A stretch of 58,711 nt of DNA, filler included, from Sphacelaria rigidula (Eukaryota), in the NCBI GenBank assembly GCA_964200075.2. It is 6 parts of 6 records of this genome, joined end to end, with 100 filler letters (N's around TTAATTAATTAA, not from the genome) between each part and the next. Parts side by side here need not be neighbours in the genome. Positions count along the whole stretch, not along the records: positions 29,409 to 39,109 come from CAXNAA020007934.1; 5 more parts are not named here. The stretch is one strand, 5' to 3'. The notes below the pieces were generated by a model. That model was given only the letters and a program-made list of their open reading frames with translations, was not told where the DNA came from and ran no database searches. Within the stretch, counting starts at the first letter, position 1. The number at the start of each line of letters is the position of its first letter. Position numbers and translations under genes: made by a program. Positions 1-58,711 of this stretch are shown in pieces.

Positions 1-107
1 AGCCGATGCCCGTGGGACCGGGGCTGCTCAACCTCGGCAACAAACGTCGTACACCACACGTCGTTTGTTGCCGAGGTTGAGCAGCCCCGGTCCCACGGGC
101 ATCGGCT
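1..107. repeat. Perfect inverted repeat (46-bp arms, 15-nt spacer) at scaffold start
   Basis: 1-46 AGCCGATGCC...CAACAAACG is the exact reverse complement of 62-107 CGTTTGTTG...GGCATCGGCT. Confidence 0.95.
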
Positions 108-189
108 CCCTCCACGTCAGCGAAGTCTTGACACTCACCTCTGGGAATAGTCCCTGCAGCATGCACCATGGTGAGCACGAAGTATTCTT

Positions 190-655
190 CAGTTAAAATA
201 GGGTGAAGAGTGGGAGTTTCAAACATCGTGCATTATGGGGCATTTCGCTGCACCCTAGACACCTTGTTCGAGAAATGGATGATTTTTCAACTACACCATT
301 CTGGACGTGCATGAAGCTTGTGCCACAGTATGTAGAAATGGATTGTGGGAAGTTGTGGAAAGCTGGGATCAGAGAAAATATGTGGAGAATGGTGAAAAAG
401 ATGACAGAATGTGCCAAAAGTGCAATGATGCTAGACGGGGAAATATCGAGTTATTTTGATATTACAATGAGCTGCACAAGGATGTACGTCATCACCCACT
501 TTATTCAAAGGTATTCATGAATGACTTGATAATAGCAAGAGACGCAGCAAAGCAAGGGGTCAAGGTGAGTGAAGATATGGTATGGGGATTGATGTTCGCG
601 GATGATTTTGTGGGGATTACACAAACAGTTTGACAAGGCGCTAGAGTACACCATT
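190..655 (+). pseudogene. Degenerate non-LTR retrotransposon (LINE) reverse transcriptase fragment
   Basis: Frameshifted translation gives KLWKAGIRENMWRMVKKMTECAKSAMMLDGEISSYFDI, then ...GLMFADDFVGI (RT catalytic [Y/F]ADD motif at ~592-618) and ...KALEY; multiple frameshifts. Confidence 0.85.
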
Positions 656-2738
656 CAGTAGACTTCACCACTCGGTAGTTGACGGATAGTTCTCGGAAAT
701 TTCCGGTTTGTGGACAGGTGCAGTGTTGGATTTTAGTGTGGACACCGAAATTCGGATCTTTGGAGGGCGCTATGCCCCTGGCGTGCTCCTAGCGTACGCA
801 GCACGCGTTTTTGTCTAATTCGGCGCCTGCGGCGCCAATTTGAGGTCTGGCAACGCACACTTTGCCTAGAGAACACGTTGCACCTCCCTTGCCCGAGGGT
901 TCTCGGTATGTCTTCCTTGAGGTTGGGGTTAGGGTTAGATATACGGGGGGTTGACAGAGGGGATAGGCATGAGAGCATATTTGGGTCAGGGTTAGGCCTA
1001 GCCCCTAGGAACTATATAAATACATATTTATATTTGATGGGAGTACTGATCCAGTGCCCAAAATCATACTTTGAAGAAGACGCCGAATAGGTTGATTCCT
1101 TGACACCACAGAGTCGTCTAGAGGTTGGGAGGGAGAGCGGTTGAACGTTCAACGCTGTTCCGATTGATTGATTGATTAAAGGTAATGCATCGTGAATCCG
1201 CTCGTAGTGGGAAAACAGCAATATGAATTCGTCATAGCCCGCCCTCCGTGTATCGCCCTCTACAGCCGAAAGGGGGCGGGGGCTGCGCATGTCAGTGTTA
1301 CGCTATTTTTCACCACATTGCACGGTAGTTGTACCACGCCATCACGCAATGACAACATTCAATTGTCCGCTAGGTCGTACGCGTGGGTGCTCCTAGTCGC
1401 CATCGTCAGTGCACAAATTGCCACCTGGCACAACGTGGGTGAAACACGAACACAACATAGGGAATCTTCCTCGACCTTCCGGGTGTAGGTTTAGTCAAGC
1501 TCTCGGCCTCTAGTTGGCTGCCGAAGTGCTTGTAAACGGCTTTTGAGTAATCAACAATTTTCTTGTGAACGACCGTCGGGGATTTTAGGTGCAAGTTTCT
1601 GCGGGAAATGGTACGACCCCCCTCTATCGAAGGTATACACGCGGGGAAGCTCTCGCCAAAAGACAAAAAAAAAAGTGACAACATGAAGAATGACGTGAAA
1701 GCAAACACAGTTGACGGACATTTGTGCCCCTGAATATGACCTGTATAGCAGTTGCTACAGTATGCATCTGAGTCATAACATATCCGTCGTCTTTGTCCCC
1801 CCCCCCCCACCTCCCTCGTTTCACTTCACCCGTGACTTGAACGACTTCTCGTGAGAGTTGGAAAGCGGTACGGAAAAAAAAAATCCCGTGTTTTCGCTTG
1901 AACAAAAGCATACGTCACTTTTCAATTGTGCACATGATAGACCCGGGCAGGGCACTTTCCATTGGGCGATGGAGTCGCGTGTGGTAAAAATAGGCAGTAG
2001 TGCAAGACAGGAGATATGCGCCGGCGGTGAAAACCTCGATAGCTAGTGATGCCCAATCACGACCACTCTTTGAAGTGACCGCACGTGTGGACGTTTGAGG
2101 CTCTTCTTGGCCCGCACCGAAACGTTGGCACTATTGTATGCGAGAATTAGCCCCAGAACATGGCATAATCGAGAAAATCTGAGCAAGGGTGCCAAAAAAC
2201 TATGTCGTGCGACCTCTTCGTTTCCGTAAGAGGTGGCTTCTATCACGTTGCACATTCAATCTCACAGCTTGAAAAAAGAGAAACGTCAGTGCCCGCCCAA
2301 AGGCCTAAAACAACTCATTTCTCAGCTAAAACTACCACAAGCTCTAGCCTATGTTCTCGCTCCATCTAAGCAGTTCAGATTTTTGTGGTCATCAATGGGT
2401 TTGGACCATTTGTTTTATTCTCTAGCAATTCGTTGCACTTCATCCAGGAAGCCATGTTCTTGGGGGCCAAAATACGACCAACAACGCTCACCACGAACAT
2501 AGCTTTTCACCCCACGTTGCCCCAACAACACGAAATTGGGAAATATTCTCTGTTTATCACCCGCTTCCCTGACCACTATCTACCGACTCTAGCACATTGG
2601 GGTAGAGATGAAAATCATGTACGAAACAATTTCAATGAAGCCATCACCATCACGCACATTAACCCTGCTATGGTCATAACTATCTGACATGGGTTATAAC
2701 GTATATCAAATTTGTTGCGGTGAAAATGTAAACGGCAG

Positions 2739-2873
2739 CTTTTCCCAGCGTCGCCAGAAGGAGACATCGCTCGAGTGATGGAAGACTACATCGCTGGGGT
2801 ACCTGCAGAGGGGCTTGTTCGGCTCCCTGAAATGTTCGACGCCTTGCTGGATATGCAAGACTTTGTGAAGGAG
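2739..2873 (+). CDS. Candidate internal exon (135 nt, phase 0-0) of an unknown host gene: LFPASPEGDIARVMEDYIAGVPAEGLVRLPEMFDALLDMQDFVKE
   Basis: CAG acceptor 2736-2738, GAG|GTAATC donor, open frame, length divisible by 3, protein-like composition. No homology recognised. Confidence 0.5.
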
Positions 2874-3239
2874 GTAATCGCTGTGATTTTGTTTGATACG
2901 TCCATTGGATTGCTTACTAGATTTAATTGAAATGAATTGATTCGGTTGATTGGTCGGTGAGTTGCACCGTATGAACTGGCCGCGCTACAAACCCTGTCTT
3001 GGTCGCGGGCACAGGATAGAAGTTGGTTTTCCAAGGTTTTCACCCAAAAAATGCAAGAGGAGATAACCAAACGTTGAAAGCCTCGCTTGTACAGTACGTG
3101 TTATACACTTGCGCTTGCTCGTGGGTATCAGTATGTCGGTAGGTCACTTACATACCGAAAAAAGCGTTGTTCGTGGTTACCCGCGTGGCCATACCCATGA
3201 TCTGTGGAGAACATCGCGTGCAGTGCGTCGCTTTCGGGG

Positions 3240-3586
3240 GGGTGTGTGTGTCGTCGTCCCATCTATTCTGGACGCCAGTCTACACCTTTCGGTAGATGTG
3301 GGCGCACCAGCCGGGGTCACACAGGAGGAAGGTCAACACAGGAGTTTTCTTTTTTTTTTTGGTACCCCACCTTCTTTCTGCGGTGCTTGCCTTTATTTTT
3401 TACCGCAAAAGGGGTTGAGTAGTCCCTTCCCCTCGTCGACCGTTAAATCGAATTTTGTGTACCCACGACAGAGTCGCTCTCGACTGTTGGACATGGTGTG
3501 AGGAAAAATCCGCTCTGAGGTTTGAACCCACGACCCAACCGTCAGAGGGTTTCGAGGTTACCGACTGAGCCACCGGGGCGACCGGC
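3240..3586 (-). mobile_element. tRNA-derived SINE
   Basis: Minus-strand head GCCGGTCGCCCCGGTGGCTCAGTCGG...GGTTCAAACC has Pol III A-box (3561-3572) and B-box (3519-3528). The body is repeated in opposite orientation at ~31340-31470 and ends in a (CA)-rich tail. Confidence 0.8.
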
Positions 3587-5687
3587 TTTTCGGGTGAACC
3601 GCGTATTCGCAGGGCTGGCCTTGCACAAATCATTTTGGTCTGTTGAGACGTTGAAGCTTTATATGTATGATCATGTATAGTATCCTTGCTGTACTGGATA
3701 GTGCTGCTGTGTGTTGTTACTTCCAAAACAGTGTTTTTCCATACTCATCGTGCGATAAGTAACTTTGATCAACCCGCTGGACGTGTTTTGAGCCGTTGAG
3801 CGCTTGTAGATGCATGCCTCGGCCGGAGAGTCATTTCCATTTCCAATGTGAATGCAGTGCCTACCCAAAAAGTGGACACGCGTGGGCGGCTACGGGGTAA
3901 ATCCTTTCGCAACTGTCCCGTCCTGTTATCCCATCCCCGGTGCACACGCCTCATTACTTTCAGACGCCTTGAGATGTGGAAAAAAAATACAGAGAAGGAA
4001 TCTTCACCCATATGATACATCCATTCGAAACAGACACGCCGGTGTAGTCGGAGAAGTATAGCACCGCATGCTGTACTAATATCAAATCACTTTTGGCGTT
4101 TGTTGGTGTATGACAGCTGTCACCTTAGAGCCTGGAATATTCATCCATCTCTCTTGATGTACATGATGCGAATCGCCAGGTTCGGCGGTGCAACGTGCCT
4201 ATTACAGTGCAGCACGTCAAGCTTTGTTTCGTGACCCTTGGGACGGTCACGTCCTATACCTATTGTAAGTGCTATATTACGCTCATTTCGCGGCCTCCTA
4301 GGACATGGAGGTGATTCGTGGAAGCTGCCTTGTACTCCTTACGCCACCAGTTCCCTCAGTAAAGCCATCAGGCAGTCAATCGTATTTTCTCTACAGTCGT
4401 GAGGCCTTGCTTGTGTTCAACGTGATCTTTCTCAAGACCACGTCCCAGGGGTTTTCAATTTTTGGCGTCAATGGCAGCAGTGAATCCCGAAGGGGCGCGG
4501 TTGTTCTTGGTCATGGGTCACATCCCCCCCTCTGAACAAGTCTGGAACAGTTTGATAGACGACTCGCTTATAAATGGCCCCTGTTTGGAGAAATACATTT
4601 CGTCGACGAGTTGTCTTGGGATGGAAAAAATCCCCGCAAGAAGCAGTGATTGAGTGACTTGCCCAAAAACGCGGGTGAAGTGCTTTTCTGGAAGTGTAAA
4701 AACGTAGATTAAATAGCAGGGGTGGTCATGTACAAGGCAATGAAGTCCTCATTTGTTGTACCCAGAGATACTGTTCCCGGAGACCGCATCACCAGGCGGG
4801 AACTCTCCTTCCAATCACTGAGACACCCACCCCTTGGGCAGGCAGCTTGAAGGAAATAGAGAAAAACTCGACTCGCGTAGTCCAATACTTGGAGTATAAT
4901 TGAATTGACGCTTGGTAGAAGCGGATGGGAAACGTTCAATACGCTCAGTATTGTCTCCCTTCCTCAGTCCCTTTGGGGCCAGTGGCTGCTCACCCATGTA
5001 CACAGGGTTTTGGTGTTCCCGCGGATCTTGGTCAGGAGAGGCGGTGGTCGTGGCAGCGTCGCGGATGTGGACGTCGCTGAAGCTCGCTCTCTCGCTAGAC
5101 ACCGATCCCCATGTGAAACGGCGAATAACACACCGGTGTACCTGTCTATTTGTTTGTCCAGGGTATTCTGCCCAGTGGCTTCCTAATTGGGTTCAGTAGG
5201 AAATCCGAGTAAAGATGCGGGGAGCACCGTGCTTTGTCACGCAGTATTCCCTCTTTTTCCTATGTGGACACAGCGATACAAATGTGTTGGGCGCTCACGT
5301 CGTATTTTGAATGAACAAGGTCGACCTTGTAATCGTGTGATCTCGAACGCGAAACTTCCCAAAGGCCGTTTGTTCCTTCTGCAGTCCGGCCTCTAAAGAG
5401 TGGAGAAGGACTCCCCCGTCTGAAGATACGTATCCCGTAACTGAGGTCCACACGCCTACACATCTAGAATGAAGTTCACTCGAGGGTGCCGTCAATATAT
5501 TGTCACGTGCTTTTCTCACTTTTGATGAAAAATCCCGAAATAAAAGCGTCAACCCGCCTCCTCGATTCATACTTCTGCTTCAGGAAATTCCCTCAAGAAG
5601 ATTTCGGGGCCTAAGCTCGTTTTAACGAGAATGTGTAAACCGTCCTTTCGCTTGCGCTCCGGCTAAGGCGTTTCAATTCATTAGATC

Positions 5688-5910
5688 AGAGTAGAGTAGA
5701 GTAGATGAGGTTTATTACCGCTCATCGAGTGACAGTGATTCGCTGCGAACCCAGCTGGGGTTACAATATGAAGGTGAAGGTACCCGAGGCACAGTAAACG
5801 GAGTACGCGCTACAAGTACGGAACCCCGAGAAGAGAGAAGGCGAGAATGCAACCGCAGGAAAGGAAACAGAGAGTCGGGCTACGGTAGGGGCGCACGGTT
5901 TTGGCTAGGA
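5688..5910 (-). mobile_element. 3' end of a LINE/SINE with (CTACT)n tail
   Basis: Minus strand reads AATAAACCTCAT-CTACT-CTACT-CTACT-CT: a poly(A)-signal-like hexamer followed by a short tandem tail typical of RTE-like 3' ends. Confidence 0.6.
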
Positions 5911-6114
5911 CGTGTGTGAGATATCTTCACATTATGAAACGAAACAATGGCATTTTGTTTTGTCACATTTTGTGATGTTTACCTGCGAGAGCATCTACTC
6001 ACGTCCAGACGCAACTCGTCCTAACTGCACTTGAGTGAGTGCGCAATGAGTCTCGATGTAGCTCGAGTACGATGACAGACAATAGAACACCAAAAGCACT
6101 GCAGTAAATTAAAG

Positions 6115-6163
6115 GTGAGGAGGGAGGATGACTCAGGGGCTAAGAGCTGGTACCGGTCCCGAG
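6115..6163 (+). CDS. Candidate penultimate exon (VRREDDSGAKSWYRSRG)
   Basis: Donor G|GTAAAT at 6163/6164 ends in phase 1 and matches the next exon. The acceptor is ambiguous (AAG 6112-6114 or CAG 6102-6104). Confidence 0.35.
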
Positions 6164-6465
6164 GTAAATATGCTGCAATGTATTATAAAGCTAAAGCTCC
6201 TGAAATGATTTATTCGGACGACACATGTGTATACTTCGTTATTATGTGTCCAACGCGATGGTATACTGTAGTGAATAGACCGTGCGCCCCGTGGTCCGTT
6301 CGACATGTCATGAAGGTTTAGCACCAACTATTGTGGGCGCGGCAAATCACTGCGATATACCGTACTCGTAGTACAATCATGCCGAACGGGCAACCCAGCG
6401 CGCTTTTGTGCTACCCTCAACAGTAACCGTGTAGAAGCAAAGAACGGTAATCGAGAGTCATTGAC

Positions 6466-6720
6466 CTGATTGATTGCCGCGCATCAATCGATCCCGGACG
6501 GACTCAGTCGTGGTTGCTTTACGTACCCAGAGGAAGCAAACACCAAGACGGAAACGCTCGCTGAAAAGAAAAAGTGAAGACGACAAGAAGATCAACAAAC
6601 GGAGTAAACTGAAGAAATGCCAACGCCATCGTCAAACAACTCCCAAACCAACTAGGACAGGGAAGGGGGAAATGGAATGTCTACTTGGAAGTCACCCGAT
6701 CCCGAAACGTATCTCAATAC
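6466..6720 (-). mobile_element. 3' end of LINE family with (AATC)n tail
   Basis: TGATTGATTG followed by ...CGTACCCAG...ACGCTCGCT...AAAAG, similar to the copies at 14931 and 49297. Confidence 0.5.
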
Positions 6721-6782
6721 GGTATGTCGCCCTGCTCGTTGAAATGTGCTCGTATTAACTGTTTTTGTTCAATTCTTCACAG

Positions 6783-6829
6783 GCGATCCTGACAAATGGG
6801 GACGAGATTTTGCTATGGGAACGGACTGA
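6783..6829 (+). CDS. Candidate terminal exon (GDPDKWGRDFAMGTD*)
   Basis: Pyrimidine tract plus CAG acceptor at 6780-6782; phase-1 start is compatible with 6115-6163; TGA at 6827-6829. Confidence 0.35.
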
Positions 6830-7590
6830 GGTCATAATGTGATCCGTTAATATGCCTCGTACCCGTCAAAGGTTCCCTCAATATATACGACACTGCACCT
6901 AGCTTTTGTAGTCACCGTCAAAGGTCTCCTTTGAGGCAACCTTCTCAATGTATTGGGTGCAATATAACTCACAATGTCGACCTCAGTTCGGCCTCATGGG
7001 AAAATCTTGTTCCCATTTTTTAGGATCGCCTGTTACTCACGATATACAGAGGTTGAGAAGCCGTGATTTGTATATGTCGCCGAAAGGGAATGCTCTGTCC
7101 CGTTTGAATCAAGTAGACCGCTGTTTGTTTACTACTAGAGTGCAGTGAAGAGCGAGTAGGCGACGTTTTGTTGTTAATCGGTCGATGGACGTACTCTTTC
7201 ATGAGTTGCTGCATTCATTTATCGGAAAATGTCGTTTGTTTGGTTGATGGTTGCCCGATTTTTCTCTGCATTGCGTTGTTTTAGTCTGGGCAAAAAACAC
7301 AATCGGCTGCTCTGCTTTGCCGCATCGTACATGTCGAATTTGTCGTATATCATCGCCGTCAAACTAACGCACTTGCATATAAATATAAATGTATGTACAG
7401 TATAACATTTACCCATACTTTCACCCGTCTGTTTCTCGTGGCGATGCATCGTTTTAGGTGTTCGGCAAAGAGGTACACGGCGATGGAGATGCTCCCCCGG
7501 CAAGCATTGCTCCAGAGGTTTTTGTGAATAACATCAGCTCGATCGGGCCAGACTTTCACCGAGGCCGACAGGCAAGTGGCCGCTTTTTAT

Positions 7591-7722
7591 CCCCCCCCCT
7601 GCCGTTTGAGCCTGGTCCGGCGAAAACCTGGCGTGCTCCGTCCCGCCTTTGTAGGGATGCGAGGTCAATGGTCTCATGACTATGGCATGCATGATCATGA
7701 GTACACCCCCCCTGCCGTTTGA
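7591..7722 (-). repeat. Dispersed repeat (subterminal segment of a DNA-transposon/MITE family)
   Basis: The reverse complement GGGGTGTACTCATGATCATGCATGCCATAGTCAT..GACCATTGACCTCGCATC matches 19370-19490 and 57994-58042. Bounded by a 17-bp direct repeat CCCCCCCTGCCGTTTGA. Confidence 0.8.
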
Positions 7723-7787
7723 TCGTGTCCTGACCCGAGAGTTGAACGCATACGTGGCTTGTGGATCGATTCCGATCATTTTTGTCA

Positions 7788-8191
7788 TTGATTATTATAG
7801 CTGATTGATTATTTCACATTAGCTGATTGCAACAATCCAACCCGCGGTCAGGAGCAGCAAGAAAATAGCAGAATGAGAAAGAAGAAAAGGAACAGAAAAA
7901 GACAGAAACAACGATCACAGGAAGGGGAAAAAAAAAGGAAGCAGCGACAACAATAACGGCCATAGCAGCACACACACACACGAACACAAACACAAGCAAC
8001 GACATGATTTTTCTCGCATTATGTAGCTGACTACAAACTATCCAGCTCGTGATCAGAAACAGAAATAATTGGAGGAACATGAAAGAAGTAAATATATAGA
8101 ATAGAACGTAGAGAAAGAAATACAAAAAACCAAAACATACGAAGAAGAAAGAAAAAGACAGAGCCAGGCTCGTTTTCGCGGAACGTGGGGA
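7788..8191 (-). mobile_element. Probable LINE 3' UTR with (AATC)-type tail
   Basis: ATTGATT...CTGATTGATT tail followed by a long A-rich (T-rich on minus) tract resembling the other LINE 3' ends in the window. Confidence 0.4.
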
Positions 8192-8455
8192 GGGGGGGCA
8201 CAAACAAAACAAGAAACAGACAAGGAACCACCAGGAACAAGAGGTGAGCAAATCGTTATCCACAGACCTGGATCTACGACGCATGGAAGTATTCGGAAGG
8301 GACGAAGGGTAACTTGACCGAGCGGGGGGGCACAAACAAAACAAGAAACAGACAAGGAACCACCAGGAACAAGAGGTGAGCAAATCGTTATCCACAGACC
8401 TGGATCTACGACGCATGGAAGTATTCGGAAGGGACGAAGGGTAACTTGACCGAGC
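8192..8455. repeat. Exact tandem duplication, 2 x 132 bp
   Basis: 8192-8323 is identical to 8324-8455 (GGGGGGGCACAAACAAAAC...CTTGACCGAGC). Confidence 0.95.
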
Positions 8456-9703
8456 AAGGCACTACAATCCGTTGTTCACGTCACGTGGCAACTATTTACG
8501 GGACGTTCCACGGATCATGACATGAATATGCATAGGTTCCTCGACGTGTACAATAGCCACTCTTGCCAGCATCTGTGGAACAGTCAAGCACAGGCACACT
8601 TGATCTCACGATAGCCCTCTCTCAGCTATGTCATAATCCATGGAAATCTGCATAGGAGGAGATGAGCAACACCGAGGCTTGCGATATCCATGACGGAGAC
8701 GGGCAGATTCACGTATTGTTTGCAGTGTTTTGACTGTCACAGATCCCGATAAAAGTCGATCCTCATTTAATTCTAGTTGGTACGACCCAAAAACAAAATA
8801 TACACCGTGCTCCGTCCGTCTTAGAGGACATTTCGTTTTCATCTTGTTGCGTCGCGAGTACTCTACAAGCTCGCACAGCGTAGGTAGGTGTACGAGTAGT
8901 GTTGTGTGTGGTGTGCACCGTTGCTGCTGCATCGCTTCGTCCCTGGAAACGACCATCATCCTGGTCGTGTCAATATTCGGCTGTCCGGAATGGGGTCGGA
9001 TCGAAACACGACTTTAACTAAATCGAGCGACCAGCTGCGGAGGGTTGTATCAAGGCATTTGCTGTGCGTACGCGTATCATGAGCCCCCAAAAAGTTACGC
9101 CGGTATTCAAGTATAGATTCAGCGTGTTTATGAGTGCTAGCGTGGCACACGCCAACGTTTGTGTCGGCCCTCTATCCCTTGTGTACTGCTAGCAGTGAGC
9201 ACTCTCCCGGACGTTGGCCTAGCGATCCCCGTGTCTCTTACAACCAGATTTTTTTTCTGGACGATGATCATTCAAGATTCTCACTTTGATGTCCGGGTAG
9301 GGAGGTGGGCTCACGAGAGAGTTGTGGTCGCTTCAAAGATGCTGTTGTCATTCATGTGATGGTTTGCCTTGCACCTGGACAGCCTTGCAAAGTACCGTCT
9401 GGCGAGGCAAGTGCTGTCGTGGAATCACAGTATGGCTTGTGCGATAAAGCCCCATGTTTCCAATATGTGGTGAACATTAGAGTTCTAGATCTAGTGCTGT
9501 ATGCGATGGTGTCTATGAACCCCCAGTCGTTGTTGCACTTGGTGTGAAAACGTAAGAAAGGTGACGAAAGTGTGACCAAGAAAGTGCATCACGGAAGCGT
9601 GGTCGTTATTACCAACTGCAGGCTAAAAAGCCACAGAGTCTCCCCCCCCCCCCCCCCCCCCCACTCCCGCGAACACCCGTAGCGCTGTCCCCGCCCTTCG
9701 TCG

Positions 9704-9803
9704 NNNNNNNNNNNNNNNNNNNNNNNNNNNNNNNNNNNNNNNNNNNNTTAATTAATTAANNNNNNNNNNNNNNNNNNNNNNNNNNNNNNNNNNNNNNNNN
9801 NNN
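9704..9803. other. Artificial scaffold linker (N44-TTAATTAATTAA-N44)
   Basis: 100 nt containing a six-frame stop cassette. Confidence 0.99.
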
Positions 9804-11019
9804 GGTCAAATGACTAAGGCAAGCAACAAATGCGTACGCCCCCCCCCCCCCCCCCCCTTCGTGATCGATGGTACCTGGAACACGGGAACCCTTTCATCAC
9901 TAGTTGCACTGTGTCATCCGAATCGGGTACACTAGCGTGTTCACACTCTCCCTGCATAACCCGGGTGACAGATATTCTCATGATTCGTCTGACGTGTGGA
10001 GAGCAGGACACAGCCAGTGGCGTGGACAAAGTCTCACATGCACCAAGGGTAGTTACTGACATTTGTTGGACGAGTAGATGACCGTCACGCCGCCTACTAT
10101 GTACGCTGCTACCGCCGGCTGCTCAGGTTAGGAGGGTACTAGACGAAGCAATTGCTGTGAGTTATTTTTCGCGTTCTTGCCTAGCCCTTCGTCGGGTTGA
10201 TATGGCTTCGCCGTGTGCTCGCGTGTGAAATGACATGCCCCTACGGGGCCGGGGTTGGTTTCGGTGTTTGGAGCCAAGGCAGCTACTTGAAAGCGAACTG
10301 GGTTAGGAAACACTGGTCTCTTAACTACGCATACGCGTGCGGTAACGTACAGCTGCGTGAAACCCTTAGGCGTACTTTGCTTTTTTTACTTTGACTTGTC
10401 GGTGTCTTTATTTGCTTATTAAATCTTGGTGTTCATGCTCTCTGGCCATCTGTGACTGGTTCAGCCTCACTCGAAATATGATATGCTTACCTGCATGTAC
10501 TCTTGTTCACGCACTGATTGCTCAAGCATTGACATGCGTGAGGGTAGGCGTGCTACACGCGTACATGGCTGAGAAAATGAATCATTCAGTGGGGACGCCC
10601 AACCTTCCCTGGTTCGGTGCGTAGTGACTCCTTCCAAACACCGGGGACTGCAGGGATTGCACTGCAGCTGTGACATGTGCTCGTAACTGCGCATGAATGT
10701 GGCGGCTCGGGTAAGGTAGTGCCTAGGGTGGAGAATAGGCCTCCGGCCAAGCCGGGGGGTACCATCAGCGGTAACGAGCCCCCCGCGGGAGATGGGAAGT
10801 TTGAAGATGCCACGCCATGTTGCGTCCTTTTGCTTTCATTCTTGGCCCATCGATGACTTCCAAAAAGCGAATTCTAAGGTGTGGAGGGAAGCTAGATGTG
10901 ATGCACTGATGCACCCAACACGTGTCCCGCCACGATGCTTACAATACATCTCCTTTTGCTTTACATTATAACTGCATACAGTATATTGCACACCCTGGAC
11001 AGTAGACGGCGTATATTGC

Positions 11020-11430
11020 AATGGCAATACATTCTTCCGCAATGGACGCCAATTTCGACGTCGATAATGACTATCGATCGATAAGTTTCTCTGCCTATTG
11101 TGGTCGGCAATGTCTATTGATCGATCCGTTTCCCAGATTATTGCCCGAGCAGCAGTCCGTTGTGGCCCTTTATCGAAAGCTATTGCCGCCGACCGATGAT
11201 ATCGTAGATAGCTTTCCACATGAATTGATGGTGGCAATGGTCATCGATAGACTGTGTGCCACACCTATTGGTGATAGCGATGGGCTATTGATACATTGTG
11301 TACCAAATCTATTGATGGCGTCAATGGCTATTGATATATTGTGTACCAAATCCGTTGATGCTGGCAATGGCTATCGATATATACACACCATTATCTCCTG
11401 CGGTACGATGCCTATCGATAAGATATAATC
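11020..11430 (+). repeat. Degenerate ~43-bp minisatellite (TGATGGTGGCAATGGCTATCGATAGATTGTGTACCAAATCTAT-like)
   Basis: At least 4 clear units at 11226-11390, with more degenerate units upstream. Confidence 0.75.
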
Positions 11431-11949
11431 TGTCTGTTGTCATACCTACAATGCAAAATACTCTACATTCTACATGTAGAGCGTACACCGTACTCTATTG
11501 AAGTGCGGTGGAGAGGGCGCAGTTGAACAGGCGGTGGGTATGTGATGCTACTGTGAAAATAAAACGTAATTGTTCTCCAAATTCGAAAAAAGTTGTATGT
11601 TGTAGGAATCCGCGACATGTGCAGACAGAAGTATACGAGCTTTGTTGTTGCTCTGTTGTTGGTACTCAGGGTTATCTCTCTGATGGACAAGAGCGCTTAG
11701 AGTACTTTTGTGTGGGTAAAATGTGCTTATATACCCTGGACAAAAGACTGTGTAATAGAACATTGGCGTCACGAAAGACATGAAAATGTGACTGCCAGTG
11801 ACCAATGTCAACCTCAATCGACTGGCATCACGGTCTATCGATAGGTATTGTAGACAACAATAGATTCGGGACAAGGGACGGAATGTATCATTACCGTGGC
11901 CAGGGAGTGGCCAAGTCGTCGATCAATACATGATGTTCATTGTAATTGG

Positions 11950-12150
11950 GTCTTGATTGCGGCCACCAATACAAATTGCTGGTCACAATAGAGTCTTATA
12001 TGCCCTCGCCAATGTTTATTGCTGGTCAGAATAGGACCTGAATCGCGGCCACCACTGTCTATCGCTGGTCACAAGACGATCCGAATCGCGGCCACTAATA
12101 TATATTGCCAGCCATTATAGGAGCTGAATGGCGTCGATCAATAGCCATTG
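11950..12150 (-). repeat. Degenerate ~42-43-bp minisatellite, related to 11020-11430 in inverted orientation
   Basis: Units of the form ATCGCGGCCACCA...TATTGCTGGTCACAATAG...; the reverse-complement core TATTGGTGGCCGCAAT resembles TATTGATGGTGGCAAT of the left array. Confidence 0.65.
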
Positions 12151-12359
12151 ATGCATATTCTTCGGTGGAGGTTTCCCCCTTCTACAAAAGGTATTGCCAT
12201 CTATCGCGTCAGGTGTTTGCAAGTTCATGCGTCAGGATTATTGCGCTTGATGCCGCGAGATCACTGCTGTGGAATATCTCCCTATATATATATATATATA
12301 TGATATCTTAATTCAAACCGCCGATCGCCTATTCGCTCATTTTCCGTGCTGTGTAACAG

Positions 12360-12482
12360 GAAAGAGAGCGATGGACCAAGGCAATCGTCAGGGACGAACT
12401 CAAGCGCCCGGCTGATATAAGCGAGATGTTTCTCAAGGATTGGGAACACCAGGAGGAGAAGGATCGAACACGTCAGCTCCAG
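12360..12482 (+). CDS. Candidate exon (123 nt, phase 0-0): ERERWTKAIVRDELKRPADISEMFLKDWEHQEEKDRTRQLQ
   Basis: CAG acceptor 12357-12359, CAG|GTGATG donor, open frame, charged helical composition. Confidence 0.45.
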
Positions 12483-14538
12483 GTGATGGCGTATTCTCCG
12501 CCCGTCGCGTCCCGCTTAATTGTTGTCTTTCCATCCTAGGAAAAGCGAAGGAGCCGAATGGTACAACCGCAAGTATTCTCGAGTGACGCTTCATATCTTA
12601 CAACCCTAGCAGCAGTGAATGGTACGGAAATGGGCACCTGCTCCATTGGTTGAAGACGACACAATGGGAATTATGGTACTCAACTTTCTCCTTCGAATGT
12701 CTGGTAAAATGGACGTACCCATGCCACCTATCGAGGTAATATACGAGAAAATGTTCGCGACTCTGTGACCCTATCCGGAACAGAATATCCCCCTTTTTCA
12801 GCATACGAACAAAAACTTTTATTTAGTCCTCAATTTACCACTTAGACGGTGAACCCCCCTCGGATGGACTCAGATGAACTATGCCACATTTGGGGTTCAA
12901 AACAGCTCTTTCTCGCTACATAAAATGCCTTTGTTCATAAACATGTTGATGTTGAGCACCTACATGGAAAACAGTCCCGGAGAACCCGTGACCGGTTTTC
13001 ACCCTGCAGTTGTTTGCGTGCAGTCAGTATGTGCTCTGCATGCCTTCGCTGGATCCAACCGCAAGAAACAATGAGCGTGTCATCATCCTCCACTCAGGAC
13101 AGTTTACTGCATGCTGCTGATATTTTTTCTTAGTGTCCCACAACAACACAACAGACACTGTGAAACTATGCTGGCAGTGCACGAGGGGTCAAGCAGGCGG
13201 CATTGACCACGAGCAGAGTCAAAGGGCGTTGTTTTTGCTCATGTTATTTATGTCTCACTGGTGTTGCCAAAGTGGAGTGGTATTAAGCCGCAAGGTGGGG
13301 CGTGGTTTTCTGCCCTGATATATGAGCAAGGATTGGTCGTAGCCTGGGTGGCAGGTTCTTGGAGTCAACCTGCACAGGGTACAGCGTAGAGTTGTGTTGT
13401 TGTTCTGCTGTGTGACTCCCCAGAACTTGACCGTGGCTCTTGTCATGTTGAGCTATTGTGCCGTTGAGACCTGTTACCTAGGGTCCCGGAAATTCGACTG
13501 TGCAGATAGGAGAGTTCCGGGCCTCTCGAACTGTCCGCGGTTGAACCTGCTCCTCTACTGACCTCGTCACCGGTTTACATCTCATAGAAGCAATCGATCC
13601 GCACATACACCACACTGGCCTCCACATATGGTTGAATGGTCTTAATCAAAATAAGAAATACGGCTAGATAGCGAAGTAGTTTATCTGTAGTCCACCTTTG
13701 GGAGAACAAAGTGGTCATTTTGACAGCTGTATTGGTCGGAATTGTCACCCTACTCCTCTCGGGCTTCGTTCCTGGCTTATAATTTTCCGTAGAGAACTTC
13801 CAAATTCACATGGTCCACTTGGTGAGCTTTTCGGCTTTTCTGCGGACAGATTTCCACCCCCTGTCGAAAACCAATTCCTCCGTCCCCTGGAAACCCACGG
13901 ATGTCCTTGGACTGTCAGCCTGTGAAACTGTTTTCCGAGACGGCGCTCGCTGTCCAAGGGTTAACGGTATAAAGCACAGCCACAAACTTGACAGAGACCT
14001 GTTGAGTAACACGGCGGACATCTCGATCTATTGCATTCGTCCACTTGTCCAACATTTTCCTCGAAGAATCAAGCAATCGGGTACTGTGCCTTGATCACAT
14101 CCAGGCACAACCTACCTGTTGCAAACGCGTCTTACGAAAAATAGTTGTCATCATGATCATCACGGTATGGCGCAAGCGTGCAGTCAACGTATCTGTCAAA
14201 CACCGAACGATAAGAAGAAGTCCCCGTTTCGGCGTCGGCACATTAGCACGTACATCATATCAATAAAAGTATATGTGGAAGACACCTCTTTGCAGAGACA
14301 CATCAGAGATTGATGCCACACATGTATAAAGAGCGAGCGCATGCAGGTACAGGGTAGGGACGGTCCGAGAGGACCAGATTACCGGCACCCTGTAAGGCGA
14401 ACGATACTAGACAACTCGGGGTGATGCCAGGAAGAGCCTGATGTCGCGGTGGCCGAACATCCCCCGAGAAAAAGGGTGCATCGCACAGCGGATTTCTTGT
14501 ACTCTGACCTCCCTCTTGCCTACATTACACAAGAGGAA

Positions 14539-15240
14539 ATCATCGCCAGCCTTGGAGTTCCTTCGGCATCGGGACGACATCTCCAACGACAGTCTTTTCC
14601 GTAGGTCTCTGTCTGCCCTAGCGATACGCCTTCCTCATATATAGTCACATATATAACAATACGCATGTAAACTTGCCAATTCCGAGAGGAAATATGTACT
14701 CTCTTTATGAATGACACTAGACCTAGGTAGTCGCGTCTGGTGCCTACCGTGTGTGATCCCGTGCTTGAACCATTCGGTCCCTATTCTTACAACCTTCAGG
14801 TCTCGACGCGTGTCACATCTTGATCGGAAATCATCTCAACGTGCAGTTGATCAGAGTATAGCATGCACGCACCGGCCAGAAAATCGTCATAATATGTTAT
14901 GGCCTCTTCTATAGCCATTGTTTAATGTGTTGATCGATTGTCGCACTTAACCTGATTCCCCAGGAGTCATGATCCAGGCGTCGTCGTGATCCAGGCGTCG
15001 TCGTGATCCACATTATAGTCACGTGATAGATGCACCCAAGACAAGAACAAAACTGAAACACTCGCTCAAGAAAAGTCAAGAAAATACAGGAAAGGAAGCG
15101 CCTGCGAACAGAGTAGACTAAGAAAAAAAAGGGAAAATGAAAGAAAAAAAATAAAATCAAATCAAAAAGAAGAACATAAAGAAAGAGGAAGAAACGAACA
15201 CAACACAAAGCCAAAAGAAAAAACGAAAAATAACCTAGAA
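14539..15240 (-). mobile_element. Fragments of the (AATC)n-tail LINE family
   Basis: 14539-14640 closely matches 49410-49513; 14931-15075 matches 49297-49395 (TGAT.GATTGTCGCACTT...GATAGA.G.ACCCAAG). Confidence 0.6.
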
Positions 15241-18200
15241 AATTGAGGGCCTCTGCCACATGGCTTCTGTGGAAAACGTTCTGCGCAACAACCACATCCA
15301 TACCCAATCGTAGGAAACAAAATGCCTTAGTAAAGAATCGCGAAGTACCTCCCACAGCCTGATCACCATGCTGTTTCCTCCCTTCGTAACCACAGAGAAA
15401 TGCAAATCAACGAAACGAGAAGCGCCAACGAGTCTCATATTACCAGCGCTGACATCTTCCGACCAATCTGTCGCCGTCTCAGAAAAAAAATCCTTGCCAG
15501 GTGCGCCCTCGCGCATTGCATCCTCGGATAAAGAGCCCACTGGACACAGCTTGACGAAGAATCCTAGAATCCTCATGGTTCCATCCTACCCCCCCCCATC
15601 TGTGGAACACATACCTCCTCAATCTCGCGCCCGCCTACAGCCGAACCCCTTCCTGGGTCGACCTCAGATCCCGTCGTCTTCTTCTATAAACTGCGAACTC
15701 TACGTTTCTCATGGTCAAACGTGCATTGTGCCCCTGGCGTTGCGTTCACCGTTGGTCCACCATCTACAACCCGTTTTTTTTTTGTCATCCGCGAATACTG
15801 GTGCGCGTGGCTTTTCTCGAGATCCACATGACACTTACTTACTCGCTTGCCCTGACCGTGTCCGCCTGTTCTAATTCACTTGGGATGTCAATCTGAGTTG
15901 GATCACTTTCTTATTGTTGGCATGATCTGACAGTGTGGCTTCGGCTTCGTACTGTCTATTGTCGCAGCCATTCTTACCACAGTCCTTGCGCGCCCCTTTA
16001 GAGCACCCTCGCAGCTAAATGACAGACTCGTGACACCTGAAACGCGCTGTTCAGACCATTTCCCCTCATCTCCGGCCTCTCCACGGGTGGAGATTGTGGC
16101 GGTTGATGTACCCCCCACCTGAATTACCCGACTCTGTGGGGTTTCCGACGGCTTCGCTCTCACACCCCTTGTTCCGGGCGAAGTGTTTGCCGCCATCTGC
16201 ACAGAGAGCACAGTGGTGTGCCACCCTCTTTTACCCCTCCGATGTCCTCACAGTACGAAGTATGGTACTCATCACCTGATGGTGGGCTCAATCTGCAATG
16301 GGATGTTTAGATGCAAAAGTGCACCCCGCACGTGGGTTAAAGTTTGAACTGAGGCAAAACAAGAACTCGTGAAAATAATTTGCTGTCGGTGACTTCGAGC
16401 TCGAGTGTCCGAGCAGGCGACTAAACCGTTGTTAGATCCACGTGATTGTCGTAAGGCTCCCTTCGCTCATGCTCCACACCGTGAAAAGTCCTCCCAACAT
16501 CGAACATAACACCTGAAGTGATCGGGGAACGGGGGTTGTTCAGCGTATCTCACGTGAGAGGCTGAGGTCCCGAACGCCTGACCAAATTCCTACTTATTAT
16601 ATTCGATATAGAAATTCAACAGTTACACCCGCTTCCGTGGACGTACTCCTTCGGCACGCAACGCACCCCGTTGTCACGGTGCCAATGAAGAGAGGGGTAC
16701 CTAGAAAAGCTCAAAATGGGGCCAATTCTCCCTTGATTTCGTAGCAGGCGTTCTTTCCGATTCAAAGAAGAGGAATATACTGTGTTCAAGTATCGTACCA
16801 TTATGCTGTTGTCATACCTAACGAACCCTGACTAACAGGCACAAGCAATATGATCTTATGTAAAAATTAGACTCTTATTCGGGTCAGCTTCCGGTGGTGC
16901 CCTGTGCCTCTTACAGTACTAGGGGCTGAACGCACCTCACCCCCTTTCGCACGTAGTTTCCTCTCCTGCGTCTGGTTGTACAGATCCGAGATTTGTCAAC
17001 CCACTGAGCCCTGTTTTTCCTGGACCAAAAGCCATGGATGCGGTGGTCGTTTGGCCCAACGCTGAGTCGAGCCGAAGGTGTCTTTCATTCGCATTCCCCC
17101 AACCTGTCGCCCCTTCCGTCTTCATTGCATCCTGAGCAGTATCGCGATGCCTTTTATCTATCGAGAGTTGTACCCTAGCAGCTACTTTGTTGTCCAGCGT
17201 CCCCGTGATATATTGATTGTCTCCTGAATCGGCAACTGCACGGCTATGATCGGAACATGTGCGCAATTCTTATCGTTCTAAAAAATCACGTTATCTAAAA
17301 ACTCGCGTCTGTACTTTCTCATCGGTCACCGTAGAAGCTTAACCGTGTCATGAGGATATGAGGCGGTACCGCACATGTGCGACTATTTGTTTTTTCCCAT
17401 GCCCGTGGATCGGTAGTGTTCCGCAGACCCATAGGTCTGAAGCCCGTAGCCCCTAGGTGATAATACCTTTGATCGCTGAGTGATGAAATGGGATTGATCT
17501 CCACAGCCTTCCCCCACTGATAAACCCATCTCCATTCCGAACCGCCTGTGGGCTTACGCTTTAGTGGGTGACTACGAGAGCGAGACACCGAACCAGACAA
17601 TCAAGCTTATATGTTCATTGAGCATATGTTCATCTATCGAGTGAACAGCTGAGCAGAGATGGATAAAGATCATTAGACTTGCACTCGGGAGAGCTTGTGT
17701 GGAACGCACAACTTGCCAAGGGCTTATTAACACCTTGACAACCGTACTAAACTATCGACAGTCACGCGAGCGTGTTCACATATTCTGCCCTCAGACGGGA
17801 TCATACTCAGTGCCTCACTGATGAACCCAGAGTAAACAAAAGTTGATTTGCTTGTGCTTACAACTCTGACCGAGGTCGAGAGGGAGGGAAGGCAAGGTAA
17901 CCTCGCTGTGATGTCCAATAATCCGGGGACACATCCCCTAAAGATCTACTGGCTATAGCACAGCATCGACATGTTCTAAATAGCTCAACACACTTTTAGA
18001 GGCGCATGTACACAAACGTCGAGTAGCTTTACGTCGTGCCCTACAGGCCATCATCAATTTGAGGAATCACATAATAGACAACCTGGAGCTCGCGAACGAT
18101 CAAATCGCTTGTTGTCACTGACCGCTAGTGGGTAATGTCGCCTGTGATCAAGAATCCACCCCGAACTGAAAAGAAACGGTTTCGTGTAGCCAGTCCGGCT

Positions 18201-19369
18201 TGCATCCAGCAGATATAATAGTGTAGTTCTACATCTATCTATTTTTCGTTGAAGTGCACCTGCTATTATAATGGTCTTATCATGCCATACCTGTGGCTAC
18301 TCATGCGTGGGGGGTCGATGCTGCCGTATATTCGCAGGTGAATGCTGTATGAAGCAATTCTGCTTTTAGCAAAACTTCACAGTATAAGTTCAGGGCAATT
18401 CCTGTGAGTGTCTTAACCGGCCTTCAACGGTGTGTCACGATTTCGTGACGTCGGGTGCGTGTGTATGGCGATCACTCCTCCTCTTTTCTCCCGGCCGCTA
18501 ATCCTTCGACCACCAGAGCGAGCAATTTGTCGAATCGGTGCCATTCACATTTGAGAAAATGAGCGCAAGGCCCAGACGACTCACCTTGGCGCTCGAGATT
18601 GAACAAAAATACGTTCTTGCTATCTTCGATCGACTATCAGCCGTGTCCTCTGATCGGTTACTCCAGCCGCGTCCATCTGTCTGATTCACGGGGCTATAAG
18701 TATACGAACACTACAGATGGACTGAGCTCTAGCCACGATATCAAGGCAGTTGCATTGTTCCTTTGAGGGGCTAAGCCGAAAGTAATCATACGCCAACGAA
18801 TATAGCCGTCCGTGTCGCATAGTTACCTGTGCAGGCGTTTACGGGGTCCGACATGTGTAGAGCTACGTATCCTCCCTCTCGCAATCGACAGAAGAGTCGC
18901 CATCTGTACGGTTGGACACTACAGTGAACACTACAGCAGTCGACACAAAATGCTTGAGTAGGCTGCGTATCCAGCACAAGAACAGCCTCCTTGCGTACTG
19001 CCGGCGACGAGTAGACCTTGCATGAGAGTAGCCAACTTGTATCGTCTGTCATTGAGAAAAGCAAGCGTACTTCACGAAGGATCGGTCGACTTTCCCAGAC
19101 GTCACCCTTTCACTTGAGGAGAGGCGAAATCAGGGAGCCAAAAGTAGGAAAGTGTCCATATGGGATGAGAGTTAGATAGCCTCGCAGGGGATAACGAGAC
19201 CACAATAGTCAGAGGCTAATGTCGCGCTAGTCCGATGAGTATTAGGGGTTGGTTGATATATGGGAAATGAACTAGGTGCGTGTCCCAGGGATTTGGGTTT
19301 CGCCAGGGGGCAGCGAAAAATGAAAATCTGGACACATAGGCCCCAAGATCGAAATTTTGAGTTGTTAAG

Positions 19370-19506
19370 GGGGGGAGGTGTACTCATTATCATGCATGCC
19401 ATAGTCATCAGACCATTGACCTCGCATCTCTACAAACCCGAGATAGGGCACGCCGGGTTTCGCCGGACCAGACTTGCACTCAAACCACCAAGCGCGAAGC
19501 GCCGTG
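19370..19506 (+). repeat. Dispersed repeat, same family as 7591-7722 and the inner end of the 57979 element
   Basis: GGTGTACTCATTATCATGCATGCCATAGTCATCAGACCATTGACCTCGCATC. Confidence 0.8.
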
Positions 19507-19606
19507 NNNNNNNNNNNNNNNNNNNNNNNNNNNNNNNNNNNNNNNNNNNNTTAATTAATTAANNNNNNNNNNNNNNNNNNNNNNNNNNNNNNNNNNNNNN
19601 NNNNNN
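19507..19606. other. Artificial scaffold linker
   Basis: N44-TTAATTAATTAA-N44. Confidence 0.99.
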
Positions 19607-20504
19607 TAATCCTCCGGGTTCTCATCCTCAATGAAAAGCACCATCCTCAACATAGATGATCGGCTGTTTTGATGGGTTTGTGCTGGATGAAGCCACGGTT
19701 GTCTCGTCCAGGTGGGTCTCTGCGCCCCCATTTTCTTGCAGAGCAATGATCGATTTGGAAAGGCGTACGTATTCATTCCGCTTGAGACCCATTTCTCCAC
19801 GATCGTGTGTTTGAGGTAGGTGTGCATTTGTGCTATTTTTTCGTGAAAATAATGCTGCAGGGGCCTCATTGATCATTTCGCTTGGAAATAACACGAATGG
19901 ACACCTGCAGCAAACACACGATGGTGGGGTAGAGTGCCACCAGCATACCATCCAAAGGGGGCAGCACGATTTGTAGTGGTCAGAATATTATCAAATTCTA
20001 CCGTTGGTTCACCAGGCTTCCACACCATGTCTCGCCCCACACTGGTCCATCACTTCAGTGCTTGATTGGTCCGAAATGCCACCCTCCAGGCATCCCGGTG
20101 GCCACGTGTGTGTTCCACACAATGCCACGGCATTCCATGTTTTGTTGGGCAGAAAGTAGCTGGATACGTTCCCGATACATGTGTTCAGACAGGAAGATGT
20201 ATTTGTGAAAGACGGACGCCAGCAATGTTTCGAGCGTCTCCGCATTGATTTAGTACCCAACCAGTTGTTGAGGTATGCTTCGGCTCCGCTTCCACGTACA
20301 CCTCTTCTGATATATGCCCCCGCACCAGTACCACTTCCCCCACTGAGGTCGAGCAAAACGCTGATTGTCATGGACCAGTTTCAGCTGATACATTGGTTGT
20401 GGCCGCGTTGGATAACGGCACGGAAACCGAAATTCCTCAAATCTTGTTGGATTGTTTCTAGCCTCAGCAGCGAGCAAGGTTTTTGCGACTAAAGGATGAC
20501 GTTC

Positions 20505-21177
20505 TGTGATGGTAAATGATTGAGTGCCTGCGTTAAACTAGTTCTTTGGGGATGCAGATGGTCCCCAGAAACGACCGGCGGGTATGGAACGATTCTAGTC
20601 GAATGTGTGTTTGTATAAGGCAGGACTTGGATCCTTATATTTGTTGACGCAGCTACGAAGCGGGGTACAACATTGTACCCGATTAGCCGCGTGTACCTGC
20701 TACTACAGCTTTGATTAGCTAAAGATACGACGCGTCACGGTGATTTTGTATTATGACAAGGTTGTAAGCGGGGCAGGAGGACGTACTGACAGAATAGCTT
20801 TCCCCAGCTGTTGTACCTCGCCTACCGAGGTCACTCGAACCATCGACCAGTCTTCAGACGTCATTGGATATCAAGAAGAGCTTTTACTCGTCATCTACCC
20901 ATCGATCTCCTGTCTTCAGTGTCGCGAGTCCACAGCCTTGACGTGAGTCTTAGCTGTGCTGTACGATCACCCTCATCCACGATTGATATTGTATTCTGTC
21001 TTCGGGGCTGTGTGGTTTTCCTCTTTGACAGCTGGGCTATTGTATTGAGAGATTGAAAGAGCAGTTTGAGTCTAGCAAGTCGAACCCGGATCGCTTGCTG
21101 ACATTTCACAAGGGTGGGGCTGGCTTGCGTTCGGCGTATAAGGTTTTACTGCTTGCGGTATTGCCTATACCGCCACA
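20505..21177 (+). repeat. 5' LTR (673 bp)
   Basis: TGTGATGGTAAATG...TATACCGCCACA; 7 substitutions relative to the 3' LTR by manual comparison. Confidence 0.95.
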
Positions 21178-21989
21178 TTGTGGGGCTTCAGAGGTAGCTT
21201 GTTTCATTCAAGCTGTAGAGTTTCTCTCTCGGTCGGCTGCTGTTCACACAACAGTCTAACACAAGCTCACAGTTTTCTTTCAGACGTTGCATTTTCGGCC
21301 CCTGTTTCAACTTGATATCTGTGTAGACGATTCACCGGTGTAACCACGCGGGTAATTATACAGCTTCTTCGAGAGCTGTTTTCATTTTACAGTTTTGTCT
21401 GGTCTGACCACAGGCCATCGATGTCTCGCACTGTACCTAGCTCCGTCTCAGACATCGACGAGCGCACGCTCAGACGCTTGAGGCGCGCCCGCGTTCGCGA
21501 GCGCTCCCTCGCTACACAACAAACCCCTTCTCCACACACAGGCCAATTTGACGGGGCACGTCAATACCCCGGGATGGATGGACTCTCTTTCGTACCGTTG
21601 TACACGGTTCGAAAAAACCACAGCGTCACCAACCATATACAATCTGTACAACCGCCCTCCATTTCCTCCGCACACGTGCCCGTGGTATCCATGCCCGTTG
21701 AGTTCTTTTTGTTTCAGCCCGCTTGTTCTAGACACAGAGCTTTATTGTCCCCTTCACTCCAACACCCCTCCACATTCCTTTTCGGCTCGGCAAACACCGA
21801 GCCGACCGATGTGTGTTCCACTACCGGTCTCTGTTGGCAGACAGAGCGTGCGCGGGCTGTTTCAAATTCAACCCGCTGTCCAGACAATAATTTGTTTCTA
21901 ACACGGAATATTCCAACCAACTGTCCAATACTTTCGTCGACGTTTCCTCAATAAAGCAAATTTGCCAGCAGTACAAAGAAAGTTTGTCT

Positions 21990-23653
21990 CTACACACGCC
22001 CGACTGTACCAACACCGCAGCAGGTAACTCACCACCGTCAAACACTTCGTTGGCCGATTGAATTCCCGAACGGGCCTGGTGAAGTAGTAGTTTCGTGGGA
22101 CTATTTCGGCCCTTTTCCCCTGACGGATAGTAGAAATAAGTATATTTTGTTGTTTACGGATAGATTTAGTCGACATGCGGTGATGCACGCCGTCCCCCCC
22201 AGTAGGTATACCGCGGAAGGTACCGCCACCAACATTTCTGTCCACACGTACATCCCACTGTGGGGTGTGCCCAAACACTTACTGTCTGACAACGGCCCTC
22301 ATTTTTCGGGCAAACTTTCTGCCACCGTCAGTGACCTTTTGGGTGCCCATCGCATTTTTACTAGTTCATACCACCCTTCCACCAATGGTGGAACGGAACG
22401 AGTGAACCATACGATGGCACAGATGCTTGCTTCTGTAGCAAATTAGAGACAGGTGAACTGGGATCTGCACCTGCCCCTTGTCCAAATGAACTACAACAAT
22501 TCAGTCAGTGCCGCTACCGGATTGTCGCCGGATGAAATTCATATTGGACGCATGCCTAGGTTACCTTTAACGGTATTCGAACGCAAAAATACAGGTGGAC
22601 ATCAGAGTATCATTTGTCGGTTAGCAATCGTCTTCGTCTTGCATATGAAGTGGTACGAGAACAAAACCAAATCAATCTGGCCAAGGTGGCCAGGGCGAAC
22701 TCGATGTTGGATGATGTGGTGCATAAGCGCCCGGTGTGGAAGGTAGGCCAATGGGCATGGGTGTACAACGATGTGAAGACCATCAATCAAGGGGCTAGCT
22801 CGAAACCATAGTCTTTGGACAAAGTGTTGACGGCGAAACTATCCCTGAATTGGATTGTTCCTTGGGAAATTTTAGCTGTTGGTCCAAGCGCTACCGCACC
22901 CGACGAAAGCCCGGTGGGAGCGAAACTTTTGTATTTAGATTTTCGCACGGATGAACCTGGTTTGAAACCGAAATACAACGTCTCGATGTTACGATGCAAA
23001 CCGTGTATCCCCGCTCATGACTCCTCTGACATGCCCAAACAACTGCCGGTAGGGCTTAGCCAGTATGTGTTGACCAAGTATGCGATCAAAAACTCCGCCG
23101 TATCATATGATGATCGAGGATGCGGACGCAACCCTGGAACGCGTTGAGATAGATAGGATTTCGGGTCATCAACTGGTTCGCGGTCGTGGAGGTAAGATAG
23201 CGGTAATGTATCAAACACATTGGAAGGGTATCATGCGTGTCTCATGGGAGCGTGAAGTTGATTTGCGTCATTTTTCGTCGGGAAATATTGCTGTACTGGG
23301 TGGGAGATACCGTCCAACACCGCCCGTTGAATAAGAGATATCGGTCGATGCACAAGGGGGCTGCTGCTCCGGAACTGGCACGTGAGCACTCAGCGCGGTT
23401 TTTTGTGACAGAATATAGCCTTCTTTCGCGTTCACAATACATGCAGTGTTTTCACGGAAAACAATTGCCGAAAGGGGCGTACTTTTGGTATAAGGCCTTG
23501 GATTCGCTGTGGTGGTCGGGTATGATTCATTTGGTCGATCCTGCATCTGACCACTCCTACTTTATCCGTTTCCTTGATGACCCGAGCCCCCCTAAGATTC
23601 GCTTGGATGATGCGTACTACACCGAGGAGCCGACCGCTCGGAGGAGATCCTGA
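21990..23653 (+). pseudogene. Disrupted Gypsy integrase with C-terminal chromodomain-like and PWWP/Tudor-like segments
   Basis: WDYFGPFP..YILLFTDRFSRH..LLSDNGPHF..YHPSTNGGTERVNHTMAQML (DDE core), then EIDRISGHQLVRGRGGKIAVMYQTHWKG..SWERE and KGAYFWYKALDSLWWSGMI..YFIRFLDD. Several stops and frameshifts. Confidence 0.9.
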
Positions 23654-26443
23654 TGCCTCCGACGACACGACCAAGGCGAACTCGAAACAGCCGTTCTACG
23701 GAACACGGACACCGCTTGGGATGCAGATGACTCATGATGCCGCCTCCGAGTCTGCTTCCCCATTGACCTTGCGTAGTGTACCGCCTTCGAGTCGCTTGCC
23801 TTGCACCGTAGCGTCGTTGGAAAACCATGTGTTCCCCCCCTTCCTCTCTTCATTTTGATTTTTTTCGTGCTAATGAGCCCCGTACTTGTAGTGGTTGATG
23901 TTGTGTTTTGTAATTGATGACTGCTGCCCAGATAGCCCCCCGCCCAAACCGGCCGAAAACGTGCACGGAGGCGATGATTATAACTGCCGTCAAAGTTGGT
24001 TTCGTGCTGTACGACGCGACTGATTTGGGCGCTATAGCTGATTTCGGACTACTACACGCCTCTCATGTGGGCCCAATTGCTGCAAACGAGTCCAATAGTG
24101 AGATCACAGCCGGTTCGTTGGATGGTACCGGTGTATTTTTTGGGGGGGGGCTATCTCGGCATTAGTCTGATATGTGGTCTTGAGCTTTTGTATTTTGTAT
24201 TTTTTTGTGTTGTGTTCTGTTGTTTGTTGCTTTGGACCTGATTCTGTGTTTCGGTTTTCTTTGCCATTGCGTCAATTGTTTTGATTTGTTTTTGTCTTTG
24301 TCTTTTTTGTTTTTCTCTTCTTTCCTTCTATTTTCGCCTCGTGCTTTGTGTTCGATTTTTGTGTTCAATGGGTACTTTTCTTGGTTAATTCTGGGTTCAT
24401 CTTGCAATATATAAGTGACGACCGTTCCATTCCTGACCCCGAGTCTGGAACCTTGAACCTCCGTCCTCCGCGCCGTACATTCACAATCATTCCGTCTACT
24501 GGAACAGTTGCCACAAGTCATTTATTTCTTCATTTTTTTTCCTCGTTGTACGCACCTTTTGTCTTCTTTGGTGTACTGTGTTGTCGTTGTCTTTTTATTT
24601 TTGTCTTTTCGGTTGAAAGTTTTAGGAGCGAGCGCTGGATATACCTGACCTCCCCGTCTGGAATAATTGCGCTCTTGCCCAACCGCTCCGTACACACATA
24701 CCGCCTCCCCCTTCACGATCGGCAATGACGTGTCCCCTTTTTTTGTGTGCGTACCACGTTGAGTATTATATTAACATGGGTTTGCCTGACATGTTTTGAC
24801 CTTCTTGGCTGAAACTCTTGACCCTGCTTGCTTCACACACACTATGACCGCTTCCGTGTCCAAGGACGGCTGTCACGTGTTGCTTTTCTGCTTGATGTTA
24901 CGGATATTTCGTTTCCGCTGTTGCCCAGCGTGCCCCTGGTTTTGTGTGTATTTTTGGTCTTGGTTTCTGCGTCTATATCGGGAATTTGCTATGAGTGCTC
25001 CAACGTTCCTGACCCTCGAGTCTGGAACACTTGGCCTTTTTTTTTGCGAATCCTGCCGCGTGTGACCAACCTCGTCTATAGGAGGATCACGGGTGATGCG
25101 ACGCGATGATTATATTTGGTGATTAGTAAGTTACAACGAGGTCACCACTGACCACGTCGTACATAGCGGTGTCACGTTTGTCATGAAGTCGCGGTATAAT
25201 CGGTTGCAAACGTCTCCTCATACAGGACCATTACGTATCATGATAGGGTAGATGACTCTTCCGGAATTGTCCGTTCCGCCATGTCGATGTTCGACCGTTG
25301 GTACGGCCTACAGGCTCAGAGTCTGCCACCCGCTAGGTTTTCTGTGACTTTTACAAATTTTTTGCACACAATTACCCGCCCCTGGAATCGGTCGGTGGTG
25401 TTGTGTTTTTATCAGGGATTATTGGACGAAGTAACGTGACGGTACGACCGGCTGTGGTTTTTACTCCAGTTTGTGCTCGAGCCAGTCTGGTTTTAGTCCG
25501 AACGGGCAAATACGGTGAGGAGTGGGCTGCGTTGGTCCTCTCTGTCCTGTGTAGTTGTCGTGGTTCAGAAACGTGCTGAGCGATCCGCCTCGGAACTACG
25601 TAGTAGGACCGAAGGTTGTGTATCGCTCACTACGTCTCTTTTGACGTGTACGGACACCTGACCTCACGAACCGGTCGGTTGTTTTCGTATCGTCGTGTGA
25701 GAAAAAAAAAAATGCTGTACGGCTGGATCATCAACCAGACGTCCCAAGCAAGTCGTTGCTCTCACAGACATGTACCGACAACTACCTCACGTCAAACGGT
25801 TGATTTGTCCGTATCATTCTATTTGTGCTTTTTATCAATGTATGGTTTTCGCGGGAAACTACCATTTCCGCGACGAAATCGGCTGTACGTTACCGGCTTT
25901 TGCTGATTGACTGGGACGAGTGATTAGCATGAACTTGGTTTTTGGAGTGATGAAATGCCTCAGTGGGCTTGTTTGTTTTTCTACCAATGACCGAAAGTAA
26001 ATCGGACATCTGGCAAAGAGCGAACTATTTATCAATGATATAGTTATGGCAGGGTAGGATAATCGTTTCAATGATGGGTCTCTGATTTCCTGTGACTATC
26101 CCGGAAATGCTCACGATATTCTGAAAACACTGCATTTTGTGGTACATGGTTTTGATTGTTGATTTTGGATTTTTTTCATTTCCCATGACTCCGTCTGAAG
26201 AACTCACGGAACATGAGGACACTGAATCATTGTATCGGTTCGATTATTTATTCTCTCTCCTTTGTGCTTGTGTTTAAATTTTCTTGTTTTTTCGTGTTGA
26301 TCGCCCATTCCCGTTCCCCGTACCAAAGAGGACTTGATCTTCAATTGGAGTCTCAGTTTTCCGTGGTGTGGGAGAGGTGTGGCTCGATGCAGGTTCGTCC
26401 CTTCTGAAAAGTGACTGCACTCGAACGATCCAGGGTGGGCTAA

Positions 26444-27116
26444 TGTGATGGTAAATGACTGAGTGCCTGCGTTAAACTAGTTCTTTGGGGATGCAGATGG
26501 TCCCCAGAAACGACCGGCGGGTATGGAACGATTCTAGTCGAATGTGTGTTTGTATAAGGCAGGACTTGGATCCTTATATTTGTTGACGCAGCTACGAAGC
26601 GGGGTACAGCATTGTACCCGATTAGCCGCGTGTACCTGCTACTACAGCTTTGATTAGCTAAAGATACGGCGCGTCACGGTGATTTTGTATTATGACAAGG
26701 TTGTAAGCGGGGCAGGAGGACGTACTGACAGAATAGCTTTCCCCAGCTGTTGTACCTCGCCTACCGAGGTCACTCGAACCATCGACCAGTCTTCAGACGT
26801 CATTGGATATCAAGAAGAGCTTTTACTCGTCATCTACCCATCGATCTCCTGTCTTCAGTGTCGCGAGTCCACAGCCTTGACGTGAGTCTTAGCTGTGCTG
26901 TACGATCACCCTCATCCACGATTGATATTGTATTCTGTCTTCGGGGCTGTGTGGTTTTCCTCTTTGACAGCTGGGCTATTGTATTGAGAGATTGACAGAG
27001 CAGTTTGAGTCTAGCAAGTCGAACCCGGATCGCTTGCTGACATTTCACAAGGGTGTGGCTGACTTGCGTTCGGCGTATAAGGTTTTACTGCTTGCGGTAT
27101 TGCCTATACCGTCACA
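26444..27116 (+). repeat. 3' LTR (673 bp)
   Basis: TGTGATGGTAAATG...TATACCGTCACA followed by TSD GTTC. Confidence 0.95.
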
Positions 27117-27398
27117 GTTCCACCACACCTGTCACATCACCCTCAATCTCGACGGTGCCGGTTGTACCGCAGCGGCCATCGACAAACTTGTTGATGTTCT
27201 GATCCACTATACCGCGCGATCGTCCACCTCACCTCTGGATTTGGGTCGATGCACGATGGCTCCGTTTGAAATCAACGTACTATAAGGAATTCCCCTCATC
27301 GCCACGCGCCCGTCTCGCACAAGCCCCCTGCTGGCTGATCAAGTAGAAGTAGTCATAATTAGCTACCTCGCGGCGAAAACCATTTGCCTACGCTTCCA

Positions 27399-27505
27399 AG
27401 ACTCCAGGTTTGAGCATGAGTGGGCTGAACCCGAGACTCCGGGTTTTGGCATGAGTGGGCTGGCACCGACAAACGTCCGGTTTGCGCATGAGGGCGCTGA
27501 CACCT
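27399..27505. repeat. Short tandem repeat, ~35 bp x 3
   Basis: AGACTCC(A/G)GGTTT..GCATGAGTGGGCTG... units at 27399, 27434 and ~27469. Confidence 0.8.
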
Positions 27506-29107
27506 TCTGTCCCGAAAACGGCGCCCGGTGGCTTGCCCCCCCGATCCTCCCTCTTGGTTTCTGAGAATGCCAACACTAATGCAAGAACCACATTTGGATA
27601 GGACCTTTTCCGTGTGACGGCCCCCGCATAAGTGTTGCCGCCGCTTTGGAGCCCACCGCCCCCATATTTGTTTTCATTGTACAAGTACGCGATCTCATTT
27701 CTTGTAGAACAAGAGTAAACGAAAAGAAAAACTACATTTCTTTTTATCCGCTAAGATAAGGCGCGAGAACAATTAGCCAAGCCTACGTGCCGCGCAGCAA
27801 TTCTTCACAATACTTCACCTGTTTCAAAATTGCCCATTTCCAATCCCTTCTGCAGATATCCTCGAGCCGTCAGATGGCGCCGGGCACCCATACCGGATGA
27901 AGTTGTTGAGCTGGCCGCACAAGCAAATTGCACATAGATGAGGACGCGTTGTACTTTCAATCCGCAAACCCACGCGGACACCTCAGTCAGACCGTCCTAC
28001 CGGTAGATATGTTCGACTACTCGGTCAAGAACCTCATTGCACGTACGTGCCGATGCTGCTACGACTATGGGTCCTGCACGAGTGCAATTTCAACATTTCG
28101 ACCGATATGGTAACAATTCGGACGACCTAGTTCATCGAGCGATTTTACTGGTGGGTAGTTGTCGACCACAGTGTCTGTTGGTGGGTATGTCGTTTGTTTT
28201 GTGAGGCGCGCAAAACGTCTCCCCAGACTGTGATGACCAATCATGTCCATGCGGCTCCCCAATGGGCCCGATGAAGCTATGTCTTGGGGACTAATTCGGA
28301 CATTTGCCGCTCATAGAGAGTAGCAACAAGTACATTTTGTTGATTACTGATCGATTCAGCTGTCACTCCGTCATGCACGCCGGACCCCCGGAAGTTGTTG
28401 TCCGTCGATGGCAAACATGTTTCGGCAAACTTTCTGCTGCGGTCAGTACACCACTGGGTTTCCATTGCATCTTTGTAAGTCTGTGCCACCCCCAAACGAA
28501 CGGTGGGACGGAACGTGTCAACCATACGATGGCGCAAATGCTATCAGCCTTCACAAACGAACGGCAAACAGATTAGGATCTGCATGTGCCCTTATTCCCA
28601 CTGAACTATAACAACTCGGTCCACACCGCCACCGGCCTTGCACCAAATGAAATTCACTTTGGTCGCATGTCGCGGCTGCCGTTGACCATTTTCGAGCGCC
28701 ACAACGTGGGCGATCATCAGAGGTTGGACCGGGATATCAGGTTGGCATAGGTTGGTGAGTGAGCAAAAGCAAATCAATTTGGCAAAGGCGGTCAATGCCT
28801 ATGCCACGTTGGATGCGGTGATGCATAAGCGTCCAGTGTGGAAGGTAGATGCATGAGCATGGGTGTACAACGATGTACAGACGATCCGCCAAGGAGCCAG
28901 CGCGAGCAAGGATTCGCCGGATAAGGTATTGAAGGCCAAGCTGTTCCTTAATTGGACCGGGCCGTGGAAATGTTCTGGGCGTTGGGCCAAGTGCTACAAC
29001 AAACAACAAATTGTGCGAATTGGGGTTTAACTTCGAGATGAGGTTCAAGCCAAAACAGTGCTGTCCCCACACTCTCAGCGATGGTGCCCAATGACGTCTT
29101 TGTCGAC

Positions 29108-29308
29108 CTAATGCCCTTCGATCGTGTAGATGCTTCTTCAGCGCAATTCGCCGACTCTGTGAGCCTACAGCTCTGAGCGAAACCGTCATTTCCCCTGATA
29201 TTGCCCCCCTCAAAAAAGTGGGGGAAATGACGGTTTCCGTCGGCGCTGTAAGCTCACAGAATCGGTGAATTGCGCTGAAGAAGTATCTACGTGATCGAGG
29301 GGCATTAG
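29108..29308. repeat. Long imperfect inverted repeat (~88-bp arms): MITE or miRNA-like foldback
   Basis: CTAATGCCC...GTCATTTCCCC (29108-~29196) pairs with GGGGAAATGAC...GGGCATTAG (29221-29308), with 11 differences. Confidence 0.9.
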
Positions 29309-29408
29309 NNNNNNNNNNNNNNNNNNNNNNNNNNNNNNNNNNNNNNNNNNNNTTAATTAATTAANNNNNNNNNNNNNNNNNNNNNNNNNNNNNNNNNNNN
29401 NNNNNNNN
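29309..29408. other. Artificial scaffold linker
   Basis: N44-TTAATTAATTAA-N44. Confidence 0.99.
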
Positions 29409-31339
29409 GTCCCGAAACACCAAGCTGCGGAGAGATTCCGTCGTCTCTTCTTGCCTGTCGCCAACACGAAGATCGATTTCTCTCTGCCTCTCCTTTTGGA
29501 CAGGACGCTCCTCTGTGCGCTGAAAAATATGTCGTTAAAAAAATAGGGCATTGTTCCCGTCACTGCTACTACTGTTCTCTGTCAGACACATGCCAGGAAG
29601 GGCGGTGCTGCGGCAATAACAGATAGATCGAATTTGAACTAACGGGGTGTTTTTCATCGTTGATTTTCGCCGACCTCTCCCAACGGGGTGCCCGAGCAGA
29701 AGAGCAGAAGGGTCTGCCACACGCCAGTTGAGGGGGGTGTATGAGAGATCAAACACTTGTTGGGACCTTTTTGACATGCGAAGTGAAAAAAGATACCTAT
29801 GGTGGGGACCTAACTGTTGCAAGCGTGGCGCAAAGGCAATGTTCAGCACGCTGGTCACGTGAACAGCTCGGTACAGTATGAGTAGCTTCCCATACGTAAT
29901 AATTAATCCGATGTCAGGAGATTATGGGTCACGGCATTCAACTGCATCGAAGTCGCAAAACCTATGAAAGCTAGAGAGTGTGATCTTTATGACCTGCATG
30001 CACAAAATTGAAACGGTTCTGAAAACCGGAGGGAGGACGATCTCCCTATCCCCCAGCCAGGCATCGATGAACGAGGAAAGACTTTTACTGGTAGGTACAA
30101 CAAACAACGAGGCCCGGAGAAGTTTCTTTCCATCAAAATCTGTGTATTCCAAGCTGCAAAGGCGTTCCATGCGCATTGTTTTCTAATACAAACGGTAACT
30201 TGTCGATTTCTGTTCCGTTGTTCGAGCACTGTCCGATGCCGTTTCCGGAAAAGTTTCGTATTGCTGTTGGACAGTTTCTTCGGATGTTTGACTGGACCCG
30301 AAGCGGCTGTGTACTATATAGTGGATTCACGTTTGAAATCGGACAACACACCTTATCGCTTGTGACCTTGTGCGAAGGTCAGCGTTTCTGCGATCCCTGG
30401 CGGCTTGTTGGCGCTGTTGCTGCCGTTGACCAGTACTGGGTGAAGAATCTTGCTGCCGACCCATGAGAGGTATACGCTCCGCACGTAAACTCTCTCGGGG
30501 AAGAGGTGTAGACGTAGATGACCGACCGCCCACGGAGTGCCGGGAGTCACGACCACGAGGACCCCGAGGGCGATGAGTTCTGGTCCACCAGTGCAAGCAA
30601 CCGGAGTGGTGGCGAAGAACGATCTCTGCCCCCGGCGAGCACGGTCAGATGGAGTGCCACGTGATCGGGGTATGTCGCCGTTATTTCCATTGGAATTTCG
30701 CGCCACTGTTGATACAGCATTTAGAAGGAGCAGTACTAGTGCGATATGTGGCATACTCAGTACGACTGCGGGTGTGCGTTGAGCCCAGTGCAAGGGGTAC
30801 ACCGATGTGTATCAAAACACGTTTACTTTGTCGTGTAGGTACAGATTCGGGAGTTTCCTGGAATTTTGAAAAAGAGGTTCGAGGGAGTATACTAGATGCA
30901 TGTAGCCCCTGGGACGATAGGCCACAATTTCTGAACGCACAGGAAACGGTGACAAGAACACACGTGTGGATGTACTTGATGAAGGAGATCTCTAATTTTG
31001 TATGCCGTACGTTTATTTTGCTTCCGTGTTGACAGAGATCTACCATTCCGACGTAGTTTTGGTGCGCGTGTAACATCTCTCCGACCCACCGTCCATGCAG
31101 CGCCGGGCACAGCCGAAATAGCAGCCATGGGTCAAACTCAATTTAGGGAGGACGAAATTACCTGAAACTTCGTGCGGATCCTGATACTACCTACAGATGC
31201 GCAATGAAGTGGTTTCTAGCGTGAAGGACACTTGATATGAAAAAGTACAAGGGTTTCTCCCGTGGAATGACAAGGGATCACCACCACCAACACCACCATT
31301 TTTTTATTTTCCACACGGATACCTCTCTCATGTCCCTGA

Positions 31340-31470
31340 GAGAAAAACAAACAAAAAAGGAAGAACCTCCTGTGTTGACCTTCCTCCTGTATGACACCGG
31401 CTGATGCGCCCACATATACCGAAAGGTGTAGACTGGCACCCAGAATACATGGGACAACACACAATACACA
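31340..31470 (+). mobile_element. 5'-truncated copy of the SINE at 3240-3586
   Basis: CTCCTGTGTTGACCTTCCTCCTGT.TGAC.CCGGCTG.TGCGCCCACAT.TACCGAAAGGTGTAGACTGGC is the reverse complement of 3270-3345. Confidence 0.85.
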
Positions 31471-34400
31471 CTGTTGCCGAAAAACAAAAATGAGCTTCGG
31501 GGTTGGTCCGCACTCCGCGCAGACGAAACGTCGGCGCGAAGTGATGTGAACATTTTAGTGTTTATATGGTAGCCTCGAGGGTTCCGCCCTGCAGCATATC
31601 GCTTCGTGCTACAGACAATATACTGTCGACACCACCCCTCGGCCCCTAGCCGTTTACCGCCATTTTGGGAGTCCAACCCACGAACTACCTGACGAGATGA
31701 CCACACCGAATCCCCCCGTTTCAAACCTCCCTCGTATTGATGGCTGATACATATCCGCGACAACTGGCTGACAGATTCTAACGCAAACTATCATGTTTAC
31801 CGAAAAGGAAGGAGTTCGCGACGAAGATGGCGGCTGACAAAAACTTGCTCCTATTTGCAAAACTTCAACATGCGCCGACGATCCGATGGAAGATAATATC
31901 CACGAATATCTTGCGGTCGGAGACTCCAACGTACGACATACCCTGACCCCACAGATAAGAACTCCTTCACTCCAAGGGCGAAAAACGAAAAACGAAACAA
32001 CACATCCTCGAAGCCATGTCAAGTCAAGCGTGCCTCAAGTTGCATTCACCGGTACATGCATCCACCACCCAAAACAGCACTTCACATAAGAACACAGCTA
32101 CGAGAAGCGTAAAACAGCCTCAACAGGGGTCGAGAGATCAAACGCTTGTCACACTACAAGGGCGTGCGCAGTGCACGAGACAACCTCGAATAAGAAAGCA
32201 GTACAACACAGAAGACTCGCCGGTGGAGAACATAATGATACACATACCACTGCGCACCCGACCAACTCCTGTGTCAATGTTCAATGTTTTCACTCGCTCT
32301 TCTACCAAGACACCCTTCAAACCAGGGCAACATCCCTCATTTCAGCACTCAATTGCCTCGCGTGTAGCCTTGAGGCATGAGCGGCATCTGAGATAGGCTC
32401 GACAGGGCCCCGTACCCCGAGTCGTTGCCACCCAAAAGCTCCGCGCCTTCTTCTTCTCCGTAAGGTTCGTCCTGAACCAAAACGAACATAATCCGCGAAG
32501 AGAAAAAATAAAACAAAACACAAAAAACACGACCATCCGTTTTTGTACACAAGGTAAAAGAACATGGTGAAACACACAGAAATTAACACTACAGGAGACA
32601 GTAGCTCCTGGCCCATATCCAAGACTTGTTCTGTGAGATCAAGACATACACGTAATATCTCGTAAAATCTTGAATATTATCAGGGGGACAGAGGGGGGGG
32701 GGGGGTATTCATTTTTGTACAAACCTACAAAAACAGTGCCTTCGGAACAGCACACGCCAGAGTAAAAGACATGCCCAATCAGATCCAACCCGATCAGATC
32801 TGCTTTTGGCTTTCACACACCATACCAAGGAGATTACAGCGCTGGAATTCTGGTCGCGAAAAAAGCTTGAAAGAGGGCTGATTTTTTGCGCCTTGTATAA
32901 ATTCTTTTCATCAGAACAACGCAACGGACGGACTCGTAGGTGGGGATGCGTCGAGAGACCACGGGTGGAGGGGTCGCGAGTCGGCGTTGAGTGACGCTCT
33001 GCCTCCGATACCGTGCCGGTTGTCATCCTGGCCGAAACGGGCAACAGGATGGCCGAGCACCACGAAACGCAAAAACACAAGAAAAAAAAACAGAAAAATA
33101 TGTAGTCGGAGTGCGTAAGCAGAATCAACGGAAAACATTAAGATGGAAATGGAGCCTGTTCCGGCGTAAAAAATGTAATTTCAGTATCTCAATCAACTCT
33201 TCGGTGGAAAGTTCACCCCGGCAGTCGAGATCGAAATTGTGTGAAGAAAACTAACGGTGTGATGATAGATAAGTGTGACGCGTACGGAGGGTATTTCCCA
33301 CGTTCGAGTATTTTCAAACATAGTACTCAGTCATACTTACGTTGTATGGAGTGTTGCGGTTTGAGTATCGCAACACAAAATCTGGGAGAGGGATGACAAA
33401 CCCTGGAAAATAGATGACACTATCAAAAAGTGCGCGTACAGTATCGACTTCTGCGTCCCTTGCAATAGATTATATTTTCTATATTGTACGCAGTAAACTT
33501 TTTGACGGTTATCTCGTGTCCAGGGTGTGGAGAGTAAATACCCCGTTATTTACTCTATCCGACATCCCCTTGGTAACTTTTACCTCCTTCCCGGACAAAA
33601 TCTTTGCAATTCCGAAGATTAGGCAGAAGGGGAGACTCCAACATCACACAAAATGAGGCCACTGGGCGCACTCAAATATCCAAAGATGAAGTTGGTCCAC
33701 GTATTGAAAGTACGGTTCACGATGCCGAGCAGGCATATGTGTACACTATTTTCCAAATATTGGGGGTTGACCGCGAGTGAGAAAAATCCGATGGATTGGT
33801 GAACAAAAACAGGTGTAGCAGCTGAGTATTATAGTTGCGTGAAAACTACGCAACTCTCCAGAAATAGAGCGGAAGAAAAACATCAGTTCGCCTGACCAGT
33901 CGTCTACGGACGGTGAATCACTCCTGGAGAAAATGCAGCGTCTTTATAGGGTGGTTTCCGGCCGATGATAAATTTCTTTCTTCAAGGCAAGAAAGGCTAG
34001 GCTGTGTGTGTATGCGTGGACTGGAATGGACTGGGATATTCCACCCACTGTATACGTGAGTGCCACCAATTGGTCACGTCAACGGGAGCCAAGTCCCCAC
34101 TTCGAAGTCAGTTCGCATGTCATGAAAATATACGAAAGAAAAACACACCAGGGTGATTGAGGACACTTAGATTTACTGAGATCCCCCCCAGATCCGGGCA
34201 AATCTGTCTGTGCATGTGCATATACGCTTTCCAGGACATTTCCACATGCCGATCAAATGCATTCGTTGGACCGATGGACTGTTTTTTCCTCAAAGTATTG
34301 ATGCCACTATTTGAGGACTGCAGAAAGCTGGGGTTCCCACTTCAATGCAAGTTCTTGTAAGCAAAAGTTGACCGCCTTCAGCGCTCATCTTAACGAACTC

Positions 34401-34737
34401 GAAGAAATGTAGGATGTTGATTCGCCGCGACACCACACCTGGGGATGACCGATCAACATGCTGTTCTTCGACGCATGATTTGTTACATAGCTCCTTCACG
34501 GATGATCAAGATTGAGCAGTACTCGGAGAAGACCGCACGCAGTCAAATTTCTGGGATCTCATGCCACTTGCATCTTTTAGCACGACACACCCACCATACG
34601 TCACTCCAGCAATATCGTCCCACGAGTTCCCATCCGTCTTCACACCGTGACAACAACAACTTGTGTGAGTGCAGCTCAATAAAAAGATATATTACTAGCA
34701 TATTTTCACCATGCGGAAAAACGAATCAACACATGAC

Positions 34738-34978
34738 GTTTTCGTGAAATTGAGAGTAGCTTTGGCCATTCGCTCCAACTTTGCCATTTTTTCATTTCGT
34801 GTGTGGTTACAGCTACAGGTCGATATCCTACTCGGGGATATCAAGGGCGTCAGGGGCAAGATACTACAGAAGGAAAATCGGGCCTCGCGGAGAGGTATTT
34901 CGGAACTGAAACGATTCATTCACTAATTGACCGCTTTTCACTCTTAATCGTATCCTCTGCTCTCAATCTCACGAGAAC
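34738..34978. mobile_element. MITE with ~22-bp TIRs
   Basis: GTTTTCGTGAAATTGAGAGTAG ... CTGCTCTCAATCTCACGAGAAC; second copy at 39821-40118. Confidence 0.8.
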
Positions 34979-36051
34979 AGTTACATTTGGATGATAATTT
35001 TATTTGGTGTGATACGTTCCGGTCCGACACTTCCCATCCTTTGACTCATAACACGCACCCGCAGAACGATGCCTCTCGCCCTCTGCCTCTTCTCGTAGTA
35101 CAACCCGCCGCACGAAAGCAAGATCGCGATGGCGTACAGCAATGCTGACAAAACGGCAAGCGGTCAGACAGCACCACACGAAGGGAGCAGAACACCGCGG
35201 ACACGATGCGGGTAAAACGGTGCGGAGCATTACACCGCGATGGGGCAATTTTGATGCTGTACTGTAGCTGGTGAGCACGAGACGATGTCAGTATTCTTCA
35301 CGTAGACAACAAATACGAAGACAAAACGATGACACTTTTTTCACGGCTTCATTAGATTGCTGAAATATCCATGTGCAGGAAGGAAGGGAGGGAGGGAGCA
35401 CGCACCGAACAAAATTTCACGGTTAGGACGAATAACGTCGTGATTCGACTCATATTCATTATTCCACTGAATAAATCATACGATTCGTACACCATCTGTA
35501 ATTATGCAGGTTTTGAGCTCGTGACTCGTGCAGTACATGTCAAAGCTGTCTGTTTCCTATCTCTGTTCATAGGGGGTACGTCATGGGCACATATTCATCC
35601 CCTGTACTGCATATGGAATGATTCGATTATACATGCCACCCACTCTTAATTTCATGAGGCGTGAATGGCATATACAACTTGCCATGTGTGACTCGTTCGA
35701 GGTGAGGGCCCGTATATGTTTCCCACCTTCGGATTAATGCGGGGCGAAGAGTCGGCACTTCCCTCCCATCTGTAATGCGCGCAAGATGCCTGCACTTCGG
35801 ATGTTATCCGCCCTCGGGTTTATGCGGTACCAACAGTCGGCATATGGTTGAATCCTCTCATTTCATGGGGAGTCAACTCGTATGAACTCTGATTCGTCCG
35901 AACCGTGCAAAATTCTCGACAGGAAAAAAAACAGGAATACAGGATACACCTATCCTGTTGGGGGTCATCAACACATACGCAACACTCAGAAGTGGCACAC
36001 GTTCACGAGTCGGCCATGACATGTTCTTTTTGCCATGAAAATGTTTCTGGG

Positions 36052-36605
36052 GACCCGTCCCCGAAGCGCTTGCAGTTCTGAGAGCTAACGACGCCGTGCC
36101 TCGACAGCAAGCTTTCAGGTAACATTCCCCTAGTCGTGCGCTCAGGTAATGTCTCCAGGCGGCTTCTAGAGCTTGTATACGTCGTCACCGGGGAAAACCA
36201 CGTGAGCGCGCGATTAGGGGAAAGTTACCTGAAAGCCTGTTCTTGTTCAGGCACACCGTTCGCAAAAGCTTGCAGCGCCTCAAGAATCGGTCTGCACAAT
36301 CATCACGGCGGCACATAAATAAAAATGACAACGTTTCTATAACCCGAGCCTTCTGAAACGCATCTGCAGACTCGTTCCCGGAACGTTGGTAGCTCTCAGT
36401 GGAAGGTGTGCCTCGACGACGACAAGCTTTCTGGTAACTTTCCCCTGGTCGCGCACTCAGGTGATGTACGCCACGTATATAAGCGCTAGAAGTCGTCGAG
36501 AGACGTAACATGAGCGCGCGACTTCTATAGGGGAAAGATACTTAACAGCGTGTGGCTGTTCAGGCACACCATTAGGTAAGAGCTTGCAGCGCCTCAGAAA
36601 TCAAT
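36052..36605. pseudogene. Four degenerate LRR exon cassettes, family A (+36052-36118, -36229-36291, +36370-36433, -36542-36605)
   Basis: Translations resemble GPxPEALxxLxELxxxCLDxNKLSG. Each +/- pair converges on an intron with inverted donor arms GTAAC(A/T)TTCCCCT..TCG.GC.CTCA ... TGAGCGCGCGA..AGGGGAAAGTTAC. Frameshifted. Confidence 0.7.
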
Positions 36606-36768
36606 CTGTACAAGCATCACAGCGGAAAATGAATCAAAACGAACGACGCTTTTAAAAGCAAGCCTCCCACGACATGTGATGGCACACTCGCCAACGCGTG
36701 AGCAACCACGTGTGCAGAAATGGGAAGCATCATGCAGTTTAGTCCAAGCCCATTTCACGACCATGCAG

Positions 36769-36840
36769 GCGCAATTCCCGACTCCCTAGGACAGCTGGGG
36801 AACCTGCAAGAACTTTACCTTCACAACAACGACCCACGCG
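36769..36840 (+). CDS. Intact 72-nt phase 1-1 LRR exon (GAIPDSLGQLGNLQELYLHNNDPRG), ROCO/LRR-receptor type
   Basis: CCATGCAG acceptor, 24-aa plant-type LRR consensus, donor G|GCGAGG (GC donor). Confidence 0.8.
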
Positions 36841-37033
36841 GCGAGGCTCGTGAGAAAATCAGTATGCACGGGAGCAGGGGCAAGATTCGACCTCGACGGA
36901 TTAACGTAGACTGGGGTGCCGTTAATGTCCTTCAGTGACTCAAGAATATCAACGGCACCCCAGTCTATGTTAATCCGTGGAGGTCGAATCTTGCCCCTGC
37001 TCCCGTGCACATTGATTTCCCCACGAGACTCGC
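36841..37033. repeat. Palindromic intron segment between convergent LRR exons
   Basis: ~96-bp arms, centre ~36937; both ends start with a GCGAG(G/T) donor. Confidence 0.95.
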
Positions 37034-37105
37034 CGCGTGGGTCGTTGTTGTGGAGGTGAACCCCTCCCAGGTTGCCAAGCTACGCTAGAGACTCTGGGAA
37101 CTCGC
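37034..37105 (-). pseudogene. Antisense 72-nt LRR exon (GEFPESLA*LGNLGGVHLHNNDPRG)
   Basis: Exactly 72 nt, donor G|GCGAGT, acceptor mutated to CAC, internal TAG. Confidence 0.85.
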
Positions 37106-37251
37106 GTGCATGGTGGTGGAGATGGGCGCGAATATTCGACAATGTTCCCATCACTTCCAGATCATGTGTCCCGCCCACGCGTGCGGGAGAAGCACGCCGT
37201 AAGATCTACAGAGATCGACACGTTCCTTCCCAATTCCCCAAAACCGTGCGG

Positions 37252-37666
37252 GCAAAATCCCAGCGTCGCTAGTATAGCTCAGCAAAAGCTGCAAACAACT
37301 TCATCTCCACAGCAGTGAACTACTCGGCGAGTCTCATGGAAAAACTTCGGAAGACTCGCCGCGTAGGCCGTTGTTGTGGAGGTGAAGCCCTTCCAGGTAT
37401 TGCCCAGCCCACATGGACACGCCGGAATTTCGACCTGCATGGGATTGAAAATGGGCGTGGACATATTCGATGATGTTTCCCACCGTTTCCATGTGTCCCG
37501 GTCACGCGTGGGTGAAGAGCATGACCTAAAAGCGTTTCCGATACAAGATGTACCATTGTCGATACTGAGCGGTTTGAGACCCGCCGCGTGGGTCTTTGTT
37601 TCCGGGGTGAAGCACTTGCAGGTTCCTGCAGGTTGTCCAACCACCCTGGCCACGCCGGGATTTCCC
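37252..37666. pseudogene. Three damaged LRR exon cassettes (+37252-37326, -37360-37434, -37585-~37666)
   Basis: GKIPASLV*LSK.., EIPACPCGLGN..LHLHNNGLRG and GEIPAWPGWLDNLQ..LHPGNKDPRG. The palindromic intron of the first pair is collapsed to 33 bp (37327-37359). Confidence 0.8.
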
Positions 37667-37868
37667 CACATGGTTTTGAAAATGGGCGTGGACATGTTCG
37701 ATTTTTCCCCTATTGTTTTTATACACGTGTCCGTCTATGCGCGGGAGATAAGCATGTTTCAGAAGCTTTTGCAAAGCAACACCTACGGAGCTTGATACCC
37801 TGGAAGAGAGAAAAAAAAAAAAACGTTCAACGGTGCCATCCACTTTCTCATTCCCCAAAACCATGCAG

Positions 37869-37943
37869 GCAAAATTGTGGCGTCGCTAGGAGGACAGCTG
37901 GGCAACCTGAAAGAGCTCCACCTCCGCAACAACGGCCTGCGCG
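37869..37943 (+). CDS. Open 75-nt phase 1-1 LRR exon (GKIVASLGGQLGNLKELHLRNNGLRG)
   Basis: CCATGCAG acceptor, G|GCGAGT donor, one extra in-frame codon. Confidence 0.75.
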
Positions 37944-38137
37944 GCGAGTCTCGTGATAAAATCAGTGTGTACGGTAGCAGGGACAAGACTCGCCCTCTCG
38001 TACCGAATGATGTTATTGGATTCCTTTCATGTCTTTCAGTAACCGAGAGACATCAACAACATCACACTCGACATTACCCGGTAGAGGTCTCATCTTGCCC
38101 CTGCTTCCACACACGCCGACTTCTGCATGGGACTTGC

Positions 38138-39039
38138 CGCGTCGGTCATTGTTGTGGAGGCGAAGCCCTTTCAGGTTGTCTAGCTACCCCAACCATGCAT
38201 GGTCAAGGAAATGTGCGTCGGCATATTCGACGATGTTTCCTACCGTTTCCAGATCATGTGTCCCGCCCACGGGTTGACGGGAAGCATGTTGTCAAAGCGT
38301 TTCCGAGACAAAATCCACCACTTTCGATATTCTCGACCAAAACAAAAAAGACACATCATTCAACGGTGCGGGCCACGGACAAACTTGCCTGTCCATTCTC
38401 GCTACCATGCAGGCGAAATTCCCGAGTCCCTAGGACAGCTCAGCAACCTGGGGAAGCTACACACCTCCGCAACAATGATCTACGCGGCGAGTCTCGTGAG
38501 AAAGTTAGCGTGTGTGGGTGCAGGGGCGAGATTCGACCTGCATCGAACAACGTTGACCTGGGTCCCCTTCATGTCCCCTAGTTAACTAAGGGACATCAAG
38601 GGGATCCAGGTTGACGTTATTCGGTACAGGTCGAATCTCGCCCCTGCACCAACACACGCTGACTTTCTCACGAGACTCGCAGCGTAGGTCATCGTTGTGG
38701 AGGTGAAGCTCTCCCAGGTTGCCCAGCTACCCTGGTGACGTGGGAGTTTCCCGGCATGGCTTCGGAAATCGGCGTGGACATATTCGATGATGTTTCCCAC
38801 CGTCTTCAGATGAGTGTTTTGCCAACGCGTTGGCGAGAATTATATGCCCGAAGCATTTGTAAGACAATATCTACGGAGATTGATACTCTGGAAAAAAGCA
38901 AGACAAGTCATTCAACGGCGCCACCCACAGACAAACGTCCTTTCTCATTCCTCAAAAACATGCCGACGAAATCCCGGCGTCGCTAGGACAGCTCAGCAAC
39001 CTGGGGAAGCTACACACCTCCGCAACAATGATCTACGCG
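38138..39039. pseudogene. Four further LRR exon cassettes (-38138-~38195, +38413-38486, -38681-38751, +38966-39039)
   Basis: LG*LDNLKGLRLHNNDRRG; GEIPESLGQLSNLGKLH(fs)LRNNDLRG; ..G*LGNLGELHLHNDDLR; EIPASLGQLSNLGKLH(fs)LRNNDLRG. Palindromic intron 38487-38680 centred on TAGTTAACTA. Confidence 0.85.
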
Positions 39040-39109
39040 GCGAGTCTCGTGAGAAAGTTAGCGTGTGTGGGTGCAGGGGCGAGATTCGACCTGCATCGAA
39101 CAACGTTGA

Positions 39110-39209
39110 NNNNNNNNNNNNNNNNNNNNNNNNNNNNNNNNNNNNNNNNNNNNTTAATTAATTAANNNNNNNNNNNNNNNNNNNNNNNNNNNNNNNNNNN
39201 NNNNNNNNN
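39110..39209. other. Artificial scaffold linker
   Basis: N44-TTAATTAATTAA-N44. Confidence 0.99.
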
Positions 39210-39661
39210 CACATGGATTTTTTGCCCACTGATTGTTCACTTTTGGGACGTTTGAGCCACTTTTTGACCCCCAAACAGGGAAAATCGCCAGAACACGTCT
39301 TGGACACTTTGCATCACCCCACAGAGAGGAGCCTGGCCCACTTTTCAGATTCACTTTGCTCCAAGGTTTCGAGAGCGGCCGCTGAACAATAATCCGTGTG
39401 CAATAAAATCTACGGCGATCTCCACAGGTTGTTGGACAAACTGACAGGGGTCGGCAAGCACAGGTTGTTGCACACGGATGATTGTTCAGCGGCCAGTCTC
39501 GAAACCTCGGAGCCAAGCGAATCTGAAAAGTAGGCTAGGCTCCTCTCTGTGGGATGATTTAAAGTGTCCAAGACGTATGTTGGCGATTCTCCCTGTTCGG
39601 GGGTCAAAAGGTGGCTCAAACGTCTCAAAAGTGAACAATCCGTGGGCCAAAAATCTGTGTG
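39210..39661. mobile_element. Foldback/MITE with ~190-bp inverted arms
   Basis: CACATGGATTTTTTGCCCAC...CCGTGTGCAA pairs with TTGCACACGG...GTGGGCCAAAAATCTGTGTG. Confidence 0.85.
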
Positions 39662-39679
39662 CTATTACTACATCCGGCC

Positions 39680-40378
39680 TGAACAAAAAGAATGAGTTTC
39701 AACTAAAAAAAAAGCAGTGCTTTCCCTGACCTAACGTCACGACACATGACTTTCATATGGACGACTTCATCCCTCCCGACCTCCCAAAATCTATTTCGGA
39801 GGGTTTCCAGCTTTAACAACGTTTTCGTGAGATTGAGAGTAGAGCGCTGATTGAGAGTGGCTTCGGTAATTCGCTTCAACCTAGCCAATTTCTCATCCCA
39901 TGTGTGCTTTTTTTTGCCTCCATCACTAGCGTGTACTCACAGCTACAGACAATACACGTCGATATCCTACTCAGCGATATCAAGGGCCTCAGTGACAAGC
40001 TACTACAGAAAGCATATCGGGTCTTGTGGAGGGGCATTTCGGAACTGAAACGACTAATTAACTAAATGATCGCTTTTCACTCTCAATCGTATCCTCCACT
40101 CTAAATCTCACGAAAAACTTGTTCTTTCTGTTTCCCCGAAGGGTATGTGCGAAAGCACGATTTTTGCACCACCAAAAAGCGTCCCTTTTCTCACCCCGAA
40201 ATCGAGGCAAAATGTTATTTCGCGCATACCCTTTGGGGGAACGGAAGGCTAGAAATCCCCCGAAATAGTTTTAGAGAGGTCGGGAGCGATGAGGTGGTCC
40301 ATATATATGAAAGTCATTTGCCATGACTTTAGGTCAGGGAAAGCACTGCTTTTGAGTTGAAACTCATCTTTTTGTTCA
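39680..40378. mobile_element. Foldback/MITE (~130-bp arms) with nested MITE 39821-40118 and a small IR at 40131-40240
   Basis: TGAACAAAAAGAATGAGTTTCAACT...AAGCAGTGCTTTCCCTGACCTAA pairs with TTAGGTCAGGGAAAGCACTGCTT...AGTTGAAACTCATCTTTTTGTTCA. Confidence 0.85.
39821..40118. mobile_element. MITE, second copy of the 34738-34978 family
   Basis: TIR GTTTTCGTGAGATTGAGAGTAGAG / CTCCACTCTAAATCTCACGAAAAAC; shared internal GTCGATATCCTACTC..GATATCAAGGGC. Confidence 0.85.
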
Positions 40379-40390
40379 ACCCCATTCAAG

Positions 40391-41057
40391 ACGGGTTTTT
40401 ACAAATCGGGGATGGATCTTGATTGGGGATGAAAACGCAGAGAAATGAAATCCTCGGATCCACACCAAATCTTCGAAACATGCTTCCATTTCTTCACTTG
40501 CTCGTAGCTATTGGTTACAACTACACGCCATACAAATTTGGATTTCGATAACCGAAATATCGGGGTCCTAGTTGCAACACCAATTTGGGGGGATTATAGA
40601 TGTCCGATCGGACGCCAAAATTGTTTCTTCACCTAGGACCTCGACATTTCAGTCATCGAAATCCAGATTTGCAGGCCTGTAGTAGTTGTCAATAGCTACC
40701 AGCAAGTAAAAAAATGGAAGCATTATACTTCGAAGATTTGGTGTGGATACGATGATTTTAATTCTCTGGGTTTTCATCCCCAATAAAAGATCCATCCCCA
40801 TTTTGTAAAATCCCGTGTTATTTTTGGCAATCCACCGTTACATCATGCGGGACAGTCATATAATGCAAGCAACATTCGCTATAGGGGAATGCGTAGATTT
40901 GGTGTGGATACGATGATTTTAATTCTCCGGGTTTTCATACCCAATAAAAGATCCATCCCCATTTTGTCAAATTCCGTGTTATTTTTTAGAGAACCCGCCG
41001 TTGCATCATGCGGGACAGTCATATAATGCAAGCAACATGCGCTATAGGCGAATGCGT
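40391..41057. mobile_element. Foldback/MITE (40391-40816) with tandem duplication of its right end (40734-40894 / 40895-41057)
   Basis: ACGGG...GGGGATGGATCTT...CCACACCAAATCTTCGAA pairs with TTCGAAGATTTGGTGTGG...AAGATCCATCCCC...CCCGT; a ~161-bp direct repeat follows. Confidence 0.8.
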
Positions 41058-42011
41058 ACAACCACACCTATAACGGTATCGAAATAATGCTTCGCTACCG
41101 AAGGTTATGACAGCATAGCATGCTATATTGATCATCATAACCCTTTGGACACTTCAAATATATATGGAGTAGGAGATGTTTGTGTCGAAGAGTAATTTCG
41201 CCTGTTCAGGCATGCGGTCAGACTCGTTGGTCTTTCTCTCTAGTCTCCTTACAAGTCATGGTCTTTGGGAGCGACATTGTCTACCGCGTTGTTGGTGGCA
41301 GTGTAGCATTTTTATGCCTTACAAGCACACAACGGAAGTGCAACACTTGAATCTGACCAGATTCACCTAGCGAGCTTTGCCACCCCTACCTCCTAGTATG
41401 TTGTCGTCCGAAGGCAGGGCTCAACAACGTTTGCACCCGAGGGTTAGAGCGGACACAAATGCGGGTTAATCGCGCTCGTTACACGCAAATCTTCCAGCCA
41501 TCATCACAAGCTGACAAGCCTTTCACCCAACCACAACACACAACAGGCACATCTACAGTCCCTCTACAGTGGAACCGTAAGGGTCAAGGGCAACGATCGA
41601 CGTATCAGTCGAACTCAATCCATCTCACCAGCTCATGCGGGACGTCAAATGGCAGCACCGAATGCACGTGAGTGTGGAATCCTGTACTCATTCAGCTCGT
41701 TCGCCCTCGCGTTTAATCATCCCTTGTGCTAATTTCAAGTATCAGAGTAAATCTAACACAACTCTCACACTGCGATGATGGATGTCTTGAACGCCACCGT
41801 GCAACGCCACTGTGGGTGCGGGTATGGCTACAGCTTACAAAGCAAAAGCGTAGCCTGCTGACAGTGGTGAGGTTCCCACAATTCCCTGTTGTCACTCACA
41901 CGCTCTTCCGCGCGCACTCTCTCTCACTTGTCTCGACGTGTATCGCGATGTGTCGGTGACTGTTGCAAGAAACAGCCGGCGGAGAAGAAGGTGAAGACAC
42001 GGAAACAGCTG

Positions 42012-43930
42012 ATGATGCGCGGCGGGGCACCAAAAAAAGCAAGAGACGACGACCCAACCTGCCACTCTTCCACGGAGGAAGATTCTGATCAGCTCATGCA
42101 TCACCCGTGGTGTGATAACCAGAGGCGTGGCGTCCCTGGTCCTGCCTCTAATTCTCGAGAGAGTGGCCCTTCATCCCCGTTTTCTCCTACCGGAGGCTCT
42201 TTACAGCTTGTTTGCGGCAGTGGAGACCGTCCACTATCAAACATCAAGGCACGACGAGTTGCCATAGCCCGTGGTACAGCACCAGTAACACCAGCAGCAC
42301 TAGCAGCACAATCAACACCACCAGGCTCTCTTACAATGGAAGAAATGTCGAAGGGCACATTAACGGAAGATATGCTCCGCGCGGTCGCTGGAACACAACG
42401 GCTAGAAACGGTGACGCACCTCGAGCTTGTGATCGACAGCGCGGAAACCCCGAGTGTGGCAGGTGTCTGGCCATCGGTACCCTCGCTGCACACTCTAGTA
42501 CTGAATGGTAGCAGGCTCATGAGCTTTCGGGACTTGGGCGTTGGCCTTCGGAACTTGCATACGCTTTCCCTGGAGTATTCGGGTATCGAAGATTTGGATG
42601 GTATCGGAGTTTTGTCCGAACTGAAGGAGCTGCGCCTGGCAAACAACAATGTGTCCGATGTAACCCCCCTTGCTTGTCACAGCCATCTACAAGTCTTGGA
42701 TCTCGAGCAGAATCGCATTGGAAATGTGAAGGAACTGGAGATTATGGGCACAATATCACTACTGTATAGGTACGTGTGTATACCTTGTGGTGTCGCGCAG
42801 GAATCGGATCAGGAAAGTTGTGTCGTCGAGAGAGAGTCCATCAGCTTGATCATAGCAGGTCAGGATATATCTAGTCTATGGTTTGTACGAATGCCGTGTG
42901 GACTACCGGTCGTGTACCAAGATCCCGGAGTCCTCAACGTTTTTCTTTCCCTTGAGTATTTTCCTCGTTGCTCATGAGGCGGACCTACAGCAGCACTTCA
43001 TACTTTGGGCTTGAACATTCTTCCTTTCCCGCGGGTAATATGACAAAACATTTAACATTCATCTCACCTCTTCGTTCCGGCTTCGACATTGATGCTCAAG
43101 TATCTCAGTAGAGTGCATCAGGCATGTGCCCCTGGCGGTGTATTTGGGTAAGACTTGGGCCTTCCCCCCTCTCTCCCTCCCTTTCATGACTGCATACCCA
43201 AAGCTTGGGGGGAAATAAATCACCCAACAATAAAGAGGTCGATTTGAAAGAGACTGACGACACAAAAACAAAATGCCCTGAATATATAATTTGTCAATTC
43301 CCCTCGAACCATCAATCTCTCATTTCTCTCACGCACAGCTTGAACTTGAATCAGAATCCGCTGATGAGTTCACTGGGTAAACTTCCGGGAGGACAGGGCC
43401 GGGGGGTTGTCCATCGCCTCATACCTCAACTGCAGGTCCTCGGTGGTACATCTCTCTCCGTCCTCGAGATAGACATTGTCGACGCGGATGCGTTATTGCG
43501 AGACACCAACGCCTTGGCCTGGGAGGGTGCATCTGGAGCACGGACCGCCTGGGAAGAGAAAAACGGTGAAAACGTGACAGTCCCGTGCGCTGGGAGAAAT
43601 GGGTGTCTGGAGAAGAAAGAGGCCGCGAAAACTACGTTGTCCCCGGTTCTTTCGAATTCGCCAGACAGGGGGCGGCGGCGACTAAAGCAGAGAGAGCGGA
43701 ATGGTGGCGAGAATGTTCTTAAAGCCTCGCCGGATCGAGGGATCGTGCACTGGGACAGTGACTTGACACAGGGTGGTTGTCCCGCATTTTCTGGGAAAGC
43801 GAGGTAAACTAATACTTGACTAGAAAGTAAGGTGATGTTCACACATAAATATGGGCCAGGTCAGTTGTTGCAAGTATACGCTCACAGCATTCGTTGATCA
43901 CCATATGAGTTCGTTTGTGCAAGTATGCAT

Positions 43931-43999
<69 letters not shown>

Positions 44000-46094
44000 C
44001 GTGCGCGCGCGCGTCCTGATGGCTTATGTTGTAGGTACTGAAGTACAGAAGTTGAACGGTCGGGTCATAGAGCATGGGACGGTGCACATGCTATAAATCG
44101 CACTTTTAATCGGAATGAAGTGTTTCTCGTCCAACGATAACCTTGAGTTTCAGATGACTGTGGTTATGAAGTGTTGTGAAATGAAGAAGAGGGGTGTTTA
44201 ACGGGACGTACGGCACCAAGATTCGCAATCTCGAGGCACTTTTGCCGCAGAATCTCAGATAACCTTGGCTTTCACTGGATCCCATGTTGTCTTTGAACCC
44301 CACGCGATCGCATTGACAGTTCAGCAATCAGGCGGTATAAAGTGGGTGGGGATAATGATGCGCGACAGAGACTACCAAGCCCGCAGGGCGTCTTGGACAC
44401 GTTGAACCTCGCCAAGCAAATGGAGCTAGGGCTACAACACAGGCGAGAACAGAGCAAATATAATCAGCACACGGCACGGTAAAGAGGAGTACTAATTCGT
44501 TAAAGTTACTATCGACGGGGTCGTTTGCGAGATATCCCAGCCAGAGCGGACGCGGCCACGTAAAAGACAGGGGCAGCTGTTTGCACCATAACCGCTGTTG
44601 CCAGTGACGGTGATCACGCCTCCATACGCGACGGATGAATCACGTGTTCACTCGACTCCTCCGCATCCGTCGCACGAACTTTCGATACACAACATCAATA
44701 CGGCAGGCAGAACCAACTAGAAGATCGAGTTTTGGAATGGCAACGAGAAATAAGCTCTGAATCTCTCCCGCAGGGGGAGCAAATAATTCCCCCGCCGTAC
44801 CCTTCCACAAACGTCAGCGAATCCTCCGAATCAAGCCCGCAAGTGAGGGCAGTCACAGATATCAGTTTGTTGGGGAGCACCAGAAATTATCTTCAACACG
44901 AACTAGAGGAAGGACGAACAATAGATATGCGAAAATGCTGGAGTGGAACTTGGGCCTCGACTTCGACGGATGGAGAATTGGCCAACGCGGAGAAGGAGGA
45001 AGAGAGGGGGAGGGGTGACGGTTCTGTTATTGGTATACGAAACGATCCCAACGCCGGAGACTTTCCCCTGTCGAGTAGGCCATGGACGACGGGGCACGTG
45101 GTGGGTGGTAGTTCGGGGTTGACATCACCACTATCGTTGCCGGTGTCACCGCGGAGCGGGCGTACGATCTCATCTTCGAAACCGGTGATGGAAGCGACAC
45201 GTGACATTCACGATGGCAGCCCGGCAAAAAATGAGGCTGGCACCGTTAACAACGAGAAAAAGGTGAAAGGGGAGAACCTAGGGACAGGGGTGAGAAAAGG
45301 GGGATATCTGCAACAACGCCGAACCCAATGCCGGCGACCTCAGACCGCGGTAGAGCTCGGTCGACGGCGGCATAGAGGCCACAGCGGCGCTCTCATTGTC
45401 GGAGAAGACGGGTCGACTTTGAGCGCGGGTTGGCTACATGTTTGGGAGTCGCTGCAGACGGCGGGTCTGCATGAGACGAACGTGTCCCAGGAAGCAAAAT
45501 CACCGCCTACATCTTCCCGCGATTATTCTCCCTCAGTCAGATCGCCCATCACTACGTCTACTAGTGCGTGTCCCGTCACCGGCCGCGTGCAAGGCAGAAG
45601 AGTCGATTTCCGGAGCCAAAGACAAACGCGGCAAATAGTCAGGACGAGGTCCGCGGGTCTGCGAAGAGGGGACAGCATCAGTAATGCCGTCGCTGCCATT
45701 CAACCGAGCAGTGGGTCATCTACGGAAGCAGACGACGACGAGCAATGCAGCGTTACTTCCGAGGAAAACGATAACGGTCGAGATGAGATGAAGAAAAGAG
45801 CGGCGGCGTTTTTGAATGTTAAACCAAGGACACCATCCGACGACCGCGGCGCTGGTCCCGATTCTCGCAACAACGCCGCCACTAGGCGACCTATCATGGC
45901 ATGTGGTCGTCCAGTTGAAATGGCTCAAAGCGCACATCGAGATGCACAGCCTGAAGTTCATCGGCGCGAAGTACCTCGAGCTGCAGGGGTGGAGGAGGGT
46001 ATAATCTTTTCGGCAAAAGGAGCACACAGGCGAACACGGAAAGGAAATCGCGGGAGGACAACGGCATCTCGTCGGTCGCTAGCAACGATGGACG

Positions 46095-46128
<34 letters not shown>

Positions 46129-47438
46129 CGAAGGGGGCGATACACATCGGCAGAAGCCAAAGCGGCCGACCAAGGGTGGCCGTGTCGGTGTCGATGGTTG
46201 TAAGAGTGGTAGCAGTAATGTTGGTAATTGCGGTAGAGGTGCTGATGTCAGGGGTGAGAACAATCGAATATACGACCGCGGATCTGGGGGGAGCTCCGTC
46301 GCCGCTACTGCTGGGCGCAGCGGTGCAGCATCGCGGCGCGTTTCTTCCGTTCATGCTGCCAGTCGAATGCTGGGCTTCGACCTAAGAAAGTCGCTCGCAG
46401 CGATCAATGAGTGGACGCAGAAGGCGACACTCGTCACCGTCGACGGCGGGCAACCCGATATTTATCGAGCAGGAAAGGTCGCGCGGCGTCCGCCAAGTTT
46501 CGGTGTGGTAAGCGTCATTGACGAAACAGTGGCGTCCCCGTACACGCCCTCCTCGCGCCATCCTTGGTCGGCAGCGGTAGACGTGAGCGGTACGCGGAAC
46601 CGTAACAATAGCCACCGCGACCATCTCATAAAGAAGGAAAACAGTCGACAACCAAATAGGGAGACGCAACGGAGCGGTGGTCGTCCTAGAAATACGTGCG
46701 GGACAAAGGGCAGTCCCTCTCTCGAAGCCTCCGGCCATCATGCCTTCGGCGGCGAGGACGGCAGCGAGGATGAGGAGGTGCTGAGCATTGCAGCCGCGAG
46801 AGCAGCGCTTGGCATCAGCAGGGGCCAGGGTACGAGTCGACATAGCGGAACAGCGACCGCTGCCACATCGACCGGCTCCTGTTCTACCAAGTCATCAAAG
46901 CAGGGCAGGATGGAAGCAGGGAAGTCCGAGGCATCTGGTGGCGAGGACGAGACACATATACCCAGGTATCCATCGGCGTCCGAAGTCGACGCTATCGTGG
47001 AACTTGCCGAGGCCGCCGCAAGCGCTAGCGGCGACGAGCATGACGACTGCAAGGGGCCGGTGGAGAGGAGATTTGAGGGGAGGAACAACAACGGTAGGGG
47101 AGGGGGGGGGGGTAGCAGACAAAAACGCTGGAGACAGCAGACGGCGAAGAAGCGCAAGAGAAGTTTCTTCTGATGCAAAATCATTGTCGAGCAATACGGT
47201 TGAAGGTTTGGCTGTAAGCATGTCCGACGAGGCCCTCGAGAACATGCTGCGAAGGCAGCCACGCACGGTGCCGGAGCTTCGGACGAAGGACAGCTTTCGG
47301 TACTTCTTCAAGGGCATGCAAGCTGAGCGCATGAGTCGGCTGCTGCGCGGGGCGTACGACGGGACACTGCCGCCGGGAGAGGTGGATTTGAAGGTGGAAA
47401 AACGCCTCGGGCTTGTAGGCGACATGCTAGCGTGGTGA
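42012..47438 (+). CDS. LRRC56: LRRC56/ODA8-like ciliary outer-arm dynein assembly/transport factor; exons 42012-42769, 43339-43803, 44320-44478, 44707-47438 (frameshift in poly-G 47102-47112)
   Basis: LTEDMLRAVAGTQRLETVTHLELVIDS..LHTLVLNGSRLMSFRDLGVGLRNLHTLSLEYSGIEDLDGIGVLSELKELRLANNNVSDVTPL..LQVLDLEQNRI..SLNLNQNPL matches the LRRC56 LRR pattern. All three introns are GT-AG and phase 2-compatible. The motif SDLTQG..FSGKASSAIRR is restored across exons 2/3. The start codon is inferred. Confidence 0.85.
43935..43997. repeat. (GT)n microsatellite in intron 2
   Basis: ~31 GT units. Confidence 0.99.
46097..46123 (+). repeat. (AGC)9 coding repeat (poly-Ser)
   Basis: In-frame run in exon 4. Confidence 0.95.
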
Positions 47439-48910
47439 CGTTGTGGTGTATGACAGGCGGCCTAGCCCCGACAATGTTTGTCCTGCGCTTGTGAATAGCG
47501 TGTGTGTCGGGGAGATAGCGGATGCTTGCTACCATGGTACTTCGCCGACGATAGGGGGGGGGTAATGTTCGGAATCGTTGGTTTTCTCATGCCCCGACAA
47601 GGACGAGCAGGGTTATCGATCCACCAAGGCCTTTAACTGGTTATTCCGCCTAGAAAGGTGGCCAAAGCTACTGTGTGCCCAGGGGCAGCACCCATGTGAT
47701 TGACAGCATAGCGTGTTCATATATCCATGGCAGCTTCAAGAAAGATGCATTTGCGTGGTGTCTTTACGGTGCTCCTCGGTATACTTACCACCCCCCTCCA
47801 ACACCTTCCCGTAAAAGCTTGTCACACTCGAGGTCATTTCAAAACAAGGACCCCCCCCAGAAAAAAAACACGCGCCGGGATTTCTCATGATCACATTTAA
47901 TATGGTATGAATCTTTTACGCTTTTTAACACACGATTATGACTCGTACACGATGGAAGCCACTTTTGCTCCTTGCGATGACCATCCCTCACAGGGCCCAG
48001 ATCCCCCAAACTCAAAACCGCCACAAATGTAACTCGTGCGACGATCCCGTGCTTTTCCCACTCGTCCTCCGTTTCCTCCACTTGTGTGGCAAATCGTTCA
48101 AGCACGAGACAAGTTGAAGCACCCCCTGCTTTCGACAAAAGGATGCATGTCCCACCCCACGCCTCCCGCCCGACGCACGAGCAAATCCGGTGTCTCTCTC
48201 GCGATGGCAACTGCAATTTCGCTTATTTGGGTACTTCTGGGACCTCATTTGGGATAGGTGGCTCCGGAATCTGATCTGAGACGTTGCTGCCTGCAACTTT
48301 CGCCTTTTCCTTCTTAGTCCTTTTGCGCTTAACCAAACCGTCCTGCGATACGGGGTGGTGGGGGGGGAGGGGCAAGGGCGACGAGTCGCGTCGAAAGCGA
48401 CGCGACGTATGGTGCAAGGTATGATACGCGACGTACGATGAAAGATACGAGTAGCGGCGTATGATGAGAAATGCGATTTCAAAGAACGGCAAACAGCTTC
48501 TTTATTTTTCGTAGTTTATGGCGGGTGAACAAAAACACGCAACATCGGATGTTGGGTGCTTTTGAGAGACGAAGGAACAGACCGCGAGGAAATCTCTGCA
48601 TCGTCCGAATCTCCGGTTGCTGCAGCTAACATGGTACTCCTGGCTGCTTGTTGAGCCGATGTATACAGACGACAGGCGTCTCTGGTATTATTGTAGCTTG
48701 ATTGAGCGTACGCGCGAGGTGCAACAAGGCATTGGCGTGCTCACTATCAAGACATCTTCTACAACACGCACAACAGCTCGGGCATGATACTTCACAGAGC
48801 ACTCTCGAAAGATGGCAAAAAAAAAAAAAAAACGACCCAAGAGGGCGAAGACAAGAAAACCCCCCGCCAAGGCGGCGGCGCCGACAAAAAAAACCCAAAC
48901 CCACGCACAA

Positions 48911-49010
48911 NNNNNNNNNNNNNNNNNNNNNNNNNNNNNNNNNNNNNNNNNNNNTTAATTAATTAANNNNNNNNNNNNNNNNNNNNNNNNNNNNNNNNNN
49001 NNNNNNNNNN
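48911..49010. other. Artificial scaffold linker
   Basis: N44-TTAATTAATTAA-N44. Confidence 0.99.
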
Positions 49011-49284
49011 GTTATTCATATATTAACCCTCTGCATAGTACAGGAGAACAGGACCATAGCCTCTCCCCAACAGAGTGGCACAATCAAGCCTACTCATCAT
49101 GGAGGTCACCACCACAGAGTCCGGCAATCAGACCCGCAACTCCACCTACAATGTCCCTGACCTTAGGTAACAATGGTGGCTAGGTCTACATCTCACATAT
49201 TTAATAACTTGTGTTTTGAATGAGATGAAGGGCTCCCAACAATTCTAAGCTCGGAAAATATTGGTGCGCACCCCTACCGTAACA

Positions 49285-49513
49285 TTGATTGATTTGATTG
49301 ATTGTCGCACTTTAACTGACCCCCCCGGGGGTCCAGTCGTGGTCTCATGATAGACGTACCCAAGAAAAACGAAACTCAAACACGCTCTAAGAAAAATAGC
49401 ATTACTCGGAATCATCGCCAGCCTCGGAGTTCCTTCGGCATCAGGACGACATGTCCAACGACAGTCCCTCCCGTAGGTCTCGGTCTACCCTAGCGATACG
49501 CCTTCCGCACATT
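49285..49513 (-). mobile_element. 3' end of (AATC)n-tail LINE family
   Basis: TTGATTGATTTGATTGATTG tail; body matches 14931-15075 and 14539-14640. Confidence 0.7.
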
Positions 49514-50199
49514 GGCGACACCAGAAAAGAGCCCAGACAAAACAGGCCATAGAAGTAGAAAACAAGAACGAGAATTGATTGATCCGACGCCAGAAACGCC
49601 AGGATCTTTCAAGGAAAACTACTACGGGTGTAACGTATCGGTCATGTGCACAATTATTGGATTATGTATTTAGGTCAAGGCAGAACAAGCCCCTTCAGTG
49701 TGCATTGTATGTCACTTGCATGGCTAATCAAACAGCGAAACGCGAAATTAGTCTCATCAGCGTGCATTATATGTCACCAGCATGGCTAGTCAAACATCGA
49801 AGCCACACTTATCAACCAACCTTTCACCACCATAGTGCAAGAGGCGCGACAATTAATCAAGTAGGCTCACCTCTGGAAATACGGTGACTCGAAATAGCAC
49901 TAACAAAACATTCCACCCTACCTGAAAATGCACTACATTGCCATTCCCCACCATTTAGCAAGCGAAAGAAGGAGGTGTATTGGACGGTCTTACCGCATCC
50001 CAGCTCACAAGTTGAGAGAAGTCGAAAACTACTGACAGTTCAATATTTCACACCTCAGTACGCATGCAATGGAGAAAAAGGCCAACCATTTGGTGAAAAA
50101 TATCGGAGAGAAGCGCATTTCCTAGTCAGTACAGTAACTCTTCCGGCGGGGCACCAAAACAGCCCCCGGTTGTGACGTGAAAGTAAACAATGAGATAAA

Positions 50200-53100
50200 A
50201 GCAGAAGATGAACAAGAGCGCGTCTCGGACTTCGTCTTCCGTGTCCGCGAAAAAAAGCACATCATCCACCCATGTCTTGCATTTTAAGCTGGCGAGCGGT
50301 TCTGTCATGATGTCTTGAAAATATGTCGTGGCATTCAGCACACCTTGCGGCACTCGCTTCGGGGTAAACAAGCCAAACGGAGTCGGGACTGTGCAAAATC
50401 TCCTACGCCTCATCCGCCAATGGCATCTGTCAGTAACCTTGGAGGAGGTCCAACTTGCCAAAAAACGAGCACTCAACAGATCACGCATGTCTGACTATTG
50501 GTTGGGCATCACACCCGGCAACTTTTCAACCTGCTCATTCACTGCCTTGCAGTCGCTTACCAGGCGAAACGAGTCTTTCTTCGAAACCGCCAGCGCCGGA
50601 CTAGACCACACCGCCTGCAAGCTCCTGAGCACCCACCCGGGCACCAAAAGAGCCGCCATGCATGACGCCAACCATCTCGACTTCACCGGATCGTACCGCC
50701 GCGGCTTCGTCTTCACCGCGGACGCCCTAGGTTTCAGCTGAACACACATGGGCTCCATGCGCGTAGAGGGATCACCCCGCAGCGCACGACGAAACGCGTT
50801 GGCGCAGCTATGCAATATGCCGCGCAGGCGCTCCGCTTTCGAGACGCTGAGGCCTTTCGCCACAGCATTCGTCACGCTCTCCTCCAGCGCGACCTCCCGA
50901 GCAGACTCCTCTTCCGCCGGATCCATGAACATCTCCGGGCCGCGCTCTACGAAGCGTTCCACCGCCGCATCCCGCTCCTCGGTCACCTGCCCCCAAGCCT
51001 CCTGAAAAGCATCCACCGACAAGCTCATGCAACGACTGCCCAAAAAGGCGGGCGTCTCCACGTGCGAACCAGGCGGAGATATCCGCGTCTTGATGGAGTC
51101 CTGCAACCGCTCATACGGGTCGACTCCAAGATCCTGAAACGTCGGCAATCCCAGAAGAATGATGCCATCCGACCCTGGCATAATCGCAAACGAGATCGGA
51201 GGCAACGGCGCCGGCCCCCAGGCAGTCGTGGAAGCCAGCTGGAGCGGAACAGTGCGCTCTGTGACGGAAACATGCTGACCCGACGCGGTGACAGCCTGCC
51301 GCGCCCCGAGCGTAAACGGGATGCGCAGCGGCACACCCGGCAGAAGACATTCCAGCATCCCTACAATCTGCACCAACAGACTCACATGTTTGGTGAAGTG
51401 GGCGAGAGAATCCCACATAGCCCGAACCGCATTGGCTCCGCGCTCCCGTTGATTTGAAAGACACAGCTCCACAGGAACGTACTTGTCCGCAAACTCCACA
51501 GGCACTTCATCTGCCGACCGATGCGCCGCTAATCCCGCTTGACGCCACGGCTGCGCAAGCTGCGCAGGTGAAGACGCTCCGGTAGGTTCAAGCGGCGCGG
51601 CCGGCGGGTATGACCCCCAGCCAGCAGACCAAGAATTTGGCGCAACTTCGACCAGCGCATCAGCAGGCGTCGCGCCTGACGCTGCTGCCGGAGTCATCAC
51701 CAGCGTCGCCATCGGCGCAACCACCGGCGCGGGCGCAGTGTTCGACACTATAAAAGTCGGTCCCACCTGCCCGCACGTTGCGGAGCAGTAGCACCTACGG
51801 CGGCGCCGGACCCAGAACCAGACCCATGTTGACGCCGCCGCCGCCGCTGCTTCTGCTGCTGCTGCTACTGCTGAGAACTCGACCGCAACCGTCCGCCGCC
51901 GGAGGATCCGCCGCCGCCACCACCCCGATCACCTCGTCTTTTGCCCTTGTGCTGTCGCTGCTGATGGTGCGCGACATGAGACTGCTCAGACTCTCGACCG
52001 GAAGACGCTGGGCAATCGCGCGCGTAATGGCCGACCTGATCAAAGCGGTGGCAGGTGATGGTTGCAGCACGGCCGGCCGATTTTGAGTCGTGGTGGCGCA
52101 AAGACTTCGGCGTGGAGGTGGACGACTGGCTGAGCACCTCTATCTTCCGCCACCCCATGGCCTCGGCCACGACGGTGTCCATCACCAGGTAAGGGTCGGC
52201 CTTCCAGTCTGTTCCGTGCTGCAACTTTACAAGCACGGCTTGCTTGAATTTTTATGGCGTTAACCCCTCCACCAAACCCTTGGTGATTATGGTAGCTGGG
52301 CCGGGAATAACTTCACCATCGGGTGAACGATATACTACTTCCACGTTCGCATGTTCTGCGAAGTATTTCTCTAGACTGGGCAGGATTAGCTTCACCCGCT
52401 CTAGCATCATCTTTCCTCGATACTTCATGGCGACAACTTTCGCCACGGCCGCGGACGCTTGGGTCAACTCCACCTCGGCGCCCGCCGTATGCCCAGCATG
52501 CGTTTTGATCGCGGCAACCAACTGCGGTGGGGTGATTGTGCTCCCATCATGTTTCACCCGCGCAAACACGCTTTACACATGCGTCGGCACCTGTAGAGCC
52601 ATCGACACTACCTGATATCGCAATGTACCCCCCTCGTTAGCGTGCTCCACACGCTTTCTGCACTCCGGGTACTTCGTATACAAAGTGCGAGATGCGCTCT
52701 CGGAGTACCTATTCCCGTATTGGGGAGGTCACAACCCTTCCCGCATAACCACGGGCGTCACGCTGGACGTACTACGTGAGTCGGTCGCCATAGCTGCAGC
52801 CGGCTACCTGCAAACCTTTCGCAGGCCAGCGGACCTTCGCGAATTGCACATTTCCTTGCTTCGCCGCCGCACCATACAGGGGGTAGGGTCCTCCAAAGCC
52901 TCGCTGATCGTAGCTTCAGCAAGTCTCCAGTCTGGATCAATCACAGGCCAGCCGCCTTTCTGCAGCTACCATCAGCTTGAACCCCCTCCACGCATCCGTG
53001 ATGCTTCAGGTTGTCCCCAGCTGCCAGACTCCTCCGCCAAAAATCTTCCAGCAGGTTCCGCTAGGTACCATCTCTAGTACTAACACTAATATCGATATTG

Positions 53101-53370
53101 TGACGCCAGCCAGAAGAAGAACTGGTGGATCACTGCTTTTGAGAGACTCCCCAGTCTCACTGGCTTCAGTTACTATTTGTCAATCTTTACAACATCTCAT
53201 TATCAGGAGGAGTACTCTTCCAGGCACCAACCTCCTAGACACGCAGAAAATCATCCCCGTGTCCCCGATCATTATCCACAATTCTCCCAGAATCCTCCAG
53301 AATCCCCGTGCTCCCAGTCATTATCCAGATCATCGCTACCAACTCAATGTAACGGCGTATTTTCCTCACA
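50200..53370 (-). mobile_element. 3'-truncated Ty3/Gypsy element: probable 5' LTR, gag, protease and RT N-half
   Basis: Gag with degenerate knuckle CHRFDQVGHYARDC; protease remnant VRAMWDS..ILLGLPTFQDLG; RT motifs WSSPALAVSKKDSFRLVSD, RVPQGVLNA and WVDDVLFF. Stops and frameshifts present. Confidence 0.9.
53099..53370 (-). repeat. Probable 5' LTR (272 bp) of the 50200-53370 element
   Basis: Minus strand begins TGTGA and ends TCACA (terminal IR). It starts exactly where the neighbouring integrase ORF breaks off. No second copy in the window. Confidence 0.55.
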
Positions 53371-56300
53371 GTCGGCAGGCAATTTTTTTGGCATGTCACT
53401 TGTGCCATGCGGGTTCGTGCGAGGTTTGCACCAGTGCACGGAGACGCGTGACTTAGCGTTGTGTCCCAGAAAGTCGCGAGGGAGGTCAAGATAGACACGT
53501 TTGTCGCCAACAGGCTTCTCATCAGGGGATGATGGCGAGGGGGCGACGGAGAAATCTTGAATGGTCCTGTCCAGTTAAGCGATAGTTTAGTCTTAAATAC
53601 TGTCTCGTTGGCGGCTCTGTCAGCGCCTTGGCGGATGAAAGACAAACTGTTGTAAACCCACACCCAATCGCCGACCTCCCAGGTGGGACGTTTGTGCATC
53701 AAATTGTAGAGAGTGGCGTTGGATCCCTCAAGGCGCGAGGCGTTTATAGAGTGTTGTTCACGCACGAGGGAGAAGGCTTTGCGCTGTCGCGCACCCGCGA
53801 GGTCATGGTAGGATATCTGACCCTGATCCAGGCCTTGGTGGTCATCGAAGGTGTGTCTTTCGAACACGGTGATGGGCAATCGAGGGTAGTGCTCAAGTTG
53901 CAGTTCATTCGGAGAAAAGTCAGTAGCGGCGTTGACCGAGTTGTTGTAGGACAGCATAACATGCGATGGAGGTCTCAATCGTGTGGGCGGTCGTTGACAA
54001 CCATGGAGAGCATTTGTGCCATAGTGTGATTAACACGTTCAGTTCCACCATTTCCATTGGGGAAGTAAGCGCTTGTCGCAATCTTGCGAATGCCTAGGAG
54101 CTTGTAGAGTGCATGAAAGAGTTAGGAACAAAATTGCGGACCTTGTGGGAGAGGAGCTGTTTTGAGCAGCCATAGTGCTTGATATAGTCGTGAACCAAAA
54201 TGCCAGCTGTGCCTGCGGCTGTGCAGTCTCCATCGGTGACGTAGTACGAGGATGCATGGCGGCTGAAACAGTCAGTGAAGAGTAAAATGTAGGTGTTACC
54301 ACGATCTGTAGTCGGTAAGGGACCAAAATAGTCGAATGATACAAGATGGCCAGGGGCGTTGGGAAGCGCCATAGAAATGACGGGCCAACGTATTGTCTGT
54401 CGTGAGGTTTTGCGCGCTTGGCACTTGAAGCAGCGTCGAATCCAATAACGGGCGGAAGCTTCCATACCAACCCACCAGTAGAAGCGCTCAGGGAGCGTGA
54501 GTGTGGGCGTAACTCCCAGTTGACAGGACAAATCAGAGTGGCAGCCTTGCATCACCCATAGGCGCATCAGGAATGGAACATAGATGCGGGTGGGTTTGTC
54601 GTTGAGTAGGCGTGCGTGGCGTCCAGTTGTCGCAGCTGAAAGTGTACCCGCTGAGAGTGTTGGGCGACAGACGAGCAATGGAATACCGTCATCGGTGGTG
54701 AGAATGGTGCCCTTACGGGCTAGTTCATACACCTTCGAGGCATAGGGTGGTGGCAGGGTACCAACCGACGCACAAAAATCGTTCGGAATAGGGAGAGGGG
54801 AGCCAAACTGTAAGTACCGCATGGTCGCGCGGCATTAGCGCTCTGCTTGTTGTTCACGAGCCCAATCACGATGAGAGTAGCTGGCGAGGGATTGTCGCAG
54901 TTGGCCTTCTGCTGGAGAGCCTATCAAGCATGGGGGCTCGGGGAGGAGCGGAATTAGTGATGGGGCGGGGGTGCCGACGTCAAAATTCACATCGGGAGCA
55001 AGGTCTAAGGCAGGCTCCGTACGAGCAGCAGGCGCGGGCACGGCTGGTGCCGCGAAAAGCGCCGTCGAAGGAGGGCGCGATGGGGAACGCGATCGACGTT
55101 TGTGGCGCGTAATGCGCGTGTCGGACATGGATAACAACGCTCGGGGCGTGCGAGCGCTGGGAGCTGGCGCGGTGCGGCTCTGGGAAGCAGTAGGCGTTGC
55201 TGGTGGGGCCGGGGCACGTGGAGAGTTGGTGCGGGCGGCGAATCGAGAGTGTGTATCTTCAAAAATGCGATGAACAGCTGCAGGTGGCGGCGCAGAAATG
55301 ATTGCACGAGGGGCGGAAGTTCGGAAGTCGGCGAAATCATGGGCTGTGGGCTTCAGCCCATCCAAGACTGCATCATGTGGCCGGGGGTGAGAACGTCCAA
55401 CGTGCGTACCCGCGTCGGGGCAGTGCAGATCAAGGGTGCATACATGCATGGAAACACCCCGGATGTTGTAAATGCCTGGTTCATCAGGTTCCGTCTGTCG
55501 GCAGGCTGGACTGAAGTCGATAGCTGTTGGGGGCAGGGGCAAGCGGGAAGGAAGTCAGCATTCCCGTTGGTCTTGTCTGAGCGATGCTGACCAGTATACT
55601 GATGGGCAGTTAAAAACTCCAACCAACGCTGTACACGTGGATTATGTTCGCCAACCTTTCTTAGCGAGTTGTTCGAAGGCGCCATGGTTCGTATATATGT
55701 GGAAAGGCACGTGGTATAGATGTCGTCGAAGGCGCTTGATAGCCCAAGTTATGACTTCGCCTTCTAACTCGAGTGGTCTCCAGTTTGCCTCATTGGGTAG
55801 GGTGGCACGGCTGGTATACAGGATGGGTCGGATAGAGCCATCCAGTTGCGGTTGATTCAAAACCGCGCCGAACCCATCGGTGCTAGCGTCGATGTGCAGT
55901 TGGAAGAGGCGAGAGCCATCTTGCACTGCCTCCCAGTCTGGATAGTCGGGAACAGGTTTTTCGGTGAGTGTCTTGAGCAGATCGCGGAAGATAGTTGCCA
56001 TATCGTCCTTGAAGATAAACCCGACGCCTTTCTTTAGTAAATCGGTAATTGGGCGAATCCGTTTGGATAGGTTGAGCACAACTTTTCGATAGTAAGAGAG
56101 CCCACCAAGCAGTGAGCGAAGCTGAGAAATGTTGGTGGGCATGGACAGGTGAGTCATCACCCGAACTTTATAAGTGTCGGGGTGAAGGCCTGCTGGAGAG
56201 ATGGAATGTCCCAGGAAATCCAAGTCAGTCGCCCCGAGGCGAGCTTTGGATGGAGACAGTTTCAAATCATGTGCGCGCAAGCGAGAAAGGAATTCCCGTA

Positions 56301-56405
56301 AAGTACGAATACGTGTCTTATGGGTGAAGCATCGAAAGCGACAGAGTTGTCTAAGTACATGATGAGGTGTTCGAGGCCGTCGGTGACTCGTTGCATCAGA
56401 CGTTG

Positions 56406-56852
56406 TGTTACGGCGGATATCGACTGTATATGTAATAGGCGTTTCGAAGTACGCGTGGCAAGTGCAGTAGGTCTTATTCCATTCGCATGTTGGTGTTGTA
56501 TTCCAATTGGGCGTCTTTCACCGGAGCCCTCGCCCCTCACAACTTCCATCACCCAGCAAATTCAGTTGTAGCTAACCAGTAGCCAAGCCTAATGACAAAG
56601 CTATCAGCCACCACTTGGAGACATCTCGCTTGCAAGCAAGTCAAGAGCACCTCTCTGCACACGAAAGCGAGTCCCTGCTTGGCCTTACGATGCAGTGCTG
56701 GCCGGACTCAAAGGTCTGTTACTCACGAGTTCAAGGGTCATTCCTCTCGACTGCAATTGTTTACCATACCCAGCCGCTGACCCCGTGTCACCCCTGGCCT
56801 AGCATGTTCTTCGAGAGTGAAACCAGTATCACCTCGTGATCAGACCACGACA
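56406..56852. mobile_element. Solo LTR (447 bp) inserted in RT
   Basis: TG...CA ends; 4-bp TSD GTTG (56402-56405 and 56853-56856); removal restores GYFQRLM. Confidence 0.9.
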
Positions 56853-57978
56853 GTTGGAAATAGCCTGGTGCAGTGGCGGCGCCTTGTGGCATGCGGAGCC
56901 ATTCGTAAAGCCCTGAAGATGTACAGAACGTTGTGAGAGAAACTGTATCAGGATGGACGGCGTTCTGGAAAAATCCAGAAGCGAGATCGAAGGTGCTGAA
57001 GATTATTCCTTCGCTGAGGGAGTCGAAAACTTCATCAATGCGGAGAATCGGAAGTTTTCGCACGACAGTGTCGCGGTTCATCCGTGTGTAATTCACGATG
57101 ATGCGTATGTTTCCATCCTTTTCGGGGACAACCACGAGGGGTGAGGTTCATGGGGAGGACGAGTGTTGGATCAAACCAGCTCCCAAGCATGCATCTAAAA
57201 TGGCACTGAATTTTTTAGTAAGGAGGAGGTTTGTCTAATATGGCCGAGAAGAAATTGGCGAAGCGCCTGGTTATAGGGTGATCTCGAAGGGCAGAGTTTT
57301 TCAATGCCCCAAATCCGTCTCGGTGCGGGAAAATCGGTCTTGGCACTCCAGTAAGACATCGTGTAATTCTTTGGTTACAGCGGGTTCCCAACCGGGTCCG
57401 TGGAATTCAAAGTTGATGTCATATAAATGGGGTGGTAGTTGGTGCCACATTTGCAAGAAGCTTTTCCGAAACTCGGGTGATCAGCGTTGGGGCACTTCAT
57501 CAGGAGGTTCGGAGGGTGGTCGGACAGGGTCCACCGTGTGAACCTGTGGCAGGGAGGAGGATCCAAGGTCGAAATAAGGCTCATCGACGTGGTGGACAGG
57601 ACCGACTCTCGAGGGCGCGGAGTCAGGCGTCGGGGTGTCAACTACACACGTTTCAAGCGGAATGTGCATGAGGGAAGCCGCAGCGATGCCCAAAACATCA
57701 CCAGGGTCCAAATTAGCATGAACTGTGAGGGGCAGGACTTGTTTTCCTGCGGAGACAGATTGCTCAGTACCAGCAGGCGCGCCAACCTTAGGGAGAAATC
57801 CTGCAAGATAGTGACCTGTAAGGGCAGGCATGCCATCGCGGCGTACGAGAGCAACTTCTAAAATTTGGGGATCGTCGGAGACGGTAACGTCAGCACTACC
57901 TGCATAACGTAGGTTGTAAGCAGCTCCGGTGGCTTCATCATTTTTGCGATAGGCCAAGGCGCCGTGAAGTGTACCAAA

Positions 57979-58155
57979 GAGTCATCCTACGATAGGGTGG
58001 GGGTGTACTCATGATCATGCTTGCCATAGTCATCAGACCATTGGGGGGGGGGGGTATTTGGTTGCACGAAAAAAGAGGCTCATAAGTGTGNNNNNNNNNN
58101 AAATTTCGAGCAACAAATGGCCCAAAATACCCCCCCCCCTATCGTAGGATGACTC
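57979..58155. mobile_element. Non-autonomous DNA transposon, Sola2-like (internal 10-N gap, so true length unknown)
   Basis: 19-bp perfect TIR GAGTCATCCTACGATAGGG; 4-bp TSD CAAA (57975-57978 and 58156-58159); removal restores the in-frame host peptide ELNLKHFGTLHG. Confidence 0.85.
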
Positions 58156-58711
58156 CAAAGTGTTTCAGGTTGAGTTCACCGCGAGGTACGGACTGTGGCA
58201 AGAGCGGTGGGAGTGTGCGGTAGGTTTGTTGATCAAACCGCATGTAACAGCCTCTGCCTAGTAGCAAAGCATGATTCATGGTGCTGTCGGGAACAATATA
58301 TGCACATACTGTAATGTGATAAGAATTTACAGCTTGCTGAATTACTGTTTCTGGGCACAGGCCGGCGGGTACTAGAATTGTATATCTTGAGTGAATATTC
58401 CAGCGGCATGTGGATCAACCACCAGCCAGCCGTTCGTTTTAACACATGCATCGCTGGTCGCTATCGCGTGAATGACGTGGATTTATAAGAATCTAACGAC
58501 AGATGTATACGTATTTAGAGTTGAAGTCGAGTCGAGTGGATTTGAGTTAAGTTATGACTTTGAGTGAAGACGTGCTGGGGCCGATCAACAGGTCCATGTA
58601 GGCCCCCCTTTCGCCTCACTCGATCATCGTCCCAAGGATAAGCAATGTTGCGGTAGGGGTGCACTTTTTTCGCGAAATTTTGTCTGGTTCAGGGCCTCCT
58701 AACGATTCTAG

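Follow-up and report, generated by a model that had tools for sequence, protein, structure and literature searches.

The window analysed in this study, a stretch of 58,711 nt of DNA from Sphacelaria rigidula, was made up of six contigs of about 9.7 kb with a linker between each. A protein encoded on a neighbouring contig is 100% identical to one on record for this brown alga. One contig ends in an array of 14 single-repeat LRR cassettes of two unrelated families, A (n = 4) and B (n = 10), in the strand order + - + - (A) followed by + - + - - + - + - + (B). Family-B cassettes were collected by local alignment of the best cassette (36769-36840), which gave ten in 35900-39109, while the four family-A cassettes were added by mapping of donors and inverted repeats. 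Number and order of the cassettes in a preliminary description of this DNA agreed exactly with alignment and mapping. In a six-frame scan of all 58,711 bases, seven LRR motif matches were obtained, all within 36227-38450. The array is bordered by the following elements:

34684-36051, unstranded: dispersed repeat segments adjoining the left edge of the array, with a copy at 39953-40113
39110-39209, unstranded: artificial, non-biological linker joining two contigs (N44 + TTAATTAATTAA + N44)

Because position 39109 is the end of a contig and is followed by the linker, the array is cut short there, and the sequence directly past this end could hold intact exons or a Roc-COR part. Summed contig depth was 21-79 in the array and about 27 in single-copy flank, compared to 1e3-5e5 in the adjacent repeats (34684-36051: up to about 5e5 vs. 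about 27 in neighbouring sequence). Since its depth is near that of single-copy flank, the array is not a multiplying transposon. Using blastn, no second copy of the palindromic unit was detected elsewhere in the window, and TRF called no tandem array in the region, the units being too diverged. Rfam and tRNA searches of the window gave 0 matches each. Another palindrome of comparable size (39210-39661; 197-nt arms, 88%) was observed on a different contig.

Cassettes, palindromes and splice signals

Family A occupies the left part of the array:

36047-36118, plus strand: A1+ LRR cassette, broken frame, no AG acceptor, donor CAG/GTAAC
36119-36228, unstranded: A1 intron, 110 nt, GT donor at each end, palindromic only in the outer ~30 nt per side
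36229-36300, minus strand: A1- cassette (…CLNKNRLSG), GT donor, AG acceptor displaced 9 nt into the 72-nt frame
36362-36433, plus strand: A2+ cassette, AG kept, donor CTG/GTAAC, broken frame
36541-36612, minus strand: A2- cassette, donor lost (AAG/TATC), stops in all frames

GT is present at the donor position in three of these four cassettes. The A1 arms (36108-36147 and 36200-36239) comprise 40 nt (88%) and lie 52 nt apart, and an LRR reading of the 5' and the 3' half of A1- needs different frames. Family B extends from there to the contig end:

36769-36840, plus strand: B1+ cassette, open over its 72 nt (GAIPDSLGQLGNLQELYLHNNDPRG), acceptor AG, donor position GC
36841-37033, unstranded: B1 palindromic intron, 193 nt, centred on 36937
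37034-37105, minus strand: B1- cassette, in-frame stop, acceptor mutated to AC
37256-37326, plus strand: B2+ cassette, decayed, with a stop and without AG
37360-37432, minus strand: B2- cassette, AG retained, frame broken by an indel
37585-37656, minus strand: B2b- cassette, decayed, without plus-strand partner
37869-37943, plus strand: B3+ cassette, open over its 75 nt (GKIVASLGGQLGNLKELHLRNNGLRG), acceptor AG, donor position GC
37944-38137, unstranded: B3 intron, 194 nt, diverged over the central 84 nt, no homogenisation of the arms (66%)
38138-38209, minus strand: B3- cassette, stop, degenerate 5' half
38413-38486, plus strand: B4+ cassette, AG retained, frame shifted by a 2-nt insertion
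38487-38680, unstranded: B4 palindromic intron, 194 nt, centre at 38583/38584 without spacer
38681-38752, minus strand: B4- cassette, stop, lost acceptor
38968-39039, plus strand: B5+ cassette, frameshift as in B4+, lost acceptor, intron cut by the contig end at 39109

Thus, sense and antisense cassettes converge across palindromic introns, as described before, with arms of up to 181 nt and an RNA fold z of about -24. The arms are 181 nt long, 82% complementary and 1 nt apart in B1 (36756-36936 / 36938-37118), 103 nt, 74% and 84 nt apart in B3 (37896-37998 / 38083-38185), and 122 nt, 89% and 0 nt apart in B4 (38462-38583 / 38584-38705). Pairing in family B is less regular than proposed: B1, B3 and B4 are full pairs, but B2 has collapsed by a central deletion of the palindrome to 33 nt between the exon ends, and B2b- is unpaired. 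The B5+ region is 96% identical to 38406-38556 over 151 nt. The view of each pair as one long inverted repeat holds for acceptor box, exon and half intron, but not for the flanks further out, which are not palindromic; a 475-nt palindrome estimated by permissive blastn was discarded after shuffle tests of these flanks. For the pattern of two donors facing each other (donor...donor), two matches were observed compared to 0.00 expected from 100 shuffles. A metagenome scan for the same pattern returned a sole locus (L001), an unrelated GC-rich palindrome without LRR, which was taken as a chance match.

The cassettes have the features of brown algal type I LRR exons, i.e. one LRR per exon of 72 nt (24 aa) beginning with the G of GxxPxxLxxxxxLxxLxLxxNxLx, on both strands. 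B1+ is exactly 72 nt and B3+ 75 nt long; the remaining eight B cassettes align over these limits, but with indels or stops. The G codon is split 1/2 at both exon ends, and this symmetric intron phase permits in-frame shuffling. The phase of LRR exons is called 'phase 2' in PMC11378527, presumably the GFF convention for the same split. With single cassettes, Pfam LRR_8 and LRR_4 gave E-values of about 0.03-0.06 (B1+ with LRR_8: 0.028), below the cut-off, as expected for one repeat. In a protein search with the B1+ ORF, 5 of 12 candidates matched, all being bacterial or plant LRR proteins and one of them ROCO-type (70% over 20 aa), so that the similarity is that of a generic LRR.

Splice signals are retained in part. 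At the 72-nt boundary, all ten B cassettes carry GC (GCGAGT-like) and not GT; in six of the ten, a GT follows 12 nt beyond this boundary. Among Ectocarpus introns, GC-AG accounts for the 4.7% which are not GT-AG (PMC3787667), and the GC donors predicted here may be functional. An AG acceptor is retained in four of the ten B cassettes; the minus-strand acceptor attributed to the B units is kept in one of five and missing in the other four. Altogether, 12 of the 14 cassettes are broken, including all five minus-strand B copies. Open frames with an AG acceptor are found in B1+ and B3+ only, in agreement with the count of two in the preliminary description, which took this copy as a possibly decayed reservoir. 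Owing to these two, the tract is not uniformly dead.

Further coding sequences were searched on the contig. Except for read-through of the repeats, there are no long ORFs inside the array, and a 261-aa read-through ORF had no match among 381 candidates. To the left of the array there are 21 ORFs, and the ten longest of them (119-169 aa; 29535-33137) gave no Pfam domain, recombinase domains included; the preliminary description had seen no recombinase encoded here. With the ROCO-type protein P0002, which looks bacterial and is a weak probe for Roc-COR, tblastn matched only the LRR cassettes in the window.

No run recorded as RNA contains the array stretch. In X4 and X5, two contig sets of equal size whose RNA kind is guessed and which are possibly one data set filed twice, a 941-nt contig is collinear with 35879-36819, leaving the family-A introns unskipped across four cassettes; cover is low or lacking at 36820-38723, including the palindrome centres, and resumes at 38724-38999.

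Order of duplication and exchange between arms

For the order of events, quartet sites were counted by the grouping they favour, i.e. same strand, same pair or cross. The outer flanks of B3 and B4 gave a ratio of strand to pair of 13 : 1. Alignment scores of the flanks B3+/B4+, B3-/B4- and B1-/B4- were reached by 0 of 1000 shuffles, whereas plus and minus flanks within a pair are not similar, their scores being reached by 166, 979 and 182 of 1000 shuffles. Since same-strand outer flanks are common to the units while flanks within a pair are dissimilar, the palindrome predates the amplification. The exons of family A gave strand : pair : cross = 8 : 1 : 1. Together with the strand-specific flanks shared by the B units, this ratio means that each family went through a single inverted duplication and was then amplified in tandem, the very scenario that the preliminary description had set against its proposal of invertible exons.

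Quartet sites in the intron halves were distributed as pair : strand : cross = 15 : 0 : 0 (B1/B4), 5 : 1 : 0 (B1/B3) and 6 : 2 : 1 (B3/B4). Within the B1 and B4 pairs, 172 of 194 positions of the intron halves were identical, compared to 405 of 576 between opposite-strand arms of other units (89% vs. 70%; p = 1e-7). Judged from these alignments, the inner arms are homogenised after unit divergence in two of the three full B pairs, namely B1 and B4. Pair-specific derived states were thus found for B1 and B4, and not for B3, whose intron arms show no homogenisation (66%, p = 0.4), or for family A, in which exon quartet sites gave no intra-pair exchange. For the exons, neither half gave a significant signal of exchange (p = 0.42 and 0.77). 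Hence the arms did exchange sequence, as seen in the intron halves of B1 and B4, but the exchange of exon sequence put forward in the preliminary description is not supported. Exact inverted matches do not exceed 30 nt and are located in introns.

Contigs of the samples X1 and X3, which come from different studies, were collinear over B1 (0 differences in 580 nt), over B3, and over the centre and right arm of B4. Contigs from two studies span the palindromes, and the structure is therefore not an assembly artefact. Of the 15 joints listed out of 26, none falls in 36052-39109, strand switches included. An invertible switch would be seen in both orientations; X1 and X3 contigs were in the reference state at B1, B3 and B4, a comparison that speaks only against common or fixed orientation differences, as contigs drop rare variants. 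In 36052-39109, 19 X3-specific differences were listed, a density (about 19 in ~2.9 kb) similar to that of the flank (4 in 808 nt). Seven of the 19 were checked against paralogous cassettes, six of them in aligned B arms; four of these six alleles occur in no paralogous cassette, and the two matching a paralogous base are too few to be interpreted as conversion tracts. By the seven differences checked, the X3 variation is ordinary polymorphism.

Origin of the array and alternative readings

We consider the array a largely dead tract of type I LRR exons, the relic of an inverted and then a tandem duplication and not a working switch, with a probability of about 0.65. From the structure, the order of duplication and the arm homogenisation observed, we infer molecular mechanisms in three steps. 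In each family, acceptor box, exon and about half of the downstream intron would have been duplicated in inverted orientation, so that the two exons came to face each other tail to tail in a palindrome almost free of spacer. The palindromic unit with its strand-specific outer flanks would then have been tandemly amplified with a period of ~314 bp (A) or ~550 bp (B). Later changes are those usual for palindromes: the inner arms of B1 and B4 were probably homogenised through gene conversion or fold-back repair that began close to the centre, the centre was lost from B2 and one arm from B2b, and in B3 the central part diverged. The array is at most a reservoir of LRR sequence, with no demonstrable present function at the locus.

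Against this reading, the homogenised arms do interact physically, and the same convergent geometry in two adjacent unrelated families hints at a recurrent or maintained process and not a one-off accident. The ampliconic palindromes of the human Y chromosome undergo arm-to-arm gene conversion over kb to Mb, with arms carrying whole genes. As in these, arms of one palindrome are closer to each other than to paralogous arms, and centres tend to be deleted or to diverge; unlike them, the palindromes here measure ~0.36 kb with one exon per arm, and of the full B pairs only two out of three are homogenised, family A showing no such effect.

A wider reading, which we regard as improbable, takes the tail-to-tail palindrome as the general route by which brown algal LRR exons reach the non-coding strand, the pairs being two-state germline diversifiers of the LRR ligand face. 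Fold-back copying would repair a break that had occurred in the intron following an exon, and continued arm conversion with occasional inversion would carry sequence from the expressed exon to the antisense copy and back. The locus studied here is compatible with such a route: its two unrelated families are built alike, and exchange between arms can be demonstrated. Spare ROCO exons and exons on the non-coding strand, to which the preliminary description referred, are published for Ectocarpus: at 19 ROCO and 13 other LRR loci, the non-coding strand carries type I LRR exons, some intact and some inactivated, with conserved splice sites (PMC3341825, Zambounis 2012). Like those loci, the array belongs to a brown alga and has single-LRR 72-nt exons starting from the G of GxxPxxL on both strands, many of them inactivated, with partly conserved splice sites. 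It differs in its host, which belongs to another order (Sphacelariales), in the regular tail-to-tail palindromic pairs, tandem units and arm-to-arm homogenisation and, compared to the ROCO loci, in that no Roc-COR part is visible on the contig. In the main texts of PMC3341825 and PMC11378527, 'palindrom' and 'inverted' have 0 occurrences. New are the palindromic geometry and the arm exchange, though supplementary table 1 or Figure 2B of PMC3341825, which are devoted to the non-coding-strand exons, might already show pairs.

For candidate immune receptors of brown algae, diversification via shuffling of single-LRR exons was proposed and the mechanism left open (PMC3341825). The array offers a structural clue, as its antisense exons are the second arms of short palindromes consisting of acceptor box, exon and half intron, and between some arms the exchange of sequence goes on. 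Should intact ROCO loci have this geometry too, 'exon shuffling' turns into a testable DNA-repair model and a source of LRR-directed small RNAs is suggested; if the palindrome is indeed the general route, the mechanism left open by the 2012 Ectocarpus paper (PMC3341825) would be supplied. If the geometry is absent elsewhere, the array is no more than a tract of decayed repeats where a contig happens to end.

It is about as improbable that the array is a hairpin-RNA locus, in which transcribed pairs would fold to dsRNA and be diced to small RNAs acting on LRR (ROCO-type) transcripts with similar exons. A long, stable stem is predicted for 38340-38830 (-326.5 kcal/mol, z -24.3); either strand folds at about -326 kcal/mol with z of -24 to -25, a stability reached by none of 100 shuffles. 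The near-identity of the two strands (-326.5 vs. -326.8) gives no sign of selection on one transcript, the stem has lost its integrity in B2, B2b and B3, the window is without Rfam family match, and a DNA-level process explains the homogenisation equally well. Plant proto-miRNA genes are inverted-duplication hairpin loci giving small RNAs against their parent genes. The array shares with such loci an inverted exon-fragment copy beside the sense copy and a predicted long dsRNA stem, whereas its units are tandemly repeated in an apparent former LRR domain and are known from DNA alone. In Salicaceae, partial inverted repeats of ARR17 are reported to belong to this kind of locus (PMC7947767). Reshuffled LRR exons are likely targets of Ectocarpus miRNA families (PMC3341825), and the earlier known Ectocarpus miRNAs were biased toward LRR proteins (PMC3874173).

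We give an equally small chance to the reading that recombination (inversion or conversion) between a sense exon and its antisense twin diversifies the ligand face of the LRR over generations or, in its strong form, as a somatic, programmed process. Its geometric logic, taken from the preliminary description, is sound: a crossover within a pair would swap the 3' exon halves in frame, and the flip would leave frame and donor intact. In its favour, sequence has passed between the inner arms of B1 and of B4 after divergence of the units, the geometry is common to two unrelated families, and targeted somatic recombination was proposed for LRR exon shuffling with its mechanism left open (PMC3341825). 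The invertible switch itself is not supported by the contig-level data. The palindromes are in the same state in both samples, X1 and X3, 12 of 14 cassettes including every antisense B copy are broken, exact inverted identity is limited to 30 nt of intron, and neither exon half shows significant exchange (p = 0.42, 0.77). Furthermore, SNPs are about as dense in the array as in the flank, family A is without intra-pair exchange, and the 10 tested ORFs have no recombinase domain.

Two known systems with cassettes in both orientations differ from the array. One is the shufflon of IncI plasmids, which like the array may be set beside other invertible DNA switches; its site-specific recombinase is dedicated to short conserved crossover sites, and orientations are mixed within any population. 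Alternative coding segments in opposite orientation, exchangeable by inversion in principle, are present here too, whereas crossover sites, recombinase and mixed orientations were not found in the contig-level data of this 9.7-kb contig. In the VLR system of lamprey and hagfish, LRR cassettes in both orientations are copied into an incomplete gene during somatic assembly involving a cytidine deaminase. The array resembles VLR loci as a both-strand reservoir of single-LRR cassettes with conversion-like copying; unlike there, the cassettes are paired in palindromes, mostly broken, and characterised by their sequence only.

Control of splicing by RNA structure, in which sense exon and donor would be hidden by pairing with the antisense copy so that the exon is skipped, adding to the alternative splicing of LRR exons, is very improbable: the predicted stem spans exon, acceptor box and donor, and extensive alternative splicing is reported for LRR exons of brown algal ROCO genes (PMC11378527), but there is no sign that the tract belongs to a spliced gene, most cassettes are broken, and none of the runs recorded as RNA contains the stretch. 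Least credible is a foldback or MITE-type transposable element with LRR-like sequence by chance, or an assembly artefact; the array adjoins high-copy repeats and a comparable palindrome (197-nt arms, 88%) lies at 39210-39661 on a different contig, but the units are tandem without separate insertions or copies elsewhere in the window, array depth is near single-copy, the arms are 74-89% identical and not 100% as in read-chimera artefacts, and the palindromes are exactly reproduced in contigs from the runs of two studies.

The convergent LRR cassette array

The observed array is real, and its structure is striking. With the best cassette (36769-36840) as query, ten family-B cassettes were found in 35900-39109, while four family-A cassettes were defined from donor motifs and inverted repeats; no DNA similarity between the families was detectable. 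Alignment, donors and inverted repeats together gave the order + - + - for family A, followed by + - + - - + - + - + for family B, as in the preliminary description. In a six-frame scan of the whole window for the LRR motif, all seven matches were located inside 36227-38450.

Pairs are convergent, with the 3′ ends facing each other across an intron that measures 193-194 nt in B1, B3 and B4, and 110 and 107 nt in the two family-A pairs. The donor to reverse-donor pattern was matched twice, against 0.00 expected, and the predicted RNA fold of 38340-38830 reached −326.5 kcal/mol (z −24.3) and that of the opposite strand −326.8 kcal/mol (z −25.1).

Inverted-repeat arms of the cassette pairs
B1: 181 nt, complementarity 82%, gap 1 nt
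B4: 122 nt, complementarity 89%, gap 0 nt
B3: 103 nt, complementarity 74%, gap 84 nt
A1: 40 nt, complementarity 88%, gap 52 nt

Deletions, central or of one arm, account for the B2 pair, whose exon ends are 33 nt apart, and for B2b-, which is without partner. Cassette-by-cassette reading agreed with the earlier statement that only two cassettes are open with an AG acceptor:

B1+, plus strand: 72 nt, open, AG acceptor, GAIPDSLGQLGNLQELYLHNNDPRG
B3+, plus strand: 75 nt, open, AG acceptor

All five minus-strand family-B cassettes are broken, and an AG acceptor is kept in 4/10 cassettes of this family (B1+, B3+, B4+ and B2-). At the 72-nt boundary all ten carry GC (GCGAGT-like) instead of GT, with a GT 12 nt beyond it in six. 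In the consulted part of PMC3787667, 95.3% of Ectocarpus introns are GT-AG and the remainder GC-AG; since the non-GT-AG introns there are of this type, GC as candidate donor in family B is not absurd. Three of the four family-A cassettes have a GT donor; each of the four is frame-broken or doubtful. Pfam LRR_8/LRR_4 scored single cassettes at E 0.03-0.06, weaker than the cut-off, because each cassette is one repeat. This copy of the array is mostly dead.

Contig limits and duplication history

The window is made up of six pieces of ~9.7 kb separated by five 100-nt linkers (N44 + TTAATTAATTAA + N44). The pieces are whole short contigs from the assembly of Sphacelaria rigidula, a brown alga of the Sphacelariales, and not one genomic stretch.

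Artificial linkers: 9704-9803, 19507-19606, 29309-29408, 39110-39209, 48911-49010

As the linker points are contig ends, features touching them are cut by assembly and not by biology. This concerns the LRR array, which lies within piece 29409-39109 and reaches the end of that contig. Its last two plus arms (38406-38556 and 38959-39109) share 96% identity across 151 nt, which points to a recent unit duplication, is probably the reason for the assembly break, and suggests that the array continues past the contig end.

Quartet sites on seven long arms aligned in sense orientation (pair : strand : cross)
Flank upstream of exon, B3/B4: 1 : 13 : 0
Flank upstream of exon, B1/B3: 3 : 5 : 1
Flank upstream of exon, B1/B4: 5 : 5 : 2
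Half intron towards centre, B1/B4: 15 : 0 : 0
Half intron towards centre, B1/B3: 5 : 1 : 0
Half intron towards centre, B3/B4: 6 : 2 : 1

Same-strand flanks are alike between units (scores of B3+/B4+, B3-/B4- and B1-/B4- reached by 0/1000 shuffles), whereas plus and minus flanks within one pair are dissimilar (166, 979 and 182 per 1000 shuffles); by the same alignment scores, the B1+ flank is unique to B1+. The strand-specific flanks limit the palindrome to acceptor box, exon and half intron, and, being common to the units, indicate that it predates tandem amplification. Half introns are 88% (B1) and 90% (B4) identical within the pair, compared with ~70% between arms from different units (pooled 172/194 vs 405/576, p=1e-7), and 66% in B3 (p=0.4). 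The excess identity within pairs was not significant in the exon halves (80% vs 74%, p=0.42; 71% vs 69%, p=0.77). Family A exons gave strand 8, pair 1 and cross 1, an amplification signal only.

The course read from the copies begins with a single inverted duplication in each cassette family, continues with tandem amplification of the palindromic unit, and ends with arm-to-arm homogenisation of the inner part in two of the three full B palindromes, the centres of the others having decayed. On quartet sites and flank scores, our reading is inverted duplication with subsequent amplification, the scenario that the preliminary description had set against its own proposal of invertible, 'shufflon-like' exon pairs.

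Evidence on an inversion switch

Every available test stands against an operating switch. Flipping was tested on assembled contigs, which drop rare variants, and the result speaks only against common or fixed differences. Contigs of X1 and X3, two sequencing runs from different studies, are collinear with the reference over B1 (35884-37183, with 0 differences in 36604-37183) and B3 (37457-38459, 8 differences in X3), and over B4 in X1 (38430-38800) and X3 (38511-38656 and 38631-38800). With arms that diverge at 10-26% of positions, flipping of an inner segment would show up as densely clustered differences; no such cluster was found in these contigs, and X3 differs from the reference by scattered SNPs. 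X3 has about 19 differences across ~2.9 kb of array and 4 across 808 nt of flank, a similar density. Six of seven X3 differences examined lie inside aligned B arms, four of these six with alleles absent from every paralogous cassette. The 15 joints listed, out of 26, all fall in repeats at 34757-35881, outside the array. Exact inverted matches extend to 30 nt at most in B1 and 24 nt in B4, both intronic, and to no more than 13 nt in other pairs; matches so short are poor substrates for homologous crossover. The spacer between the family-A units has an ordinary indel polymorphism at 36324, where 14 nt inserted in X3 repeat the neighbouring 14 nt in tandem.

Published antisense LRR exons and genomic surroundings

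Ectocarpus ROCO genes have type I LRR exons of 72 nt, and non-coding-strand copies, intact and inactivated, with conserved splice sites were found at 19 ROCO and 13 other LRR loci; targeted somatic recombination of LRR exons was proposed with the mechanism left open, and these exons are predicted miRNA targets (Zambounis et al., PMC3341825). The Sphacelaria rigidula array is a variant of this phenomenon in another brown alga, sharing inactivated copies on both strands and adding tail-to-tail palindromes. The terms 'palindrom' and 'inverted' are absent from the text of PMC3341825 and PMC11378527, whose figures and supplements may show the pair geometry. A literature search on exon shuffling with palindromic or inverted leucine-rich repeats gave nothing relevant to algae, and the consulted part of a brown-algal comparative-genomics preprint naming S. 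rigidula is silent on such pairs. New are the regular tail-to-tail palindromes, the order of events and the arm-to-arm exchange. A role of such palindromes as general source of antisense LRR exons, and as the device by which these exchange sequence, has a low probability.

On its left, the array adjoins dispersed repeats with a summed contig depth of 1e3-5e5 vs ~27; the 34814-34974 repeat has an 85% copy at 39953-40113, on another contig. The depth of 21-79 within the array rules out its unit as a proliferating element. Pfam found no match in the 10 longest of 21 ORFs (≥90 aa) left of the array, and the read-through ORF within it matched no annotated protein. A ROCO-type probe (a bacterial-looking protein) matched only the LRR cassettes in the window, the contig ending inside the array. 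Further features are:

34684-35025 and 35368-36051: dispersed repeats of very high copy number next to the array, summed depth up to ~5e5 in two runs, with thousands of contigs aligned
39210-39661: palindrome without LRR sequence, opening the next contig; arms of 197 nt with a 58-nt gap, complementarity 88%
50495-56517, minus strand: retrotransposon remnants; domains in the ORFs are RT RNase H-like (E 1.7e-18) and integrase zinc-binding (E 1.2e-09)
41871-47173, plus strand: large gene with LRR_4/LRR_8 matches, its LRRs of a type other than the array's

The palindrome at 39210-39661 may be an element of foldback or MITE type; as it is non-LRR, palindromes of such scale are not restricted to LRR exons in this genome. 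In part, the large LRR gene, on the fifth contig, matches a 1173-aa NCBI protein of Sphacelaria rigidula at 100% identity; other brown algae have relatives at 64-66%.

Follow-up and report, generated by a model that had tools for sequence, protein, structure and literature searches.

Background

The array of mirrored LRR exon copies at 36750-39109 raises the question of whether the two arms of one palindrome are alike because sequence was exchanged between them after the repeat units had diverged. It lies in the window, the whole stretch of 58,711 nucleotides of Sphacelaria rigidula DNA (filler included) that was analysed. The initial annotation, made from the sequence alone, held that the arms are homogenised within each exon pair, by repeated inversion or by arm-to-arm conversion.

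In the ROCO-type loci of Ectocarpus one LRR is encoded per 72-nt exon with the pattern GxxPxxLxxxxxLxxLxLxxNxLx, according to the available part of Zambounis et al. 2012 (PMC3341825). The available part of PMC11378527 gives the exon phase in Ectocarpus and Saccharina, with bases 3-71 encoding 23 residues and a split glycine codon bridging the exons, and also records LRR-only loci beside the ROCO loci. The mechanism that puts LRR exons on the non-coding strand of brown-algal candidate immune-receptor loci was not deeply investigated as of 2012 (Zambounis et al., PMC3341825), and no treatment of it was found in the later brown-algal literature searched. A search combining palindrome, inverted repeat or gene conversion with brown-algal LRR exons found no description of the present layout. 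A wording check found no palindrome, inverted or gene conversion in the text of PMC3341825 and no palindrome, inverted or reverse in that of PMC11378527. A brown-algal genomics preprint names gene conversion for LHCX genes only, palindromes serve only as a miRNA search device in an Ectocarpus AGO paper, and LRR is unmentioned in an Ectocarpus miRNA paper.

Results

Layout of the array

The array consists of units of about 550 bp (about 545-553 bp), and exon copies alternate with palindromes along it, as revealed by sequence reading, inverted-repeat search and alignment (Table 1). A full unit combines an LRR exon of the 72-nt type and a downstream intron-like arm of about 97 nt with the mirror image of both. 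The ten exon copies are divided equally between the strands, five plus and five minus (A_R, B_R, C_R, D_R and E_R). Palindromes A and E were found where the initial annotation had placed them, exactly between the facing exon 3' ends. The inverted arms extend over 181 nt at 82% identity with 1 nt between them in A (36756-36936 / 36938-37118) and over 122 nt at 89% identity with 0 nt between them in E (38462-38583 / 38584-38705). The sample is small: three palindromes are complete, and one of these (D) is without homogenisation.

The claim that all head-to-head spacers keep one orientation was borne out by BLAST between the spacers, in which 12 of 12 matches were direct and none inverted. Tandem Repeats Finder reported no arrays on 29409-39109 because the units are too diverged. 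For tandem units with homologous one-way spacers, tandem amplification fits better than fold-back or MITE-type insertion. The array reaches the end of its sequence piece, the N linker beginning at 39110.

Table 1. Positions of exon copies, palindromes, spacers and related features in the window
Feature	Position	Strand	Description
Upstream tail-to-tail pairs P1 (centre ~36166) and P2 (centre ~36490)	36040-36625	.	second LRR-like sequence LxxLxLxxNxLSGxxP
Exon A_L	36769-36840	+	72 nt, AG acceptor, open frame GAIPDSLGQLGNLQELYLHNNDPR
Palindrome A arms	36841-37033	.	left 36841-36937, right 36938-37033
Exon A_R	37034-37105	-	72 nt, acceptor AG lost (AC), in-frame TAG; inactivated
Head-to-head spacer A_R/B_L	37126-37242	+	direct-repeat families, inter-spacer BLAST
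Pair B	37252-37434	.	exons tail to tail, ~33 nt apart
Exon B_L	37252-37326	+	75 nt, in-frame TAG, acceptor lost
Exon B_R	37360-37434	-	75 nt, open, motif disrupted; boundaries read by hand from alignment
Exon C_R	37585-37665	-	81 nt, degenerate, unpaired; ends in GACCCACGCG like pair A
Palindrome D	37869-38194	.	arms 37944-38040 / 38041-38137; arms not homogenised
Exon D_L	37869-37943	+	75 nt, open
Exon D_R	38138-38194	-	57 nt, in-frame stop
Exon E_L	38413-38486	+	74 nt, 2-nt insertion giving frameshift; inactivated
Palindrome E arms	38487-38680	.	left 38487-38583, right 38584-38680
Exon E_R	38681-38751	-	71 nt, frameshift, acceptor lost; inactivated
Unit F, left half only	38966-39109	+	exon F_L 38966-39039 (74 nt, frameshift, acceptor lost) and arm 39040-39109, truncated by piece end
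Other head-to-head spacers	37461-37559, 37691-37849, 38226-38394, 38776-38947	one shared orientation	BLAST, direct-repeat families

Exon copies and their affiliation

A_L is the sole fully intact type-I-like LRR exon of the array. It fits the type I exon definition in its length, its sequence GAIPDSLGQLGNLQELYLHNNDPR and the 23 residues of pattern GxxPxxLxxxxxLxxLxLxxNxLx given by bases 3-71. Its phase is such that the 'GC' after the CAG acceptor completes a G codon, 23 codons follow and the last G opens the next codon. The other nine copies (57-81 nt) are still recognisable as the same exon, and manual reading of the copies and their alignment showed 7 of the 10 to be damaged by a stop codon, a frameshift or loss of the AG acceptor. 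The sequence after the exon begins with GCGAG(T/G), which we take to be a GC-type donor, in 8 of the 10 copies, with GCAAG in D_R and with GCGGG in C_R. The distance between B_L and B_R indicates that the central arms of pair B were deleted, and C_R is without its left partner and arms, which are deleted. The ending GACCCACGCG, put forward earlier as a variant of pair A, is present in both A exons and is not private to them, since it also ends the lone C_R.

The 261-aa read-through ORF at 37796-38578 matched no Pfam family. Of 65 ORFs of 60 aa or more in the upstream 7.3 kb (29409-36760), none reached a Pfam cut-off and no ROC-COR domain was seen; downstream, the sequence is cut at 39109. All 16 organism-named matches of the window's retroelement ORF (RT/RNase H), among 120 listed, belong to Ectocarpus sp., at an identity of just 46-58%. 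The LRR ORF at 41871-42974 falls in a protein atlas among LRRC56-like clusters, which are without taxon information. A protein search with the A_L ORF gave 5 matches among 12 candidates, generic LRR proteins (bacterial-type, plant and green-algal) that are uninformative for membership; one of them is an LRR-Roc-COR-TIR protein of a different LRR type. A 20-nt arm motif gave a single match (L001) in a metagenome scan, covering those 20 bases only, and was set aside as a chance match.

Arm identity within and between units

The arms of one palindrome agree at 86 of 97 positions in A and 87 of 98 in E, compared with 63-74 of 95-98 between units. The K2P distance between arms is 0.105 in A, 0.136 in E and 0.444 in D, and 0.27-0.47 between units. 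The D arms (64 of 95 alike) are no nearer to each other than arms from different units. Homogenisation, claimed for every pair, is thus confined to A and E; D does not show it, B is without arms and C without a left partner. The strings described as shared were recovered in both arms of each of the two pairs, with one correction: GACCTG and CGAA are separated by three bases instead of two, the middle one being shared.

Some copies from different units are also close. E_L and F_L are identical over 71 of 71 arm positions and 40 of 40 positions of the exon 3' half, and form a direct repeat of 96% over 151 nt. A_L and D_L agree at 83% over 107 nt and at 74 of 95 positions in the arm. A_L being almost as close to D_L as to A_R, the by-unit effect in A is modest against D_L and clear against E.

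In A and E alike, the region of high identity starts near the centre and stops within the exon. The top-scoring shared fragment in A pairs 36823-36921 with 36953-37051, and the 17 columns nearest the centre hold 4-5 mismatches vs 7 in the 99-column tract. In E the by-unit sites span 38476 to 38577, mirrored onto 38691-38590. Transitions account for 13 of 19 arm mismatches in each of A and E.

Grouping by unit or by side

In the A/E quartet, the exon 3' end and the arm hold 17 sites that group by unit, none by side and none crossed. In the outer exon half and flank 3 sites group by side vs 1 by unit. The A/D quartet gave 5 sites by unit and 1 by side in the arm. The upstream pairs P1 and P2, used as an internal control for by-side vs by-unit grouping, gave 9 sites by side, 1 by unit and 2 crossed, and P1_R and P2_R are alike at 97 of 128 positions vs 77 of 124 for P1_L and P1_R.

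Trees of the inner region join A_L with A_R (support 92/94; 95/94 in a second analysis) and E_L with E_R (92/91; 93/92). A tree with the left arms as one clade was rejected (p-AU 3.95e-5, lnL difference 35.5). D_L and D_R are not sisters in the tree, although a clade of the two could not be rejected (p = 0.21). Resolution is poor in the outer-region tree: no branch is starred, and a single clade of left copies appears in 16% of bootstrap trees. A GENECONV-like fragment test was significant for pair A (p = 0.0004, 5000 permutations) and not for pair E (p = 0.09).

The tree comparison proposed in the initial annotation thus came out by unit for A and E, with left-with-left grouping rejected, and the proposed conversion-tract comparison supported A alone. 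That an arm is closest to its own partner is true of A and E by the 17 quartet sites, and fails for the D arms and for E_L, whose closest relative is F_L. Exchange after the divergence of the units is accordingly backed for A and E by trees, quartets and AU test and is not general, in view of D and of the grouping of P1 and P2 by side.

Reads and assembly

Contigs of sequencing runs were compared with the array. Palindrome A is spanned with 0 differences by X1 record 1 (35900-37183) and X3 record 11 (36604-37183), palindrome D is spanned by run contigs (records 4 and 13, 37457-38459), and the centre of E is crossed by X1 record 5 (38430-38800) and X3 record 14 (38511-38656). Contig depth over A, D and E equals flank depth. 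X3 comes from a separate study and has its own SNPs elsewhere (20 differing sites in 3.2 kb), and therefore represents a different individual or strain. Neither X4 nor X5 covers the centre of A or of E; runs X5-X9 may be RNA. At 38469, a CpG site, X3 shows a single case of G>A that gives E_L the E_R state.

An assembly artefact, in which fold-back chimeric reads or consensus collapse made or homogenised the arms, is hardly credible as a general explanation. Since separately built contigs from two studies cover the palindromes at flank depth, A, D and E are not assembly products, and the collapse that the initial annotation had named as a refutation is itself contradicted. The arm substitutions, at 11-18% of sites, are also unlike the near-identity left by chimeras or collapse. 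The array does run to the end of its piece, and F_L is identical to E_L from 38999 on, at which point most read depth takes another path in three runs; only two contigs, one of 43 nt from X1 and one of low depth from X4, follow the path of the window past 38999. The artefact explanation, largely refuted for A, D and E, survives for the F_L junction at 38999 only. The 5' part of F_L resembles B_L and D_L, and this mosaic means either that copying between non-partner copies also happens or that the mosaic was assembled. Loose ends at 37154/37185 and 38999, together with raised depth, indicate further copies of the exons elsewhere in the genome.

Discussion

Proposed history

We consider the locus, with a probability of roughly two in three, to be a decayed array of type I LRR exons of the brown-algal kind in which A and E were later copied arm to arm, non-reciprocally. 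In such a history, an exon with about 20 nt of upstream flank and about 97 nt of downstream intron would have undergone inverted duplication, producing a spacer-less palindrome whose arms, about 190 nt long, meet tail to tail. Together with a one-way spacer (about 545-553 bp in all), the entire left/right unit would then have been amplified in tandem at least six times, and its copies would have decayed as they acquired stop codons and frameshifts and lost acceptors or central sequence. Within A and within E, one arm would have overwritten the other from near the centre out to the 3' third of the exon, and pair D would retain the old left/right differences. The likely mechanism would be templated repair between inverted arms: a break in the hairpin-prone centre could have led to gene conversion, or replication could have switched template within the molecule, as in quasi-palindrome correction.

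The order of these events is reconstructed from the spacers and the outer parts. All spacers are direct, grouping by side is seen weakly in the outer parts, and the control pairs P1 and P2 also group by side. The left/right unit would therefore predate the amplification and would have been amplified whole, and later arm-to-arm copying is then needed. Repeated inversion, one of the two homogenising processes of the initial annotation, had to be dropped: inversion is reciprocal and merely swaps the inner arm segments, so that non-reciprocal copying is required. The arms still differ (K2P as above), and the last exchange was therefore old and is not ongoing. One event per pair fits as well as the 'repeated' exchange. 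Had there been no earlier exchange, the arms would by the inferred date have diverged too far for ordinary homologous recombination, so one has to suppose either that they had exchanged sequence repeatedly before or that the mechanism tolerates low homology.

The direction of copying was read from comparison with D. Among the 17 by-unit sites D_L carries the A state and D_R the E state at 6, and the reverse at 1, and the best tree splits A_L, A_R and D_L from E_L, E_R and D_R (support 60/38). This comparison suggests that A may have been overwritten with left-type and E with right-type sequence. The six sites polarisable for GC-biased conversion (3 AT>GC, 0 GC>AT, 3 neutral) are too few to use.

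Alternative explanations

The arms could also have become alike through re-palindromisation, in which the inner parts of A and E would be younger palindromes newly formed when one half underwent fold-back inverted duplication, or through ectopic replacement from an LRR locus with already-alike arms. The nearly equal divergence of the A and E arms (K2P 0.105 and 0.136) and the high identity from near the centre to inside the exon in both would agree with this. So would the exon copies elsewhere in the genome, the mosaic F_L, 100% identical to E_L from 38999, and the intergenic inserts in Ectocarpus LRR domains described in the available part of Zambounis et al. (PMC3341825). A fold-back that includes the centre, however, does not predict the excess of mismatches in the 17 central columns of A, and the six sites at which D_L equals A and D_R equals E fit overwriting of existing left/right arms, which leaves this explanation rather unlikely.

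Selection for a hairpin, either an RNA stem (intron structure or small-RNA precursor) or a DNA cruciform, would keep the arms alike by compensatory change instead of copying. The predicted hairpins are very stable, single-stranded DNA folding giving -156 kcal/mol for A (z = -22) and -149 for E (z = -24) with 0 of 100 shuffles as stable, and reshuffled LRR exons are predicted targets of candidate Ectocarpus miRNAs (PMC3341825). In Rfam there were three matches, the best of them to the miRNA precursor MIR6201 at 36893-36981 (37.2 bits vs a gathering score of 69); all were sub-threshold, so that no family is present at threshold. Against such selection, 11% of arm positions are mismatched and the mismatches show no strand bias to G:U-compatible changes (A 5 vs 8; E 8 vs 5). 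The stem is lost in the sister units B and C and decayed to 67% in D, and 17 independent compensated pairs are far less likely than one copying event. Hairpin selection is accordingly regarded as quite improbable. Under the preferred history of non-reciprocal copying, the homogenisation looks like a neutral by-product of the structure with no function.

Meaning of the locus

The locus provides a testable anatomy, in which reverse exons are mirror arms with a centre about 97 nt into the downstream intron and some arms copied onto each other carry along the last third of the exon. If this layout holds in working ROCO genes, 'shuffling' would come down to two processes, inverted duplication and templated repair, and could be studied with genome and small-RNA data of the ordinary kind. 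A bolder idea, that brown-algal LRR 'exon shuffling' operates through tail-to-tail palindromes as its working units, with a copy-choice reservoir and small-RNA stems, is judged doubtful. If true, non-coding-strand exons would be the product of a fold-back inverted duplication whose centre lies in the downstream intron, and arm-to-arm copying would shift variants between coding- and reverse-strand exons, which would be the copy-choice reservoir. Transcripts would fold into 100-180-bp stems yielding small RNAs against LRR exons, and the early candidate miRNAs aimed at reshuffled LRR exons would thereby be explained.

Comparison with known systems

The brown-algal LRR 'shuffling' loci, in the available part of PMC3341825, resemble the array in having related LRR exons, some intact and some inactivated, on the non-coding strand and many signs of recombination. 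The array differs in that its reverse exons belong to the mirror arms of palindromes that are regular, tail to tail and amplified as units, and its exons are mostly dead.

Sex-chromosome palindromes (primate Y P1-P8, X, willow and poplar), as portrayed in the available parts of the sources, are like A and E in that their own arms are closest and evolve in concert by non-reciprocal transfer. The arms of those palindromes exceed 10 kb and have a spacer between them, whereas the present arms are about 190 nt long with a spacer of 0-1 nt. Their arm identity is above 99% vs 82-89% here, which falls short of near-identity. In contrast to them, the array shows no sign of gene-preserving selection, and its exchange is patchy (2 of 3 pairs) and old.

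In quasi-palindrome correction, known from bacteria and yeast, short spacer-less imperfect inverted repeats are perfected by arm copying, and high homology is unneeded. The known events are single mutations or short patches in reporter genes, whereas the tracts reconstructed here would be about 100 nt long and fixed in the genome.

The lamprey VLR cassettes, an analogy drawn in the available part of PMC3341825, likewise have LRR modules in both orientations round the locus and templated copying. VLR assembly is somatic and directed and yields a working receptor, whereas the array holds mostly pseudo-exons and nothing showing somatic change. The process seen here is one already known, at small scale and on mostly dead exons: it is concerted evolution in small palindromes and not a new system.

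Exon module and unit geometry

The region 36750-39109 contains one short coding-like module n=10 times, with five copies per strand, arranged as successive tail-to-tail pairs of LRR exons (units A to F). The order in a unit is a plus-strand exon (suffix _L), an intron-like arm of ~97 nt, the mirror image of that arm and a minus-strand exon (suffix _R). The features are summarized in the table. Bases 3-71 of the best copy, A_L, encode 23 residues with a split glycine codon at either end. A_L is the 'type I LRR exon' of Ectocarpus ROCO genes, GxxPxxLxxxxxLxxLxLxxNxLx in the main text of PMC3341825, and it also fits the LRR exon of '72 bp, phase 2, nucleotides 3 to 71' described from four brown algae in the text of PMC11378527. 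At 19 ROCO loci the former article (2012) describes LRR exons on the non-coding strand, some intact and some inactivated; the novelty of the present locus is its regular L/R geometry. The spacers between units keep a single orientation, as had been noted initially (12/12 BLAST matches direct, 0 inverted), and successive units among D, E and F start 543-553 bp apart.

Features of the array and of its surroundings in the window
Feature	Position	Strand	Description
Exon A_L	36769-36840	+	best copy; exactly 72 nt; after CAG acceptor; translation GAIPDSLGQLGNLQELYLHNNDPR
Unit A	centre 36937		full palindrome
Unit B			two exons, central arms lost; ~33 nt between exons
Unit C			only the R half kept; deletion of arms and left half
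Unit D	centre 38040/38041		full palindrome
Unit E	centre 38583/38584		full palindrome
Unit F			left half only; cut by piece end
P1, P2	36040-36625		two pairs, also tail-to-tail, of another LRR-like module (...CLNKNRLSGNFPL...), then GT-type donor-like sites
Gypsy-type retroelement fragments	53238-56517; 21316-22443	-; +	RT/RNase H, integrase zinc-binding and core domains
Open frame, 368 aa	41871-42974	+	LRR_4/LRR_8 repeats; LRRC56 / dynein-light-chain kind (Pfam, protein atlas matches)
(TG)n microsatellite	43926-44005		~40 units
Linkers	9704-9803; 19507-19606; 29309-29408; 39110-39209; 48911-49010		N44-TTAATTAATTAA-N44, six-frame stop linker

Inactivation was scored as in Zambounis et al. from copy length, acceptor bases and translation, B_R being read from the alignment. 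In-frame stops are present in A_R, B_L and D_R and frameshifts in E_L (74 nt), E_R (71 nt) and F_L (74 nt), while the AG acceptor is lost in six copies (A_R, B_L, C_R, D_R, E_R, F_L); in total 7/10 copies are hit by at least one of these three defects. The single intact copy is A_L. In D_L (75 nt) the frame is open and the motif recognisable, in B_R (75 nt) the frame is open and the motif disrupted, and the exon copies of the array are mostly dead. The exon frame continues open for ~30 codons into the left arms at 36841-36935 (GEAREKISMHGSRGKIRP...), 37944-38050 (GESRDKISVYGSRDKTRP...) and 38487-38580 (GESREKVSVCGCRGEIRP...); a family search with these extensions in A, D and E returned no match, and they carry no sign of coding.

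Relationships of the arms

The palindromes A and E are far beyond chance. The arms of A measure 181 nt with 82% identity and 1 nt between them, those of E 122 nt with 89% identity and 0 nt between them, and at DNA fold z-scores of -22 (A) and -24 (E) 0/100 shuffles folded equally well. The strings that the initial annotation quoted as shared occur in each of the two arms of A and likewise of E, with a one-base slip in the spacing. It had further claimed that the arms are homogenised within each exon pair. Intron-arm identity is 86/97 for A_L/A_R and 87/98 for E_L/E_R, against 63-74 of 95-98 for arms of different units, whereas D_L and D_R share only 64/95. Homogenisation is real and statistically solid in A and E, and D lacks it. 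That the arms of one unit are closest to each other holds for A and E against the other units in general, but E_L equals F_L, the left arm that follows it (arm 71/71, exon 3' half 40/40), and over 107 nt A_L has 83% identity to D_L. The exon end GACCCACGCG is common to both exons of A, as claimed, but also ends C_R.

The tree proposed as a check clustered the copies by unit in A and E. For the inner region (exon 3' half and arm) A_L joined A_R (92/94) and E_R joined E_L and F_L (92/91), and the left copies formed one clade in 0/200 bootstrap trees. AU tests on six rows, columns 102-219, whose tree supports the A pair at 95/94 and the E pair at 93/92, rejected 'left arms together' (p = 3.95e-5, lnL difference 35.5) and 'A_L with E_L' (p = 3e-6). 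The grouping of D_L with D_R is absent from the best tree, yet survives the AU test (p = 0.21). The A/E quartet sites of the arm were 15 by unit (joining L and R of one unit), 0 by side (joining same-side arms) and 0 crossed. The exon 3' half gave 2 by unit, and the upstream flank with the exon 5' half 3 by side and 1 by unit. The switch from by side to by unit lies between columns 58 and 108, inside the exon, at 36792-36830 in A_L and 38436-38476 in E_L. Mapping of tract ends by a GENECONV-like permutation, also proposed earlier, gave a significant fragment for A (36823-36921 / 37051-36953, p = 0.0004 in 5000 permutations, uncorrected for 15 pairs) and a non-significant one for E (38489-38577 / 38678-38590, p = 0.09). 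The outer-region tree was weakly resolved, with 0 starred branches and the left copies as one clade in 16% of bootstrap trees. The control pairs P1 and P2 gave 9 sites by side, 1 by unit and 2 crossed; almost armless between their exons, they act like plain tandem duplicates.

History of the units and alternative explanations

The L/R unit is older than its amplification, because the R exons share an upstream flank of their own that is not homologous to the L flank and the spacers have no inverted match to one another. Under plain divergence each arm should then be nearest to the same-side arms. D conforms to this expectation and A and E do not, which argues for copying from arm to arm in both A and E after the units had separated. 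The initial annotation was right in this core, a post-divergence exchange between arms, and too general in its title. Inversion, which it had also offered as homogeniser, is reciprocal and merely swaps the inner segments, leaving the pattern unexplained. At 6/17 by-unit sites D_L has the A state and D_R the E state, with 1 site reversed, and the best tree holds a weak split {A_L, A_R, D_L} / {E_L, E_R, D_R} (60/38). This polarity suggests that the right arm of A was overwritten with left-type sequence and the left arm of E with right-type sequence; with seven sites behind it, this is no more than a suggestion. The K2P distances fit one history (0.27-0.47 between units, 0.444 within D, 0.105 within A, 0.136 within E). 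By these distances the last exchange is old, roughly one third of the age of the amplification. One or several exchanges per pair are both compatible with the data; a single exchange would have met arms that were ~25% diverged already, which argues for repeated earlier exchange or a low-homology mechanism. Hairpin-primed template switching, a mechanism that needs little homology, is a candidate here.

A unit replaced as a whole by a donor palindrome from elsewhere would give a similar pattern, and the genome does contain such exons at other places (loose ends, raised depth); such ectopic replacement, or a fresh fold-back duplication, is considered rather improbable. Selection that keeps an RNA or DNA hairpin is unlikely, as the arm mismatches are mostly transitions (13/19 in A, 13/19 in E) and show no skew between strands towards G:U pairs (A 5 vs 8, E 8 vs 5), the stem is lost in sister units and the hairpin matches in Rfam were sub-threshold only. 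Assembly artefact was analysed by comparing separately built contigs from four runs over 35900-39109, run X3 being from another study. Palindrome A is crossed with 0 differences by X1 record 1 (35900-37183) and X3 record 11 (36604-37183), D by records 4 and 13 (37457-38459; X3 with 8 differences of its own there), and the centre of E by X1 record 5 (38430-38800) and X3 record 14 (38511-38656). Contig depths over the palindromes equal the flank depths, and substitutions between arms at 11-18% of sites are not expected from a chimeric read or consensus collapse, so that an artefact in the arms of A, D and E is largely excluded.

The sole doubtful spot of the array is the F_L junction. Beyond 38999 most X1, X3 and X5 depth takes another sequence, and support for the path of the window comes from an X1 contig of 43 nt and a single X4 contig of low depth. 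F_L is a mosaic (38948-39109 vs 38395-38556), like B_L and D_L in its upstream flank and exon 5' half and 100% equal to E_L from 38999; either a mis-join or direct-repeat conversion of very recent date would account for this. One low-depth X4 contig links 37453 to 38771, omitting 1317 bases (units C, D and E) with 33 letters common to both sides; it could be a deletion allele, generated when R-flank repeats recombined, or an artefact of the k-mer graph. X3 shows 20 single-site differences across 35900-39109, among them 38469 G>A, a CpG site, which gives E_L its partner-arm state. An X3 contig at 36324 has a 14-nt insertion (ATGACAACGTTTCT) that copies the 14 bases before it and makes a small tandem-duplication polymorphism.

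Surroundings of the array

The window consists of six pieces, each ~9.7 kb long, with linkers at the joins, and its DNA is eukaryotic. The array lies entirely inside the piece 29409-39109 and runs into its cut at 39109; features are not readable across linker joins. The inverted repeat I16 of the repeat search (39110-39209) is linker only and no genuine palindrome. No ROC or COR domain was found in the 7.3 kb upstream of the array, where 0/65 ORFs reached the Pfam cut-off. In the next piece, a 197-nt inverted repeat (88% identity, 58-nt spacer) within 39210-39661 and nested inverted repeats inside 39710-40353 (39710-39814 with 40245-40353) look like MITE or fold-back elements with no relation to the LRR exons. 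The 368-aa open frame is likewise unrelated to the array. Among the 120 matches listed for the RT/RNase H ORF, 16/16 organism-named relatives were Ectocarpus sp. (46-58% identity). Public sequencing runs that contain this DNA bear a coded organism label or 'algae metagenome'.

Comparison with known systems

Literature searches returned no account of a tail-to-tail palindromic LRR exon layout, and the words palindrome and inverted are absent from the text of PMC3341825 and PMC11378527 (2024). In the article text of Zambounis et al. (PMC3341825) the mechanism 'was not investigated in depth', transposable elements are seemingly not involved, and the reshuffled LRR exons are predicted miRNA targets. 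Large sex-chromosome palindromes, as generally described, show gene conversion between their arms, and the LRR locus acts like a miniature of them, some fifty times smaller; their hallmark of >99% arm identity, however, is one that it fails. By its exon architecture and its exons on both strands, features common to the brown-algal LRR 'exon shuffling' loci in the texts of PMC3341825 and PMC11378527, the array belongs with those loci, its ROCO status and a brown-algal host being putative. The locus is a fresh variation on known things, in mostly dead exons, and its value is as a lead to the origin of reverse-strand LRR exons in brown algae.
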